Shown here one piece after another: positions 1 to 64,000 of a stretch of DNA of 64,000 nucleotides (within the stretch, counting starts at the first letter, position 1; the number at the start of each line of letters is the position of its first letter). The notes under the pieces were generated by a model. The model made no database searches. It had not been told where the DNA came from and saw only the letters and a list, made by a program, of their open reading frames with translations. The translations under genes were made by a program, and so were the position numbers. Where the stretch lies: positions 1,344,001 through 1,408,000 of the forward strand of contig CM000155.2 in assembly GCA_000004695.1 (NCBI GenBank), in the 5' to 3' direction. The stretch comes from Dictyostelium discoideum (lineage: Eukaryota).

Positions 1-837
1 CGTTTATCACAAACGTGATATTTAACTAATTCCAAGAACTTAGTATTCATTGGTGGTACATTATCCCAAAGTAGTTGATTACAAAGTTCGAAATAAGAGG
101 TGATATCATCGGTGATACTACCGACTTTTCTTTCTTTTTTTCTCTTTTCATCATCACGAAGAATATATTCAACCGATTCTTCTAATCTTCCATTTGCCAA
201 CGGTTCAATTGCAGATAGTTTACCCAACACTCTATTCAATTTCAACTCGAGTACGGTTTTCCTAGTTTCACCCTTTAGACAGGTTTCCCTCCAATATTGA
301 CCAAACGCATCAGAGATCTCTCGACGAGTATTTACAAAATCAACTATATAGCATGCATTCTTTCCCTTGGAAACTCTACTTAACCTACCAATAGTTTGAA
401 CGGCACTGGCACCCTTTAAAGCTCTATCGACATACATCACGGCCAATGATGGCTCGTCGAAACCTGATGATAGCTTATCGGCAACAATGATCAATTGCAC
501 TCTATGTTTCTTATCATTTCTCAAGATTTCCGAGATACCATTTCTCTTTGAAAAGTATTCTGCATAACTACCATTTATCTTTTCATCATATTCCGCTTTC
601 TCTTTTTTCTTTAAACTAAACTTTGCAAATGATGCTATAATATCAAATTTTTGATTCTTTGGTAATGATTTCACCAATGATTCCAATGTTTGTTTATATA
701 ATAAAATTTGTTCTCTACTATTTGTAACTAACATTGCTCTACAATTAAATTCATCATTATTAATTTGTTCTCTTAATTTTAAAAAATGTTTTATAATATA
801 TGATGACTTTTCTTGAATTATTTTCTTTTTTTTAATA

Positions 838-880
<43 letters not shown>

Positions 881-2442
881 AAAATAGAATTAGTATTTTT
901 TTATTTTTTTATTTATATTAATAATAATACATACTTTATCATTATTTGGATGTTTTAAAATATGATAAGATGATTTATTTTCATCATTAAAAAAGGTATC
1001 ACTTGTTTTATCATTTGAAACTTTGGTTAAAATTGAAACAGTTGTATAATGATCAATACAATTCATAACAATTTTATCTTGTAATGCTTTCTCTATTGAA
1101 TAAGTATGAAATGGTACTCTTAAATTACCTCTTGTATCACCAAATAATTCTAAAGCTTTTGGTTTTGGTGTACTTGTAAAACAAAAATATGTTATATTAT
1201 TCTTTTCTCTAGTTTCACCATTTAATATTGCTTTTATTTTTTTTTTTTTTTTAAATAAAATTAAATTATTAATTAGATTATTATAAATTATTAAAAATTA
1301 TTAAAAATTATATTATATTATATTATATATATATATTTACAACTAAAAGTATTTGTCATTGATCTAATATCATCAGAAATAATTGCAATTGATTTATATT
1401 TATTTGAAATATGATCAAATCCATGAGTATCAATAACTTTTGAAAACTTTTGCATTGTTGAGATTACAACTCTAGTTTTAGCTTTTGTTAAAATCTTTTC
1501 CAATAATGCAATTGTATTTGGATGTGAAATTGATGTTAAATCATTATCTTTTAAAAATTGAGTAATAATTGAACCAAGTTGATAATCTAAATGTCTTTTA
1601 TCATTAATCACTAGTATTAAATCATATTTCAATTTACCATCTTCTAATAATCTATATAAATTTGTAATTAATGATGCAATCGTATGACTTTTACCTGACC
1701 CTGCTGCATGTTGAATTAAATAATTTTTTGAATTTTTAACTGGTTTTATTACTTGACTATTATTATTTTGATTATTATTATTATTATTATTATTATTTTG
1801 ATTATTTTGATTATTATTGTTACTACCACTTGTTGAAGAATAATTACTATGATCAGAATTTGTTGATGACGGAGCAAATAATAAACCCATTGGTGATAAA
1901 GGTGTCGCTAAAGGTGTTGCTGGTGATAATGGTATTATCTTTTTTGAATCAATTTTAAATTGTTCCACAATATTTTGAATTATTTTTACACATGCATCTT
2001 TTTGATGAAATCTAGGGATAAGTCTTTTCCAACCTTCCATAACCATTTTATCTATTGCTATACTATCTACATTTTCTATATTTACAAATTTTACTCTACT
2101 ACTATTATTATTAGTATTACCGCTACTACCACTACCACTAATATTACTACTACCACTATTACTACTACTACTACTAAATACGCCTCTAGCAGTTGGTAAT
2201 GGGCTAGTTTCTTTTGGTGGTGGTGATTTCATTTCATCATCTATATTCTCTTCTTCATCCTCTAAATCATCGAAAAAGTCATCCCCATTGTCTGATCCAT
2301 CACTATCTTGTGAATCAAATTCTAACTCATGAGATGGTATCATCTCATCTTTACCTAAAAGTGATGATGTCCTTCTTCTATTTGTTTTTGGTGTACCTGT
2401 TGTAGTAGTTGTGGTTGTTGTTGTTGTCTTATTGCTATTACT

Positions 2443-2511
<69 letters not shown>

Positions 2512-3015
2512 ATTATTATTATTTGATGATGGTACATCAAAACCAATAGTTTTAGTTTTTGGTTGATTTTTAGGTGTAGGAATTGATGAAAAAGTATTAT
2601 TATTATTATTTTTTGAACCATATACTTCAGAAGCTGATTGAGGTGATGGCATTAAAAAACTATTATGTGAAGAGACAGGGGTATGAAATGAACCAGGTGG
2701 TGAAGGTCTAAGGAAAATAGATGATGATGGTTTTTGTTGGTTTCTATAGTTTGTTGGTGATGGTGATGTTGATGAAAAACTACTTGGTACACCAAATCCA
2801 CTATAATAACTATTTGGTGATTGTTTACTTAAAAATCCAGAGAAATTTGGTGATGTCGATGTTGAACTATCCGATGATGTTGACATCATTATATTTCTAC
2901 TACTACTACTAAATTGATGAGTAGTGCTATTACTACTCCCACCACCTCCACCACCACCACTATAATGAATTCTTGGTGATGACATTGAACTATTTGATGA
3001 ATATGATGCACCTAA

Positions 3016-3048
<33 letters not shown>

Positions 3049-3696
3049 GTTATTATTATTACTACCACTACTATTGCTATTGCTATTATTATTGGTAGTG
3101 GTTGGATTTGTTTTGGGTTGGTTAAATGAAGATGATAGTGGTATACCAACAGGTCTTAAGAAGCCACTATTTGTAGTTGTTATACTATTACGAGTATTAT
3201 TTGAAGCGTTACGTAGTAGATGTTGTTGTTGTTGTTGCATTCTAGATAGCATACCACCACCAAATGATGATGGGGCTGATGAAGGTTTAGTAAATCCTCC
3301 ATTATTTGGACTACTAGACATACTAACACTTGCATTTGAATTTTTTATACTTGTCGAAGAGGATGATGATATACTCGGGGTTGGTGTTGGACGTGCTGAT
3401 TGTTTAGAAATTAAACCCTTTTTAAATGAATTGTTTGCGCTATTTCCTGCACTATTGTTATTGCTATTGCTATTGCTATTATTGCCTGTACTACCAATAA
3501 TTACAGTGGTGGTTGTTGGTATTGGTATTGGGGTTGAAGTGGTTGGAGATGAAGTTGTAATTGTTGACTTTTGCTTCAATGATGAAGAAGAGGAAGAGGA
3601 AGAAGAGGAAGAAGTTGGTGATTGTTTTGAACTTGGTATATTTATTGCTGTAGATGGTGGCTTACCACCATTCTGTTTTTTATTAGATTCCATCAT
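1..3696 (-). CDS. SF2 helicase/ATPase with type I/III restriction-enzyme R-subunit-like (HsdR/Res-type) motor domain. N/S/T-rich low-complexity N-terminal half. 3'-partial, the C-terminus runs off the window start.
   Basis: Exon 1 is 3696..1341 (ORF 1318-3696) and carries Walker A 'HAAGSGKSHT'. A GTAAAT...AG intron spans 1340..1231. Exon 2 is 1230..935 and carries a motif-III-like 'FCFTSTPKP'. A GTATGT intron starts at 934. Exon 3, about 824..1, was translated by hand from the reverse complement and gives '...IIVADKLSSGFDEPSLAVMYVDRALKGASAVQTIGRLSRV...' (motifs V-VI, Q..GR..R), continuing in frame to position 1. The exon-3 acceptor is ambiguous between 826/825 and 808/807. Confidence 0.6.
2424..2510. 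repeat. (GTT)n / (AAC)n coding microsatellite. Gives a poly-Asn tract in the helicase N-terminus.
   Basis: Uninterrupted gtt trinucleotide run in the sequence. The minus-strand ORF shows a run of about 27 N here. Confidence 0.9.
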
Positions 3697-4679
3697 ATTT
3701 TTTTAACTAGTTCATATATATAATTTTCTGGCGCGTCTTTTTATTGTATTTTTTTTTAATATATATATTACTATTATAATTATTTTATATGTGTGAGCTT
3801 TATATTATTTATTTGTTGTTTTTTTTGTTTTTTATTGTTTTTTTTTGTTTTTTTTTTTATTGTTTTGTTTTGTTTTTTTTTTTTTTTTTTTGTTTTTATG
3901 TGTTGTTACAATTTTTTTTATTATGCACAAAAGAAATAAACCTTATTAAAAAAATGAAATTTAATAAAAAGAAAAAAGGAAAAAGAAAGATGAAAAAATA
4001 TATAAAGAAATGAAATTGTGCGAATGTGTTTGTACAAGTAATTGAAAAAAAAAAAACAAAAAAAAAAAAAAAAATTTAATTTAATTTTTCAAATTAAAAA
4101 AAAAAAATAAAAAAAAATAAAAAAAAATAAAAAAAAAATAAAAAATAAAAAAAAATAAAATTAAAAAAAGATATTTTTTAGTGAATGTGTAATGTGAAAA
4201 AAAAAAAAAATTATATTACTTTATTTATTTATTCATTTATTTATAATTATTATTATTATTTTTTTTAATAATTAAACATAATTATGTTCATATGTTCTTT
4301 TTATTTTTTTCATATTTTGGAAATCAAATCGTTGGGGTTATTGGGGAAATATTAAAAAATAATTTGATTTTTTTTTTTAATTTTTTTTAATTATTTTTTT
4401 TTTTCCTCAAATAATATCTTATCAAAAACGTGGATGTTTTTTATTTTCCTATTTCAAAATATTTTTTTTTAAATTTATTTTGAAAATTCAAGATATTTAT
4501 TATTTTTTTTTTTTTGTTGTTTTTTTTTTTTAAAGAAAAAAACATTTAATCTCGAGAAGGTTCTTTTTTTATTTTTTTTTAAAAAAAAATAAATATAAAA
4601 GGGTTTTTTTTTTATAATCATTATCTTCACAATCAAAATAAACAAACAAATAAACAAATAGATAAATAATAAAATAATA

Positions 4680-5786
4680 ATGCCACAAAAATTTTATTTA
4701 TTAATATTAACAGTTTTTTCAATATTATTAACAAAAATTAACTGTGAATTACAATTACCTTACTTTTATTCATTTGAAAGTACTGGAAATTTTCAAGTTA
4801 TTAATGTTGAAACTAATGAAGCCGTTTTAAATAGTACACTATCGATTGATTTACAGGTTTTATTAGTTTATGGGTCAACTATTTCCACAGTTTCAAATAA
4901 ACCAATTTTTAATTTATTCGTTTCAGAAATAAATAGTAGAGTTTTCTATACAATTGATTATGATTCAGATTCCAATCAATTTAGTAATAAAAGTGTACAA
5001 TTAACGTTACCAACTACTCTTGGTTTTGAATACGACCCTTCAACATTTTTCTACAACCCAGTTACAAATTCATTCATTTTACCTTGTCACATTGATGGTT
5101 TAACTCAAAATGTTTTATCCTTTATTGAATGGGATTTTAAAAATTCAAAAATGTAATTACACTTTATATTAATTTATAAATTTAATAATTATTTATTTTT
5201 TTTTTATTAATTTTTTATTAATTTTTTTATTTATTTATTTTTTTTTTTTTTTTTTAGAAATACTTATAAAAATGTAGAAAGTTTTAAATATATGACACTT
5301 CCAATATCAGCATATAATCCATATACTGATGAATTATTTACATTTTTAACAGGTCCAAATAATGCACCATATGTTCAAATTAATATGAATAATTCATTTT
5401 CAGTTGATAATGTAAAGGTTATTAAATTCCCAAGTAAGAGTGCAACATTACCAAATATTGGCAACATATTTATAAATACACAAGGTGGGTTAGTTGGTAC
5501 TGGCTATATTGAAGGAACATCGGAATTGTTTGTTTGTGAAATTGATTTCAAAACATTATCATGTTCAATCGAATATACAACTTTAATTTCATCATTTGAT
5601 AATAATTTCTCTGTAATTTATCCATCATCAGATTTATCTTATTTAATTATATTGGTTGGAAATGGTTTCAATTGTGATACTATTGAAATTAATTATTTAA
5701 ATTTATTTACATATAAAGTAGATTATACATTTAAAATTAATAATTTCTTTAAAAATCCTCAAGATAGTCCAGTACTTTTTTTCTAA
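4680..5786 (+). CDS. Secreted protein of unknown function (N-terminal signal peptide), two exons.
   Basis: ORFs 4680-5156 and 5292-5786 join in frame through a GTAATT...TTTTTAG intron at 5153..5257. The exon-1 phase-2 'at' plus 'a' at 5258 keeps the 5292 frame. The N-terminus 'MPQKFYLLILTVFSILLTKINC' is hydrophobic. Structure: join(4680..5152,5258..5786). Confidence 0.55.
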
Positions 5787-6473
5787 AGTTAGTAAAAAAA
5801 ATAATTTTTTCCAAAATAAAATTTATTTTAAATATTTCCAAAAAAAAAAAATTACAAAAACAAGATTTAATTTATTTTTTTATTAGGTTTATTTTTTTTT
5901 TATTCCCATTTTACTTTTTTAGAAGTTTTAAAAAAAAAACCAGAAAGAAAAAAGATTTTAAACCAAATTATTTTATGGTAGGGATCTTCACTGAATTTTT
6001 TTTTTTTTTTTGAAATTAAGCAAAATTTAACAAAATTTTATTATAATAAAAAGAAAAAAAAAAAAATTATAAATTATAATAATAAATAAACTAATTATGA
6101 TTTGGACTATTTCATATTTTACTTGGAAATTAAAAACAGAAATTATAAAGAAGTTGAAAAATAAACTTAACTGAAATTAAATAAATTATTTCAAAGAATG
6201 AGAAAATAAAAAATTTGAAATTTTGTTAAAAATAAAAAAATAAAAAAAAAAATATTTTGGAAAAAAAAAATATCTTAAAATTACGTATTATTAATCAAAA
6301 AAAAAAAAATTGTGGGTTTTTTTTTTTTTTTTTTTTTTTTTTTGTTTTTTAAACTAAAAATAAAAATAAAAAAAAAACAAAAAAAATAAAAAAAATTAAA
6401 AAAGATTTAAATAATTAATTTTTTTTTTTATATATATAAATTCATTATAGTTATCACAACCAAATTAAATAAT

Positions 6474-7510
6474 ATGAAATTTCATTATTCAATTTTTTTA
6501 TTTTATTTTTTATTTTTTTTTAAAATTATCAAATGTGTAGATGTGGAGTCATCCGATTGTATGTTATTAATTTAATATTTTTTTTAATACCATTATTGGA
6601 ATTTAATTTTAATTTATTTTTTAATTTATTTTTGAACCCTTTTTTTTTTTTTTTTTTTTTTTAAAAAGTAACTTGTTTAAATAATTTAGGGTTAAAAACA
6701 TTCGTAGATGAATTTATTTCTCCTGATATTCAATCAAAATTTTGCACATTATCATTCAACAATTGTTTTTCAAATGGTTCAATAAGTGATTTGGTTCTTC
6801 GTCAAAATAACACTGAACTTTTATCATGGAGTGATTTCAGTTGTTTTTCATCAATTAATACACTCAGATTATATAACTCCTATATAGAATCGGATTTTAT
6901 ATATAATCCAATTTCAACAATCAAACAATTGTAATATAAATTTTAATTTAATTATAAAAATTATAATTTATATTAACTATTACTTTTTATATTTTATTTT
7001 TATATATAGATATTTATATCCAAAATCTAATATTGATTCAATTTATCAAGTGGTTCCAAAATATGATGTATTAACATTAAGCAATTTAACAAATTCATAT
7101 GTTTTAAAAGCATCATATTTAAAAAATGTTAAATTTCTGTGAGTAGAAATTGTTTTTATTAGTTTTTTTTTTTTTTTTTTTTTCTGGAACCTAATTTTTT
7201 TTTTTTTTTTTTTTTTTTTTTAGTAATATATTTGGAGGTTTTATTATATTTGATACTGAAGGAGATCAAAGTAATAGTGAATTAGAATCTTTAAGCTTCA
7301 CTTCAGATTCACTTCCAATTTTAACAGGTTTTCCAAAATTAAAACAATTATCAATATACTCTGGCCAAAATTCAATTTTCAACGAATCTTCATTAGGAAA
7401 TTTGGTACCTCTAAATAAATTAACCTCTTTAACAATTGATATAAATACACCAGATGTAGATATATTTAGCCATATAATTTCAATATCTAATTCTAGTTTG
7501 TTAAATATGT

Positions 7511-7552
<42 letters not shown>

Positions 7553-10123
7553 TTATTCTAATTGTTTTTATTTTTTTATTTTTTTAAAAAATTAAAAAGC
7601 TATTTTGGAAGTGGCATTAAAATGGGACCAGCAAAACAAAAATATGATTTTTCAATTTTTGAAAATATGACTCAAATTTCATTATTTGGAGATAATAAGT
7701 ATTTCAATTTTGAAGGACAATTTCCATTCTCTTCTTTACCACCAAAATTGACATATCTTATATTTCCAAATGGTAATTTTTCATTCCCAGATATTAAATT
7801 TTTTGAAAATTTTACAAGTGTCGGGTTCAACTCTATTTCCAGGTCAAATGTTTATGGTACACTACCAAAGTATACACTATCAAAGAAAGTTTCATTTTCA
7901 ATGAGTAATAATAAATTAACAGGAACAATTGATAAAAGTTGGTGTAATATCAATTCAGATTTTTCAAATAATCTATTTAGTGGTGAACTTCCTGAATGTT
8001 TTTATTGTTTTTTAAATGATTCAAGTGTTTCAAAGTTTTTAAAAGGAAATAGTTTTACAAATTTTAATACAAATAATCAAGATTGTGGATATTGTAAGTA
8101 GTATTTTTGTTATTTTTTTTAAAAAAATTAAAAAAAAAAAAAAATTTAATTGGTTATTAATTAACAATAATTTTAAATTTTTTTTTAATAGCCCAAATTT
8201 CAATATATAGTATTAAATTTAGTGCTTTGGGGATATCATTTAATATTTATGGTAAAAATATGGGACATTATCAAAATATAATTGCAACTCCTCCTTTAAC
8301 TTTAAGTGATAATAATCTTGATGGTTCAATTTCAGGTTATTTGTCAACACCTGTTGGAAATTTAAAAACAGTTGAATTTAGATTAAAATCACCAGGAATA
8401 AACTTTACTATTGCTGTAAAACCTGAAAATCCTACAATAGATAGTATCACTCAAAATAACAATACATTTACTATTTATGGTACTTATTTCTCATATAATC
8501 AATCATCAATCAATGTTATTATTGGAAATAATATTTGTAATGTTTTCTCATCAACATTTTATCAAATTCAATGTGAAATTGGCTATCCTGTTGTTGATAA
8601 AGGTATTATCAATCTAAAGGTAACAGTCGAAGATAAATTTTCATCAAGTAAATCATTTGAAATAACTCAAACTAATCAACCATGTCATCCAAATGATTGT
8701 AATGGAAATGGTGTTTGTGATCATGTTTATGGTGTTTGTAAATGTAATAGTAGATGGGTTACAATTGGAAATCAAATTTGTTTAATTACAAATCATTTCA
8801 TTTCATCATCTACTCAAGTTGATTCAACAACAGGTGGTAATATAACGTTATATGGTTCCTTTGGACCTGATCATCTATCATACCAATTAATAATTGATGG
8901 TTTAAATTCAACAATCTTTTTTATTGATGATAATTCAATTCTAACATCAATAGAACCGGGTACAGGTGGAAAATTAATAACATTCATTCAAAACAGTATT
9001 ACATGGAGTGGTACAGTTTATCCATACATTATTAAATCTTTCAAATGTCCAAACGATTGTGGTGGAAATGCTCAAGGTAACTGTAATACATTAAATGGTC
9101 AATGTGATTGTTTAAAGGGATATACTGGATTCGATTGTAGTCCATTACCAATTGTTAAAACAAAAGATGAACCATCATCAACAACATCGGTTGCTTCATC
9201 AGGTTTAACAACAATCTCAAATGAACAAACTGGTTATCAACTTTCAATTAACTCTGTGGTTGAAATTGATTTTAATGGTAAAGAAATTCCAAATTCTTTA
9301 ATTAAACTTTCAGGTAATTGGAAATTGGAAAGTAATCAAAACTCAATTTCAATATTTAAACAACAAGTAGAAAATACTATATTTATTTTAACTATTGAAG
9401 AGATTGAAAATTCTGATAAACAATTCTCATTTGCTGGTAATAATTTCACAGTTTCTAAAGGTGGTATTAAAATTTCTTTCTCAATTTCAAATTGGAATTA
9501 TCAAAGTAATTTAAATACACTTAGAGTAGAAATGATATCAGATATTAAAATCGATGAAAATAAAGATATAAATAGCTGTAATGATGATAATAGTCAGCCA
9601 TCATTTGAATCATCATCAAATTCTCAAAGTGATACTGGTAATTTAAATTATCTTAAATTTTCAATTAATGGTAAAATACTTCAAGGTAGATTCCAAGATA
9701 AAATGCTATCCGATGGTAGACCAACTTCAACATTTTCAAAAGTATTATCTAAAACTAATAATATGGTAACTCTTGGTTTAGATTTACCACATTGTATTGA
9801 ATGTTTATTAGATCCTGATTTTTCAGTTTTGTGTATGTATTTTTTTTTAAAAAATATTATTATTAACTATAAAAATAAAATTATACTAATCTATTTTCAT
9901 TTATAAAATTTTAGTGAGCCCAGATTTTAAATCATCAGATTCTTGTAAATCAGATGATAAAAAACCATGGTTAATTCCTGTTGTAGTTGTCATACCAGTT
10001 GTTGTAGTTGCAACCATCATTACTGTTATTATTGTATTGGCAAAGAAAAATAGTGTTAAACTTAGAATTGGTTTGAGAAATATTTCAATGGGTTCAGTCA
10101 AAAAGGATCATTCAAGAAAATAG
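6474..10123 (+). CDS. Type I membrane protein with signal peptide, leucine-rich repeats, EGF-like/laminin-EGF Cys-rich modules and a C-terminal transmembrane helix (adhesion/receptor-like).
   Basis: Hand-spliced from seven exons: join(6474..6558,6690..6930,7010..7138,7224..7508,7600..8097,8211..9832,9915..10123). The N-terminus is MKFHYSIFLFYFLFFFKIIKC. LRR-like segments are present in exons 2-5, for example 'LTYLIFPNGNFSFPDIKFFENFTSVGFNSISRSNVYGTLP'. EGF-like motifs include 'CNGNGVCDHVYGVCKCNSRW' and 'CPNDCGGNAQGNCNTLNGQCDCLKGYTGFDC'. A transmembrane segment 'WLIPVVVVIPVVVVATIITVIIVLAKK' is followed by a short cytoplasmic tail. Most donors are GTATGT/GTAATA/GTGAGT/GTAGGT. The exon-5 donor had to be placed at a weak GTAGTA at 8098 to keep frame, so that junction is uncertain. 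Confidence 0.5.
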
Positions 10124-10214
10124 AACAGAATAAAAATAAAAATAAAAATTAAAATTAAAATAAAAATAAAAATTAAAAATAATTTTCGTTCGTTTTTTTT
10201 TTTTTTTTATGATT

Positions 10215-10247
<33 letters not shown>

Positions 10248-10448
10248 TTTCAATTTTGTTTTAAAATAGAGATTCATATATTTATATAACTTTTTAAAAA
10301 AAAAAGGGGAAGAAAAAATAAATTAAAAGTTGATTTAAATAAACCTTTACAAGGAACAGCAACAGTACAATCAAAAGAAAAAACTACATTAAAGGTAATT
10401 GATCCAATAAAGAATTTCCCAGAATTACAAAATAAACCAGAACTTGAA

Positions 10449-10870
10449 ATGGCAAAATTACTTCAAATGTCTGAAAAAGTTAATAAAGATGAATTAGAAC
10501 CAATTGAAAAATATAATATAGAAAATGGAAATAATGATGATGAAGATAATGAAGATGAAGATGATAAAATGGAAGATGAAGACGATGAAAATGATGAGAA
10601 TAAAAACAGTGAAAAGAAGATGTCACATAGAGAAAAGTAGATATTTATCAATTTTTTTTTTTTTTTTTAGAAGATTTTAACTTACTAATAAATAATAATA
10701 ATAATAATAGGTTTTTATTAAAAAGAAAATTAAAAAATGAAGTAGTAACATTAAAAGAACAACGTAAAAAATGTAAAAAGACAAACTTTGTTCAAAAGAA
10801 AGAGAAGAAATCACTTTCACAAGAAATTCATGAAAAAGTAAATGCAACCTTAAAAAAGAAAAAATTGTAA
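10449..10870 (+). CDS. Small protein of about 116 aa with an acidic D/E-rich N-half and a basic K-rich C-half. Function unknown.
   Basis: ORF 10449-10640 is joined by a 74-nt intron at 10637..10710 (donor GTAGAT, acceptor AATAATAG) to a second exon, 10711..10870, ending '...KVNATLKKKKL*'. The reading frame also stays open upstream of the ATG, so the 5' end is uncertain. Confidence 0.35.
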
Positions 10871-11056
10871 ATAAAAAAAATAAAAAGAAAATTTAGTAAT
10901 TCCATATGAAACTTAAAAAAGTTAAAAGATGATAGTTAGGACCTGAAACACTTTTTTTTTTTTTTTAAAAAAAATTTATAGAAAAGAGAAAACTTAAAAA
11001 ATACAAAAAGGATAAATTTAAATATACAATTATAATTTATTTAAGAGATCTACTTT

Positions 11057-11091
<35 letters not shown>

Positions 11092-11097
<6 letters not shown>

Positions 11098-14000
11098 AGT
11101 AGTAATTATAAAAGTTCTGATTTGCATTGGAGAAAAAGTAAAAACAAAACCATTTGAAGAATCTTCTTTAGTTGATGATGATGATTTATGATCATAGTTT
11201 TTACCATCAACAGTTTTCCATTTTAATCTTGATAAATTTGATAATTTTTGAACACCAGTTAAATTCATTTCAGTTGCAGAAGTGATTGTAATTGTTGAAA
11301 AGATAGTTGAAAGATCTAAAGTGATAGTTTGTGGATCTTGTGAATCTTGACCATCAATTTGATAAATATTTTCAATACGTAAAAGTATGGTATTATCTTG
11401 ATTATCTAACCATTGTAGAGTTTGAATCTTTAAACCATTTGGTAAAGGTGAGGCTGAAGTCAATGGTGAGTAAACACCTTGATATTGAGAATTCCAATCG
11501 TTTGAAGATTGTTGAGTGGTTGTAAACATTGGGAGTAATGGATGTGATAAAGAGAGTGCAGCAGGACGATAATGAGATTGAGCATAACTTGAAATATCAT
11601 GGAAAATCAATTTACTAGTTGTAACGATTTGAGTTGACTCATTCATTGGTTGACCAACACCACGACCATCATCTTTCAAAGTACGACGATGCATCATCAT
11701 ATCCAATTGACCATCTCTTAACGATGCACATCCACGACTTCTATCAGTGACAATGGTGAATTGTAATGATTGATTAGGATCTTGAATGTAGGCAATAGCA
11801 TTCACAGGTACATAATTACCACTGGTTGGTTGAACCACGGTTAAATTCCATGATGGACGATAGTTGGTTATTCTCTTTTGCATTTCCATACCTTGAGAAT
11901 CGGAATACCATGTCTGGTCAGTCACCAATGTAGTGGTATAACGTGATACAATCTCTTTACCAATTCCATCACTAATATCAATTGGACCAATGATTTCTTC
12001 AACCTCTAAATGATCAGCATTTGAATATAATCTAAAGGTTTGAACCATTTCATTTGACCAAAATCTTCTAATACTTGATGAGATTTCACCTCTAATAATC
12101 GATACACTTGGTGTGGCATTATTGTAAGGATAAGCAAAATCTTCAACAGGTCTAAAGATATAAGCACCACTACATTGAGCAGAATCATCATTACCAACAC
12201 TTGGATTATACCAAATATATTCTTGAGTAATTGATGAAGTAACCCCTGATGTTTTATTAGTAATTGAAAGTATTGAACCATCTTGAGAACTAAATTGAAC
12301 GTTAATATAATCATTCTCTAATATAATTGGATCATTATATGATACTTTTTCATTAATTTTACCACCACCTGAAACTATAATTTCATCTTGAATTATTATT
12401 GCTGGAATTGAATTTGGTTCAACAAAATCAGATGCTGTAGATGTTATAATATAGGTTGAATAACCTAATGGTGGGATTGTGGCTAAAAACTCTAGAATAA
12501 AGGTACCATTAATTTGATTAACTTGAGATGTAATTGAACCATTGGATGAGGAAGTTACTGTAACATTTGCAATTGGAATTGGAATACGAACTGGTTCATT
12601 ACGAGTCCAACTTAAACTATTATAAATTAACACTGGAACTGAGGTACCTGATGAAAGTGGATCAGTTGCTGGACAAATACTTTGATTTAATAATGGGCAG
12701 AAGGAAATGGTTGGAGTGGCAGCGGCCGATTTTGAATTACCATTGGCAGTTAGTAATGTGCCAACAACTGTATTAATAGTTTCCAATGAAGCACAATTAC
12801 CAATTGAAAGACGTTCTGCATAATCATCTGCAACATGTTGTTGTTCTGTTCCTGATACGGCATCATGATGTTGAGCAATACCCATTACCTCTCTCATTAT
12901 AACAATGTCATCAACCAATTGTTCAGATCTACTACTTGGCATAAGATTACTACTAGTTACCAACATTTGTTCAACTACATGTAATAGAGCATTATTTTGA
13001 CGAACGTAGCCTTTCAATGCTGGACGACTAACGAAATAACCAGTCCAATAACTAAATTCATTATCAGCATATGGGAAGAGATCATCAGTTTTCACTTCCC
13101 ATACTAGATTGGCATCATTTACAGCATCTATATAAATTGATGGAGTTGAATATAACAAATTTAAACCATATTTATCCGGATTTGAATTGATATGTGCGAT
13201 TAGTTTGTCAATGTTTTTGTAATACATTTGAGCGTTAAGGTAAGCGAAATCACAACCAAATGGAATTAGTACATTATTGGTACGATAATGAGTTGCATAT
13301 TCAAGTGCCACTTGAGTGAACTGTTCAGCTCTTGAGTCTACGTTATTATCGAATAAATTTGGGTCATCTTGAATTGGGTCATCACCTTGCTCAAAGTTGA
13401 AACCATCTGGAGTACAATACATTGCACGTAGTACTGATGTGAAAACTTGATTCTCTGGTGTACTTTGGGTCGATCTCCACATGAACTCCATTTGCTTATT
13501 CTCTAAACGAGCTTCGATATCTTGATAATCCATACGACCGATAATGAATGCATCGAATCCTAATTGACCAAAGATACGAGCTTGTGTTGCACTATGGCCA
13601 AATGGATCTATGTGCCAGCCTATCTTTGGCATAACTCCGAAATTCTCCCAAAGGAATTGATGGCCCAATGTCATTTGGTCAATAGTATCGTCATAGTAGG
13701 TAGTAGCCTCATCATTCATACAATACCCACCATTTATGAATTCCAATTGACCACTTTCAACCAAACCCTTAACAATATTTTGCATTGTTGTACTTTGTTC
13801 ATCCCACCATCTTTGGAAAAATGCAATTTCAACATAAATAAACTTTCTTTCTGGATTTGCCAATAAACAGGTAATGGCTGTATCCAAAGTATATTGAACA
13901 CCTGCAAATGCAATTGACATATTTGATCCATAATAATATTCATCAACTGTTTTTAACCAACCAACATCCTATTATTTTTTTATAAAAAAAAAAAAATAAA

Positions 14001-14264
14001 AAATAAAAAAAATTAAAGATTAGATTTTAGAATAAATAAATATATTTTTTTTTTTTTTTCCTTTATTTTATTTTATTTTTTTTTTTAAAAAAAAAAAATT
14101 ATACATACATCATGAGTATGAGCAACAATATGAACATTTAATAATGTTGATGATAGTTTTGGTTTTGATTTTTTAATATCATTTATTTTTGTTTTTTTTC
14201 CATTAATTTCATTGATAATTAAAAACAAACAAAAAATTAATATAAATAATTTTTTTATTACCAT
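11092..14264 (-). CDS. Lysosomal alpha-mannosidase, glycoside hydrolase family 38, with signal peptide.
   Basis: Structure: join(14264..14109,13968..11092). Exon 1 gives 'MVIKKLFILIFCLFLIINEINGKK...VHIVAHTHD'. A GTATGT...ATAATAG intron is 85 nt (14108..13969). Exon 2 starts 'DVGWLKTVDEYYYG' and then matches ORF 11092-13920 with the GH38 signature stretch 'GWHIDPFGHSATQARIFGQLGFDAFIIGRMDYQD'. Total about 1010 aa. Confidence 0.85.
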
Positions 14265-14350
14265 TTTTATGTGTGTGTGGCTTTTTTTTTTTTTTTTTTT
14301 TTTTAATGATTAAGTTATTAAAAAAAAAAAATTAATTTTTTCTTTCATTT

Positions 14351-14385
<35 letters not shown>

Positions 14386-14977
14386 AAATAAAAAATAAAA
14401 AAATAAAAAAATAAAAAAATTTGGTAGGGGGTTTTAATGATTGGAACCCATTCAACCAAAGATATTTTTTTATAAAATTTCATTTATGTAAAAATCTAAT
14501 AAAATCAAAAAAAAAAAAAAAACCAGGCTAAAAATAAATAATTTATTTTAAAATTAAAAAATAAATAAAAAATTAATTAAAAAATAAAAAAATCTATAAA
14601 CGGTAAGTGATAAAATTTATATTTTATTCATTTTTTTATTATCCGAAGATATTTTCGGTTGTTTATTTTGGGAAATTTAAAAAATTTTTATAATAATATA
14701 GTTTTACTTTCTTTATTCCTTTATTTTTTTTTATTTTTATTGTTATTTTTCTAATTTCTTCCTCTTTAATTAATCTTTATTTTTTTTTTTTTTATTTATT
14801 ATTATTTTTTTAATTTCTTCTTTAATTAATTTTTATTTTTTTTTTTTTTTTGTTTTCAATTTTTTTTTTTTTATTAATTTTTTTATTTTTTCAGTTTTTT
14901 TTTTTTTTTTTTTTTAATTCCTTAAAATCAAAAAAAAAAATAACTAAACAAATAGATGTTCATTGGTAGTGATTGCG

Positions 14978-16187
14978 ATGGACAAAGAAGTTAACTATGT
15001 CATTAGAAATCTACCATGGAATTTAGAGCAAGAGAAATTTCAAGCATTAATTGCTACATCCTATTCGCCTGACACTGTCAAAATCATTGAATATAACCAA
15101 GGTAAAAAGTAATAATTATTTCCACACAATAGAACACTTTTCATTTCATTTTTTTTTATTTCATTTTTTTTTAAAAAAAAAACTAATTAAAACATCTTTT
15201 TAAATAGAACAAAAAGAGATTTCATACCAACTAGAAGTTATGTAACAGTTTTTAATAAAATAGGTACAAAGAGCAGTGATTCATTTTTAGAGTTTATGGA
15301 TAATAGACCATTTGTAAATAATAAAGGTATTGAAGAATTGGCAATTGTTGAAAGTGCACCATTTAAAATTGATACAACTCAAGTAAAAAAGAATAATAGA
15401 ATGGGTACTATTGAATCATCTGGTACTTATCAAGCTTTCTTAAAACAATTAGACGCACCAACTGATTCAGTTCAAAATTTTAATGTTCCAAAAGGTTTGT
15501 TTTAATTATTATTATTAATTTAATTATTAATTTGGTTATTAATGATTATTAACGATTATTAACAACAATTTAATTTTTTTTTTTTAGAACAAACTGAAGA
15601 AGGTAATACACCAATTGTAGATATGATATTAAAAGGAGATGGTTCAAAGAAGAAAGGTAAATCTAAAAAAGATAAAACAGCAACAGCAGCAGCAGCAGTT
15701 TCAACTACAGCAGCAACACCTACAAAGAAAAAGAGGGAAAATAGATCTAAAAAATTAAAAAAGCAACTAAGATTACAACAACAACAATTACAACAACAAC
15801 AACAAAATGTACCAACTATGATTCTTTCATCTTCAACAGTAGTATCATCAAATATTTCTCCACCAGTTATTACTCCAATTAATACAAAACAACCAATAAA
15901 CAAACAACAAGGTGTTAATAATAAAGCTCAACAACCAAAAGATAAACCACCAAGAGAAAAGAAACCAAAGAAACCAAAGGTACCAAAAAATATTAATGCT
16001 CCTACAACAACACCAACAACAACAGGTTCAAACAATACTACTGCCTCAACTGTAGGTACAACAACAACAACTACAACAACAACTACAACAACTGGTGCAC
16101 CATTAAAAGAAAAACCAATAAGAGAAAAGAGACCACCAAGGGAAAAGAAACCACCCAAAGAAAAAAAGGTTACTACATCCCTACCCC

Positions 16188-16285
<98 letters not shown>

Positions 16286-16309
16286 ACATCACCACAACCA
16301 ATTACTTAA
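14978..16309 (+). CDS. upf3: UPF3 (regulator of nonsense transcripts 3, NMD factor) with K-rich and poly-Gln C-terminal tail.
   Basis: Structure: join(14978..15101,15264..15494,15588..16309). The N-terminus 'MDKEVNYVIRNLPWNLEQEKFQALI' and the stretch 'FVNNKGIEELAIVESAPFKI...KKNNRMGTIESSGTYQAFLKQL' align with the UPF3 RRM-like domain (human 'VVIRRLPPTLTKEQLQ', 'FLDNKGQEYPAIVEFAPFQK...KVGTIDDDPEYRKFLESY'). Introns run GTAAAAAG...AATAAAATAG and GTTTGT...TTTTTTAG with consistent phases. Confidence 0.75.
16187..16285. repeat. (CAA)n coding microsatellite. Gives a poly-Gln tract of about 35 Q at the UPF3 C-terminus.
   Basis: Uninterrupted caa run. The ORF shows 'QQQQ...'. Confidence 0.9.
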
Positions 16310-16708
16310 TTTATTTGAAATCATTATTGTTTCACATAAACTCAACTTTTTAAAAAGTTTTTTTTGTATTTTTCAAATTAAACAAATACCTTTCTTACAA
16401 AGCGGCCTAGATAATATTTCTCAATTCAAAAGAAAAAAACCTCATTTAAAATATTCATTTTTGTTAGAATAGAAAAGGAATTGGTTTTTTTTTTAAAATA
16501 TGTTTAATAAATTTATTAATATTTCAAAAAAAAAGAAAAAAAAAAAAAAAGAAAAAAAAACTATTATATTCTATTTTAAATATCATTTATTTAATAAATA
16601 ATGAAAAACTAATTTTTTTATTTTATTTATTTGTTTTTTTTATTTATATTTATTTCTTTATTTTCTTTTTTAGAGAGAAGTTACAATTGGTTTTTTTATT
16701 TTATTCTT

Positions 16709-17622
16709 TTAATTAAAATTATTTTTTACAGATGGAGATACACCACTTTCATATAAAGAAACGATATCAATTTCTTCATCTTCAGCGCTATGATGAGCTT
16801 TTGATGGTGGATCAACTGGTGGGAAGAAAGGGGAATTTGAAGGTAAATTTGGAGTGATTGGAGTATTTAAAGTGATTGGGGTTGAAGGAGTTGAACCATT
16901 GGTATGATCTACTGATAAAAGTAGTGAGGAAGATGATTGTTTTAAATTGGTTTGTTCGATGGATTTCTCTAAATCACCAATTTGAGAATCAAAAGGTGCC
17001 AATAATTGTAGGGTACTAGTTAATAATTTTTCAGCGATTGGTAATAAATGTGAAAATCTTTTTTCGTTATATTCAAAACAATTTGCAACCATTAATTTAA
17101 TGGCATCAATGAATTGATTTTTAGATTTATATTCCCAATGTCTATTTCTATCTCTCATTGTTGTTAAATCGATTGGATTCTTGATGACCTTATGATAATC
17201 TGGTGCTAATTTTGGTGTAACTTTATGTCTAAATGCAATGAATTCATCATTGGTTCTAAGTTTATCCAATATTCTTTCAAAGATATTTGAAAGTTCAACA
17301 TCTGCACCACTACCATCCTTTCTAACTCTATTTCTACGTGATGATTTATCGCTACCATCAAGTGTTGTTGAACTAAGTGATGGTGATTCACTATTTGATT
17401 GATCCAATGTTCTTTTCTTTCTATTTGAACCACTTGATGATGCTGATAATGGTGTATTTAAAACTGATTGATCTTCAGTTCTATTATTACCACCATTAGT
17501 ATTATTACTATTACCACTATTACTACCATTATATCTAATTATAATACCGGATTGTGATAATGTTGGTGATTGATTTGTACTATTTGAAAGATTATTTGTA
17601 TTATTATTTTCATTATTATTAA

Positions 17623-17692
<70 letters not shown>

Positions 17693-20600
17693 ATTATTAT
17701 TAATATTATTAATATTATTATTATTATTATTATTAATATTATTAATATTATTGTTATTGTTATTATTATTATTAATATTATTATTATTATTGTTATTATT
17801 ATTATTATTGTTATTATTATTACTATTATTATTATTATTATGATTATTATTACTATTGTTATTGTTATTATTACTACTACTGCCACCATTATGATTTGAA
17901 TCTCTATTACTACTTGAATGATGTGATGAACTATGACTATCAGAACTACTACCTGTACTATTTCTATGATGAGAATCTCTATGATCACGACTACTACTAC
18001 TACTACCACTCGAACTATTTCTTGATCTTTCACTTCTATGCTCACGATGTTCTCTGTCACTTCTATGTTCTCTATCACCGCTTCTGTGTTCACGATGTTC
18101 TCTATCACTTCTGTGCTCTCTATCACCACTTCTATGTTCACTACTTCTATGTTCTCTGTCGCTTCTATGTTCTTTATCACCACTTCTATGTTCACTACTT
18201 CTATGTTCACTACTTCTATGTTCACTACTTCTATGTTCACTGCTTCTATGTTCTCTGTCGCCTCTATCACTGCTTCTATGCTCTCTATCGCCACTTCTAT
18301 GTTCACTACTTCTATGATGTGATGAGTGTTCACCACTTCTATGTTCACTACTTCTATGTTCACTACCTCTATGTTCGCTACTTCTATGTTCACTACTTCT
18401 ATGCTCACCACTTCTATGTTCACTACTTCTATGTTCTCTATCGCTACTTCTTGGATGGCCACTGCTTGATGAGGATGATGATGATGAAGATGAAGATTGG
18501 CCAATTCTAATTTTTGTACTTGAACTACTATTTGAATCAGAATTAGCTTGTTGATTTGGCATTACAATACTAATTCTTGTTTGATCTCTATCAGTATTAC
18601 TATTGTTATTACTACCACTACTACCAATACCACTACTTGAACTACGATGTGGTGGTATTGGTTTATTACTACTACTTGTATTTAAAGAGAAATTATTATT
18701 ATTATTATTATTATTATAATTATTATTATTTATATTTGATACTGGAATATTACCAGCACTAATATTAATCATATTTGAAGAACCAATTGTAGCACCAATA
18801 CTACTATTACTTGAATTCATATTGAATGAATCTTCTCTTTGATCATTCTTTTTTAATCTTCTTAATCTTTCTTGAATTCTTCTTCTTTGTTTTTTAGTTT
18901 CTTCATCCTCTTCATTTTGTTTTCCAAATTTCTTTCTATCTTGAAGGAATTGATCATGTTTCTTCTTTTGATAATCTTGAACTACCTTTGGATCACGAAT
19001 AATTTCAATTCTCTTAAATAAACTTCCATCTGGTTTTTGAAATAATGTAGTTCTCTTTACAAATACTCTATCACCTTGAGTAAGATCATCTTCTTCTGCC
19101 TTTGCTTTTGCTTTAGCTTTAGCTTCTTCTGCTTTTGCTTTAATCTCTTCCTCTTCTGCTTTTGCCTTGGCTTTAGCTTTAGATTCTTCATCTTTATTCT
19201 TTGTACCCATTAGTTTATTATATTCCTCTTCTTCATTATCTTCTTCTTCATCTGATTCATCACGAGAGAATAAACTTCTACTACGTTTACCAGTTGATTT
19301 ACTTGATGATTTATTATTATTATTATTTGATTGATTTTGATTTTGATTTTGATTTTGATTTTGATTTTGACTTTGATTACTATCACCAAATAAACTATCT
19401 TCAAGATCTTTTAATAAATCAGCATCTAAATCTTCATCATATAAATCATCACCTTTACCAGCGATTGCTTTAATTTGATTATCAAATACCAATTGACATT
19501 GTTCTTTATATTGTAAATTTTGATGATCTAAACTATATCTTGAACCTCTTGCAAATTTAGTCATTGCAGCATTACTATTTGAAGCCAATGCAGCCTCACT
19601 GGATTTCTTACGAACCAAATCAATTCTTTGCCAACGAGCCAATTTATTAATGGTTTCTTCATCTACACCCAATTCTAATAAAACTGTTTTAGAAGCTGAT
19701 AAAGAAAGTTTTCTTAAATCTGCATCTGTACCAGTGACTTGATTCTTTTGAAGAGCCAATTTAATTGCTTTTTGTTTTTGATTTACAACTTTTTGAGGCA
19801 TTTTCAAGTAAGAGTATTCATCTTCTCTACCGGTTGGATCATCACTAATGATTTGTAATCTACCTTTACCTTGCATAGCACTAAGGAAACTACCAGTTAA
19901 ATTCCAAGGTGTAATTGAGAGTTCATCCTCAACTGGTTTTATAGATTTCTTTATTGGATCCTCATCGTCAAGATTACCAAGAATCGTTGGAATTGTACCT
20001 GGTGCTGTGAAATGAATGATACCATTATCCTGAAGTCTTTGAAGACCAATGAGCATACTCTCGAATGAAACCACTGCCTCTGGTGTTACCAACTTTTGAA
20101 ACTCCTCTTCGGTAGGCAATGTAAAGTTATCTTTTACAGTCCACCAACCACTATCATCCCCACCACGTTGAAAATCTGCACAATCCTTTAAACGTTTTCT
20201 AATGGAAGTTTCAGATTGTGATGGAAAGGCAGAGCAGATATCAGTGATCTTTAAACGACGTTGTGGGTTACTCTTTTTCAAGAATTGTCTATAGATGTAT
20301 GCTTGAAGTCTACTCTTTAAAAACATATTGGCATTTCTAGAGTTTGGTGCAGGTACTTCAACCTCTGGTAAGATTTGACCAGCCGCATAGATTGGACCAA
20401 CATCACGAATATACCAACGTTTACCATCTCTAGATTTAACTAACAGGAAATCGGTATTGGCTGAATTATGTTTATGAATGGGTACTTTAAATAAATTATT
20501 TACAACGGATTGAATGGTTTGACCAGGATTGATGTCACCTAAAAATGGTGATTCTTCATTATTATCCAACATTACCAATTCACCATCTTCAAAATTTAAA

Positions 20601-21592
20601 TCCTTTGGTCCAGTATCATGAGTATTCTTTTTCTTATAATAATTTCTAATTCTTAAACCCATACCAACATTTGAAACTAATGGTGGATGTTGTTCTGTAT
20701 ATTCAATTAAAACTAAACGACCATCACGTGCTGATAAATCCGATTTATGTAATGATTTCTTTGATGATGAAGATGATGATGATGAAGACGACGACATCAT
20801 ACCACCATTAATACTACCTCTCATATTATGACCACCCATTATACTATTTGTACTACTATTTAAAAGTAAATTATTTGAACTTGAACTTAAATCACCACTT
20901 AAACTACCCTCTTTATTATAGATTATAATTCTAAATGGTACATTACTTGGGAATAGAATACGTGGACGATGTGCATAAATTAAATCTTCTTTGGTAAGAT
21001 GAGTTTTAACCAATGATAATTTAATACCAGGTAAAGAATGTTGAATTACGACTTTAGTTGAACCATTTGGTGGACGTGGTGGTGGTTTTCTAACTGGTCT
21101 ATAGAATTTATCATTTGAAAGATTGAATTTATCAATTTCTCTTTGAGATTGTTCACGTTCTTCACGTTCTTTTCTCTCATCTTCTTCTTTATCTTTTTGT
21201 AATTGTTCTTCGAATGACATAGTTTGACCATTGGCAGCTCTTGCAGCTGCTTGTGCTCTTTCCAATGCAGCTGCTTGTGCTGCTTGTGCTGCTTCCAATG
21301 CCAATTTCTTTTTAGATTTCTTTTTAACTGGTGCTTGTTGATCACCATTTGAACCTGATTCACCATTATTATGTTCTTTCTTTTCAATATGTTCTTCAAA
21401 ATACATTTCTCTATCATTTAAATCTAAAATTAACATTGAAACTTGTTGTATTTTCTCTGGTACCATTGATTCATCCCATATTATATTATCAATCCAATCA
21501 CCATTTTCTAATTCTTGATTCGATATTGGAAAAAGTGACCATTTATCAATATTACTTTTCATAATTTCATCAATTTCTTTATTATTATTTTG

Positions 21593-21630
<38 letters not shown>

Positions 21631-21979
21631 TATTATTACTATTATTATTATTATTATTGGTATTATTATTATTACCATTATTATTGGTTAAATTATTATT
21701 ATTTGTCGTACTATTTTTTTTATTATTTACAATTGTTTGAATATGTTGTTCATTTTGCGCTTTATCTTTATCTTTTTCTTTTTCTTTATCTTTTTCTTGT
21801 GATAATGGTTGTTGTAATAAATTTTGTGAATCTGTGTCCATTATTTCTTCTTTTTCACTAATATGATCTAATCCAAATAATTTACTACTATTATTTATAT
21901 TATTATTGTTATTTTTATTTTTATTTTTATTATTTCGTTGAGTTGTCGTAGATGTTGAAGTTGATGATAAAGTTGTTGC

Positions 21980-22033
<54 letters not shown>

Positions 22034-23727
22034 AGTTGTTGATGATGATGAAGTTTGTTTTGAATTTTTATTTAAATTTGGTGTTAAATCATTAATTTCA
22101 ACTGGCATTGTTATTGCCTCTTTAATTATAATATTTTGTTGTTGATTATCTGATGATAAATAAAATTGATTGAAATGATCAGACTTTTTAAATTTAATTA
22201 AACTTTCCTCATCCCAAATGATATTATCCTCCCAATTAACTTGTTGTAATGAATGATAATTTGAATCGGGTACCATATAAAACATTGTCATTATTTCTTC
22301 ATCCTCAGTCTCCCTAAGTGGTTCAGGTACATATTCTTCATCTTCTTCTGCTGCTGCTTGATATAATTGCATCGATGTTAATGTTGGTGTTGTCGTATTT
22401 GATGATGTTAATGTATCCTCTTCACCACCACCACCTGTTGAGCTAGTGATACCAGCATTTGATTTTAATAATTGTTTCGTTATACTATCAATTTCTGTTA
22501 TTGGTTTCTTTATAATTGAAGGTGGTGGTTGTTTTTTCGATGGTTGATTCCACAGTAAGAGTTCATCAGTTTCAATTGAATCATCATTTAATGTTTGTGG
22601 TGTTGAGAATCTAGTTTTACGTGATTTCTTTCTTGTTGGTTTATCTGGAAATTTGGGTGCAAATAATTGAGAAAACTTTAAAATGAAACCTTCCGATGAT
22701 TTACCACTAACAAATACTTTAAACTCTTGATCCTCTGGTGTAAACATTTCAGGTGTTTCAAGTATTGATTTTACAACTTCATATGAACCTGCTTTCATTG
22801 TTACCTTTTTCTTTGGTTTCTTTTCTTTATGACGACGACGATGACTACCACCACCGCCACCACCACCACCACCACCACCATCTGAATCTGAATCTGATCT
22901 TGAAGAAGATGATGAAATTGATGATCTTGAAGAAATTGAAGATCCTGATGATCTTGATGAATCAGACATTGAGTCGGATTCAATATCTGATGCTGACCTT
23001 GACATCGATGGTGATCTTGATGATGATGCTGATGATGATGCTGATGATGATGATAATGATGATGCTGATGAAATATCATCATCATCTTCATCTTCACTAC
23101 GAGTTGATTTTTGCTGTTGTTGTTCTTCTTCCTCATCAAAATCGAAATCATCAACTGATGGTTTCTTTTTAATTTGTAATGGTTGTTTTGAACCAACTTG
23201 TTTTCTTTGTTTTCTACGTTCCTTTTTCGATAATTGTCTTTGTTGTTGTTCTAAAAGTTTTAAACGTTGTTGTTCTTCACGCTCTTTATGTTGTTGTTGT
23301 AATCTTGCAATTGCAGCATTTGCAAGTTTATCCGCATTCAATTTATTGATTTCATTCTCTGTGGATTGAATTTCTTCAGCAACTTCATCAATATCCTCAT
23401 AATCTAATGCATTTTTATCGGGTACAATAACTGAATCTGTAACTGCATTCTTATCATCCTCATCAATACCAATTGTTTTTTTAAATGATATATGTTGACT
23501 ACTTTTTGCAAATAATTCTAAATCTTTTTTTAAATCCTATAATTAATAAATAATAATAATAATAATAATAATGTTAATATATATATATAAATATATATTA
23601 ATAAAAAAAAACATATTCATACTTTAAAAACTTGATCATTCTCTTCAACATCCAATTCACCAGACTCTTTAACATTACCAAAGAGGAAACCTGTTAAATT
23701 CCCTTTCTTTTCTTTATCTTTAGCCAT
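16709..23727 (-). CDS. taf1: TAF1 (TFIID subunit 1): N-terminal TAND-like segment, DUF3591/HAT core, C-terminal bromodomain, plus long poly-Asn and a histidine-rich pentapeptide repeat.
   Basis: Structure: join(23727..23623,23537..16709). Exon 1 gives 'MAKDKEKKGNLTGFLFGNVKESGELDVEENDQVFK'. An 85-nt GTATGA...TTATAG intron follows. Exon 2 is continuous with ORF 16709-23341. The DUF3591 stretch reads '...WWTVKDNFTLPTEEEFQKLVTPEAVVSFESMLIGLQRLQDNGIIHF...LSITPWNLTGSFLSAMQGKGRLQI'. The bromodomain reads 'FRHKVTPKLAPDYHKVIKNPIDLTTMRDRNRHWEYKSKNQFIDAIKLMVANCFEYN'. Confidence 0.8.
17600..17870. repeat. (ATT)n / (AAT)n coding microsatellite. Gives a poly-Asn tract of more than 80 N in TAF1.
   Basis: Long att/aat run in the sequence. 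The ORF shows NNNN with scattered I/Y/H. Confidence 0.9.
18040..18440. repeat. Tandem 15-bp coding repeat inside TAF1 that encodes about 30 copies of S-E-H-R-S/G ('EHRSSEHRSGEHRSSEHR...').
   Basis: The unit ttcactacttctatg / ttctctatcaccact repeats on the plus strand. The minus-strand translation shows the HRS[SG]E repeat. Alternative-frame ORFs 17539-18504(-) and 17896-18510(+) are artefacts of this repeat. Confidence 0.85.
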
Positions 23728-23941
23728 GTTATTGTGTGTTTGTATTATTTATTTTATATATTGAATAACCATGTAAAAAGAAAATAAAATACCAATATAT
23801 TTATATACTATGAATATATGTATGGTGGTTGAGTGTTTGCGTTTTCTGTTTTTACTATTGTTCAATTATTTTTTTTATTTTTTATGTTTTTGTTTTTCTT
23901 ATTTGATTATGCACACTATTCGCGTGTGTAATATATGAAAT

Positions 23942-23974
<33 letters not shown>

Positions 23975-24597
23975 TTTATATTTTTTATTTTTTATTTTTT
24001 TATTTTATTTTCTATTTTATTTTATTTTATTTTATTTTAATTTTTATTTTTTTTTTTTTTTAATTTATTTTTATTTTTTTTTTTTTTTTCAAAAAAAAAA
24101 AATGAAATAAAAGGGATCGATCGTACAACCAATTGTTTTAATATATTAATTAATAAAAAAACTGAAAAAAAAAATTTAAAAAAAAATTAAAAAAAAATTT
24201 GAAATTTTTTTAAAAATTTGGGGGGCTTTAAAAACTTTTTTTTTTTTTTATTTTTTTTTTATTTTTTGCCTCCATTATTTTTTATTTTTTTTTTTTTATT
24301 TGAATTGTGTATCTTATTTTTTTATTATATACTTCATTTTATTGAGAGGTTGTAAAAATAAAAAAATAAAAAAAACAAAAGATAAAATAAAAATTAATTA
24401 ATAATTTTTGTTTTTTTATTTTTTGTGTGAATCCCTTTTAAAAATTTTCTCAAATAAACTACTTCAAAAGAATAATAATTAATTTTTTTTTTTTTTTTTT
24501 TAGTTTTTAATTTCTATTTTTATTTTTATTTTAGTTTTAATTTCTATTTTTGATTTTTAATAGTTTTAATTTATTTTAAAAATTTCGAACATCTATT

Positions 24598-24639
<42 letters not shown>

Positions 24640-24966
24640 TATAATAATATAACCTTTAATAAAATTTTAATAATTATTATATCAATATGGCAGAAAAAAG
24701 GATTTCAATTCGCCCCTTCCTCTTATCACTAAAAAAAGTAAAAATGAAATAATAAAAATAAAAAATTTTTGGAAAAAATTTGAAAAAATTTGAAAAAAAA
24801 AAAAAAAAAATTGAAAAAAAAAAAGTAAAAAAAAAAAAATAATTTCTTTATGTTGATCTGGCGACCTAGGATTAAATAATAATAATATAAATTTAGCGAT
24901 AAAATTCAAATATTAAATATACACACACTACACACAATATATATATATATTCATAGATAAAAAGAA

Positions 24967-26237
24967 ATGTCACAAACAGTATCACAACTTACCAGACAAC
25001 CAGAATTGGAAATTTTAGAAATTAAAAATGATAGTATAATATTCATTCTTTCAAATACAGATATCAGTGTTGCAAATGCACTAAGAAGAGTTATGATTGC
25101 AGAAGTACCAACAATGTGTATAGATTTAGTTGAATTTGAATCGAATAATTCTGTGCTTTGTGATGAATTTATAGCACATAGATTAGGGTTAATACCATTA
25201 GTTAGTGATAATATCGATAAATTTTGTTATACAAGAGTATATTTTATTTATTCATTACAATAATAATAATAATAATAGTAATAATAATAATAATAATAAA
25301 CAAAATCAATAATAATAATAATAAATTAAAATAAAATAATAACAACATAAACAATAATTCTATATAGGATTGCAGTTGTTCAGATAGATGTGATCAATGT
25401 AGTGTTGAACTAAGATTAAATGTTAAATGTACAGAAAATAGACCACGTGATGTTACAAGTTCAGATTTATTATCACAAAATAGTGCAGTAATTCCTGTAT
25501 CTTCACAAGTAACAAGTTCAAATAGTGAACAAGAAATTCCAATTGTAAAATTAAGAAGAGGACAAGAAATTAAATTAAGAGCAATCGCTAAAAAAGTAAT
25601 TAATTAATCAATCAATGTATAAAAAAAAAAAAAAAAAAAAAGAAAAAAGAAAAAGAATTTAAATATTCATATTTTTATATTATTTTTTTTGTTTGTTTTT
25701 TTTATTTTTATTTTTATTTTATTTTATTTTATTTTAGGGTGTAGGTAAAGAACATGCAAAATGGTCACCATCATGTGTTGCAACATATCAATTTCAACCA
25801 ATTATTGTATTAAATCAAAATAGAATAGATGAATTAACAGATCAACAAAAAGAGGAATGGGTTGGAAGTTGTCCAACCAAAGTTTACAGTTATAGTCCAC
25901 ATCAATCAACACAACAAGTAACAATCGAAGATCCATTAAGATGTGTTTATTGTTTGGAATGTAAAAAGAAAGCAGAATCATTTGGTAAACCTGATCTTGT
26001 ACATTTAGAACAAAAACAAGATAAATTCATTTTTACTGTAGAGGTAAGAACTTTTTTAAAATATACATACATACTCTATCTATCTATTATTTAAAACTGA
26101 TATTAATATTATTTTAATTTCATAATTTATAGAGTTCAGGTGCATTAAAACCAGAAGATATTGTTTTATATGCTATTCAAATTATTAAACGTAAATTAAC
26201 AGACATTCAAGGTCAAATGGCCGAAGGAATGCTTTAA
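24967..26237 (+). CDS. rpb3: DNA-directed RNA polymerase II subunit RPB3.
   Basis: Four exons: join(24967..25236,25368..25595,25738..26043,26133..26237). The diagnostic stretches are 'ISVANALRRVMIAEVPTMCIDLVEFESNNSVLCDEFIAHRLGLIPL', the zinc motif 'DCSCSDRCDQCSVELRLNVKC' and 'GVGKEHAKWSPS'. These match human POLR2C ('DEFIAHRLGLIPL', 'GFGKEHAKWNP'). All introns are GTA...AG, phase 0. Confidence 0.85.
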
Positions 26238-26986
26238 ATAAATAAAAAAAAAAAAAAAAAAAAAAAAAACAAAAACAAAACAAAACAGAACAAAACAAAA
26301 CAAAAATATTATTGTTAAAAAAAAAAAAAAAGTCTAACCAGGGTTATGTTTGTCGTCAAAAAAAAGTATTGAGTTTGTGTATATGTAAATTAATGGTTTA
26401 AAAAAAAAAATAAAAAATAAAAAATAAAAGGAAATAAAGAATAAAAATTAAATTTATTAAAGTAGATTAAAATATTTTATTAATTTTTATTTTATTTAAT
26501 TTTTATTTTTTTGTTTGTTTTTTTTTAATTATTTATTTAAATTATTTTATTTATTTTATTTTATTTTTTTTTTTTCTAAACTATTCATAACATGTAATGC
26601 CGTTGTAAATGTTGAAATTTCAATTTAAAAAAAAAAAAAACTAACAAAAAAAAAAAACTAAATTAATTTTTAAAATTAATTATAACCAAATCAGGTAATG
26701 TGGTGGTTTGTAAACGATTTCTTTTTTTATTTTTTTTGTTTTGTTTTTTTTTATTTTTTATTTTTTTTTTTTATTTTTTTTTTATTTTTTTTATTTTTTT
26801 ATTTTTTTTTTTTTTGGTTTTTGTTTTTTTTTTTTTTTTTTTTTTATATTGTTTAATATCACACGACAACACAATTGTTTTTTTTTTTTAAAAATATTTT
26901 TTTTTAAACATCTAATCATAAACATTATATAATAAACAACTAACAAACAATAAAAAAAAAAAAAAGTAAGTCAAAAAAAAAAAAAA

Positions 26987-27204
26987 ATGGTAAAACAAAT
27001 GAAAATTGCTATAAGTAAGTGTCAATAATTTCATTATTTTTTATTTAATTGATAAGTTTGAATTTTTTTTTTTTGTCTGGTATTGAAAAAAAAAAAAAAA
27101 AAAAAGATATTTTTTGAAATTGAAAAAAATAAAAAAAAAAAAAATTCAAATTCGCTCATTTCCAATTTTTTTTTTTTTAAAATTTCCGCTTTTGGTTAAC
27201 CTTG

Positions 27205-27241
<37 letters not shown>

Positions 27242-28138
27242 CATAAATAAAAAATAAAAATATTTTTTTTTTTAGTTGTAACAGATGAAGTATTAGAATG
27301 TAAAAATAAAGGTGAATTTTATAGTTTATATGATAATTTTATAAAGAGATATGGATTAATTGATCAACATAATGAATTTGGTAATATTCAAGTTATAACA
27401 ACAAGATATAATGCAGTTCAAAAAGAATGGCCAACTAATCCATTATCATATGATGGTTACATTATCACTGGTAGTGCATCATCAGCCTATGATAATAATG
27501 AATGGATTATACTATTAAAAGAGAGAATCATTGAATTGGATAAACATGAAATGAAAATGTGTGGCATTTGTTTTGGACATCAAATTCTCGTTGAATCATT
27601 AGGTGGTAAAATCGAAAAGAATACCAAAGGTTGGGAACTTGGCCAACACTCAGTTCCACTCGATAAAGAAGTTTCAATCATTTTCGATAATATTATAAAC
27701 AATAAAAATAAAAATCAATTTGATAATGATGATAGTGCAAATAGTAGTAGAAGTAATTCACCAATTTTAAAATTAGATGGTGCTTCAACTCTAACACCAA
27801 CAATAACCAATGATGATAGTGTTTTATTAAAAGATAAAATTTCAATTTATCAAATTCATCAAGACCATGTTTCAATTTTACCAAGTGATATGATTTCAAT
27901 TGGATCCACTGAAAAATCAATTCAAGGTGTTTTAAAAGAATCAAAGAAACAGCCTGGTAATTTTTATATCATTTCATTTCAAGGTCATCCTGAATTCAGT
28001 TTTGATTTCATTCATTTGTTAATCAGTGACCTTCATCATGTCGGTCAAGAAATGAAAGATGTTTCCATTAAAACTTTACAACAAACAACTTGCCAACCTT
28101 GGTTATCAAATTTAGTTTTTAATTTCTTTAAAAACTGA
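26987..28138 (+). CDS. Class-I glutamine amidotransferase-like (GATase1 fold) protein.
   Basis: Structure: join(26987..27014,27276..28138). Exon 1 gives 'MVKQMKIAI', then a GTAAGT...TTTTTTTAG intron. The GATase1 nucleophile-elbow-like motif 'KMCGICFGHQIL' is present, as is 'GHPEF' near the C-terminus. The catalytic assignment is by family resemblance only. Confidence 0.6.
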
Positions 28139-28307
28139 CCATTATCATCATCATCATCATTATCATCATTATCAAATAAAATCATATATAACACATATAA
28201 AATTAATAAATATATAAAATTTAATAAAGTTACTACCAAAAATACCATTTATAAAAAAAAAAACAAAAGAAAATATTTAAATTTAAACTTTATTTAGAAT
28301 TTAAAAA

Positions 28308-29349
28308 TTAAAATAAGTGATGGAAATCAATTGATTTTGGTGAATCATTAGTGGCTCTTGAAAATGATGTTGTTTTTGTTGATGTTTTTGTGGTTGTTTT
28401 GATAAGGTCTGGATTTGGTGTTTCATGTTCTCTATGATGATATTTTTTATTATTATTATTATTATTTAGATGTGGATTATTTTTAGTAATTCTCATTGAT
28501 GGAGCTTGTTGGTTATCACCAAAATATTCTTTATTTTCTAGTTCTTCTTCATTTGCAAATAAACCTTGTTCTTCTTTATTTTCATTTTCATCTTTTGGTT
28601 TAACATCCCAACATTGTGATGGTAATTGGAATTTATCATAATGTGGTTTATTTTCATATCTATAATAATTTAAAAGTGAGAAACCTAGATTTGATTTATC
28701 TTTGTTACCGAAATTGGCAGACATAAGGGTACATGTATCTTTTTGAATTAGAATACAAGATCTGGTTACATTGCATTGTTGTTTACCTTTGACAATCCAT
28801 ACATCAACATCGGTTTGACCAATTTTTGTAGTTCCTACTTTTTTGAATTTTGGAAGTTTATCTGGGAATGGGAATTGTAATTTCATTGCAACACAGCTTG
28901 AATTGTTTACAACATATTGGGTTTGATTTTTACCATAGGCATAGTATTGTCCCCATGTTGTGAAATTTTTTGCAACAATACCATAGTGGACATACATTTG
29001 TTGACCTTTAATATCAGCAGTAACAACACCACCTTCATAAAATGAAACTGGAATAACTCCATATGGTGTTGGGAACATAGTATTATAAGCAGACAAAGCA
29101 AATTCTGATATTTAAATTTAAAATAATAAAAAAAAAAAAAAAAAAAAAAAATTAATATGTTATTATTAATTTGTTTTTTTTAAAATATATTTTTATTTTA
29201 CCTGTATAATAACCAGTTAAATTTTTCCAACATTTATGATGTTCAAATCCTTCATCAGATTCCCAATGTGAATCATCAATTGAATTAATATCAAATGATT
29301 TAATTACTCCAACTAAAATTATTAAAAAAATTAATAATGAAACTTTCAT
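28308..29349 (-). CDS. Secreted protein of unknown function (signal peptide, Cys-containing, acidic/basic C-terminal tail).
   Basis: Structure: join(29349..29202,29104..28308). Exon 1 gives 'MKVSLLIFLIILVGVIKSFDINS...CWKNLTGYYT'. The intron is 97 nt, GTAAAAT...ATATCAG (29201..29105), phase 1. Exon 2 continues 'EFALSAYNTMFPTPYG...' as ORF 28308-29096. Confidence 0.55.
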
Positions 29350-30084
29350 TCTTATAAATTATTTTAAATTATAATGAAAAAGAAAAAAAAAATGTTAATT
29401 ATTTATATCACCAAAAATATTTTAATAATAAAAAAAAAAAAAAAAAAAAAAATTAAAATTAAATATAGTTTTGTTTGGGGTTAACATAAGTGGTTATAAA
29501 CCCCATTTTTTAGAAAAAAAAACAAAATAAATAAAAAAAAAATAATAATCATTTTTTTTTTTTAATGTTTTAATGTAACCACCATCTTATATTTTCAAAT
29601 AATAATCAGAGTTTTTTTTTTTTCCTTTTTTAAATTTTAGTATTTTTAATTGGGAAAAAAAAAAAAGGTTTGGAATGGCAAAAAAAAAAGAATAAAGTTT
29701 TTGTTAATTAAAAATTCTTTCTTACTTTATTTTTTATTTTTTAATTTACTTTCAAATATTTATTTGATAAATGCCAATTATTTCCAGAGCTTACACAAAT
29801 TAAAATTGTATTTTTTAATTTTTATTTTTTATTATTTTTGTTTTTTTTTTTTTTTTTGTTCTTTAAATTTATATATAAAATTCACTTATATTTATTAATT
29901 AATTAATTTAATATTATGAGATTTATTAAAATAATTAAGTATACATGTTAATGAATTAATAAATAATCAATAGTTATTATAAGTAATGAAAACACTTTTG
30001 AAAAATTATTTTTTTTTGTTTTTAATGTGGAATAAAATTTTTTTGCGAGGTGAGCAACCTATTTTCGATCGAAAAATATAAAAA

Positions 30085-30157
30085 GCTCGATTAGCTCAGT
30101 CGGCAGAGCGTGGTGCTAATAACGCCACGGTCGCAGGTTCGATCCCTGCATCGAGCA
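30085..30157 (+). tRNA. tRNA-Ile, anticodon AAU (DNA AAT), 73 nt, no intron.
   Basis: Cloverleaf read by hand:
- acceptor GCTCGAT / ATCGAGC, discriminator A
- D-stem GCTC/GAGC
- anticodon stem TGGTG/CGCCA with loop C-T-AAT-A-A
- T-arm GCAGG TTCGATC CCTGC, with internal B box GGTTCGATCCC. Confidence 0.9.
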
Positions 30158-30189
30158 AGCATTTTCTTAAAATTCATAAAAACATCGTT

Positions 30190-30200
30190 GGTTCGATTCC
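30190..30200 (+). promoter_or_regulatory. External B box (exB, extra TFIIIC-binding B-box copy) downstream of the tRNA gene.
   Basis: GGTTCGATTCC lies 33 nt after the tRNA 3' end and nearly matches the internal B box GGTTCGATCCC. Dictyostelium tRNA genes often carry such an exB. Confidence 0.7.
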
Positions 30201-30346
30201 GAGAGAAAAAACTAAGAAATAAACGAGAATTTATACATATAATAAATAAATCACTGTTATATCTTCACCGCCACATTCATTCCTCTTAATTTTACCCTAT
30301 TTTTGCTCATTAAAGAAAGGGCTATCGTCCTATATACTTTTCAACA

Positions 30347-31555
30347 ATGGCTGATGATCACTCAACTGAATTACAGTTAAATCATACAGATAACAACACA
30401 ACCAATACAAATAATACCTTCACAACCTCAACAACAAAAAACAAAAGTGTAAAAATCGACACACCTAAAAAACAAACCCCAACAAACCAACTTTTACTAA
30501 ACAAAGGACTTGATAATCAATTAGATATCATTGCACCTCCATCAATCACAAGACCACTCTCTTTCTTAGAAAAAAACAATAACACCATCAACATTAAGTG
30601 TTACTTTAATCAACCACTCATCCGTGAAGAATTAACCTCAAAAGATGACACAAGAATTCAACAAATTCACAAAAACATTCACAAACTCTTCGAAGATATA
30701 CTGTCGCCATCAGCATTCAAAATAATTGGTGCAACTGCCTTCGTAAATTGCAACGTTGATAAATTAACTTCAATAATCAACCTTCAAAACCAACTTGCAC
30801 TAAATATCGACAAACTCAACTATAGATTCGATATATCATCAAATGATTATGCAATCATTAAAACATTCATTAAAACGTACTCACCCAAACATGCAAACGA
30901 TGCAATTACAAACAACCTCACTAAATTCACCAGTTGTACATCAATTGAATCATTTACTGTCACATACTCATATGCTGTTGCGTTTAAAAGCTACATTATA
31001 ACATATCATCTAATTGATCACACACACAACATTGTTGATCAAAAGATCGAACAACCATCTGGTATCACAAGATATATCAAAGCTGCAACACGTAGTGTCA
31101 CTAAACACAAAATTCAACATGCAAAAAATGCAGATATGGCAACAACTATAAAAAATGCCATCACAAACCCAAACATGAACAAAAACAATCAACCACCAAA
31201 AAACAACATTAACACCCCACCAATCAACGAAATTGCAAATTCCAATCGCAATAATAACTCACTTCAAAATAGTGGTTCAAAAGCTATACTAAATGAATCA
31301 CTTGATATTAACAATCAATCCCAAAACAATAATGAAATTTCACACAAAAGTGATTCTTCAAATAATAATAACGGGAAAAACTCATTATCAATGAGCAATC
31401 CAACCGATCCAACAATTGTACCACAAAAACCTCTACAATCTCAACCAAACAAACCAAGTGCACCAACTCCAAATACAATAAATACAAGAAGAAGCAGCAA
31501 TGCCCTGACTACACAACCAGTCAATACTGGTGCTGCCAAACCTAGTAAGGTATGA
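30347..31555 (+). CDS. TRE3 ORF1 protein (402 aa).
   Basis: ORF-track entry. It precedes and overlaps ORF2 by 4 nt, the typical TRE/L1-like arrangement. Confidence 0.7.
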   Translation: MADDHSTELQLNHTDNNTTNTNNTFTTSTTKNKSVKIDTPKKQTPTNQLLLNKGLDNQLDIIAPPSITRPLSFLEKNNNTINIKCYFNQPLIREELTSKDDTRIQQIHKNIHKLFEDILSPSAFKIIGATAFVNCNVDKLTSIINLQNQLALNIDKLNYRFDISSNDYAIIKTFIKTYSPKHANDAITNNLTKFTSCTSIESFTVTYSYAVAFKSYIITYHLIDHTHNIVDQKIEQPSGITRYIKAATRSVTKHKIQHAKNADMATTIKNAITNPNMNKNNQPPKNNINTPPINEIANSNRNNNSLQNSGSKAILNESLDINNQSQNNNEISHKSDSSNNNNGKNSLSMSNPTDPTIVPQKPLQSQPNKPSAPTPNTINTRRSSNALTTQPVNTGAAKPSKV

Positions 31556-34288
31556 GCTCAAAAATCAACTTTATAACATGGAATTGTAGAGGATTCACTG
31601 AAAACCCAAACAATCAACACAATTCCTACCAAAAAGCTGTTGACACACTACAACTACTTATTTCAAAACTTCCACCTCGTCCAACAATCTCAATACTCAC
31701 TGAACTCAATTCATCACCATTACAACTTAAACATGATTTTCCCGATCACATCATCTCTGTCACCAAACGAGGAAATGGTGTAATCATCATTAACCATAAC
31801 CCAAACACACTCAAACTCAAACACATATCAACAATTGATGGTAGAGCTATTTTAGCAGACGTTATATTTCCAAATCAATTACCAATTGGTATTCTTGGAA
31901 TTTACGCACCAGCATCAAATAATACCATCAAAAAGAATTCATATGCAACTTCACTACAAACACTTCTCCACAACCACTCAACAAACCCAATACCAAACCA
32001 ATCCCAACATGTATCTATTATCGCAGGAGATTTCAACTGTATCCACAACGACAATTCACTATTAGACGATATTATCCAATCCTACACATACCAACACCAT
32101 CTAATTGATCAAGGTGAATTTAAAAACACTCCAACTCATACACATGGCAACAGATTAGATAGAATATATACTCAATACAATAGAATAGACCCTGAAAATA
32201 TATATACACAAGTCCACCAAATTCCATCTTCATTATCAGATCATAATCCAATATCAACAACAATTTCTTCACCTTTTCAAATAAATAAACATAAGAAAAG
32301 ATGGATATTATCACCTGGTACTGCAAATGACCATGAAGCAATCAATATTATCAATCATTTAATAACTAATCACAATAACACATCAATCAATCAATTTACA
32401 AACTGGTCAAAAGTAAAATCAAAAATTATTAAAACTCTAAAAAACTATCAATATAACAAAGACAAACAAACTCAACGTGCAAAACAAATACTATTAGAAA
32501 AAGCAGCAAAATTCAAACATCTTGAAGAACAATGCATCGCTGAATACAATATTATATGTAACAAAAACAAATTACATCAAAACCACACAAACATATTAAA
32601 AAAACATATAAATTTAGAAATACCTAGCAAGTATCTATCAGCAATACTAAACAAAAGATCAAAAGATGCAAAAATTGAATCAATCCAATATGGTAACATC
32701 ATTACATCCGACCCCGACCAAATTGAAAATGCGTTTGTTGAATTCTACACAAATCTATATAGCTTACAAATATGTTGTCCAATTACTCACCAGCTCATGC
32801 TAAACACATGGCCCATCATAAAAAATGAATATTGGAATGGTTTAGACTCACCATTTATACAAGATGAAGTTGAAGCTGCAATTAAAACCTGTAACCCCAA
32901 CAAATCACCCGGTCCAGATGGCGTTACAAATGCATTCTACATTAATCATCTAAACCAAGTTAAACCAATTCTCACTACATTATTCAACGATATACTAGAA
33001 AATCCTCACCACATCACAACAGAATTCACAGAAGGTCTTATACACACAATATACAAGAAAGGCAACCCCTTACTCATATCAAATCGTCGTCCCATTACAC
33101 TTCTAAACACTGATTACAAGATCCTCTCCAAAGTAATCAATGCACGTCTTCTGAGAATACTTCCTTTCATCATCAACAACAACCAAACTGGTTTCGTACC
33201 CCACAGATTCATCATAGACAACATCATCAACATCAATGAATTAATCAACTACCTCAAATCTAAAAACCTCCCTGGTATCATCACACTATTTGACTTCTTT
33301 AAAGCATTTGACTCTATCTCTCACGATAGTATTAAAAGAACATTAATTCATATTGGTATACCAATAAAATTAATAAATTTAATCCACAAGCTATTATCTG
33401 ACTCACAAGCAAAAATTTCAATTAATGGTAAAACGACCAGAAAATTCGATATTAAAAGAGGTGTAAAACAAGGTGACCCAATCTCAGCCACTTTATTTGT
33501 AATTGTAATTGAAATATTAGCAAGAACAATAAATGCAGACAATTCAATAATTGGATTACCAATTTCACCCAATCCACAAATTAAAATCAAATTTACCCAA
33601 TTTGCAGACGACTCTACAACATACAACATCAACTACGAACAACAACAACAATCAATCAAACATTTCGATAATTTCTGCGCTTCAACATCATCATCTTTAA
33701 ATTTTGACAAAAGTGCAATAATAGAAATCAACCCCCACAAAATCACTGATAAACACATAATAAACAACATTCCACAATCAAAAAGAATTCCAATAACCAA
33801 AAAAGATCAATCAGAAAGAGTTCTTGGCTATTTCTTTAATCATAATGGTTTACATAGGAAATTACCAGAAACAATGAAAACACTGATTAAATCATTAGTG
33901 CTATGGAAAACTAGTGGCACAACATTAAAAACAAAAACAACCATCATAAACACCTACTCACTATCACCAATAACATATTTATCATACCTTGAAGAATTTA
34001 CAAAAGATGAAGAAATTCAAATTAATAAATTAATCTCATGGTTTATGAATTCTCCCGCAAATTCTGAATCACCAACTCTCGATACCAATTCCATTGAAAA
34101 CAACACATCAACCATCCATTCACGTGCAAAAATACCTTTGATGTGTTATGATAGATCATTAAAACCATTAAAAGAAGGAGGTTGGGGTATGTGGAATATC
34201 CAATTACGACAAGTTGCTCAAAAGATTTGGATATACAACAGATTTTTACAAATGCATAAATCTGCAAACAATTCAATATACATGATAA
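31552..34288 (+). CDS. TRE3 ORF2 (APE endonuclease + reverse transcriptase). 3'-partial, truncated by the N gap.
   Basis: 957-aa ORF running into NNN. EN motifs sit at the N-terminus. The RT region reads 'SNRRPITLLNTDYKILSKVINARL...' and 'KFTQFADDSTTYN'. Confidence 0.75.
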
Positions 34289-34388
34289 NNNNNNNNNNNN
34301 NNNNNNNNNNNNNNNNNNNNNNNNNNNNNNNNNNNNNNNNNNNNNNNNNNNNNNNNNNNNNNNNNNNNNNNNNNNNNNNNNNNNNNNN
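34289..34388. other. Assembly gap, 100 N.
   Basis: Run of n characters. It falls inside repeated-element DNA. Confidence 1.
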
Positions 34389-34431
34389 TAATTTTTTTTT
34401 TTTTTCATTTTTTTTTTCTAATTAATTTTTA

Positions 34432-34810
34432 TTAATTTATTTTTATTAACTCCCTGAGTTGTTCAATTGCTTGATTTACCATATCACTGTAAACACTGCA
34501 CACAATTGAATTTTTTCTAGCTTTGTTACCTCTGGTGCATTTGATGTTTTTGCATTTTCCTTTGTATACAAAAAAGTCCAAATATAATTCGTTTTCTATT
34601 ACAGTTTTTACACAATGTTGGTGAAATTGTTTTGATTTTAATTCTAATGCTTCTAACATCATATTTGGATTTTTAACGATTAAAGCATCACCACTATTTA
34701 CATATAGTACTTTGGCTGCTTTTTCGAGGAATTTAGTCAAATTTTCCTCTGAATCTAACTATTCTTCATTGCCATATTCAATGGCTAAATTTCTTAAGAG
34801 TTTTATCGAA
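34432..34810 (-). pseudogene. ORF of unknown function, interrupted by an in-frame TAG. Possibly the second or terminal ORF of the adjacent DNA transposon.
   Basis: ORF 34432-34740(-) gives 'LDSEENLTKFLEKAAKV...CKNIKCTRGNKARKNSIVC...'. The same frame continues upstream as 'MIEELIDSIKLLRNLAIEYGNEE' and is separated only by a TAG at 34741-34743. It lies between the N gap and the integrase gene. Confidence 0.3.
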
Positions 34811-35066
34811 TCTATTAATTCTTCGATCATTCTTTTTTTTTGAAATTTTTTTTTATTTTGTTTTTTCAATTTTTTTTTTTTATTTTGTTTTTTCAATTTT
34901 TTTTAAGTTTTATTTTTTTTTATTTTTTTTTATTTTTTTTAACAAATGTAATTTTTTTTTATTTTTTTCAATTTTTTTTTTTTTTTAATTTTTAATTTTT
35001 TTTTTTTTTTTTAATTTTTTGTGTTGATTTGTGTTTTTTTTGTTTTTTTGATTTGGCCACTTGTTT

Positions 35067-37360
35067 TTATTTTCTAATTTCCCCATACCCCCTTCTATTA
35101 ATTGCAACCAAATCAAGTTCTAATTTTTGTGTCCTTGTTAACTTTGTTTTTGCAACTTTTTTTGAAGGTATCACATTAACGATTTTTCCTATTGATGGTG
35201 ATTTGGAAGGTGATTTAAATGGTGATTTAAAAGGTGAATTGGAAGGTGATTTAAATGGTGAATTGGAAGGTGAAATGGATGGTGATTTGGAAGGTGATTT
35301 AAATGGTGATTTGGAAGGTGATTTAAATGGTGATTTAAATGGTGAATTGGAAGGTGAAATGGATGGTGATTTGAGAGGTGATTTGGATGGTTTAGAATGT
35401 GATTTTAAAGGAGGTTTATTAACAATTGGTATCTTATGAGGACGGCCTCTGAGACGTTTAACAGTTGTTACTATACCACTACCAGATTGTGGTATAGTAT
35501 ACGATGGTATTATTTGCACTTGAGGTATTGGTGGTACTATTTCTTTTAAATTCATATCCTTTCTCAAACAATTCATTAAATTTGGCGCTGTTGGATTATT
35601 ATTTAAAAATGGGAGTATTTCTTCTTGTTCCATTTCATTATTGAGTTTGTGTTGAAATGGATTATCGTTAATGATAGGTGGAATATTTGATGGATTGTTA
35701 AGAGCATCTTCCAAAACCCTAAATGGATCATTTTGTGTTACCAATTGATGCAAGTTGAAATTGGATAAATCCTTACCAAGATTTTTAATAAACTGAACCA
35801 GAAATTCAATAACTTTCCCATCATTATTTAAATAAAGACCAGAAGTAAAAGAATCAATATCTTTTTGTATGTTTGGCGATGTTCTAAAAATATCAACTGT
35901 TGATTGTTTATAAAGAACCAACTTGTTACCTCCTACAAAACCAGAGTATAAACCTTTTTTTTGAAGGCTATTGATTCCATCTTCCAAAAATTCAAGTTTA
36001 TAAAGTTGTTTAGTGTCTTCCTGTATTACCTTATGAATTTTACACAAAATCAATATTTTCTATTAGAATTAAATATAAAATTTGTTAATTATTACTGTTT
36101 CATATATTATTAATCTTTATGTTTTAATTACTTACATTATTTTTTTTAATTTCTAGAAAGAGTACAGTATCACCAACTTTCAATCCCTTTGGTGGTTTTG
36201 AATTCCATTGATTTTGGTAACTTGTGAGATTTTCAAGAATAATAGCTGTTCTTTCTTCTTTTGAAACATCTGAAACACCAATTGATTGAGAGTCTTGTTC
36301 TGATTGAACATTAATAAACAAAGGAACAATACCAACAGCTTGAGATGGTTTCATTTTAATTGTTCTTGTTTTTGTATTATTGTAATCATACAAAGCTTGT
36401 TTTAATAGTTCAGAAAGAGACCTAGAAGTACCATCAAGAAAACTAAAATTTATTTATAAATGATTAATTAATAAACATATCGATAATTTATATTGTTCAC
36501 AATATCATACTCTTGTTGTTTTAATTTTGAGATCCTCTCCTTGATAGTTCGATTCAATCTTTCTACCATACCTTGAGTTGTTGGTGTACGAGGAGCTCCA
36601 TGTGCTGACTTGGAGCCTGGAAAAAGTTTTAGGAATTCTTTTTGGACTTTGTTTTTAAATTCACGTCCATTATCGCAGTGCCATACTTTCACAGGTTTGC
36701 CAAAGTACGTGAGAGCCAAAAAATTGTATATGGGAACTGTTCTCTTTGTTGTCAAACATCTAAAAAATAAATGATAATTAAAATAAAAAAAGAAAACTAA
36801 TAAATTAATAAATAAAAAATAAATACCTTCCAGTAGCAAATTTTGTAAAAGAATCTATGCATAGAATAATGTAAACAACATCGGTGTCGTACGGTTGTAC
36901 AGAGTCATATTGGATAAGATCATCTAGTTTAGTTAGTATCTTTTCATTATCATCATCGTATGTAACTTTTTCTTTATGTTCACCTTTAATTGATGTTAAA
37001 TCATAAACCAATCTTGAGTATTCCTCGGTATCTACAATTGGAGCAAAATCCTTTGTTATACCTATTAATTTATTTAAATTATTAAAAGAGTTTTAATATA
37101 AAAGTTACAAAACATCATATAAAAATGATTGATACCAAACCTTTTATTCTATTTCGTTGGCAAATGTCACACGTATCTACTGCATCAGATACAAAAGAAT
37201 ACAATCCCATATTATAATATTTAGTCTTGTAGTTCCCATAGGTTGCATCTCTTCCTATATGACCTTTATGCATTTCTTCCCAGAGTGATACCATTCTATA
37301 ATCATTAATTACTTCTAAACACACTTCTTTTGATATATTTCTATCTCCGCCACAATTCAT
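35067..37360 (-). CDS. Retroviral/Ty3-type integrase-like protein (probable transposase), 667 aa, five exons: N-terminal HHCC zinc finger, D,D(35)E catalytic core, C-terminal AT-hook and SPxK repeats.
   Basis: Structure: join(37360..37141,37061..36827,36759..36511,36442..36136,36059..35067). The four introns are 79, 67, 68 and 76 nt. Their donors are GTTTGG, GTATTT, GTATGA and GTAAGT, all with AG acceptors and mutually consistent phases 1/2/2/0.
Residues:
- zinc finger 'HKGHIGRDATYGNYKTKYYNMGLYSFVSDAVDTCDICQRNRIK'
- core 'RLVYDLTSI...VYIILCIDSFTKFATGRCLTTKRT...VWHCDNGREFKN...HGAPRTPTTQGMVERLNRTIKE'
- AT-hook 'KRLRGRPHKIP'
- '(SPFKSPSKSP)n'
The ORF track shows the five pieces as separate overlapping ORFs in different frames. 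Confidence 0.75.
35204..35395. repeat. Tandem 12-bp repeat (GGTGATTTRRAW, about 16 units) encoding S-P-x-K-type repeats in the last exon of the integrase gene.
   Basis: On the plus strand 'ggtgatttaaat ggtgatttggaa ggtgaattggaa...' recurs. Minus-strand translation gives 'SPSKSPFKSPSNSPFKSP...', and the spurious plus-strand ORF 35029-35439 gives '(GDLEGDLN)n'. Confidence 0.9.
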
Positions 37361-37579
37361 GACTTTTTTTTCAATTCTAAATAATTTTTCTTTTCTGTTT
37401 CTGTTTTTTATTGGTCAGAATTTAAAAAATGATTGTGTTATTGTAAGGAAAAATATTTACTCATCATGTAAAAATTTATAATTTTTATGTTTAGTATTTT
37501 CAAAATTATTATCTTCAATAAATTTTAAATAATTTATAATTTCATTTATTTTATCTTGTTTCATTTTGGGAAAATGAAA

Positions 37580-37614
<35 letters not shown>

Positions 37615-37810
37615 TGTTGGGGAAAAAAAAAAAAAGTTTTGGCGCAAAAAAAAAAAAAAAAATTAAATTAAAAAAAAAAAAAATTAAATTAAAAAAAAAA
37701 AAAAATAAAAAAACTTATATAGAACTAATAATCAAATAAAAGATAATAATTTAATAAACTTTATTTGTTTTTTGAAAAAAAAAAAATTTAGGGTCAGTGA
37801 TTTTTTTTTT

Positions 37811-37870
37811 TCACTACGCTACTGTAGTGAAATTAAATAATAAAATTCACTACGCTACTGTAGTGAAATT
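37811..37870. repeat. Two direct copies of the 24-bp TCACTACGCTACTGTAGTGAAATT, 12 bp apart. Each contains a 6-bp inverted repeat CACTAC...GTAGTG. Candidate transposon subterminal repeats or transposase-binding sites.
   Basis: Read directly: copy 1 at 37811-37834, copy 2 at 37847-37870. Confidence 0.85.
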
Positions 37871-37876
37871 TTATTG

Positions 37877-38979
37877 AAAATTCCCTACAACAATAATCAT
37901 ATTCAAAATTTAGATAAACAAATTGATATCAATAATAAGTTATTAAATGAATCAAATAATTTATTTAAACCATTAGAAGATAAACACACTGAAAATGTAA
38001 ATACAATCACAAAAGTATTTAAAGAACTCTCCAAATTATTACCAATCATTGAAATTGATAAAATCAAACAATTAGTAACACTCTATGATGAAAATAAAGA
38101 TATCAATACAAACATTTCAACCATTATACATGATAATTTAAATAATATTAATTTAATTACAAATAAATATAAAAATACAATAAATCAAATAAATATTGAT
38201 CAAATCATTAATAACAATAAAAATAATTATCAACATATTGAAATATTAAAACATTGTCATCAATCACAATTATTAATAAAAGATAATCAAAATGAAAATA
38301 AAATCAAAGAATTAATAAATCAATATAAAAATGTAAATATTGTAAATAATAGTAAACAAGTTAAAGAATCAATTAAAGAAATATTTGAAATTAGCGATTC
38401 TCTCTCTATTGCAAATGTAAAAGACCCAAAAAGAGTTACTGGTAAATATTTTAAAAAAATATAAATATAATAATAATTGTGGTATTTGTTTTATTTTAAT
38501 TATTAATATTAAATTATTTATTTAAAGTTACAGGAAAAGGATATTTTATTTATAAAAATGATTCTATCATTCCAAATGGTACTACTCATGTAGCGATTGC
38601 ACCAAGTGTTAGAACAATTAAAATAGGTTCAATTCCAACATCGATTCAATATTTGGTATTACTTGATGGATTTAATGTTCAACTAAAAGAAGGTATGCTA
38701 CCGCAATCAATTATATATCTATATGTTGGTGCAATTAAAAAACCATTGTTAAAAGGTTCAATACCAAATAGTGTTACTGGTTTGTTTTTATTAGATGGAT
38801 TTAATCAAGAAATAACTGAAATACCACAATCATCTTGTTTATACCTTTTTGATACTCCTTTGACAAATTTCCCATTTCAAAATCTAATTTACAGAAGCCC
38901 AAAATATAAACAACAACTCACTCACTCAAAGGTTGGTAATTGGGATGGTCGTAATTATGATCCTATAATTGAACTTTAA
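37877..38979 (+). pseudogene. 5'-truncated member of the B-box zinc-finger / FNIP-repeat protein family. It lacks the B-box and N-terminal region but keeps the coiled-coil part, the conserved intron and the FNIP-repeat exon.
   Basis: Structure: join(37877..38441,38528..38979). The ORF begins only at a TTG directly after the 24-bp repeats. It aligns with the intact paralogue from 'FQNLDHCLESIKE...' onwards ('IQNLDKQIDINNK...DPKRVTG' | 'VTGKGYFIYKNDSIIPNG...LLDGFNVQLKEG...LLDGFNQEITEIP'). There is no ATG and no B-box upstream. Confidence 0.6.
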
Positions 38980-39270
38980 AATATATTTATGTTTGGTAAT
39001 AACAAATGGAAATCCATCTATAAATTTCTCTTTTTTTTATTTCATTATTTTTTTAAAATTGTTTTAAAACGATAAATGAAGAAAAAAATTTATTTTAAAT
39101 TTCCACATTTAAGTTTACCACTTTTTTTATTTTGAACATAAAATTTATTTTCCAAAGAGTTAAATAAATCACATTATTATAAAATTACACATTTTTGTTT
39201 TATTTTTTTCCTTTTTGAGATAAAAATTGTTTTTTTTATATCTAAATATTATCATTAAAAATGAAACAAC

Positions 39271-39325
<55 letters not shown>

Positions 39326-39639
39326 AAGAATACCAAAAAAAGAACTCTAACCAAAATAATAAAAATCATTAAAAAAAAGTGATTTTTATTTTTTACATTC
39401 TATTTTAATTACCTTTTATATGTAGAATGTATCTACCAAATCCAGAAAAATAATTTCCATATGAGCAAAGAAATTGTATTAAATAAAATTTATTTTTATT
39501 AACTATTTAGGCGATTTAAATTTTAAATGTATTTTTTTTTATATAAAATGTAAAAAAACTCGATTTTAAATTTATAGAATAGTATTTTATAATTAAAAAA
39601 ACAATAACACAAATTAAAGAAGATTCCAAAAACTATGAT

Positions 39640-40660
39640 ATGAAATGTGAATTTCATGAAGAAAATAAATATAAATTGATATGCCCAACATGTAAAGTTG
39701 CAATGTGTAAAGTTTGCATAATCAGTAAAGGTCATCGTGGTCATGAAACTGAGTTGATTACAAAAGATAGTATTGAACCAATAACTAAAGAATTTAAAGA
39801 TATTAATTTCAAATCAATACAAGAATGTTCAAATAATATTAAATAAAATTTAGAAATATCAAATAAAAAGTTTTATAAAATTGAAAAAGAATATTCAAAA
39901 AATGAAAACTTTGGAACCAAATGAATTCAAGAAAATAAACAAATTATTACAAAAAACAGAAAATGATAAAATTAAAGAACTTTCAACTCATTTTAATACA
40001 AATAAAGAAATCAATACAACATTTCAACTTTGGCAAATAAAAATTTAAAAAATATTGATCAAATTCAAAAGAAATTAAAAGAATTAAGAGACTTTAATGT
40101 GGAATCATTAAATGATAATGATAACAATAGTAATGATAAGGATAAGATTTTAGATTTTTTAAAACATTATCATCAAACCAAAATTGTTTTAAAAGAAATT
40201 TCTTATGAAAGTGAAAGTGAAATTAATGAATTATTAAGTGAATATGAATATATTACCAAACGGTACTCCATATTTAGAATTAGGACCAAGCATAAAGAAT
40301 TTGAAAGCTGGTTCTATTCCTACAACTGTAGTCTATATTATTTTACTAAATGGATTTAATTTCCAACTTTTAAATGGTATTTTACCAAGTTCACTTCAAG
40401 TATTATATGTTGGAGCTATCGAAAAACCATTATTGAATGGTTCAATACCATCAAATGTTTCCACACTCGTTTTATTGGATGGATTCAATCAAAAAATATC
40501 TGAAATACTACCAAGGATTAGTGTTGTATATGTTGGTGATATTCATTCAGAAGAAATTCCACTAAAAAGTACTATCCAAATTAAAAAATCCCCTTCTTGT
40601 AAACAACAATTCAACAATAGCAATTATGTATACGAATGGGAAGGATGTAAGGAAAAATAG
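39640..40660 (+). pseudogene. Degenerate paralogue of the B-box / FNIP-repeat family: frameshifted and intron-less.
   Basis: The B-box 'CEFHEENKYKLICPTCKVAMCKVCIISKGHRGHE' (ORF 39640-39846) ends at a stop. The coiled-coil part is in another frame (40030-40359). The FNIP part is in a third frame (40238-40660). The segment matching exon-1 end, intron and exon-2 start of the paralogues is deleted. Confidence 0.6.
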
Positions 40661-41732
40661 TTTAATTAGAGGAAATTAAAAAAACAATAAATAATATTAG
40701 TTATTAGAAAGATTTTTAAAAGAGATTATTATAATTTTTTTTTTTTTTCTAAAAATCATTATATAATTTGTTGTTGCTGTTTCTCTTTTTGTTGCTTTCT
40801 AATTCTGCTAATTTCTTTTCTATTTCTTGTTCTTTTCTCAACTTGATCCATGTTTTCTAATTTTTCACCTTTTTCAGCTTTTTCTTTTTGTTAAATTTAA
40901 GTTTTCTTTGTTTTTCTTGTTGTTTTTCACGAGTTCTTTAATTCTTGTTTTTCTTTTGCTTCGTTATCTCTTCTTTTTCCTCTTTCTTTCTTTGTTTTTC
41001 TTTTTGTTGTTTGTTGTTGTTTTTAAAATTTTATTTCTTTTCAATCTTTTACTCATATTCTAATTGTAATTGTTTATCTTTTTCAAGTTTTTCTTTTATT
41101 TCTCTTTCTTTTTCAATTGAGCTTATTGTTATTGGTTTCTATTTTTTTCTTCTTTTTTTCTTCTATTTCTATTTCTCTTTCCAATTCCATTTGAGTCAAT
41201 TTTTCTTGTTTTTCTCTTTGATATTTTTTTTTGGTCTTTTTGAATGCATTCTAGGTCACTTTGTTCTTGTTTCTTTTTCCAATGGTTTTTTATTTTCAAA
41301 TTGTTTCTCTGATTGAAAGATTGATTTCACGTCTACTGAGAATGCAGATTGTTTCTCTTTCTAATTGAAGACCAGATTGATATTATGTTGTAATATTACC
41401 CATTGTTGTTGATGAATTGACATCAGAATCAGCAGAATTGAAACAGCTAAACAATATAAATTATTCCATCTTGAGGGTAGACGTAATATTAGAGTTAAAA
41501 GTTGATTTAAATCATTGATAGTGATGGAAAAAAAAAAAAAAATGAAAAAAAAAAAATAAAAAAAAATAAAAAATAAAAAAAAAAAAAATAAACTAGATTA
41601 ATACGAGACAGATCAATTAAATATTTTTTAAAAAAAATAATAATAATAATAAAATAAAATTATTTATTTGAAAAAAAATAAAAATAAAAATTAATTAAAT
41701 TATAATTTTTTGATTTTAATTATTTTTGGAAG

Positions 41733-41764
<32 letters not shown>

Positions 41765-41821
41765 GAATATTTTTTTTTTTTTTTTTTTTTTTTGATTTTA
41801 TTTTTATATTTATATTTAAAA

Positions 41822-43600
41822 ATGGATGACTATAGTATTTTATTTAAAATTATTAAAACTGAAGAGATTAAAAATAATAATGAAATAGATATAATTTTTT
41901 TTAAAGTTTGGAGAAATAAATTTATTTTAAATGAAATTAATCTTCATCAAAGATTATATAATTTAAATGAAAAAAAGAAATTTAAAATTTGTAAAGATTT
42001 TCATGAATTTAAATATAAAGAATATGTAAAAGATTTAACTATTTCAAGTAATGATGAAAATACATTTACAAATCAATTTAAAGTACCAAAAGGTATTTTC
42101 AAATTAACATTTTCAAATTTAAATAGAGAATTTAATATTAGAAATGTAATTCCATCAACGGTAACTCATTTAAAATTTGGTGATGAATTTAATAAACTTT
42201 TGTCACCTGGTGATATTACAAAGGGTGTTAAACATTTAGAATTTGGTAAAAAATTCAATCAACCATTTACAAATGCAGGTGTAATTCCATCAACTGTTGA
42301 AACTATAAAATTTGGAAATTTTAATAAAATTTTAAAAAAGGGTGATATACCAATGGGTGTTAGATCGGTAGAGTTTGGTTCACATTTTGATAAACCATTA
42401 AAGAATTTACCATTATCAATTGAATCATTAAAATTTGGTAGTAGATTTGGAAGAGCATTCGATGCATCACAATTACCAAGTTTGATAACTAAAATCTATG
42501 GATTTGCATCAACAGAACCATTGAAAAGCTACCAAATTCCAAGAGTTACAAGTTTACATTTCGATTCATATTATCGTCATAAATTTGAAGCTGATACATT
42601 ACCAAATGGATTATTACACTTGGATTTAAAAGATTATTCAGAAGTATATGTAATTGAAAAAGATGTTTTACCAAAAACATTGGAAAAGTTGGAACTTCCT
42701 TATAGATATAATCATAGAATTGAAATTGGTGTTTTACCTCAAACCTCTTTGAAAACTTTATACTGTTATTCAGATTACCAATATCCTTTAGAAGATAATG
42801 TTTTACCAAAATCATTAACAGAATTAACATTTGGTATTAAATCAGATATAATATTCACCAATTGTAAATTACCATCAAATATTAAAAATTTAGAATTAAA
42901 TTATTTTAATGATCCATTAAAAGATATTTTACCAAGTAAATTAGAATCATTGAAAATTAAAGGACTAAATCAGAATATTGAATTGGGTAATTTACCAAAA
43001 TCATTAAAGGAAATAACATTCTCACATAATTTTAATAACATTTTAGAAGTGAATGTTTTACCTTTAAATTTGGTTAAATTGGACTTAGGTGGTTATAATC
43101 AACCTCTACGTAAAGGTGTCATTCCAAATAGTGTTTTAATTTTAAAATTAAATACATTTGATAAAATTTTAAAAGTTGGTGATTTACCAAACTCAATAAT
43201 TTCATTGGAAATGGTGTGTTATAATCAACCTTTAATATCAAGAGTTTTACCAAATGCTTTAAAGAAATTAAAATTTGGAGATTTCAATTCAAGATTTGAA
43301 ATTGATTCTTTACCAAATACATTAACTCATTTGGAATTTAAAAGATTTAAACAAATTATTCCATCTGGTTATTTACCAAATAGTATTGAATATTTAAAAT
43401 TAGGTGATTATTTTAATCAACCTTTAAAAGGTGTAATACCATCATCAGTTACAAGTTTAAATATTGATAATTATTATTTCGATCAAGAATTATACCATTT
43501 ACCAAAATCTTTAAAAATTTTATACTTTGATAAATTAAAAAAGGATAAATTATTATCAACTTTACCAATTGACCATTCAATAATAATATTTAATGAATAG
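41822..43600 (+). CDS. FNIP-repeat-containing protein, about 590 aa with about 20 tandem FNIP repeats.
   Basis: The repeats follow the pattern '...L.FG..FNQP...G.IP.SV..L.FG' throughout ORF 41726-43600. The true start is most likely ATG 41822 ('MDDYSILFKII'). The upstream part of the ORF is a poly-T read-through ('MEDIFFFFFF'). Confidence 0.8.
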   Translation: MDDYSILFKIIKTEEIKNNNEIDIIFFKVWRNKFILNEINLHQRLYNLNEKKKFKICKDFHEFKYKEYVKDLTISSNDENTFTNQFKVPKGIFKLTFSNLNREFNIRNVIPSTVTHLKFGDEFNKLLSPGDITKGVKHLEFGKKFNQPFTNAGVIPSTVETIKFGNFNKILKKGDIPMGVRSVEFGSHFDKPLKNLPLSIESLKFGSRFGRAFDASQLPSLITKIYGFASTEPLKSYQIPRVTSLHFDSYYRHKFEADTLPNGLLHLDLKDYSEVYVIEKDVLPKTLEKLELPYRYNHRIEIGVLPQTSLKTLYCYSDYQYPLEDNVLPKSLTELTFGIKSDIIFTNCKLPSNIKNLELNYFNDPLKDILPSKLESLKIKGLNQNIELGNLPKSLKEITFSHNFNNILEVNVLPLNLVKLDLGGYNQPLRKGVIPNSVLILKLNTFDKILKVGDLPNSIISLEMVCYNQPLISRVLPNALKKLKFGDFNSRFEIDSLPNTLTHLEFKRFKQIIPSGYLPNSIEYLKLGDYFNQPLKGVIPSSVTSLNIDNYYFDQELYHLPKSLKILYFDKLKKDKLLSTLPIDHSIIIFNE

Positions 43601-43817
43601 TTTTTTAAATAAAAATTAAAAAAAAAATATATAAAAAAAAAAAAAAAAAGGGTGAATTTAAATGTTTTTCAAAATTATGTATCTAAAAATAAATAATTTA
43701 ATCTAAAAAAATATTAATTCATTTAACAGGGTGGGTGTAAAATAAAAAAAAATATTTTATGCCAACTTTTTTTTTTTTTTTAATTTTTATTTTTTATTTA
43801 TAATAGTTTCTAAACAT

Positions 43818-43851
<34 letters not shown>

Positions 43852-43933
43852 TTTCAAAATTTTATTTTTTTTATTTTTTTTATTTTTTATTTTTAACTTT
43901 TTTTTAAAAAGTGTTACTTCACTTTAGTTCACA

Positions 43934-44066
43934 ATGGACGATATTCATAATAATAATGAAAACATTCAAAATGATTATGACAATATTGTAATATTATCAG
44001 AACAAGAATCAATTAAAAATCAAATTGACATTGATTTTAGTATTGAACAATTTAGTGATAATAATA

Positions 44067-44097
<31 letters not shown>

Positions 44098-44100
44098 TAG

Positions 44101-44140
<40 letters not shown>

Positions 44141-45049
44141 GATAATGATAATGATAATGATAATGATAATATAGATAATACCAGTATTATTTGTGAAGAT
44201 TATGACGATAAAATAAATATTATTAGCGATAATAATATTAATAATAATATTAATAATAATAATAATATTAATAATATTAAATACGATAATAAATGTATTT
44301 TTCATAAAGAACAAGATTATAGATTCATTTGTAGTGATTGTCAAGTACCAGTATGTGATATGTGTATAGTTAGTTCAGAATATCATAGATCTCATGTATT
44401 TGATTTAATTAATCAAGTTAATACAGCTACATTATTTCAAGATTTTAAGAATAAACATTTTCAAAATTTAGATCATTGTTTAGAGAGTATTAAAGAATCA
44501 GTCAACGATTCTAATGAAATCTATAAGAATTTAAATGAAGAACATAATCAAAATGTAAATATTGTAACTAAAGAATTTAAAGAGATTCACTCACTTTTAG
44601 AATCAATTGAAAAGGATATCATTAACAGATTAAATAGTCATCATGATGAAAATAAAGAAACCAATGAAAAAATTACAACAACTGCAAATGATCACATTAA
44701 AAATGTTGATCAATTATTAAGTAAATATAGATACTCAATCAATGATTATAATATTGATGAAATTTTTAATAATAGTAATAATAGCAATAATAATAATTGT
44801 GGTAGTAGTAATCGTCAACATATAGAATTATTAAAACATAGTTATCAAACCCAAATATTATTAAATGAACAAGATGATGATAATACACTCAATAAATTAA
44901 TAAGTGAATATAATAAAATTTCATTAATAAATTCAATTGATCTCGTTAAAAATTCAATTAAAGATACTTTTCAAATTCAACCAAATAGTCTTTATTCTGA
45001 AGATTCAAAAGATCCAAAAAGAGTTAAAGGTAATTAATTAATTTTTATA

Positions 45050-45081
<32 letters not shown>

Positions 45082-45603
45082 ATTTTTTTTAAAAAAAAAA
45101 CTAATAATTTTTTATTTTTTATTTTTTTTTAATTTTTATTAGTTGGTATTGATGAATTTTTCATTTATAAAAATGGTTGTGTTATACCGAATGGTGTTGT
45201 AAATTTAGCATTAGGACCAAGTATTAAAAAATTAACAGTTGGTTCAATTCCATCAACTATAAAGAGATTGGTTTTATTAGATGGTTTTAAAGTTCAACTT
45301 ACTGAAGGACTATTACCAAATACAATTAAATCATTACTTGTTGGTGCTATTAAAAAACCATTACTTAAAGGTTCAATACCTGCTGGCGTAGCTTACTTAT
45401 TTTTATTGGATGGTTTTGATCAAGAAATCGTTGAAATACCACGTAATGTCTCTGAAATTTTCCTTTATAATACTACTTTCATCGTTCCAATCACATATAA
45501 AGGTAATCTTTATAAGAAACCAACTTATAAACAATATACTTTATTCGGTCCAACTGCTCATGCTTGGAGTGGTGGTGGTTGGGAAGTTAAAGTTGAAATG
45601 TAA
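43934..45603 (+). CDS. B-box-type zinc-finger / FNIP-repeat protein, intact family member, two exons.
   Basis: Structure: join(43934..45029,45143..45603). The B-box is 'CIFHKEQDYRFICSDCQVPVCDMCIVSSEYHRSH'. A coiled-coil middle part follows. The GTAATT...TTATTAG intron is phase 1. Exon 2 gives 'VGIDEFFIYKNGCVIPNG...LLDGFKVQL...LLDGFDQEIVEIP' (FNIP repeats). Confidence 0.8.
44117..44170. repeat. (GATAAT)n coding repeat giving (DN)n in the B-box protein.
   Basis: gataat x 9 read directly. The ORF shows DNDNDN. Confidence 0.9.
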
Positions 45604-46051
45604 AAAAAAAAAAATAATAATAATAGTAGTACTAGAAGTAAAAAAAAAAAAAAACCAAACAGAAAACAAAACAAAAAAAAATAAAAAAAATTTCAAAGAA
45701 TATTCCAGATATCTTTTAAAACATATTTAATCATTTCAAGTGATATTTTATGAGTTTCAATTTGTTTAGATAAATTATAAATTATAAAAAGATTATTTTG
45801 TATCTAAAAATGGTTATTTAAATTTTTTTTTTTTTTTTTTTTTTTTTTTCAATTCTATTTCATGTTATTTTTAGGAAATCAATAAACCAAACCGAAAAAA
45901 AAAAAAAAAAAAAATAAAAATAAAAAAAATAAAAAAAAAAAAAAATTTTCTAAAAACGAACTCGTTTTAGTTTTTTCATTTTTTTTTATTTTTTATTTTT
46001 TTTATTTTTTTTTTAATTATTACATTTAATATTTAAATATATAAATATAAA

Positions 46052-49000
46052 ATGTTTTTAACTAAAAGAGTTTCTTCTTTAGTTAAAACAAATAATTTTA
46101 AATTAAATAGTAGTATTAGTAGTATTAATTCAATTAGATCATTAAAAGATGATCAAGAATCACAACAACAACAACAACAACAACAACAATATTATTCAAC
46201 AAAAAGAAATGTATCATCAAATTTAAAGAAATTAACCAAAAAACCAACAGTTGTAAAAAGTAAAACACCAAAAAGAATTTCAGAAATGAGTAGATTATTA
46301 TCAAAATTAACAATGGAAGATCCAGATGGTATTGATGATTCACCAATTGTTGGAGATGATAAAGAATACAATATGGAGGAGGATGATTATGATAATAATG
46401 ACGAAGAGAATGAATTTCAATTTGATTCAAAATTAAAATTTGATACAACACAAGATAATCAATTATATAAAAAAGAAAATATTCAAGAAACAGAAATCGA
46501 TAAAAATAAAGAAGATAATTATTTTAATAATAATAATAATAATAATACACAAAATTCATCATCATCATCAGATAATATTAAAAAAGATAAAAAAACAATA
46601 GATGAAGAAGTTAGATTAGAATTTTGGGCTAAACAAATGGCATTACGTGATTCATTGAAAAATGATGGTGGTAAATATTTATTAGATGAAGAATCTTATC
46701 AAGAACCAATTAAAAACTATAAAATACTTGGTAGAAAATTAATGCAACGTCGTCAAGTTGAAAAAGAAAAAGAAATAGATGATAAAAAAAAATTAAAAGA
46801 GAAATTAAAATTAGAGAAAATTAAAGAATTAGGTTTAGATTTAAATTTAATTGAACAAGAAAATGAAAAAAATAAATTAAAATCTGAAGAAGCTTTAAAA
46901 GATTTATTAACAAAAGAAGAATTTGAATCATATAAAAAATCAAATAATAATAATAAAAATGATAATGAAGAAGACGAAGAAGGAGAAGAAGAAGAAGAAG
47001 AATATGATGAAGAGGATGATGATGATGATGGTATTTATGATAATATGATTGATGGTGATAGAAATCAAGGACTTGTTGATATAGATATTGGTTTACCAAA
47101 TCTTACAAGATTAAATCCATATACACCAGTACCACCACCAATTGAAATTGTTCAAGAATTATTAGAGATTAGAAAACAAGAATTAATTAAAAAAACTGAA
47201 CAATCTTCAGATGATTTCGAAAAAAGACGTCGTATAAAGAGAATTGAATTCATTGCAAAGAAAAAAGAATTACAACATAAACAAATGTTGGAAAGACATA
47301 AAAGAATGGGTTTATATGATTCAATTGTAACTGATGAAGATGAATTACCAATTGAAATCGATCCAAAAGTATTTAGTCGTTATCAAGCTGGTGATATCAC
47401 TGAACAAGAAATGTTAGATATTAGTAAAATTGAAAATAAACAAGAAAGACAAAGACAAATTAAATCAAGAATTGAAGCAAAAAATAAGAAAATTTCAAAA
47501 CAAGATAGAAATAATAATGAAGTTATTATTAAAGGTCAAGAAAATAATGAAGTAAATGAAAATATTAATAAAGAAGTTGAAAATGATGATGAAGAAGATG
47601 ATGATTATGAGGATGATGAGGATGAAGATGAGGATGATGATGATGATTATGATGATGATGATGATGATGATTTTATGAAACCATCAAGAAAGAATACAGA
47701 ATTTTTAAGACATTGGAAAATTGGTAGTATTGGTGTACCACCATTATTAAAGAAAAAGATTACATCAGCAATTAAAGAATATCCAACTGGTCAATTAAGA
47801 AATGATGCAGCATTATTATCTGAACAATTAAGAAGTAGAACTAGATTAGGTAAAGCTATTGGTTCAACTAATATAGTTGTTAAACCAGAGGATAGACCAG
47901 TGATTACCTATGGTAAAGGTCAAGTACTTGCATATATTTCTCATAGAATGCCAGGTGTTTATGCATGTACACATCGTGTATTTAGTGAGATTAACAGTAG
48001 ATTACCAAATTTCAAACCAACTTCATTATTAGATTATGGTTCTGGTCCTGGTACTGTATTATGGTCAGCAGATACAATTTGGGGTGACTCAATTAAAAGA
48101 ATTAGAGCAGTTGAACCAAGTACCTATATGAGTGATGTTGCAAAGAAACTATTGGAAGGTAATACAAATCGTGTTAAATGGTCACCTTATTTAAATACTG
48201 CCAATTTGAAGAGACAAGATGGTACAATTCCTTCAACTGAACTTAATGAAATGGTCACTGCTTCCTATGTACTATCAGAGTTACCAAGTCAAGAAGCACG
48301 TAATGATTTAGTTAGAGAGTTATGGAGTCATGTTAAACCATCGGGTATTTTGGTGTTAATTGAACCTGGTACTCCAATTGGTTTCAATATTATCAAAGAG
48401 GCAAGACAATTGATATTGGATGAAGAACCTGAAATATTAAGTATATACAAATCAACCAAAGCACAAGTAGTTGCACCATGTCCACATAGTGGTAAATGTC
48501 CAATGGGTAGTTTATCATGGTGTCATTTCTCTCAACGTGTTGAACGTCCAGTATTCCAAAAACTTGCAAAAGGTCCACATTCAACAATGCCATATGAAGA
48601 TGAAAAATATTCTTATATCGTCTTATCAAAGGTTGTACATTCATCAATTCAAAATCAATTGGAGAAACAATTACAAATCTATCCAACAGAAGAGTTGGAA
48701 CCAACTAAAAATTGGTCACGTTTAATTGAAGCACCTCTAAAGAGAGGTGGTCATGTTATTATGGATGTTTGTTCACCAAATGGTTCATTAAATAGAGTTA
48801 CTGTCGCAAGATCACATGGTAAACAAATGTATAGAGAAGCTAGAAAATCATTTTGGTCAGATTCTTTCGTTGTAGATCCTGAATTAATTGATCATCATGA
48901 AGGTAGATTCAATAGAAATGAAGAAATTGAAAATAAATTAAAACAAGAAGAAGCTGAAAAACTTGAAGAAATTAAAAAACAAAAGAAAAAATCACAATCA

Positions 49001-49777
49001 TTTTTACAAGATGATCTTGTTGATGAGGATCAAGATGATGATGAATTATCAATTGAAAATGGTGATGCTGATGGTGGTAAATCATTAACAAAGAGCGAAA
49101 AGAAAGAAAAAGAAAGAAGAAATAATAAAGATTGGATGAATGAATTACAAGGTACTGATAGAAGAGTATTAGAGAAATTAATTAAACAAGGTAAATTCAC
49201 TGAAAAATCCGGTGGTTTATTCGGTTCACAAGATAATACACCAGCTTCAGATTATGGTACAAATGAAATGGAATTTGGTTTCCAAGAAGAGGATGATGAC
49301 TTGGATGATGAAAATGATGATGAAAGCTATAGAAAGAAGAAACCAATGACTATTGCAGATTTTAAAGAAACTTCTAAAACTAGAAAACTTAGAAAAGAAA
49401 AATTACAAAAAGATTTAAATCAATTTAGAAAACAAACAATGTCACCAGAAGAATTGAAAATACAAGAAGAAAAAGAAAATGAAATTAAAAATAGATCAAA
49501 AATTTATAAAGAAAGTAATCCAAAGAAAATTGAATATTATCTTAAAAATTTCGATAATGAAAATGCTTTAGTAAATCAAGATACCATTTTACAACGTCAA
49601 CAAAATAGATTAGAAAATCAACAAACAATGAGAGAAACTTTCGAAAATATTAAAAATGGTTTAAGTATTGCTTCAAATAAAGATAAATTATTAAAAGAAA
49701 AAGAAAAAATGGATAAATTTAGAAAATTTAAAAAACAACTTGAAAAACAACAAAATGATGTTGATAATGTTGATTAA
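46052..49777 (+). CDS. Rsm22/METTL17-family mitochondrial ribosome small-subunit assembly methyltransferase-like protein, with very long acidic/K-E-rich N- and C-terminal extensions.
   Basis: Single 1241-aa ORF. The N-terminus 'MFLTKRVSSLVKTNNFKLNSSISSINSIRSL' looks like a mitochondrial presequence. The central domain has the SAM-fold 'LDYGSGPGTVLW' and the Rsm22 Cys cluster 'APCPHSGKCPMGSLSWCHFSQRVERP'. Confidence 0.75.
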   Translation: MFLTKRVSSLVKTNNFKLNSSISSINSIRSLKDDQESQQQQQQQQQYYSTKRNVSSNLKKLTKKPTVVKSKTPKRISEMSRLLSKLTMEDPDGIDDSPIVGDDKEYNMEEDDYDNNDEENEFQFDSKLKFDTTQDNQLYKKENIQETEIDKNKEDNYFNNNNNNNTQNSSSSSDNIKKDKKTIDEEVRLEFWAKQMALRDSLKNDGGKYLLDEESYQEPIKNYKILGRKLMQRRQVEKEKEIDDKKKLKEKLKLEKIKELGLDLNLIEQENEKNKLKSEEALKDLLTKEEFESYKKSNNNNKNDNEEDEEGEEEEEEYDEEDDDDDGIYDNMIDGDRNQGLVDIDIGLPNLTRLNPYTPVPPPIEIVQELLEIRKQELIKKTEQSSDDFEKRRRIKRIEFIAKKKELQHKQMLERHKRMGLYDSIVTDEDELPIEIDPKVFSRYQAGDITEQEMLDISKIENKQERQRQIKSRIEAKNKKISKQDRNNNEVIIKGQENNEVNENINKEVENDDEEDDDYEDDEDEDEDDDDDYDDDDDDDFMKPSRKNTEFLRHWKIGSIGVPPLLKKKITSAIKEYPTGQLRNDAALLSEQLRSRTRLGKAIGSTNIVVKPEDRPVITYGKGQVLAYISHRMPGVYACTHRVFSEINSRLPNFKPTSLLDYGSGPGTVLWSADTIWGDSIKRIRAVEPSTYMSDVAKKLLEGNTNRVKWSPYLNTANLKRQDGTIPSTELNEMVTASYVLSELPSQEARNDLVRELWSHVKPSGILVLIEPGTPIGFNIIKEARQLILDEEPEILSIYKSTKAQVVAPCPHSGKCPMGSLSWCHFSQRVERPVFQKLAKGPHSTMPYEDEKYSYIVLSKVVHSSIQNQLEKQLQIYPTEELEPTKNWSRLIEAPLKRGGHVIMDVCSPNGSLNRVTVARSHGKQMYREARKSFWSDSFVVDPELIDHHEGRFNRNEEIENKLKQEEAEKLEEIKKQKKKSQSFLQDDLVDEDQDDDELSIENGDADGGKSLTKSEKKEKERRNNKDWMNELQGTDRRVLEKLIKQGKFTEKSGGLFGSQDNTPASDYGTNEMEFGFQEEDDDLDDENDDESYRKKKPMTIADFKETSKTRKLRKEKLQKDLNQFRKQTMSPEELKIQEEKENEIKNRSKIYKESNPKKIEYYLKNFDNENALVNQDTILQRQQNRLENQQTMRETFENIKNGLSIASNKDKLLKEKEKMDKFRKFKKQLEKQQNDVDNVD

Positions 49778-49938
49778 AAAAAAAAACAAAATAAATAAAA
49801 AAAAAAATAAAAAATAATAATAAAAATCAAATTTACTTTATTTAATTTTAACTGTTGTGTGGGTTATTTATTTATGGTTTTTTTTTTTTTTTTTTAATTT
49901 CCCAAATTTTAATTTTTATTTTTAAAAAATACATTTAT

Positions 49939-50946
49939 TTAAATTAATAAAGTAACTAATAATGATAATAAAATTAAAAAGATTAAAGAGATTGAATTTG
50001 AAGAAGCTGAAGAATCTGAATCAACCCAACTTGGACAAGATGCATTAAGATTGTTAACGAGTTGAAGGAAACCAGTATCTGGATAACGATAAGTTTCACC
50101 TGATTCAGTTTTAATATCAAAGTAATATTGAGCACAATAATTAAAATCGGTAGTTGTCATGTAAGCACCAGCAGTACTTGAACCATAGGTTAAAGTCATA
50201 TCAATTGAATCACCATCAACAAATACTAATTCGATTGAATCGGCAGGCATAGTTTGGTTATAGTAAATTGCAATGAATTGTGGTTTAGTGCCACTTGGGA
50301 AAGTATGATAAGCTGAATAGATTGGAGTATCTGGTAATGAACATGAACCACTTGTAAAATCTTGAGTCCAATATGAGCCATAGGTTGAACCTTTTACATA
50401 AACATGACCAACACCAAGATTACTAGTTGATTTTGACATGATATTCACTCTATGTCCATCATTATCACTTGCATCAGTGGCACAAATACTGCCGACTTTA
50501 TCACAAAGTAATTGATTATTAGTTTGTATTCCCGAAGAATAACCAGCTGCGATATTCTCTGATCTTGAACCAGCATTTGAACATGTAATAAATGAATTGA
50601 AACGTTTCCAAATATCAGTTCCATCACATGAATTATGACTGAAACATGGATATGTTGCCATATCATTTGAATGGAATCTAGCCAAATCATTGAGTGTACT
50701 ATTATACCATACTGGTGGAACTGCTGGAACATTTAAAATATTCTCTAATCCCATACTCTTATAATCATTCATATAGTTGGCCTTATATTGTGCTGGAAAC
50801 ATTCTTACCAAATTCACTAAATTATGTGATTCTCTTTCGAAATGACTTGGATATCCTTCTTCTGATTCACCATATGCTGAAACTTGATTAACCATTAAAA
50901 GGCTTGAAATAAAAATACAAATTACTAAATTATAAATAATTCTCAT
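49939..50946 (-). CDS. CAP / SCP / PR-1-like domain protein with signal peptide and a hydrophobic C-terminus (GPI-anchor-signal-like).
   Basis: The N-terminus reads 'MRIIYNLVICIFISSLLMVNQVSA'. CAP-like signatures are 'LVRMFPAQY...PPVWYNSTLNDLARFHSNDMATYPCFSHNSC' and 'GHRVNIMSKSTSNLGVGH'. The C-terminus is '...SSNSISLIFLILLSLLVTLLI'. Confidence 0.55.
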   Translation of the reverse strand: MRIIYNLVICIFISSLLMVNQVSAYGESEEGYPSHFERESHNLVNLVRMFPAQYKANYMNDYKSMGLENILNVPAVPPVWYNSTLNDLARFHSNDMATYPCFSHNSCDGTDIWKRFNSFITCSNAGSRSENIAAGYSSGIQTNNQLLCDKVGSICATDASDNDGHRVNIMSKSTSNLGVGHVYVKGSTYGSYWTQDFTSGSCSLPDTPIYSAYHTFPSGTKPQFIAIYYNQTMPADSIELVFVDGDSIDMTLTYGSSTAGAYMTTTDFNYCAQYYFDIKTESGETYRYPDTGFLQLVNNLNASCPSWVDSDSSASSNSISLIFLILLSLLVTLLI

Positions 50947-51009
50947 TTTTTTTTTTTTTTTTCTAAACTCGGTCGATCTTTTTTTATATATAGTACAAAA
51001 TTTAAATTA

Positions 51010-51041
51010 ATAAATAAAATAAATAAATAAATAAAATAAAA

Positions 51042-51112
<71 letters not shown>
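51010..51112. repeat. (AAAT)n microsatellite, about 25 units, intergenic.
   Basis: aaat/ataa tetranucleotide run read directly. Confidence 0.95.
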
Positions 51113-52695
51113 GTTATAAATAATTTTTTAGAAAAAAAATATTTTTTAAAAAAAAAAAAAAAAACAATCAAACAGATATTTAGCGTTGAAAAAAAAAAAA
51201 AAAAAAGTAAAAATTATAAAATAAAATAAAATTTTAAGCCATCATTTTTTTTTTCAAATAAAATTAATAACGTATATTCTTTAAAAAAAAAAAAACAATC
51301 AGATAGTTTTTATTTATGATTTTTTTTTTTTTAAAAAAAAATTTTATTTTATTTTATTTTTTATTTTATTTCCCAAAAATAAATTTTTTTGATTTTTTTG
51401 ATCTTTTTTTTAAACAATTTTTTTTTATTTTTTTTTTTTTATTTTGATCATATCTCAAACCTTTTATTATTTGAATTTTTAAAATTAAAATTTATTTATT
51501 CTCTCTTTTATAAAATTCGTGCTTCTTGCCAGGCAGATAATAAGTTTTTTTCATTGTTTGAAGCGGCAAAAAAAAAAAAAATATTTTCATTTTTTTTTCA
51601 TTTTATTGTTATAAAAATTCCAAAGTGCGCACTTTTCGAAATTTAAAAATTATTCATATTAATTTTATATATTAACTCCCATGTAAAAATATCCTTGATT
51701 AAAAAAAGTGGGCAAACTTGGATTGTTACAATAAAATGAAAAAAAAATTATCCTTCCAATAGTTCATTTTTATTTTTTATTTTTTTTATTTTAATATGAA
51801 TTTAGTAAAAATAGAGCAACCAAAAATACAAAAACCATAAAAAGTTTAAAAAAATGGGTGCAAACATTTGGATTTTTTTTTTTTTTTTTTTTTTTTTCTA
51901 ATCAAAAATTTTTTATAATATTATTATTATTATTTTTTTTTTTTTTAAACAATGATTTAATTTTAATTTTAGAATTTAATTATTTTTCATTTTTCTTATT
52001 GTTTTTTATTTTGAGGAACAACAAAAGGGAATATGTTTTTTTAAAAAAAATAAAAAATAAAAAAATAAAAAATTGATTTGATTCTATATTATAGAATTGG
52101 TATATATTTTATTTATTTATTTATTATGCCAAATTTTAATTCTTTAAAAAAAATAAAATTAAATAAAAACAAATAAAATAATCCAAATTGAATTAATTCA
52201 TTTTTTGACTTTAAAATTATAAAAAATAGACAATAAAAAAAAAAGGAAAAAAGTTTTTAAATTTTCATTCTGGCCACTCATTTATATTTTTTTTTTTTTA
52301 ATAAAATTTTAAAATAAATAAATGAAAATAAGAAAAATAAAGGTAAAACCAGATTTTTTAAAAAATTTTTGGAAAAAATTATTTGTCAATCGAGCGAGTA
52401 TCTATTTTTGAATAATTAAAAAAAAAAAAAACAACATATGAGGTAAAATTTAAAAATAACAAAAATAGAATAAAAGATAAAAAGATTAAAATTAAAAAAC
52501 GTAACCCAAAACATTTATTTTTCCAACCAAAGCATTGCAATAATAAATTACAAGAAAAATAATTATTTTTCTAATTTTTTTTTTTTTTTTTTTTTTCATT
52601 TTTTTTTTTTTATTTTTAAATTTTTTTTTTCATTTCACAATTTTTCATTTTTTAAAGGGGTTGAAGATTAAATGAATATTTAAAATTCAAAATAA

Positions 52696-55005
<2,310 letters not shown>

Positions 55006-55161
55006 ATTATTTAAATAAAATAAATATTAATAATAGTAGTGGTAGTATTAATTTTGAAACAAATAATTATATATTCTTATATTTTAATCAAATAATTTTT
55101 AAAGTTTTTTTTATTTTTTTTTTAAAGTTTTTTTTATTTTTTTTTTTATTTTTAGTTTTTG

Positions 55162-57335
<2,174 letters not shown>

Positions 57336-59333
57336 TTTAGTTGAAAAACTAAATTAAAGATTATTTGTTTCTTTAACTTTTTATTATTATTGTTTTTTTA
57401 TTATTATTATTATTATAAAAAACAAATTTGTTTTATTTGTTTTTTTGTTTTATTATTATAATAATTTGTTTTATTTGTTTTTTTGTTTTATTTGTTTTAT
57501 TTGTTTATTTGTTTTTTTTTATTAAATTTATTTTTTGGTTTTTTTTATAGTCTATTTTTAATTTATTCCCTATTATTATAGAAGGATCTATATATATTAT
57601 ATTATATAATATTATAATTAAAAAATCTGGTTTGTTGGAAAGTAAGACTTATTTAAATTTATATATTTATTAAAATATTTATTTATGTGAGTGTGAAAAT
57701 TAAAGAAATAAGTTAAAATTTTAAAAAAAAAAAAAAATTGGCGCAAAATAATTTTTTTTTTTTTTTTTTTTGGTGTAAAAACCAATTTTGAAATTTTGGA
57801 GGCAAAAAATCAACAACATTTAACAAAGATCAAAAATTAAACTTCTTTAATTAAAAAAATGGATGAGAGCGAAAATGAGTTTTCAGATGAGGAGAGGAAG
57901 AAATTTCGGAGGCATCACTTTTTTTCAAGGGATCAAGAACCAAATATTAAACTAGAGTAGTAAATAACTATTTTAATTTTGATTTTTAAAAAAAAACAAA
58001 ATATTAACAAAAAATTTCAAATTATCAATGGGTTTGTCAATTACAGGTCCTTAAGATGTATTAATATATAAAATTATGACTAAAGGAGAAGTTGATGGGT
58101 GTGAAGATGGAATTACAAATAATCAAATACCTAAATTTACATTGAATGATGGTGGCTATATAAAATTTGAGATTTTTTGGATTTGTTAAACAACACCCAA
58201 TCATTGATTTCACCATGAATTCTATGATGAGTATATAGTTGCTTATGATGGAAATAATGCTTCTATTCAATATTTACTCGGAAACCAAATAAAAAATTTG
58301 GTTTTATAGTTAGGAAAATGGTTGGTTCAAATGAAATATACTAAAATATTGATATTTACCAAGAGTAAAAATTCAGTTTTAGAGGGCGAAAATAAAAAAA
58401 AAAATTGGGAGAGAGAGTAGAGTTGGAGATAGTTGAGGTTTTATGATAATTATTATTAAACTCTACTGCTCACTCTAAAATTATATGAAGATCATATATT
58501 TTTTTTTCTACAAGCGCTTGTGGAATAACAATGGAGTTGGGTTACCTAGAACGTTCTAAAATTCTCACTTTGAAACCACCTCTAAAAAATGCCAATGTTA
58601 ACCAAATTGCAAAATTCAAACGAGATATGAATGCCATTGGCAATGTAGTATACCTATAAATCCTCATTGTTTTCAAATTTATCATAAAGTATCTTAAAAA
58701 AAAAAAAAAATAAAATAAAATAAAATAAATAAAAAAATTTAAAAAGAATCTTTTAAAAAAAGATAGAAATAACTATTTTGTTTTATTTGTTAATTTTTTT
58801 TATTATTAATTTAGATTTAGATTTATCTTATTTGTTTATTTTTTAATTTATTATTATTTTTTTTTATTTATTAATTTAATTTTTTTTTTTTATTTTTTTA
58901 TTTTTATTTTAGGGAATGGGTGCCTTATTATTGAATGAACATAAAGTATTAAAAATATTTATTTGTTTTTGAATACGAATAGTGATTTTAAAATAAAAAT
59001 AAAAATCAACAACTTTTAAATAAAAAGAAGATATTATTTCGCCACACATGACCAAATTTTATTTTTTTATTATAATTTTTATTTTTTTAATTTTTAATTT
59101 TTTTTTTTTTTTTTTTTTATTTTTTTGTGATAGGAAATTTGAAATTAATTTTATTTTATTTTTATTTTTTTATTTTTTTTATTTTTCTATTTCACAATAA
59201 TTTTTATTTTTTTTATTTATTTTTATTTAAACCCCACACCATCCACAATTGAGCAGGTAAATTAATTAAATTTATTTTAGAGTTTTTTATTTTAAAAAAA
59301 GAAGTAAAGAAAAAAAAAAAAAAAAAAAGAAAA

Positions 59334-60843
59334 ATGTCAACATCAGCAGCAGCAACATTACCATTATCGGTGATATCAAAAAATTTAAGAAAAGTATTTC
59401 TTTCACAAAAAACAAGAAAGATTGATTGGAGATATTCTCAATTAAAAGCAATTAAAAAGATGATGTCAGAGAATAAAGATAATATTACAGCAGCCGTCAA
59501 GAAGGATCTTGGTAAACATGAATTTGAAATCCATCAAACTGAAATCGTAATGATTCAAACTGAATTAGATGAAACCATCTCTCATTTAGAATCTTGGAAT
59601 AAAACTGAAAAAGTTTATAGTCCACTTCATTTCAAACCAGCTTCATCTTATATATTAAAAGAACCATTAGGTGTTGTTTTAATTATGTCACCATGGTATG
59701 TAATATTAATAATAATAATAATAAATAAAAATATTATAAATTAATATATATATATATATATATACTAATTAATTAATTATAAAAATAAATAGGAATTATC
59801 CAGTTAATTTAGCATTAATACCATTAATTGGTGCAATTGCAGGTGGTAATTGTGCTTTATTAAAATTATCAAGACATTCATATAATATTAGTAAACTTTT
59901 ACATGGATTATTAACAAAATATTTGGATCCAGAATGTTTTGAATTTGATTGTGAAGGTGGTGCACCATATATTACAGAGTTATTGGAGTATAAATGGGAT
60001 CATATATTTTTCACAGGATCAGTAAAGGTTGGTAAGATTGTTTATCAAGCAGCAGCAAAATTCTTGACACCAGTCACATTGGAATTGGGTGGTAAGAATC
60101 CATGCATCGTCGATAAGGACACCGATATTAAATTGACAGCAAGAAGATTAATTTGGGGCAAATGTTGGAATGCAGGTCAAACATGTATTGGTTTGGATTA
60201 CCTTATTGTACATAAATCAATTTTGGAGCCTTTGATCGAAGAGTTTAAAGTCGTATTGAAGGAATTCTTTGGAGAGGATATTAAAAAGTCAACTTCTTTT
60301 GCACGTATCATTAGCAGTGCCGCCGCTGAACGTTTACAACAATTGTTCTCAATGGGTAAGGTTGTAATTGGTGGCGAGGCCGATATCGCCGAGAGATACA
60401 TTGCTCCAACTGTTATCGTTGACCCAGATTTAGATTCGCCATTGATGCAAGATGAGATCTTTGGTCCAGTCCTCCCAATTGTCACCTATGAGAATATCGA
60501 TGAATGTTTGGAATTTATTCAAAATCGTCCACATGCTTTGACTCTTTATTTATTCTCTCGTGATCAAGCCATTCAAGATAAGGTTTTAGATGGTACTCAA
60601 TCCGGTTCTCTCATGATCAATGATACCCTCTTACATTTCACAAATCCAAATTTACCATTTGGTGGTATTGGTGATAGTGGTATTGGTTCATATCATGGTA
60701 AAGGTACATTTGATATCTTTGTTCATAAAAGAGGACTTGTTCAATCAACTACTAAAAAATTCTTAGACCTTCCACTTCGTTATCCACCATATACTCCATT
60801 CTCTGATAATGTAGCTGGTAAAATTTTAGGTTCTGGTTGGTAA
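59334..60843 (+). CDS. Aldehyde dehydrogenase, class 3 (fatty-aldehyde dehydrogenase-like), two exons.
   Basis: Structure: join(59334..59695,59793..60843). The intron is 97 nt, GTATGT...AAATAG, phase 2, joining 'IMSPW' to 'NYPVNLALIPLIGAIAGGN'. Signature stretches are 'ELGGKNPCIVD', the catalytic-Cys region 'GQTCIGLDYLIV' and 'EIFGPVLPI'. Confidence 0.85.
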
Positions 60844-61669
60844 AAAATTAAAAAAAAAAATAAAAAAAAATAAAAAAAATAAAAAAAAAAAAAATAATAA
60901 TAATAATAATTCAAATATCATTTCTCATTGTCAACATAAATAATTTTTATTTTTCATTTCGTTCCAGATTTTATTTTATATTAAATTAATTTTAAAAAAA
61001 AAATAAAAATAAAAATAACAATAAAAATAAATTAAGTAAAAAAAAAAAAATAATAATAATATTTTATTAATCTTTATTTGGAAATAAATATTATTAAGAA
61101 ACTGACTTTTATTTTTTATTTTTTTATTAAACTCAATTTTTTTCCTCAAATTTAATTATTTTACAAATTAATGATTAGAAAAAGGAAAAAATTAAATCAA
61201 CTAAAATTTTTTATTTTTTTTTATTTTTTTTTAATCTTTCAAAAAATAAAAAGAAAAAAAAATAATTATATAAAAAAAAAAAAATATTTTTATTTTTTTA
61301 ATTTATTTTTTAATTTTTTTTTAATTTTAATTTTTTTTTTAATTTTAATTTTTTTTTTTTTTTCTTTTTATTTTATTTAAATAATAAAAAACAAAAAATA
61401 AATTCAATTTTCTATCTCTTTTCCCCCCCTATTTATATTTTTTTTTTTTTTTTTTTAACTATATTATTTTTATATTTTTTTTTTACATAAATAAATTTAT
61501 ATCTATAATCAAAAAAAAAAAAAAAAAAAAAAAAAAGAAAAAAAAATTAGTATCTATAATCAAAAAAAAAAAAAAAAAAATATAATTGTAAGTAAATTCT
61601 TCCAAAAATCATAATTACCGAAAAGAGATAGAAAAAATATATATCTGAATTTTTTTTCATGGGGGGGGG

Positions 61670-61703
<34 letters not shown>

Positions 61704-61960
61704 CCTTCCTTTCCATTTTTTTTTTTTAAAATAAATCCAGTTATTTTCTGGTAGAAAACTAAATATTCATAAAAATTTTTTTTTTTTTTTTTTTTTTGAT
61801 TATATTAATTAATTAATTTTTTTATTTTTGTATTTTCCATTTTTAATTTTTTATTTTTTTTTTTTTTTTCAATTTTTTTTTTAAAAAAACTCACATTTAT
61901 TTGTTTTAAATATTGTTTGTGTAAAAAAAAAAAAAAAAAATAAAAAAATCCTTTTTTTTA

Positions 61961-61991
<31 letters not shown>

Positions 61992-62176
61992 ATTTCTTTA
62001 TTTTTTACTTTTTATTCTTTATTAGTTACTTTTTATTATTTTTCAAAATTATAATATAAAAAAAAAAAAAAATAATAAATAGTAAAAATAAATAAATAAT
62101 AATAATAAATAAATAATAAATTTTAAATAATAAATATTAAATAATAAATAATAGAAAATAAAAATAAAAGGAAAAA

Positions 62177-63086
62177 ATGAACAATAATAATAATGGAGGG
62201 AATGTAATATCAGATTATCCAACCTCCAGTAATAATAACAATAATGGCAGACACAATAATAATAATAACAATAATAATAATAACAATAATAATAATAATA
62301 GTTATAGAAGGTCAAGATCAAGATCAAGATCACCATCACCAACAAGAGGAAGATCACCAGTTATGTACTCTCCAAACAGAGATAGTTCTGATGACGATAG
62401 CTCATCTTCAAGATCAGGTTTATACCTTTCAAGTTCTTCATCAAGATCAAGATCAAGATCACCATTGCCACCATTAAATAATATTAATAATGGAAATCAA
62501 CAATCAAATAATTTTATTAATAATAAAAATAATAATAATAATTTTAATAATATTAATAATAATTATAATAATAATAATGGTATTAATAGCAGTAATAGCA
62601 ATAATAGCAGTAATAGCAGTAATAAAAGTAAAAACAGTAATAATAATATACCTAACATTTTACCCTATATTTCATTAAATGGTTCGGGTTCATCATCGTC
62701 ATCTAAACAATTTTCATTGCCACCATTAAAATCAACTACAACATCCTCTTCATCAAATTCAACTTCTTCATCCTCCTCCAGATCATCTAAATCACATTCT
62801 TCATCGTCATCATCATCATCATCGTCATATCCAATAAAATCTATTTTTGGAAATATTGGAGGAGGCAGTTCAAAAGGTTCTTCTTCCTCTTCTTCCAGAA
62901 GCTCTAAAAGTAGTGGCAGTAGCAGTAGTAGAAGTGATAGAGACAAAAGCGATAGAGATAGTAGAAGTGATAGAGAAAGTAGAAGTGACAGAGATAGAAG
63001 TGACAGAGATAGAAGTAGTAGAAGTGATAGAGATAGTAGAAGTAGCAGAGATAGTAGAAGTGATCGTGATAGAACTAGTAGTAGTA

Positions 63087-63131
<45 letters not shown>

Positions 63132-64000
63132 GTGGTAATAACAACAACTCTAACAACAACTCTAATAATAATAATAATAACTCTAACAACAGCAACAATA
63201 TCAATAATAATAGTAATAATAGCAGAAGTGATAGAGATAGTAGAAGCGATCGTGAAAGAAGTGGTAGAAGTGATAGAGAGAGTAGAGGAGATAGCAAAAG
63301 TAATAGATCTTCATCGTCATCCTCTTCATCCTTAAATAATAATAATAACAATAACAATAATAATAATAATAATCCATTATCGTCGTCATCATCATCAAGT
63401 AATAGACAACCATCTACAACTTCACCAATTATGCCATCTAATACTTTGTTTAATATTAAACCAATTGGAACTACTTCACCACATCTATCATCATCATCAA
63501 ATCAAGGATTACCACCAATATCATTATCATCTTCATCAAAACATAAATTATCATCATCTTTGTCGTCATCGTCATCACTATCATCGTCTACTAATCAAGG
63601 TGCTTCATCAGCAATATCATCATCAATTTCAGTATTATCATCACCAAAACAATCACCATCAATGAAATCAATGTCATCATCAAACCCTGCTTTACCAACT
63701 TTAGCACCATTAACACAACTCTCATCATCATCATCCAATCAAAAGAATTTACCAAATCTTGTATTAAAAAAAGCAATTAGTAAAAAAGATAGGGAACAAC
63801 TTATGGAATTATTAAATGAACACGAAAGTGATTCCGACGTCGATTTTTCAACAACACCAACTTTAAGTAGTCATATATCAAAATACTCACCAGCACAATC
63901 ACCTCTTCCATCAATCAAATCAATCCCACCAATGCCATTGAGTGGTAATAGTTTCGAGCCACTATCAATTGGAAATCAAAGAAATAGTACTGATAATTTA
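62177..64000 (+). CDS. Ser/Arg-, Ser/Asp/Arg- and Asn-rich low-complexity protein (SR-like). 3'-partial, runs off the window end.
   Basis: I translated codon by codon from ATG 62177 with no stop to 64000: 'MNNNNNGGNVISDYPTSS...SYRRSRSRSRSPSPTRGRSP...(SRSDRD)n...'. It is absent from the ORF track, presumably because it has no stop inside the window. Minus-strand ORF 62665-63357 (poly-L) is its antisense artefact. Confidence 0.55.

Follow-up and report, generated by a model that had tools for sequence, protein, structure and literature searches.

A nuclease-less HsdR-type motor protein with a degenerate motif II in Dictyostelium discoideum, and its eukaryotic relatives

Type I restriction enzymes are, to our knowledge, regarded as purely prokaryotic machines. 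The ATPases of restriction-modification (R-M) systems have been recruited repeatedly to eukaryotic chromatin roles, and Strawberry Notch, SWI2/SNF2 proteins of the HARP/SMARCAL1 type and MORC have been traced to bacterial R-M or related systems (PMC3417536). Each of these is an ATP-driven DNA module of prokaryotic conflict that was stripped and fused to eukaryotic interaction domains (PMC3417536), and in this respect they resemble the proteins described here. However, they are SNF2 or GHKL ATPases, whereas the amoeba clade analyzed here belongs to the HsdR branch, and its partner modules are Surp, armadillo (ARM) and TFIIS domains rather than the chromatin-reader domains of the ATPases in PMC3417536. 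The word 'HsdR' is absent from that review. Our searches of the literature, which combined HsdR or restriction enzymes with eukaryotes, Dictyostelium, Amoebozoa, Surp or chromatin, found no description of a eukaryotic HsdR-like family; one lead on HsdR in Dictyostelium, PMC13547706, was rejected since its string 'hsdr' is 'HsDrosha'. A eukaryotic clade that keeps only the HsdR motor would add an apparently undescribed case of a defence ATPase that became a nuclear factor.

We have analyzed a window of 64,000 nucleotides of the Dictyostelium discoideum genome. At its left edge lies a partial gene of three exons on the minus strand, with a start ATG at 3696 and a reading frame that is still open at base 1. 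The coding part inside the window comprises 1158 codons, and the C-terminus lies beyond the window edge. The gene model is as follows.

1..3696, minus strand: partial gene for a nuclease-less HsdR-type motor protein (reading-frame and GT..AG search; profile and family matches)
1341..3696, minus strand: exon 1, aa 1-785 plus 1 nt, with the low-complexity N-terminus, Q motif, Walker A and motifs Ia, Ib and II
1231..1340, minus strand: intron 1, GTAAAT...AAAAG, 110 nt, 97.3% A+T, junction confirmed by the alignment with P0121 and P0122
935..1230, minus strand: exon 2, aa 786-884, carrying motif III and completing RecA lobe 1
825..934, minus strand: intron 2, GTATGT...AAAAG, 110 nt, 95.5% A+T, with a 37-nt A run inside
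1..824, minus strand: exon 3, aa 885-1158, open at the edge, which encodes RecA lobe 2 with motifs IV-VI and reaches into the helical region

Both splice junctions are confirmed, as they align without gaps to the orthologues: '...NTFS|SILNGETRE' at intron 1 corresponds to 'NIHSILTGETRQ', and 'NNDK|KIIQEKSSYIIKHF' at intron 2 to 'QNDKKIIQEKSSYIIKHF'. An alternative acceptor for intron 2 at 806 would cost 6 codons; the acceptor at 824 is favoured because 'KIIQEK' is kept in the orthologues. Exon 3 is 73% identical to P0121 and 69% identical to P0122. The ATPase domain is thus split by two AT-rich spliceosomal introns, as the initial annotation had claimed. That annotation also held that the gene is not a bacterial contaminant, which we uphold because of these introns, the Dictyostelium-type composition, the eukaryotic neighbours and the orthologues carried by other dictyostelid genomes. 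The neighbouring ORFs scanned with Pfam, nine of the 24 listed, include ComC-like, GH38 mannosidase, TAF1, retrotransposon, Rsm22 and Ulp1 genes, and among these nine there is no hsdM or hsdS, N6-methyltransferase or S subunit.

Profile searches place the motor with the R subunits of type I enzymes. Pfam gave PF18766 (type I R N-lobe) at 2e-18 and PF22679 (T1R_D3-like) at 5e-13. The NCBIfam model TIGR00348 (hsdR) matched at 3.6e-40, covering only profile positions 265-671, and the whole-protein score of 138.1 bits is below the curated NCBIfam cut-off of 284.55. Both type I R-specific lobes (PF18766 and PF22679, TIGR00348 core) are present in the window protein. PADLOC returned REase_I models alone (2.8e-28, profile positions 281-721 of 1029), and the best match in a sequence search of the PDB was EcoR124I HsdR. 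In a search of 5.8 billion proteins, every one of the 120 matches listed had an HSDR_N, PF18766 and T1R_D3 layout, four of them without HSDR_N. These listed matches are 26-34% identical to the query, and those with names are nearly all type I restriction R subunits. The closest bacterial sequences are R subunits of ~1000 aa with 'IIDEAHSSQSG' and 'QTLSRLNR'. Although Pfam calls PF18766 'SWI2_SNF2', all 120 type I R-type matches listed have this domain. Word-index searches gave bacterial-type R subunits and unnamed metagenomic or Logan fragments, with dictyostelid orthologues absent. For the exhaustive orthologue search exon 3 alone served as the query. The exon 1 ORF had no exact-product match in public assemblies.

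Structural comparison agrees with this assignment. In a fold search with the AlphaFold model of an orthologue's motor (pLDDT 81, pTM 0.76), the 15 best PDB matches were all EcoR124I HsdR, with E values from 2.6e-18 to 1.4e-14, and the next matches, FANCM, RadD and eIF4A, had E values of at least 1.5e-11. The window protein and HsdR of type I R-M systems (e.g. EcoR124I, PDB 2W00; TIGR00348) are alike in both RecA-like motor lobes, with fold agreement established through the orthologue's model and sequence identity of 26-34%. They also have in common the type I-specific motifs 'PRFHQ', 'LIQHxxGSGKS', 'FxFTxTPKxKxLExFG', 'PFHxYS', 'KxQTGFDEP' and 'AVQTxxRLxR'. The eukaryotic family is very probably derived from HsdR.

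The initial annotation had proposed a type I/III R-subunit-like helicase and had called for an HMM search. Only the first half of this assignment was retained: the best matches are type I (HsdR) models in Pfam and NCBIfam as well as PADLOC and the PDB. A type III restriction Res subunit was rejected, as PADLOC and NCBIfam return only type I models and the Pfam ResIII match (34 bits) is a generic N-lobe domain match. Ordinary DEAD/DEAH or SNF2 helicases were not on top. That the gene encodes such a helicase, or is a contaminant, is barely conceivable: the Pfam DEAD match (PF00270, 3.5e-6) is marginal, with 27.3 bits where the cut-off is 26, whereas the matches to type I R models surpass it by many orders of magnitude and neither Helicase_C (PF00271) nor SNF2-rel_dom (PF00176) has a Pfam match in the window protein. 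A DEAD/DEAH-box RNA helicase was rejected on the marginal DEAD match, the absence of Helicase_C and the degeneracy of motif II.

Outside the two lobes the protein differs greatly from HsdR. The parts surrounding the motor are these.

2095..3696, minus strand: low-complexity N-terminus, aa 1-534, 52% S+N+T, without a detectable domain
2527..2565, minus strand: short motif 'QPKTKTIGFDVPS' within the low-complexity N-terminus, conserved in orthologues
2230..2331, minus strand: acidic stretch 'HELEFDSQDSDGSD...DEEENIDDE', its position conserved in orthologues
1993..2094, minus strand: conserved pre-Q segment and Q motif 'IAIDKMVMEGWKRLIPRFHQKDA', with the Q invariant in the multiple alignment
1753..1926, minus strand: second low-complexity insert, 58 aa, which separates Walker A from the Q motif, with one in both orthologues too
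3..344, minus strand: post-motor region, in which aa 1036-1128 match positions 2-88 of a 299-position bacterial HsdR C-terminal profile

The N/S/T-rich low complexity that the initial annotation saw ahead of the ATPase corresponds to aa 1-534. Within it, 'PKTKTIGF', followed one residue later by 'VP', is identical in all three orthologues. The HSDR_N (PF04313) nuclease domain has no Pfam match in aa 1-611. A custom HMM built from 80 bacterial N-domains, which gave E values of 1e-55 to 1e-97 for the bacterial outgroups, had no match in the window protein or in any member of the eukaryotic clade. An initial MAFFT alignment of the Q-motif segment with the bacterial nuclease domain was rejected as an artefact caused by the low-complexity insert; the true bacterial counterpart of this segment is the Q motif 'FPRFHQ'. 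The loop equivalent to that 58-aa insert has a pLDDT below 50 in the AlphaFold model of an orthologue.

After the aa 1036-1128 match the window protein runs into a eukaryote-specific region, and across the clade members, full-length ones included, 30-90 of the 299 positions of the C-terminal profile are matched. Most of the methyltransferase-docking helical C-terminal domain is therefore not detectable, the gene's remaining part being off-window, and what is retained of HsdR is only its two RecA-like lobes and a short adjoining piece. Unlike HsdR, the window protein lacks a nuclease, is recognisable over ~90 of ~300 C-terminal positions and has no hsdM or hsdS among the neighbours scanned. Its gene has spliceosomal introns, and the protein has a low-complexity N-terminus of 534 aa, a low-complexity insert that parts the Q motif from Walker A, and a degenerate motif II.

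The window protein belongs to a well-defined eukaryotic clade. In a neighbour-joining tree of 133 motors over 443 columns, 19 sequences group together with a bootstrap of 100/100, and within this clade the window protein, P0121 and P0122 form a trio, also with 100/100. The bacterial sister group of the clade has a bootstrap of 40 or lower. The clade was found in Dictyostelia, Archamoebae, Arcellinida and Thecamoeba, on unplaced contigs and on one probable giant-virus contig. Its genera include Polysphondylium, Tieghemostelium, Cavenderia, Heterostelium, Synstelium and Mastigella, with further members in Pelomyxa, Mastigamoeba, Entamoeba marina, Thecamoeba, Pyxidicula and Arcella. It covers at least 4 amoebozoan lineages, and its distribution appears to be limited to Amoebozoa and unplaced lineages. 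The probably viral contig has 29% GC, is intronless and carries ankyrin, F-box and RING genes and T5orf172; a homologue there raises the question of the gene's direction of travel. Two derived characters are shared by the clade: the sequence 'DEAHRS(H/Y)G' at motif II, secondarily lost in the window protein, and the absence of an insert of 25-45 aa that separates motif II from motif III in bacteria; in the alignment block the window protein likewise is without this insert. The phylogeny that the initial annotation had suggested, here made with the in-window motor part, gives a monophyletic eukaryotic clade without a nuclease, which fits its alternatives of an old horizontal acquisition or a rarely described eukaryotic subfamily.

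The two orthologues, KAF2069682 of Polysphondylium violaceum (1632 aa) and KYQ93880 of Tieghemostelium lacteum (1487 aa), are both annotated 'hypothetical protein'. The short N-terminal motifs and the low-complexity insert of the window protein recur in both. Their Surp and ARM C-terminus is visible, while the equivalent part of the window gene is off-window. A Surp module scores above the Pfam cut-off in P0121, P0122 and P0144. In P0121 and P0122 the motor is followed by this module and by armadillo repeats, and a profile built from the C-termini of the orthologues matched designed armadillo proteins at 5e-71 and importin-alpha at 3e-18. A Surp and ARM layout for the window gene is read across from two orthologues. 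Other fusions in the clade are of TFIIS_N and TFIIS_M in P0196 and of SAM in P0157.

The motor motifs of the window protein are the following.

1681..1707, minus strand: motif I / Walker A 'AAGSGKSHT', aa 664-672, intact
1579..1614, minus strand: motif Ia 'LVINDKRHLDYQ', with Lys in place of an Arg invariant in 46/46 aligned sequences
1360..1386, minus strand: degenerate motif II 'AIISDDIRS', aa 771-779, family consensus 'ISDEAHRSHGKSM'
1139..1186, minus strand: motif III 'FCFTSTPKPKALELFG' ('FCFTSTPKPK'), aa 801-816
450..491, minus strand: motif V 'IIVADKLSSGFDEP' ('SSGFDEP'), family 'QTGFDEP', with Q->S and T->S here
375..404, minus strand: motif VI 'AVQTIGRLSR', Gln and both Arg intact

Walker A 'GSGKS', motif III and the motif V-VI block pointed out in the initial annotation are all present. 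So is a motif II that departs from DExH, and the deviation is larger than had been noted: besides the changes of E to D and of A to I, a deletion of 5 residues has taken the His and the following R-S-H-G. The window protein aligns as 'SDDI-----RS' to 'DEAH(R/S)S' and lacks the canonical D-E-x-H. Of the 46 eukaryotic and bacterial sequences in the alignment, 45-46 keep the E, A and H of DEAH. A frameshift or mis-splicing was rejected as the cause, given that the other two frames stop immediately and the deletions are in frame; nor are the missing residues hidden in intron 1, which is 97% A+T and without coding capacity. DEAHRSHG is kept in 19 of 21 clade members, the exceptions being the window protein and P0129 of Mastigamoeba, where motif II reads DDADF and 21 of 64 conserved columns are altered. 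The degeneration is therefore lineage-specific: residue conservation bears out the degenerate motif II here but not as a family trait, and it is a derived lesion of the window lineage, the decay in Mastigamoeba being independent. The orthologues KAF2069682 and KYQ93880 differ from the window protein in keeping the canonical 'ISDEAHRSHGKSM', 'DR' in motif Ia and 'QTGFD' in motif V. Among the 64 columns conserved at 90% or above, 8 are altered in the window protein compared to 1-2 in the orthologues, and a relative-rate test gave 50 unique changes in the window protein against 23 (chi-square 9.99), about a two-fold faster rate.

Since Walker A, the Q motif and motif VI are kept but motif II is damaged, ATP binding is likely and hydrolysis would be poor or absent; we consider an impaired ATPase in the window copy probable. 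In EcoKI HsdR, substitution in any of seven DEAD-box motifs impairs ATPase and restriction, according to the title of Davies et al. 1998, as listed in PMC4231737. This weighs against a fully active translocase in which Asp stands in for the catalytic Glu and the shortened motif II loop is tolerated, as do the near-invariance of the DEAH residues, the changes at invariant positions (R to K in motif Ia, QT to SS in motif V) and the significantly faster rate. Such a translocase is unlikely, even though Walker A, the Q motif, motif III, the 'GFDEP' core of motif V and the Q/R/R of motif VI are intact, the ORF is open over at least 1158 codons and lobe 2 shares 73% identity with its P. violaceum counterpart. 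An intact reading frame together with 69-73% identity of lobe 2 to the orthologues points to continued selection, so the motor could still work. Some ATPase activity could also survive the exchange of the catalytic Glu for Asp.

A degenerate catalytic motif, a rate ~2x that of the sister orthologue, and dictyostelid paralogues with intact DEAH (P0124, P0127 and P0128) that could compensate would also be in keeping with a decaying gene, an incipient pseudogene whose function is gone. This is highly improbable, however, given 3.5 kb of coding sequence without a stop or frameshift in a genome with short random ORFs, two motif II deletions that are both in frame, intact splice sites and short motifs still conserved in the low-complexity N-terminus. 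We probably have instead a domesticated nuclear translocase or scaffold of HsdR origin whose ATPase has been weakened or lost in this species, which is the best explanation of the sequence evidence as a whole.

In the scheme that we favour, an ancestor would have been captured once from bacteria, possibly with giant-virus traffic, and the defence nuclease would have been turned into a nuclear ATP-dependent nucleic-acid translocase or remodeller. Surp, ARM and TFIIS_N/M modules would direct the protein to its substrate, taking over from the methyltransferase/specificity core. Modules of this kind suggest splicing and RNA polymerase II complexes, and on the domain fusions a nuclear role in RNA processing or transcription can be put forward tentatively. 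The fuller version is rather doubtful: a single capture in early Amoebozoa or an exchange with giant viruses, followed by loss of the nuclease and the methyltransferase dock, giving a rewired and so far undescribed class of nuclear translocases for co-transcriptional splicing or Pol II, with a pseudo-motor in the present species that binds ATP without hydrolysing it. Alternatively, the family could still serve in conflict or defence, against viruses or transposons, with motor decay reflecting arms-race turnover. The restriction-enzyme origin, the member on a probable giant-virus contig, the fusion of one member to SAM, the independent decay of motif II in Mastigamoeba and the accelerated window branch are in keeping with this. 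We nevertheless judge it distinctly unlikely, since a scan of 18 clade proteins, the window protein and 17 relatives, gave no nuclease or other toxic effector domain, the fusions to Surp and TFIIS suggest core nuclear machinery and the Surp and ARM layout is common to the orthologues scanned.

Under the favoured reading, domestication in the nucleus, the clade is a natural experiment with an HsdR motor without its nuclease and without its specificity core, and the broken motif II in the genetically tractable Dictyostelium makes the need for ATP hydrolysis in a cellular role directly testable. The window copy would still bind ATP and act mainly as a scaffold or clamp. The textbook ATP-dependent clamp is eIF4AIII, locked in the exon-junction complex (EJC). 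SF2 pseudo-helicases and clamps resemble the window protein in that nucleotide-binding elements are kept while hydrolysis is disabled or suppressed. In eIF4AIII, however, partner proteins block hydrolysis, whereas in the window protein motif II residues have been lost, and only the general SF2 fold is common to both. Structures of eIF4AIII and the EJC are among the weaker fold matches of the orthologue motor model.

A single gene occupies window 1-3696 on the minus strand, with its translation start at 3696. Its three exons were delimited by an exhaustive frame-keeping GT..AG search.

Structure of the gene, in order of translation
3696..1341, minus strand: exon 1 (best-supported coordinates)
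1340..1231, minus strand: intron 1 (110 nt, begins GTAAAT)
1230..935, minus strand: exon 2
934..825, minus strand: intron 2 (110 nt, begins GTATGT)
824..1, minus strand: exon 3

The introns are 96-97% A+T, against 68-77% for the exons. Both splice junctions are independently confirmed, since the spliced protein aligns unbroken to the orthologues of other species. The frame is still open at window base 1, so the C-terminus lies outside the window; the part within it has 1158 residues, and Ser, Asn and Thr make up 52% of the first 534. Within exon 1, a plus-strand (GTT)n tract of 66 nt (window 2446-2511) codes for 22 consecutive Asn, and a 37-nt run of A lies inside intron 2 (window 841-877). 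The gene is set in nuclear DNA of ordinary Dictyostelium type; its neighbours in the window are genes for a ComC-like EGF protein, a GH38 alpha-mannosidase, TAF1, Rsm22 and a Ulp1 protease, and a tRNA-Ile with a non-LTR retrotransposon after it.

The motor of this protein matches the R subunit of type I restriction enzymes, HsdR, in each library searched.

Library matches of the window protein
Pfam: PF18766 2e-18; T1R_D3-like 5e-13; ResIII 3.5e-8; DEAD only 3.5e-6
NCBIfam: hsdR (TIGR00348) 3.6e-40, at profile positions 265-671 only, score below the family cut-off
PADLOC: five models, all 'REase_I'
PDB sequences: EcoR124I HsdR
5.8-billion-protein search: 120 matches listed, identity 26-34%

Neither Helicase_C nor SNF2-rel_dom was matched in the Pfam scan. 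The architecture among the 120 matches listed is HSDR_N, PF18766 and T1R_D3, with HSDR_N absent in four, and the Q motif and motifs I, Ia, Ib, II, III, IV, V and VI correspond block by block in the alignment to these relatives. The motor of the closest orthologue was modelled from a 46-sequence alignment (pLDDT 81, pTM 0.76). The best 15 PDB fold matches of this model are all EcoR124I HsdR (2.6e-18 to 1.4e-14); the next are FANCM, RadD and eIF4A, with values of 1.5e-11 or above. Every library gives the same answer, and the HsdR ancestry of the motor is solid. Every motif quoted in the initial annotation is present in the minus-strand gene, and the top matches are of HsdR type in all libraries, not ordinary DEAD/DEAH or SNF2 helicases. 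The annotation's broader proposal of a type I/III restriction R-like protein holds for type I and is dropped for type III. The window protein is clearly HsdR-derived, yet it does not qualify as an HsdR itself.

The nuclease domain of a bacterial HsdR is missing, and most of its C-terminal region is not detectable. Nothing was found in a Pfam scan of the N-terminal 611 residues. A nuclease-domain profile built from 80 bacterial HsdR N-terminal domains finds bacterial controls at 1e-55 to 1e-97 and has no match in the window protein or in any eukaryotic relative tested. Of the 299 positions of a bacterial HsdR C-terminal profile, only the first 88 are matched in the window protein; in every eukaryotic relative, the full-length ones among them, the match to this profile covers 30-90 positions. 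In EcoR124I this region is a helical domain and the proposed methyltransferase contact (PMC5248579). With the nuclease undetected and the C-terminal profile mostly unmatched, the motor alone has been kept. No restriction-system methyltransferase or specificity-subunit gene was seen nearby among the nine ORFs scanned, of 24 listed. The window protein is an HsdR-type motor without nuclease, detectable dock, or M and S partners.

To find orthologues, exon 3 was run with HMMER exhaustively against 1.84 billion representatives. Two are clear: Polysphondylium violaceum KAF2069682 (P0121; 73% identity) and Tieghemostelium lacteum KYQ93880 (P0122; 69%). Further relatives at 35-45% identity occur in Mastigella, Pelomyxa, Mastigamoeba, Entamoeba marina, Thecamoeba, Pyxidicula and Arcella, in a second dictyostelid paralogue group (Tieghemostelium, Cavenderia, Polysphondylium, Heterostelium, Synstelium) and among several environmental sequences. 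A neighbour-joining tree built from 133 motor domains (443 columns, 100 bootstraps) places 19 of these sequences in one clade against all bacterial R subunits with 100% bootstrap, and groups the window protein with P0121 and P0122, also at 100%; bootstrap for the bacterial sister group is 40 or lower. The clade reads 'DEAHRSHG' where bacterial HsdR has 'DEAHSSQSG', lacks the 25-45 residue insert of bacterial HsdR between motifs II and III and, unlike bacterial HsdR, has the nuclease domain in none of its members. One member lies on a eukaryote-like contig beside mitochondrial carrier and cytochrome b5 genes, and another on a eukaryote-like contig with Band_7 and PH/WD genes. In the databases, clade members go by the names 'hypothetical protein', 'helicase domain-containing protein' and 'putative type iii restriction res subunit'. 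A 523-residue locust protein (P0136; XP_049848085, Schistocerca gregaria), named 'type I restriction enyme HindI endonuclease subunit-like' in RefSeq, carries the eukaryote-clade signatures DEAHR and QTIGRLSR; it could be a protist contamination of the insect assembly, or a transfer.

The non-canonical motif II noted in the initial annotation is real. The sequence 'DEAHRS(H/Y)G' is found in 19 of 21 clade members, and the window protein has 'SDDI-----RSM', in which Asp replaces Glu, Ile replaces Ala and five residues, the His among them, are deleted. A frameshift is excluded as the cause, as other frames hit stops and the deletions are in frame; so is mis-splicing or a hidden exon, as intron 1 is without coding capacity. 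When the window protein was added to the 46-sequence alignment, it differed at 8 of the 64 columns that 90% or more of the sequences conserve: Arg to Lys in motif Ia (Arg in 46/46), the E, A, H and S of motif II, Gln-Thr to Ser-Ser in motif V and Leu to Ile in motif VI. The same comparison gives 1-2 changed columns for P0121 and P0122. In a relative-rate comparison rooted on T. lacteum, unique changes number 50 in the window protein and 23 in P. violaceum (chi-square 9.99). The window protein keeps Walker A, the Q motif and motif III intact, as well as the Gln and two Arg of motif VI. We infer that ATP binding has probably been kept in this lineage, with hydrolysis and coupling lost or strongly reduced; a motor that is still active appears rather unlikely. 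The loss of motif II would be specific to this lineage and not a property of the family. An incipient pseudogene might also carry such a lesion, but the open ORF, the in-frame deletions, the 73% identity of lobe 2 to the orthologue and the 'PKTKTIGF' and acidic motifs conserved in the low-complexity N-terminus indicate continued constraint and make this unlikely. In Mastigamoeba balamuthi, the 1634-residue relative P0129 has a far more degenerate motor, with 'DDADF' at motif II, changes at 21 of the 64 columns, and motifs III and V also altered. Its motor is preceded by about 640 residues, Cys-rich and secreted- or EGF-like in look, which may be a gene-model fusion.

After the motor, P0121 and P0122 share the conserved motif 'L(D/E)FA(R/K)E(I/M)W', a Surp module (27 and 30.5 bits, above the Pfam cut-off) and a block that clearly consists of armadillo repeats, its profile matching importin-alpha at 3e-18 and, at 5e-71, designed ARM proteins. 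Surp and ARM are known from these orthologues, the corresponding part of the window gene being outside the window; the ARM block is common to dictyostelid orthologues and Archamoebae. Other fusions are seen in P0196 (eukprot g5822.t1, 963 aa), with TFIIS N-terminal (Med26) and TFIIS central domains after the motor, and in P0157 (contig L003:6001-8229), with a SAM domain before it. PMC9514218 and PMC4666396 describe Surp domains as exclusive to splicing-related proteins and as binding SF1/SF3A3-type helices. The domain fusions, the sole functional clue, seem to point to nuclear, co-transcriptional machinery. The C-termini of P0121, P0122, P0129, P0139 and P0271 end in a conserved '(Q/R)F(Q/T)P(S/R/K)' motif and, after it, a basic NLS-like cluster (KRIKS, KRIRS, KRKRG, KRPKK), common to dictyostelid and archamoebal members.

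An HsdR-type motor with a Surp module is also encoded (P0144; L001:4635-7136) on an 11350-nt metagenomic contig that is 29% GC, intronless and gene-dense. Around it lie ankyrin/F-box, ankyrin/RING, T5orf172/MUG113, Methyltransf_21 and kinase genes, a content that resembles that of a giant virus of amoebae. A role of the family in conflict or defence is quite improbable, in our estimate, set beside the Surp and TFIIS fusions.

The ancestral protein would have tracked along duplex nucleic acid in an ATP-driven manner, as HsdR does (PMC5248579). Surp, ARM or TFIIS modules would now direct this activity in place of the DNA-specificity core, and the D. discoideum protein may be mainly a scaffold or clamp that binds ATP. 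Recruitment of restriction-modification ATPases to eukaryotic nuclear roles is known for SWI2/SNF2 (including Strawberry Notch and HARP) and MORC, in a review that does not mention HsdR (PMC3417536). No description of a eukaryotic HsdR-derived family or HsdR-Surp architecture was found in the full-text literature searched, whose coverage is incomplete, so that absence is not proof. The domain architecture of the clade appears to be new, and testable predictions follow both from its fusions and from the naturally damaged motif II.

Two neighbouring loci have features of their own. The TAF1-like ORF (window 16709-23341, minus strand, 2210 aa; DUF3591 and bromodomain) has a long imperfect 'EHRSSEHRSG/DREHRS' repeat region ahead of the bromodomain. 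The tRNA-Ile(AAT) gene (window 30085-30157, plus strand) is followed about 30 nt downstream by a B-box-like 'GGTTCGATTCC', and then by the retrotransposon on the plus strand, with ORF1 at 30347-31555 and ORF2 (endonuclease/exonuclease/phosphatase and reverse transcriptase domains) at 31552-34425, broken by a 100-N assembly gap at 34289-34388. Its site downstream of a tRNA gene is reminiscent of Dictyostelium's tRNA-targeted TRE elements.

Follow-up and report, generated by a model that had tools for sequence, protein, structure and literature searches.

The question raised by this locus is what kind of genetic unit carries the integrase gene that lies in a 64,000-nucleotide stretch of Dictyostelium discoideum DNA (the window). 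The sequence-only reading had preferred a transposon of the Tdd-4/Ginger2 type, which uses a gypsy-like integrase as its transposase, and the comparison of the gene product with Tdd-4 bore this out: the HHCC-DDE block of TDD4 (XP_629668) recurs exactly as residues 74-329 of the product (256/256 residues identical). The reference block was taken from Additional file 1 of Bao et al. 2010 (PMC2836005), where it served to define Ginger2/Tdd, the group into which Tdd-4 was put in that year. Because the protein block matches the published TDD4 reference at every position, the region 34389-37892 of the minus strand is, as judged from its sequence, almost certainly one copy of Tdd-4, a class II cut-and-paste transposon of the Repbase group Ginger2/Tdd. 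The TGTTG terminus, the inverted repeat, the 5-bp target-site duplications (TSDs) of sister copies and the many near-identical copies agree with this identity. The copy is an ordinary representative of an already known kind of element. Tdd-4 was described in 1999 (Wells, NAR 27:2408), and Repbase TDD-4 corresponds to AAFI02000006.1:352615-356458.

The coordinates of the element, its gene and the adjoining features are collected in the table. The copy could be aligned end to end with positions 1-3492 of a full-length copy (L002), to which it is 99.4% identical. The 329 bp at the right-hand 3′ end, comprising the right inverted repeat, are absent at an assembly gap, which gives a predicted unit length of about 3,833 bp (3,504 bp plus the missing 329 bp); the absent end would be expected to read ...CCCTACAACA at its terminus. 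It took an alignment to a full-length copy of another strain to reveal the inverted repeat; a generic repeat search of the 30-42 kb interval did not detect it, the output being swamped by A/T-rich low-complexity matches. Between the left and right ends of the full-length copy L001 the inverted repeats are near-perfect over 145 bp and about 81% identical over ~320 bp. An earlier placement of the boundary at 37872 has to be corrected, the true terminus being the TGTTG at 37892, and fixing this boundary is useful for the window. Likewise, the palindrome-containing direct repeat that had been described as flanking the gene does not flank it: both 23-bp units sit within the terminal inverted repeat. 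Full-length copies have both units in their right inverted repeat as well, and the units are candidate binding sites of the transposase.

Table. Features of the Tdd-4 locus and its surroundings (window coordinates)
Feature	Position	Strand	Description
Assembly gap	34289-34388		100 N; hides right inverted repeat and second target-site copy
Tdd-4 copy (assignment from sequence)	34389-37892	-	3,504 bp present, from TGTTG terminus at 37892 to edge of 100-N gap
3′ coding-like region	34435-34831	-	MIEEL...GNEE 34831-34762; in-frame TAG 34761-34759; 108-codon frame 34758-34435
Candidate intron 6	34832-35088	-	257 nt, GT..AG, 10% G+C; spliced in AX4 model DDB_G0292352
Exon 6	35067-36059	-	To stop codon 35069-35067; C-terminal domain, AT-hook, 16 SPXX repeats
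Intron 5	36060-36135	-	76 nt, GT..AG
Exon 5	36136-36442	-	Thr to Lys at 36350
Intron 4	36443-36510	-	68 nt, GT..AG
Exon 4	36511-36759	-	Catalytic D229 and E266
Intron 3	36760-36826	-	67 nt, GT..AG
Exon 3	36827-37061	-	Catalytic D142 and clade-specific insertion
Intron 2	37062-37140	-	79 nt, GT..AG
Exon 2	37141-37400	-	HHCC zinc-binding domain; Pfam Integrase_H2C2 32.1 bits (cut-off 25.5)
Intron 1	37401-37460	-	60 nt, GT..AG; alternative acceptor 6 nt downstream gives 66 nt
Exon 1	37461-37564	-	ATG at 37564; joins exon 2 in frame through GT..AG intron
5′ terminal inverted repeat, 145-bp core	37748-37892	-	Starts TGTTGTAGGG; weaker inverted similarity on to ~37572
Second 23-bp unit	37810-37832	-	Same motif as first unit; read directly; inside inverted repeat
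First 23-bp unit	37846-37868	-	TTTCACTACAGTAGCGTAGTGAA, 8-bp palindromic arms; read directly; inside inverted repeat
Presumed 5-bp target-site copy	37893-37897		ATAAT (plus strand); read directly, adjoins 5′ terminus; one side visible
Interrupted host gene remnant	37893-38979	+	B-box/FNIP-repeat family; part matching first ~174 paralogue residues missing

The full-length sister copies are 3,815-3,831 bp long, have TGTTG...CAACA termini and carry inverted repeats with a 145-bp core; both inverted ends are present in L001, L002, L003 and L004. Three of these four copies with both termini in view are bordered by 5-bp TSDs (TCATC, CATAT and ATGAC), L003 being the exception; L005, whose right terminus lies beyond its sequence stretch, is left out of the count. 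Length, TSDs and TGTTG termini agree with the published description of Tdd-4 (3,839 bp, 5-bp TSD, TGTNR termini; Bao et al. 2010, PMC2836005). The sequence-only reading, too, had described Tdd-4 as about 3.8 kb long and intron-containing. Tdd-4 is a dispersed, multi-copy family: the two 90% clusters comprise 27 members, among them at least 12 gene models of AX4 spread over several chromosome-sized contigs, and near-identical models are numerous in another strain; 19 Tdd-4 elements have been counted previously (PMC3386910). In the rblA-null data of that study Tdd-4 is raised 25-fold.

These copies bear directly on the alternative that the gene is a host-domesticated, single-copy and immobile integrase (Gin-1-like) derived from a transposon or retroelement. 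Its intact frame with spliceosomal introns would suit such a gene, and AX4 labels the copies only 'hypothetical protein / Integrase catalytic domain-containing protein'. Against it stand the many 99-100% identical copies at unrelated loci, each with inverted repeats and most with 5-bp TSDs; moreover, the window copy begins with the TGTTG terminus that these copies have, and it splits a host gene. Copy number, inverted repeats and target duplications thus led us to reject domestication, a reading to which we attach hardly any probability.

How the gene of this Tdd-4 copy is spliced was examined on the basis of the sequence and of existing gene models. Minus-strand splicing of 37360-37141, 37061-36827, 36759-36511, 36442-36136 and 36059-35067 removes introns of 79, 67, 68 and 76 nt, all of them GT..AG and 7-15% in G+C, keeps the frame and yields a product of exactly 667 aa. 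The earlier assembly of five open reading frame pieces through four introns was thereby reproduced exactly, but it had missed an upstream exon and a 60-nt intron. With the upstream exon 37564-37461 the product is 715 aa long and differs at one residue from the annotated protein P0016, which has four identical copies in another strain. The exon 1 translation equals the N-terminus of P0016, P0017 and P0023, shows no indels relative to the diverged copy L008 (89% identical), and contains a peptide, M.Q.KINEI..Y, that is kept in Tdd-5-type relatives. With the 60-nt version of intron 1 the junction reads ...DENRKEK..., as it does in the annotated models. The Tdd-4 gene thus probably has at least five short GT..AG introns and at least six exons, and the corrected model (715 aa instead of 667 aa) is of use for the window. 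The Thr to Lys replacement at 36350 is the only coding substitution relative to four full-length sister copies, and this Lys is common to the TDD4 reference and DDB_G0284829 (partial), so that it does not single out the locus. Exact look-ups of the gene models, aimed at placing the window in AX4, gave no hit.

The comparison with L008 supports the exon/intron model independently of RNA, because indels preserve the frame in exons and break it in introns. Outside the SPXX repeat, some 1,860 nucleotides of exon sequence contain one indel only, of 75 nt; the repeat itself has two, of 51 and 3 nt, so that all three exon indels are multiples of three. In introns 2-5 the indels are of 1, 2, 5, 1 and 3 nt. 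The dN/dS ratio of the coding region is 0.43.

A decayed LTR retrotransposon fragment of the Skipper or DGLT-A type, with a frameshifted integrase frame, might also be considered, since the protein is integrase-like with Ty3 integrase as its best structural match, and less than 1 kb separates the gap from a reverse transcriptase gene. That gene, however, is part of a non-LTR element with two ORFs and an AP-endonuclease, which lies on the opposite strand and downstream of a tRNA gene. The breaks in the integrase frame are exact frame-keeping GT..AG introns, which behave as non-coding sequence in the comparisons, and the ends of the element are inverted rather than direct repeats. In the 3.8-kb unit we found no reverse transcriptase, RNase H or LTR; its Pfam domains are integrase domains only. 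With no direct LTRs and no reverse transcriptase-RNase H joined to the integrase in the unit, the LTR reading was rejected, as it had been from the sequence alone, and we consider it extremely improbable.

The HHCC residues, all three DDE residues, the AT-hook and the SPxK repeats that had been noticed earlier are all present in the Tdd-4 product. In the 715-aa numbering the zinc-binding residues are H79, H82, C112 and C115, and the catalytic triad is D142, D229 and E266. Among 12 relatives D142 and E266 do not vary, and D229 is kept wherever the region is present. The spacing of the triad is not fully canonical, contrary to what had been stated: D-E is 37, i.e. 36 residues between and not 35, and D-D is 87, a spacing widened by a ~27-aa insertion specific to the clade. 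The Pfam rve score (26.6) is below the gathering threshold of 32.6. A sequence search of the PDB returned the integrase cores of RSV, HIV, HTLV and PFV (~1e-5), the second D and the E being in register; D229 and E266 fall opposite D116 and E152 in HIV-1 integrase, and are aligned also to RSV integrase. The best Foldseek matches of the AlphaFold model (pLDDT 71.7) are the Ty3 and PFV integrases (E about 4e-13). The C-terminal domain in exon 6 is predicted to be of β-strand, SH3-like type. The product is thus composed of an N-terminal extension, the HHCC domain, a DDE core of RNase-H fold, the predicted β-strand domain and a long tail, in which the AT-hook RGRP lies at 35450-35439 and 16 tandem SPXX repeats at 35381-35190.

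The 3′ region of the element is annotated inconsistently. Public annotation offers three differing models for the last intron and the C-terminus, and P0003 ends ...AINRRG|MIEELIDSIKLLRNLAIEYGNEE at the candidate intron 6 junction. Segment 34831-34435 appears as a separate gene of 110-114 aa in L002-L004 and as an exon in DDB_G0287117; these annotations disagree and may be wrong. Its G+C content is 0.27-0.29, as against 0.04-0.10 in the surrounding sequence, so that in composition it resembles coding sequence, and it sits behind the stop codon 35069-35067 or the in-frame TAG 34761-34759. The candidate intron 6 stretch is highly diverged and indel-rich relative to L008. No Pfam match was found for the 3′ ORF. 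The comparison set for the 108-codon ORF consisted of the Tdd-5-type element (L006, L007) and the diverged Tdd-4 (L008), and gave no match in L006 or L008, both of which end before it, or in L007, which is 43% diverged. An AT...AA or AT...AG junction could lead in frame from ~35103 to the 3′ ORF, whereas the AX4 model uses GT..AG at 35088/34832. Wells reportedly saw six introns removed, of which five were GT-AG and one, with alternative 5′ sites, AT-AA, and is said to have proposed a regulator/transposase switch for Tdd-4. That this segment extends the C-terminus or codes for a small second protein, through a non-canonical AT-type splice or readthrough, seems to us rather improbable; if true, it could represent such a switch.

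The copy interrupts the coding region of a B-box/FNIP-repeat gene, the junction lying exactly at 37892/37893. The truncation of the neighbouring host gene at the element boundary could be confirmed: in the alignment with the paralogue at 43934-45037, the second residue of the remnant stands opposite paralogue residue 175 (40% identity, E 5e-37). It carries a FNIP repeat at 38653-38979; the paralogues have a B-box, and the missing host part is homologous to the paralogue segment that holds it. It is likewise of use for the window that the 100-N gap is recognised as hiding the right inverted repeat and probably also the B-box exon of the split host gene.

The right end of the copy falls in a gap next to a tRNA-associated non-LTR retrotransposon.

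The right end might instead have been deleted, e.g. by insertion of the neighbouring retrotransposon, leaving a dead Tdd-4 copy. Directly left of the gap is the retrotransposon ORF2, neither host gene nor inverted repeat, and neither the right inverted repeat nor a second Tdd-4 fragment was found anywhere else in the window. The alignment with full-length elements nevertheless reaches the last base before the N run, which looks like an assembly break in repeated DNA, and 100-N gaps are placeholders of unknown size. We regard a deletion as unlikely, and favour a right end that is merely unsequenced.

By analogy with integrases and IS3/IS481 transposases, the Tdd-4 transposase would bind the repeated 23-bp palindromic motifs in both 145-bp inverted repeats, cut at the TG...CA termini, and join the 3′ ends to the target with a 5-bp stagger; such joining would produce the 5-bp duplications seen in the sister copies. 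The reading frame of the window copy is intact, and nearly all of its differences from other copies are in the length of homopolymers. Intact frame and near-identity of the copies are consistent with mobility of the family, either continuing or recent, and such mobility is relevant to strain-to-strain variation in Dictyostelium. Beyond annotation, the result matters little.

Among known systems, Tdd-4 of D. discoideum shows no substantive difference from the window copy, which lacks the last 329 bp owing to the assembly gap. The two share the transposase core (256/256), the TGTTG terminus, the ~3.8-kb unit, the multi-copy family and the 5-bp TSDs in sister copies. The inverted repeat of Tdd-4 is reported by Wells to have a 145-bp core; the same description reportedly gives about 15 SPXX repeats, as against the 16 units counted here. 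A sister family, 43% identical, corresponds to TDD5 (AF298206) and to DDB_G0290955, the latter named Tdd-5 (PMC3386910). It has the same architecture, the same TGTTGTAGGG terminus and the conserved exon 1 peptide, but its HHCC-DDE integrase is only ~43% identical to that of Tdd-4 and falls in a separate 90% cluster, and its tail is Thr/Pro-rich, whereas that of Tdd-4 carries SPXK repeats. Metazoan Ginger2 and the Ginger1/gypsy-type integrases (Ty3, PFV) have in common with Tdd-4 the H2C2, DDE and β-strand C-terminal domains and TGTNR termini. The TSDs of metazoan Ginger2 elements are 4 bp long (Bao et al. 2010, PMC2836005), in contrast to the 5-bp TSDs of the Tdd-4 sister copies. GPY/F and YPYY motifs are present in the integrases of Ginger1 and gypsy; a search of the window product for GP[YF] and YPYY gave neither, and Ginger2 is described as being without them (Bao et al. 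2010, PMC2836005). Unlike the Tdd-4 transposase, the integrases of retroelements belong to a Pol polyprotein and have LTR ends as their substrates.

The window is strongly A/T-rich and its proteins match Dictyostelium discoideum. Removal of four introns of exactly 79, 67, 68 and 76 nt connects five open frames on the minus strand (37360-35067); every intron begins with GT, ends with AG and contains 7-15% G+C. The product length of 667 aa claimed in the sequence-only reading was reproduced; with the four exact introns this establishes that the observation is real. That model, however, lacked an upstream exon and intron, with which the product has 715 aa. P0016, which is also 715 aa long and has four annotated copies in another D. 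discoideum assembly, matches the 715-aa model at all but one residue. That residue is also the sole difference between the 667-aa model and DDB_G0283133 (strain AX4). In an alignment the exon-1 peptide (M.Q.KINEI..Y...) was kept in relatives with only ~43% overall identity.

RNA-independent support for the model was obtained by comparison with L008, a diverged copy 89% identical at the nucleotide level. The exons outside the SPXX repeat (~1,860 nt) contain a single indel of 75 nt and the SPXX repeat contains two, of 51 and 3 nt, thus all exon indels are multiples of three. Introns 2-5 have indels of 1, 2, 5, 1 and 3 nt. The dN/dS value was 0.43 over 689 codons.

Pfam analysis of the product revealed Integrase_H2C2 above the cut-off, with the rve and rve_3 models scoring under theirs. 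A PDB sequence search matched the catalytic cores of the RSV, HIV-1, HTLV-2 and PFV integrases (~1e-5), placing HCDNGREF opposite the second catalytic Asp and QGMVERLN opposite the Glu. The zinc ligands are H79, H82, C112 and C115 (715-aa numbering). D142 and E266 are invariant among 12 aligned relatives, and D229 is kept wherever the region is present. The spacing of the three DDE residues, previously described as canonical, is not quite so: D229 and E266 are 37 residues apart, and the D142-D229 distance is 87 because of a ~27-residue, Dictyostelium-clade-specific insertion between the first two strands. In the AlphaFold model of residues 1-445 (mean pLDDT 71.7), a β extension at the N-terminus precedes a helical HHCC domain and an α/β core, and the C-terminal part forms a β domain; among PDB structures the Ty3 and PFV integrases matched this model best (Foldseek E ~4e-13).

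Five copies were taken from another strain, and both termini were visible in four (L001-L004). In L005 no right terminus was seen within the retrieved stretch. In the near-identical copy L001 the gene sits within a unit bounded by inverted repeats, which both begin with TGTTGTAGGGAATTTTC, are near-perfect over 145 bp and recognisable over ~320 bp. L002-L004, which have no internal insertions, are 3,815-3,831 bp long. Flanking 5-bp duplications (TCATC, CATAT, ATGAC) were found in three of the four copies; comparison of the L003 flanks revealed no matching 5-bp duplication. The large number of near-identical, inverted-repeat-bounded copies at different loci excludes a domesticated integrase gene. 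The ends are inverted, not direct, and the unit contains no RT/RNase H; together with the behaviour of the introns, this excludes a fragment of an LTR retroelement.

The window copy has the same TGTTGTAGGGAATTTTC terminus at 37892 and aligns continuously with the full-length elements down to 34389, immediately next to the 100-N gap, at 99.4% identity, the differences being nearly all in homopolymer lengths. The final 329 bp, the right inverted repeat, was not found in a search of the whole window. It is unlikely that the copy is truncated rather than complete with its right end merely unsequenced. The palindrome-containing direct repeat noted earlier corresponds to two 23-bp units, which are part of the inverted repeat and not of the flank. 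Complete copies also have these units in their right inverted repeat. Judged from sequence, the units are candidate transposase-binding sites.

Features of the Tdd-4 copy and its surroundings
Feature	Position	Strand	Remarks
23-bp unit TTTCACTACAGTAGCGTAGTGAA	37868-37846 and 37832-37810	minus	two units within terminal inverted repeat
Exon 1, 104 nt	ATG at 37564	minus	
Intron 1, 60 nt, GT..AG	between exon 1 and first of the five frames	minus	in-frame junction
AT-hook RGRP	35450-35439	minus	protein tail
16 tandem SPXX units	35381-35190	minus	protein tail; encoded by 12-nt DNA repeat
397-nt stretch	34831-34435	minus	MIEEL...GNEE, in-frame TAG 34761-34759, 108-codon open frame to 34435
B-box/FNIP-repeat family gene, remainder	from 37893	plus	homology to paralogue
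tRNA-Ile(AAT)	30085-30157	plus	across gap from Tdd-4
Non-LTR retrotransposon	starts ~190 bp downstream of tRNA-Ile	plus	two ORFs (AP-endonuclease and RT)
ORF1 of retrotransposon	30347-31555	plus	
ORF2 of retrotransposon	31552-34288	plus	Exo_endo_phos and RVT_1; enters N gap

A non-coding repeat of ~756 bp with inverted repeats at its ends (CACAGCAAAGAAAAATGCACC...TTCTTCGCTGTG) has inserted three times into the Tdd-4 copy of L001 (D. discoideum GCA_054883475.1), and there is a fourth copy, in inverted orientation, immediately beyond the element. The four copies (5112-5867, 7303-8056, 9112-9867, 10978-11732) are 98.5-100% identical pairwise, and one insertion comes with a 30-bp deletion. The repeat, which is not in the window, resembles a MITE that was active very recently. 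Tdd-4 and Tdd-5 termini (TGTTGTAGGG / CCCTACAACA) recur several times within a few kb in the other-strain loci L006 (3189-6096), of Tdd-5 type, and L003 (6500-8075), a sign that insertions of these elements are nested or clustered there.

The stop codon (35069-35067) is followed by 235 nt with 10% G+C and then by a 397-nt stretch of exon-like G+C (0.27-0.29), which gave no Pfam match. Public annotations of 34435-34831 offer three incompatible models: a GT..AG intron 35088-34832 yielding ...RRG|MIEEL...GNEE* (DDB_G0292352), a separate gene of 110-114 aa, and an exon fused after ...LELDLVA (DDB_G0287117). With an AT-initiated intron starting from ATTAAT (~35103), the long frame could continue in phase into the 108-codon frame. 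Tdd-4 as described by Wells in 1999 reportedly has 145-bp inverted repeats with TG...CA ends, 15 SPXX repeats and six introns, five GT-AG and one AT-AA with alternative 5′ sites; the AT-initiated intron would fit the latter.

A tandem array of paralogous B-box zinc-finger/FNIP-repeat genes occupies 37893-45037 (plus strand). The paralogues starting near 39640 and 43934 carry the B-box part. The alignment of the gene remainder with the paralogue at 43934-45037 (40% identity, E 5e-37) starts at residue 2 of the remainder and residue 175 of the paralogue; the B-box part is thus missing exactly at the transposon end. The neighbouring host gene is truncated, as had been proposed: the Tdd-4 insertion deprived this first array member of its B-box part. 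The non-LTR retrotransposon lies beyond the gap, and its position fits a TRE3-type element, for which placement downstream of a tRNA gene is typical (PMC5633606).

The element is the already known Tdd-4, as the sequence-only reading had correctly identified; the additions made here are confined to an improved gene model, the true element boundaries and the connection between the gap and a split host gene. The 256-residue HHCC-DDE block of TDD4 (XP_629668) in Additional file 1 of Bao, Kapitonov and Jurka 2010 (PMC2836005) occurs without a single mismatch at residues 74-329 of the window product. The TDD5 (AF298206) block, also printed there, visibly resembles a cluster 43% identical to the window protein, of which one member, DDB_G0290955, was named Tdd-5 in PMC3386910. 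A motif search of the window product found neither GPY/F nor YPYY. The published description of TDD-4 (3,839 bp, >10 copies, 5-bp TSD, TGTNR termini, H2C2 and DDE present, GPY/F and YPYY absent) fits the observations made here.
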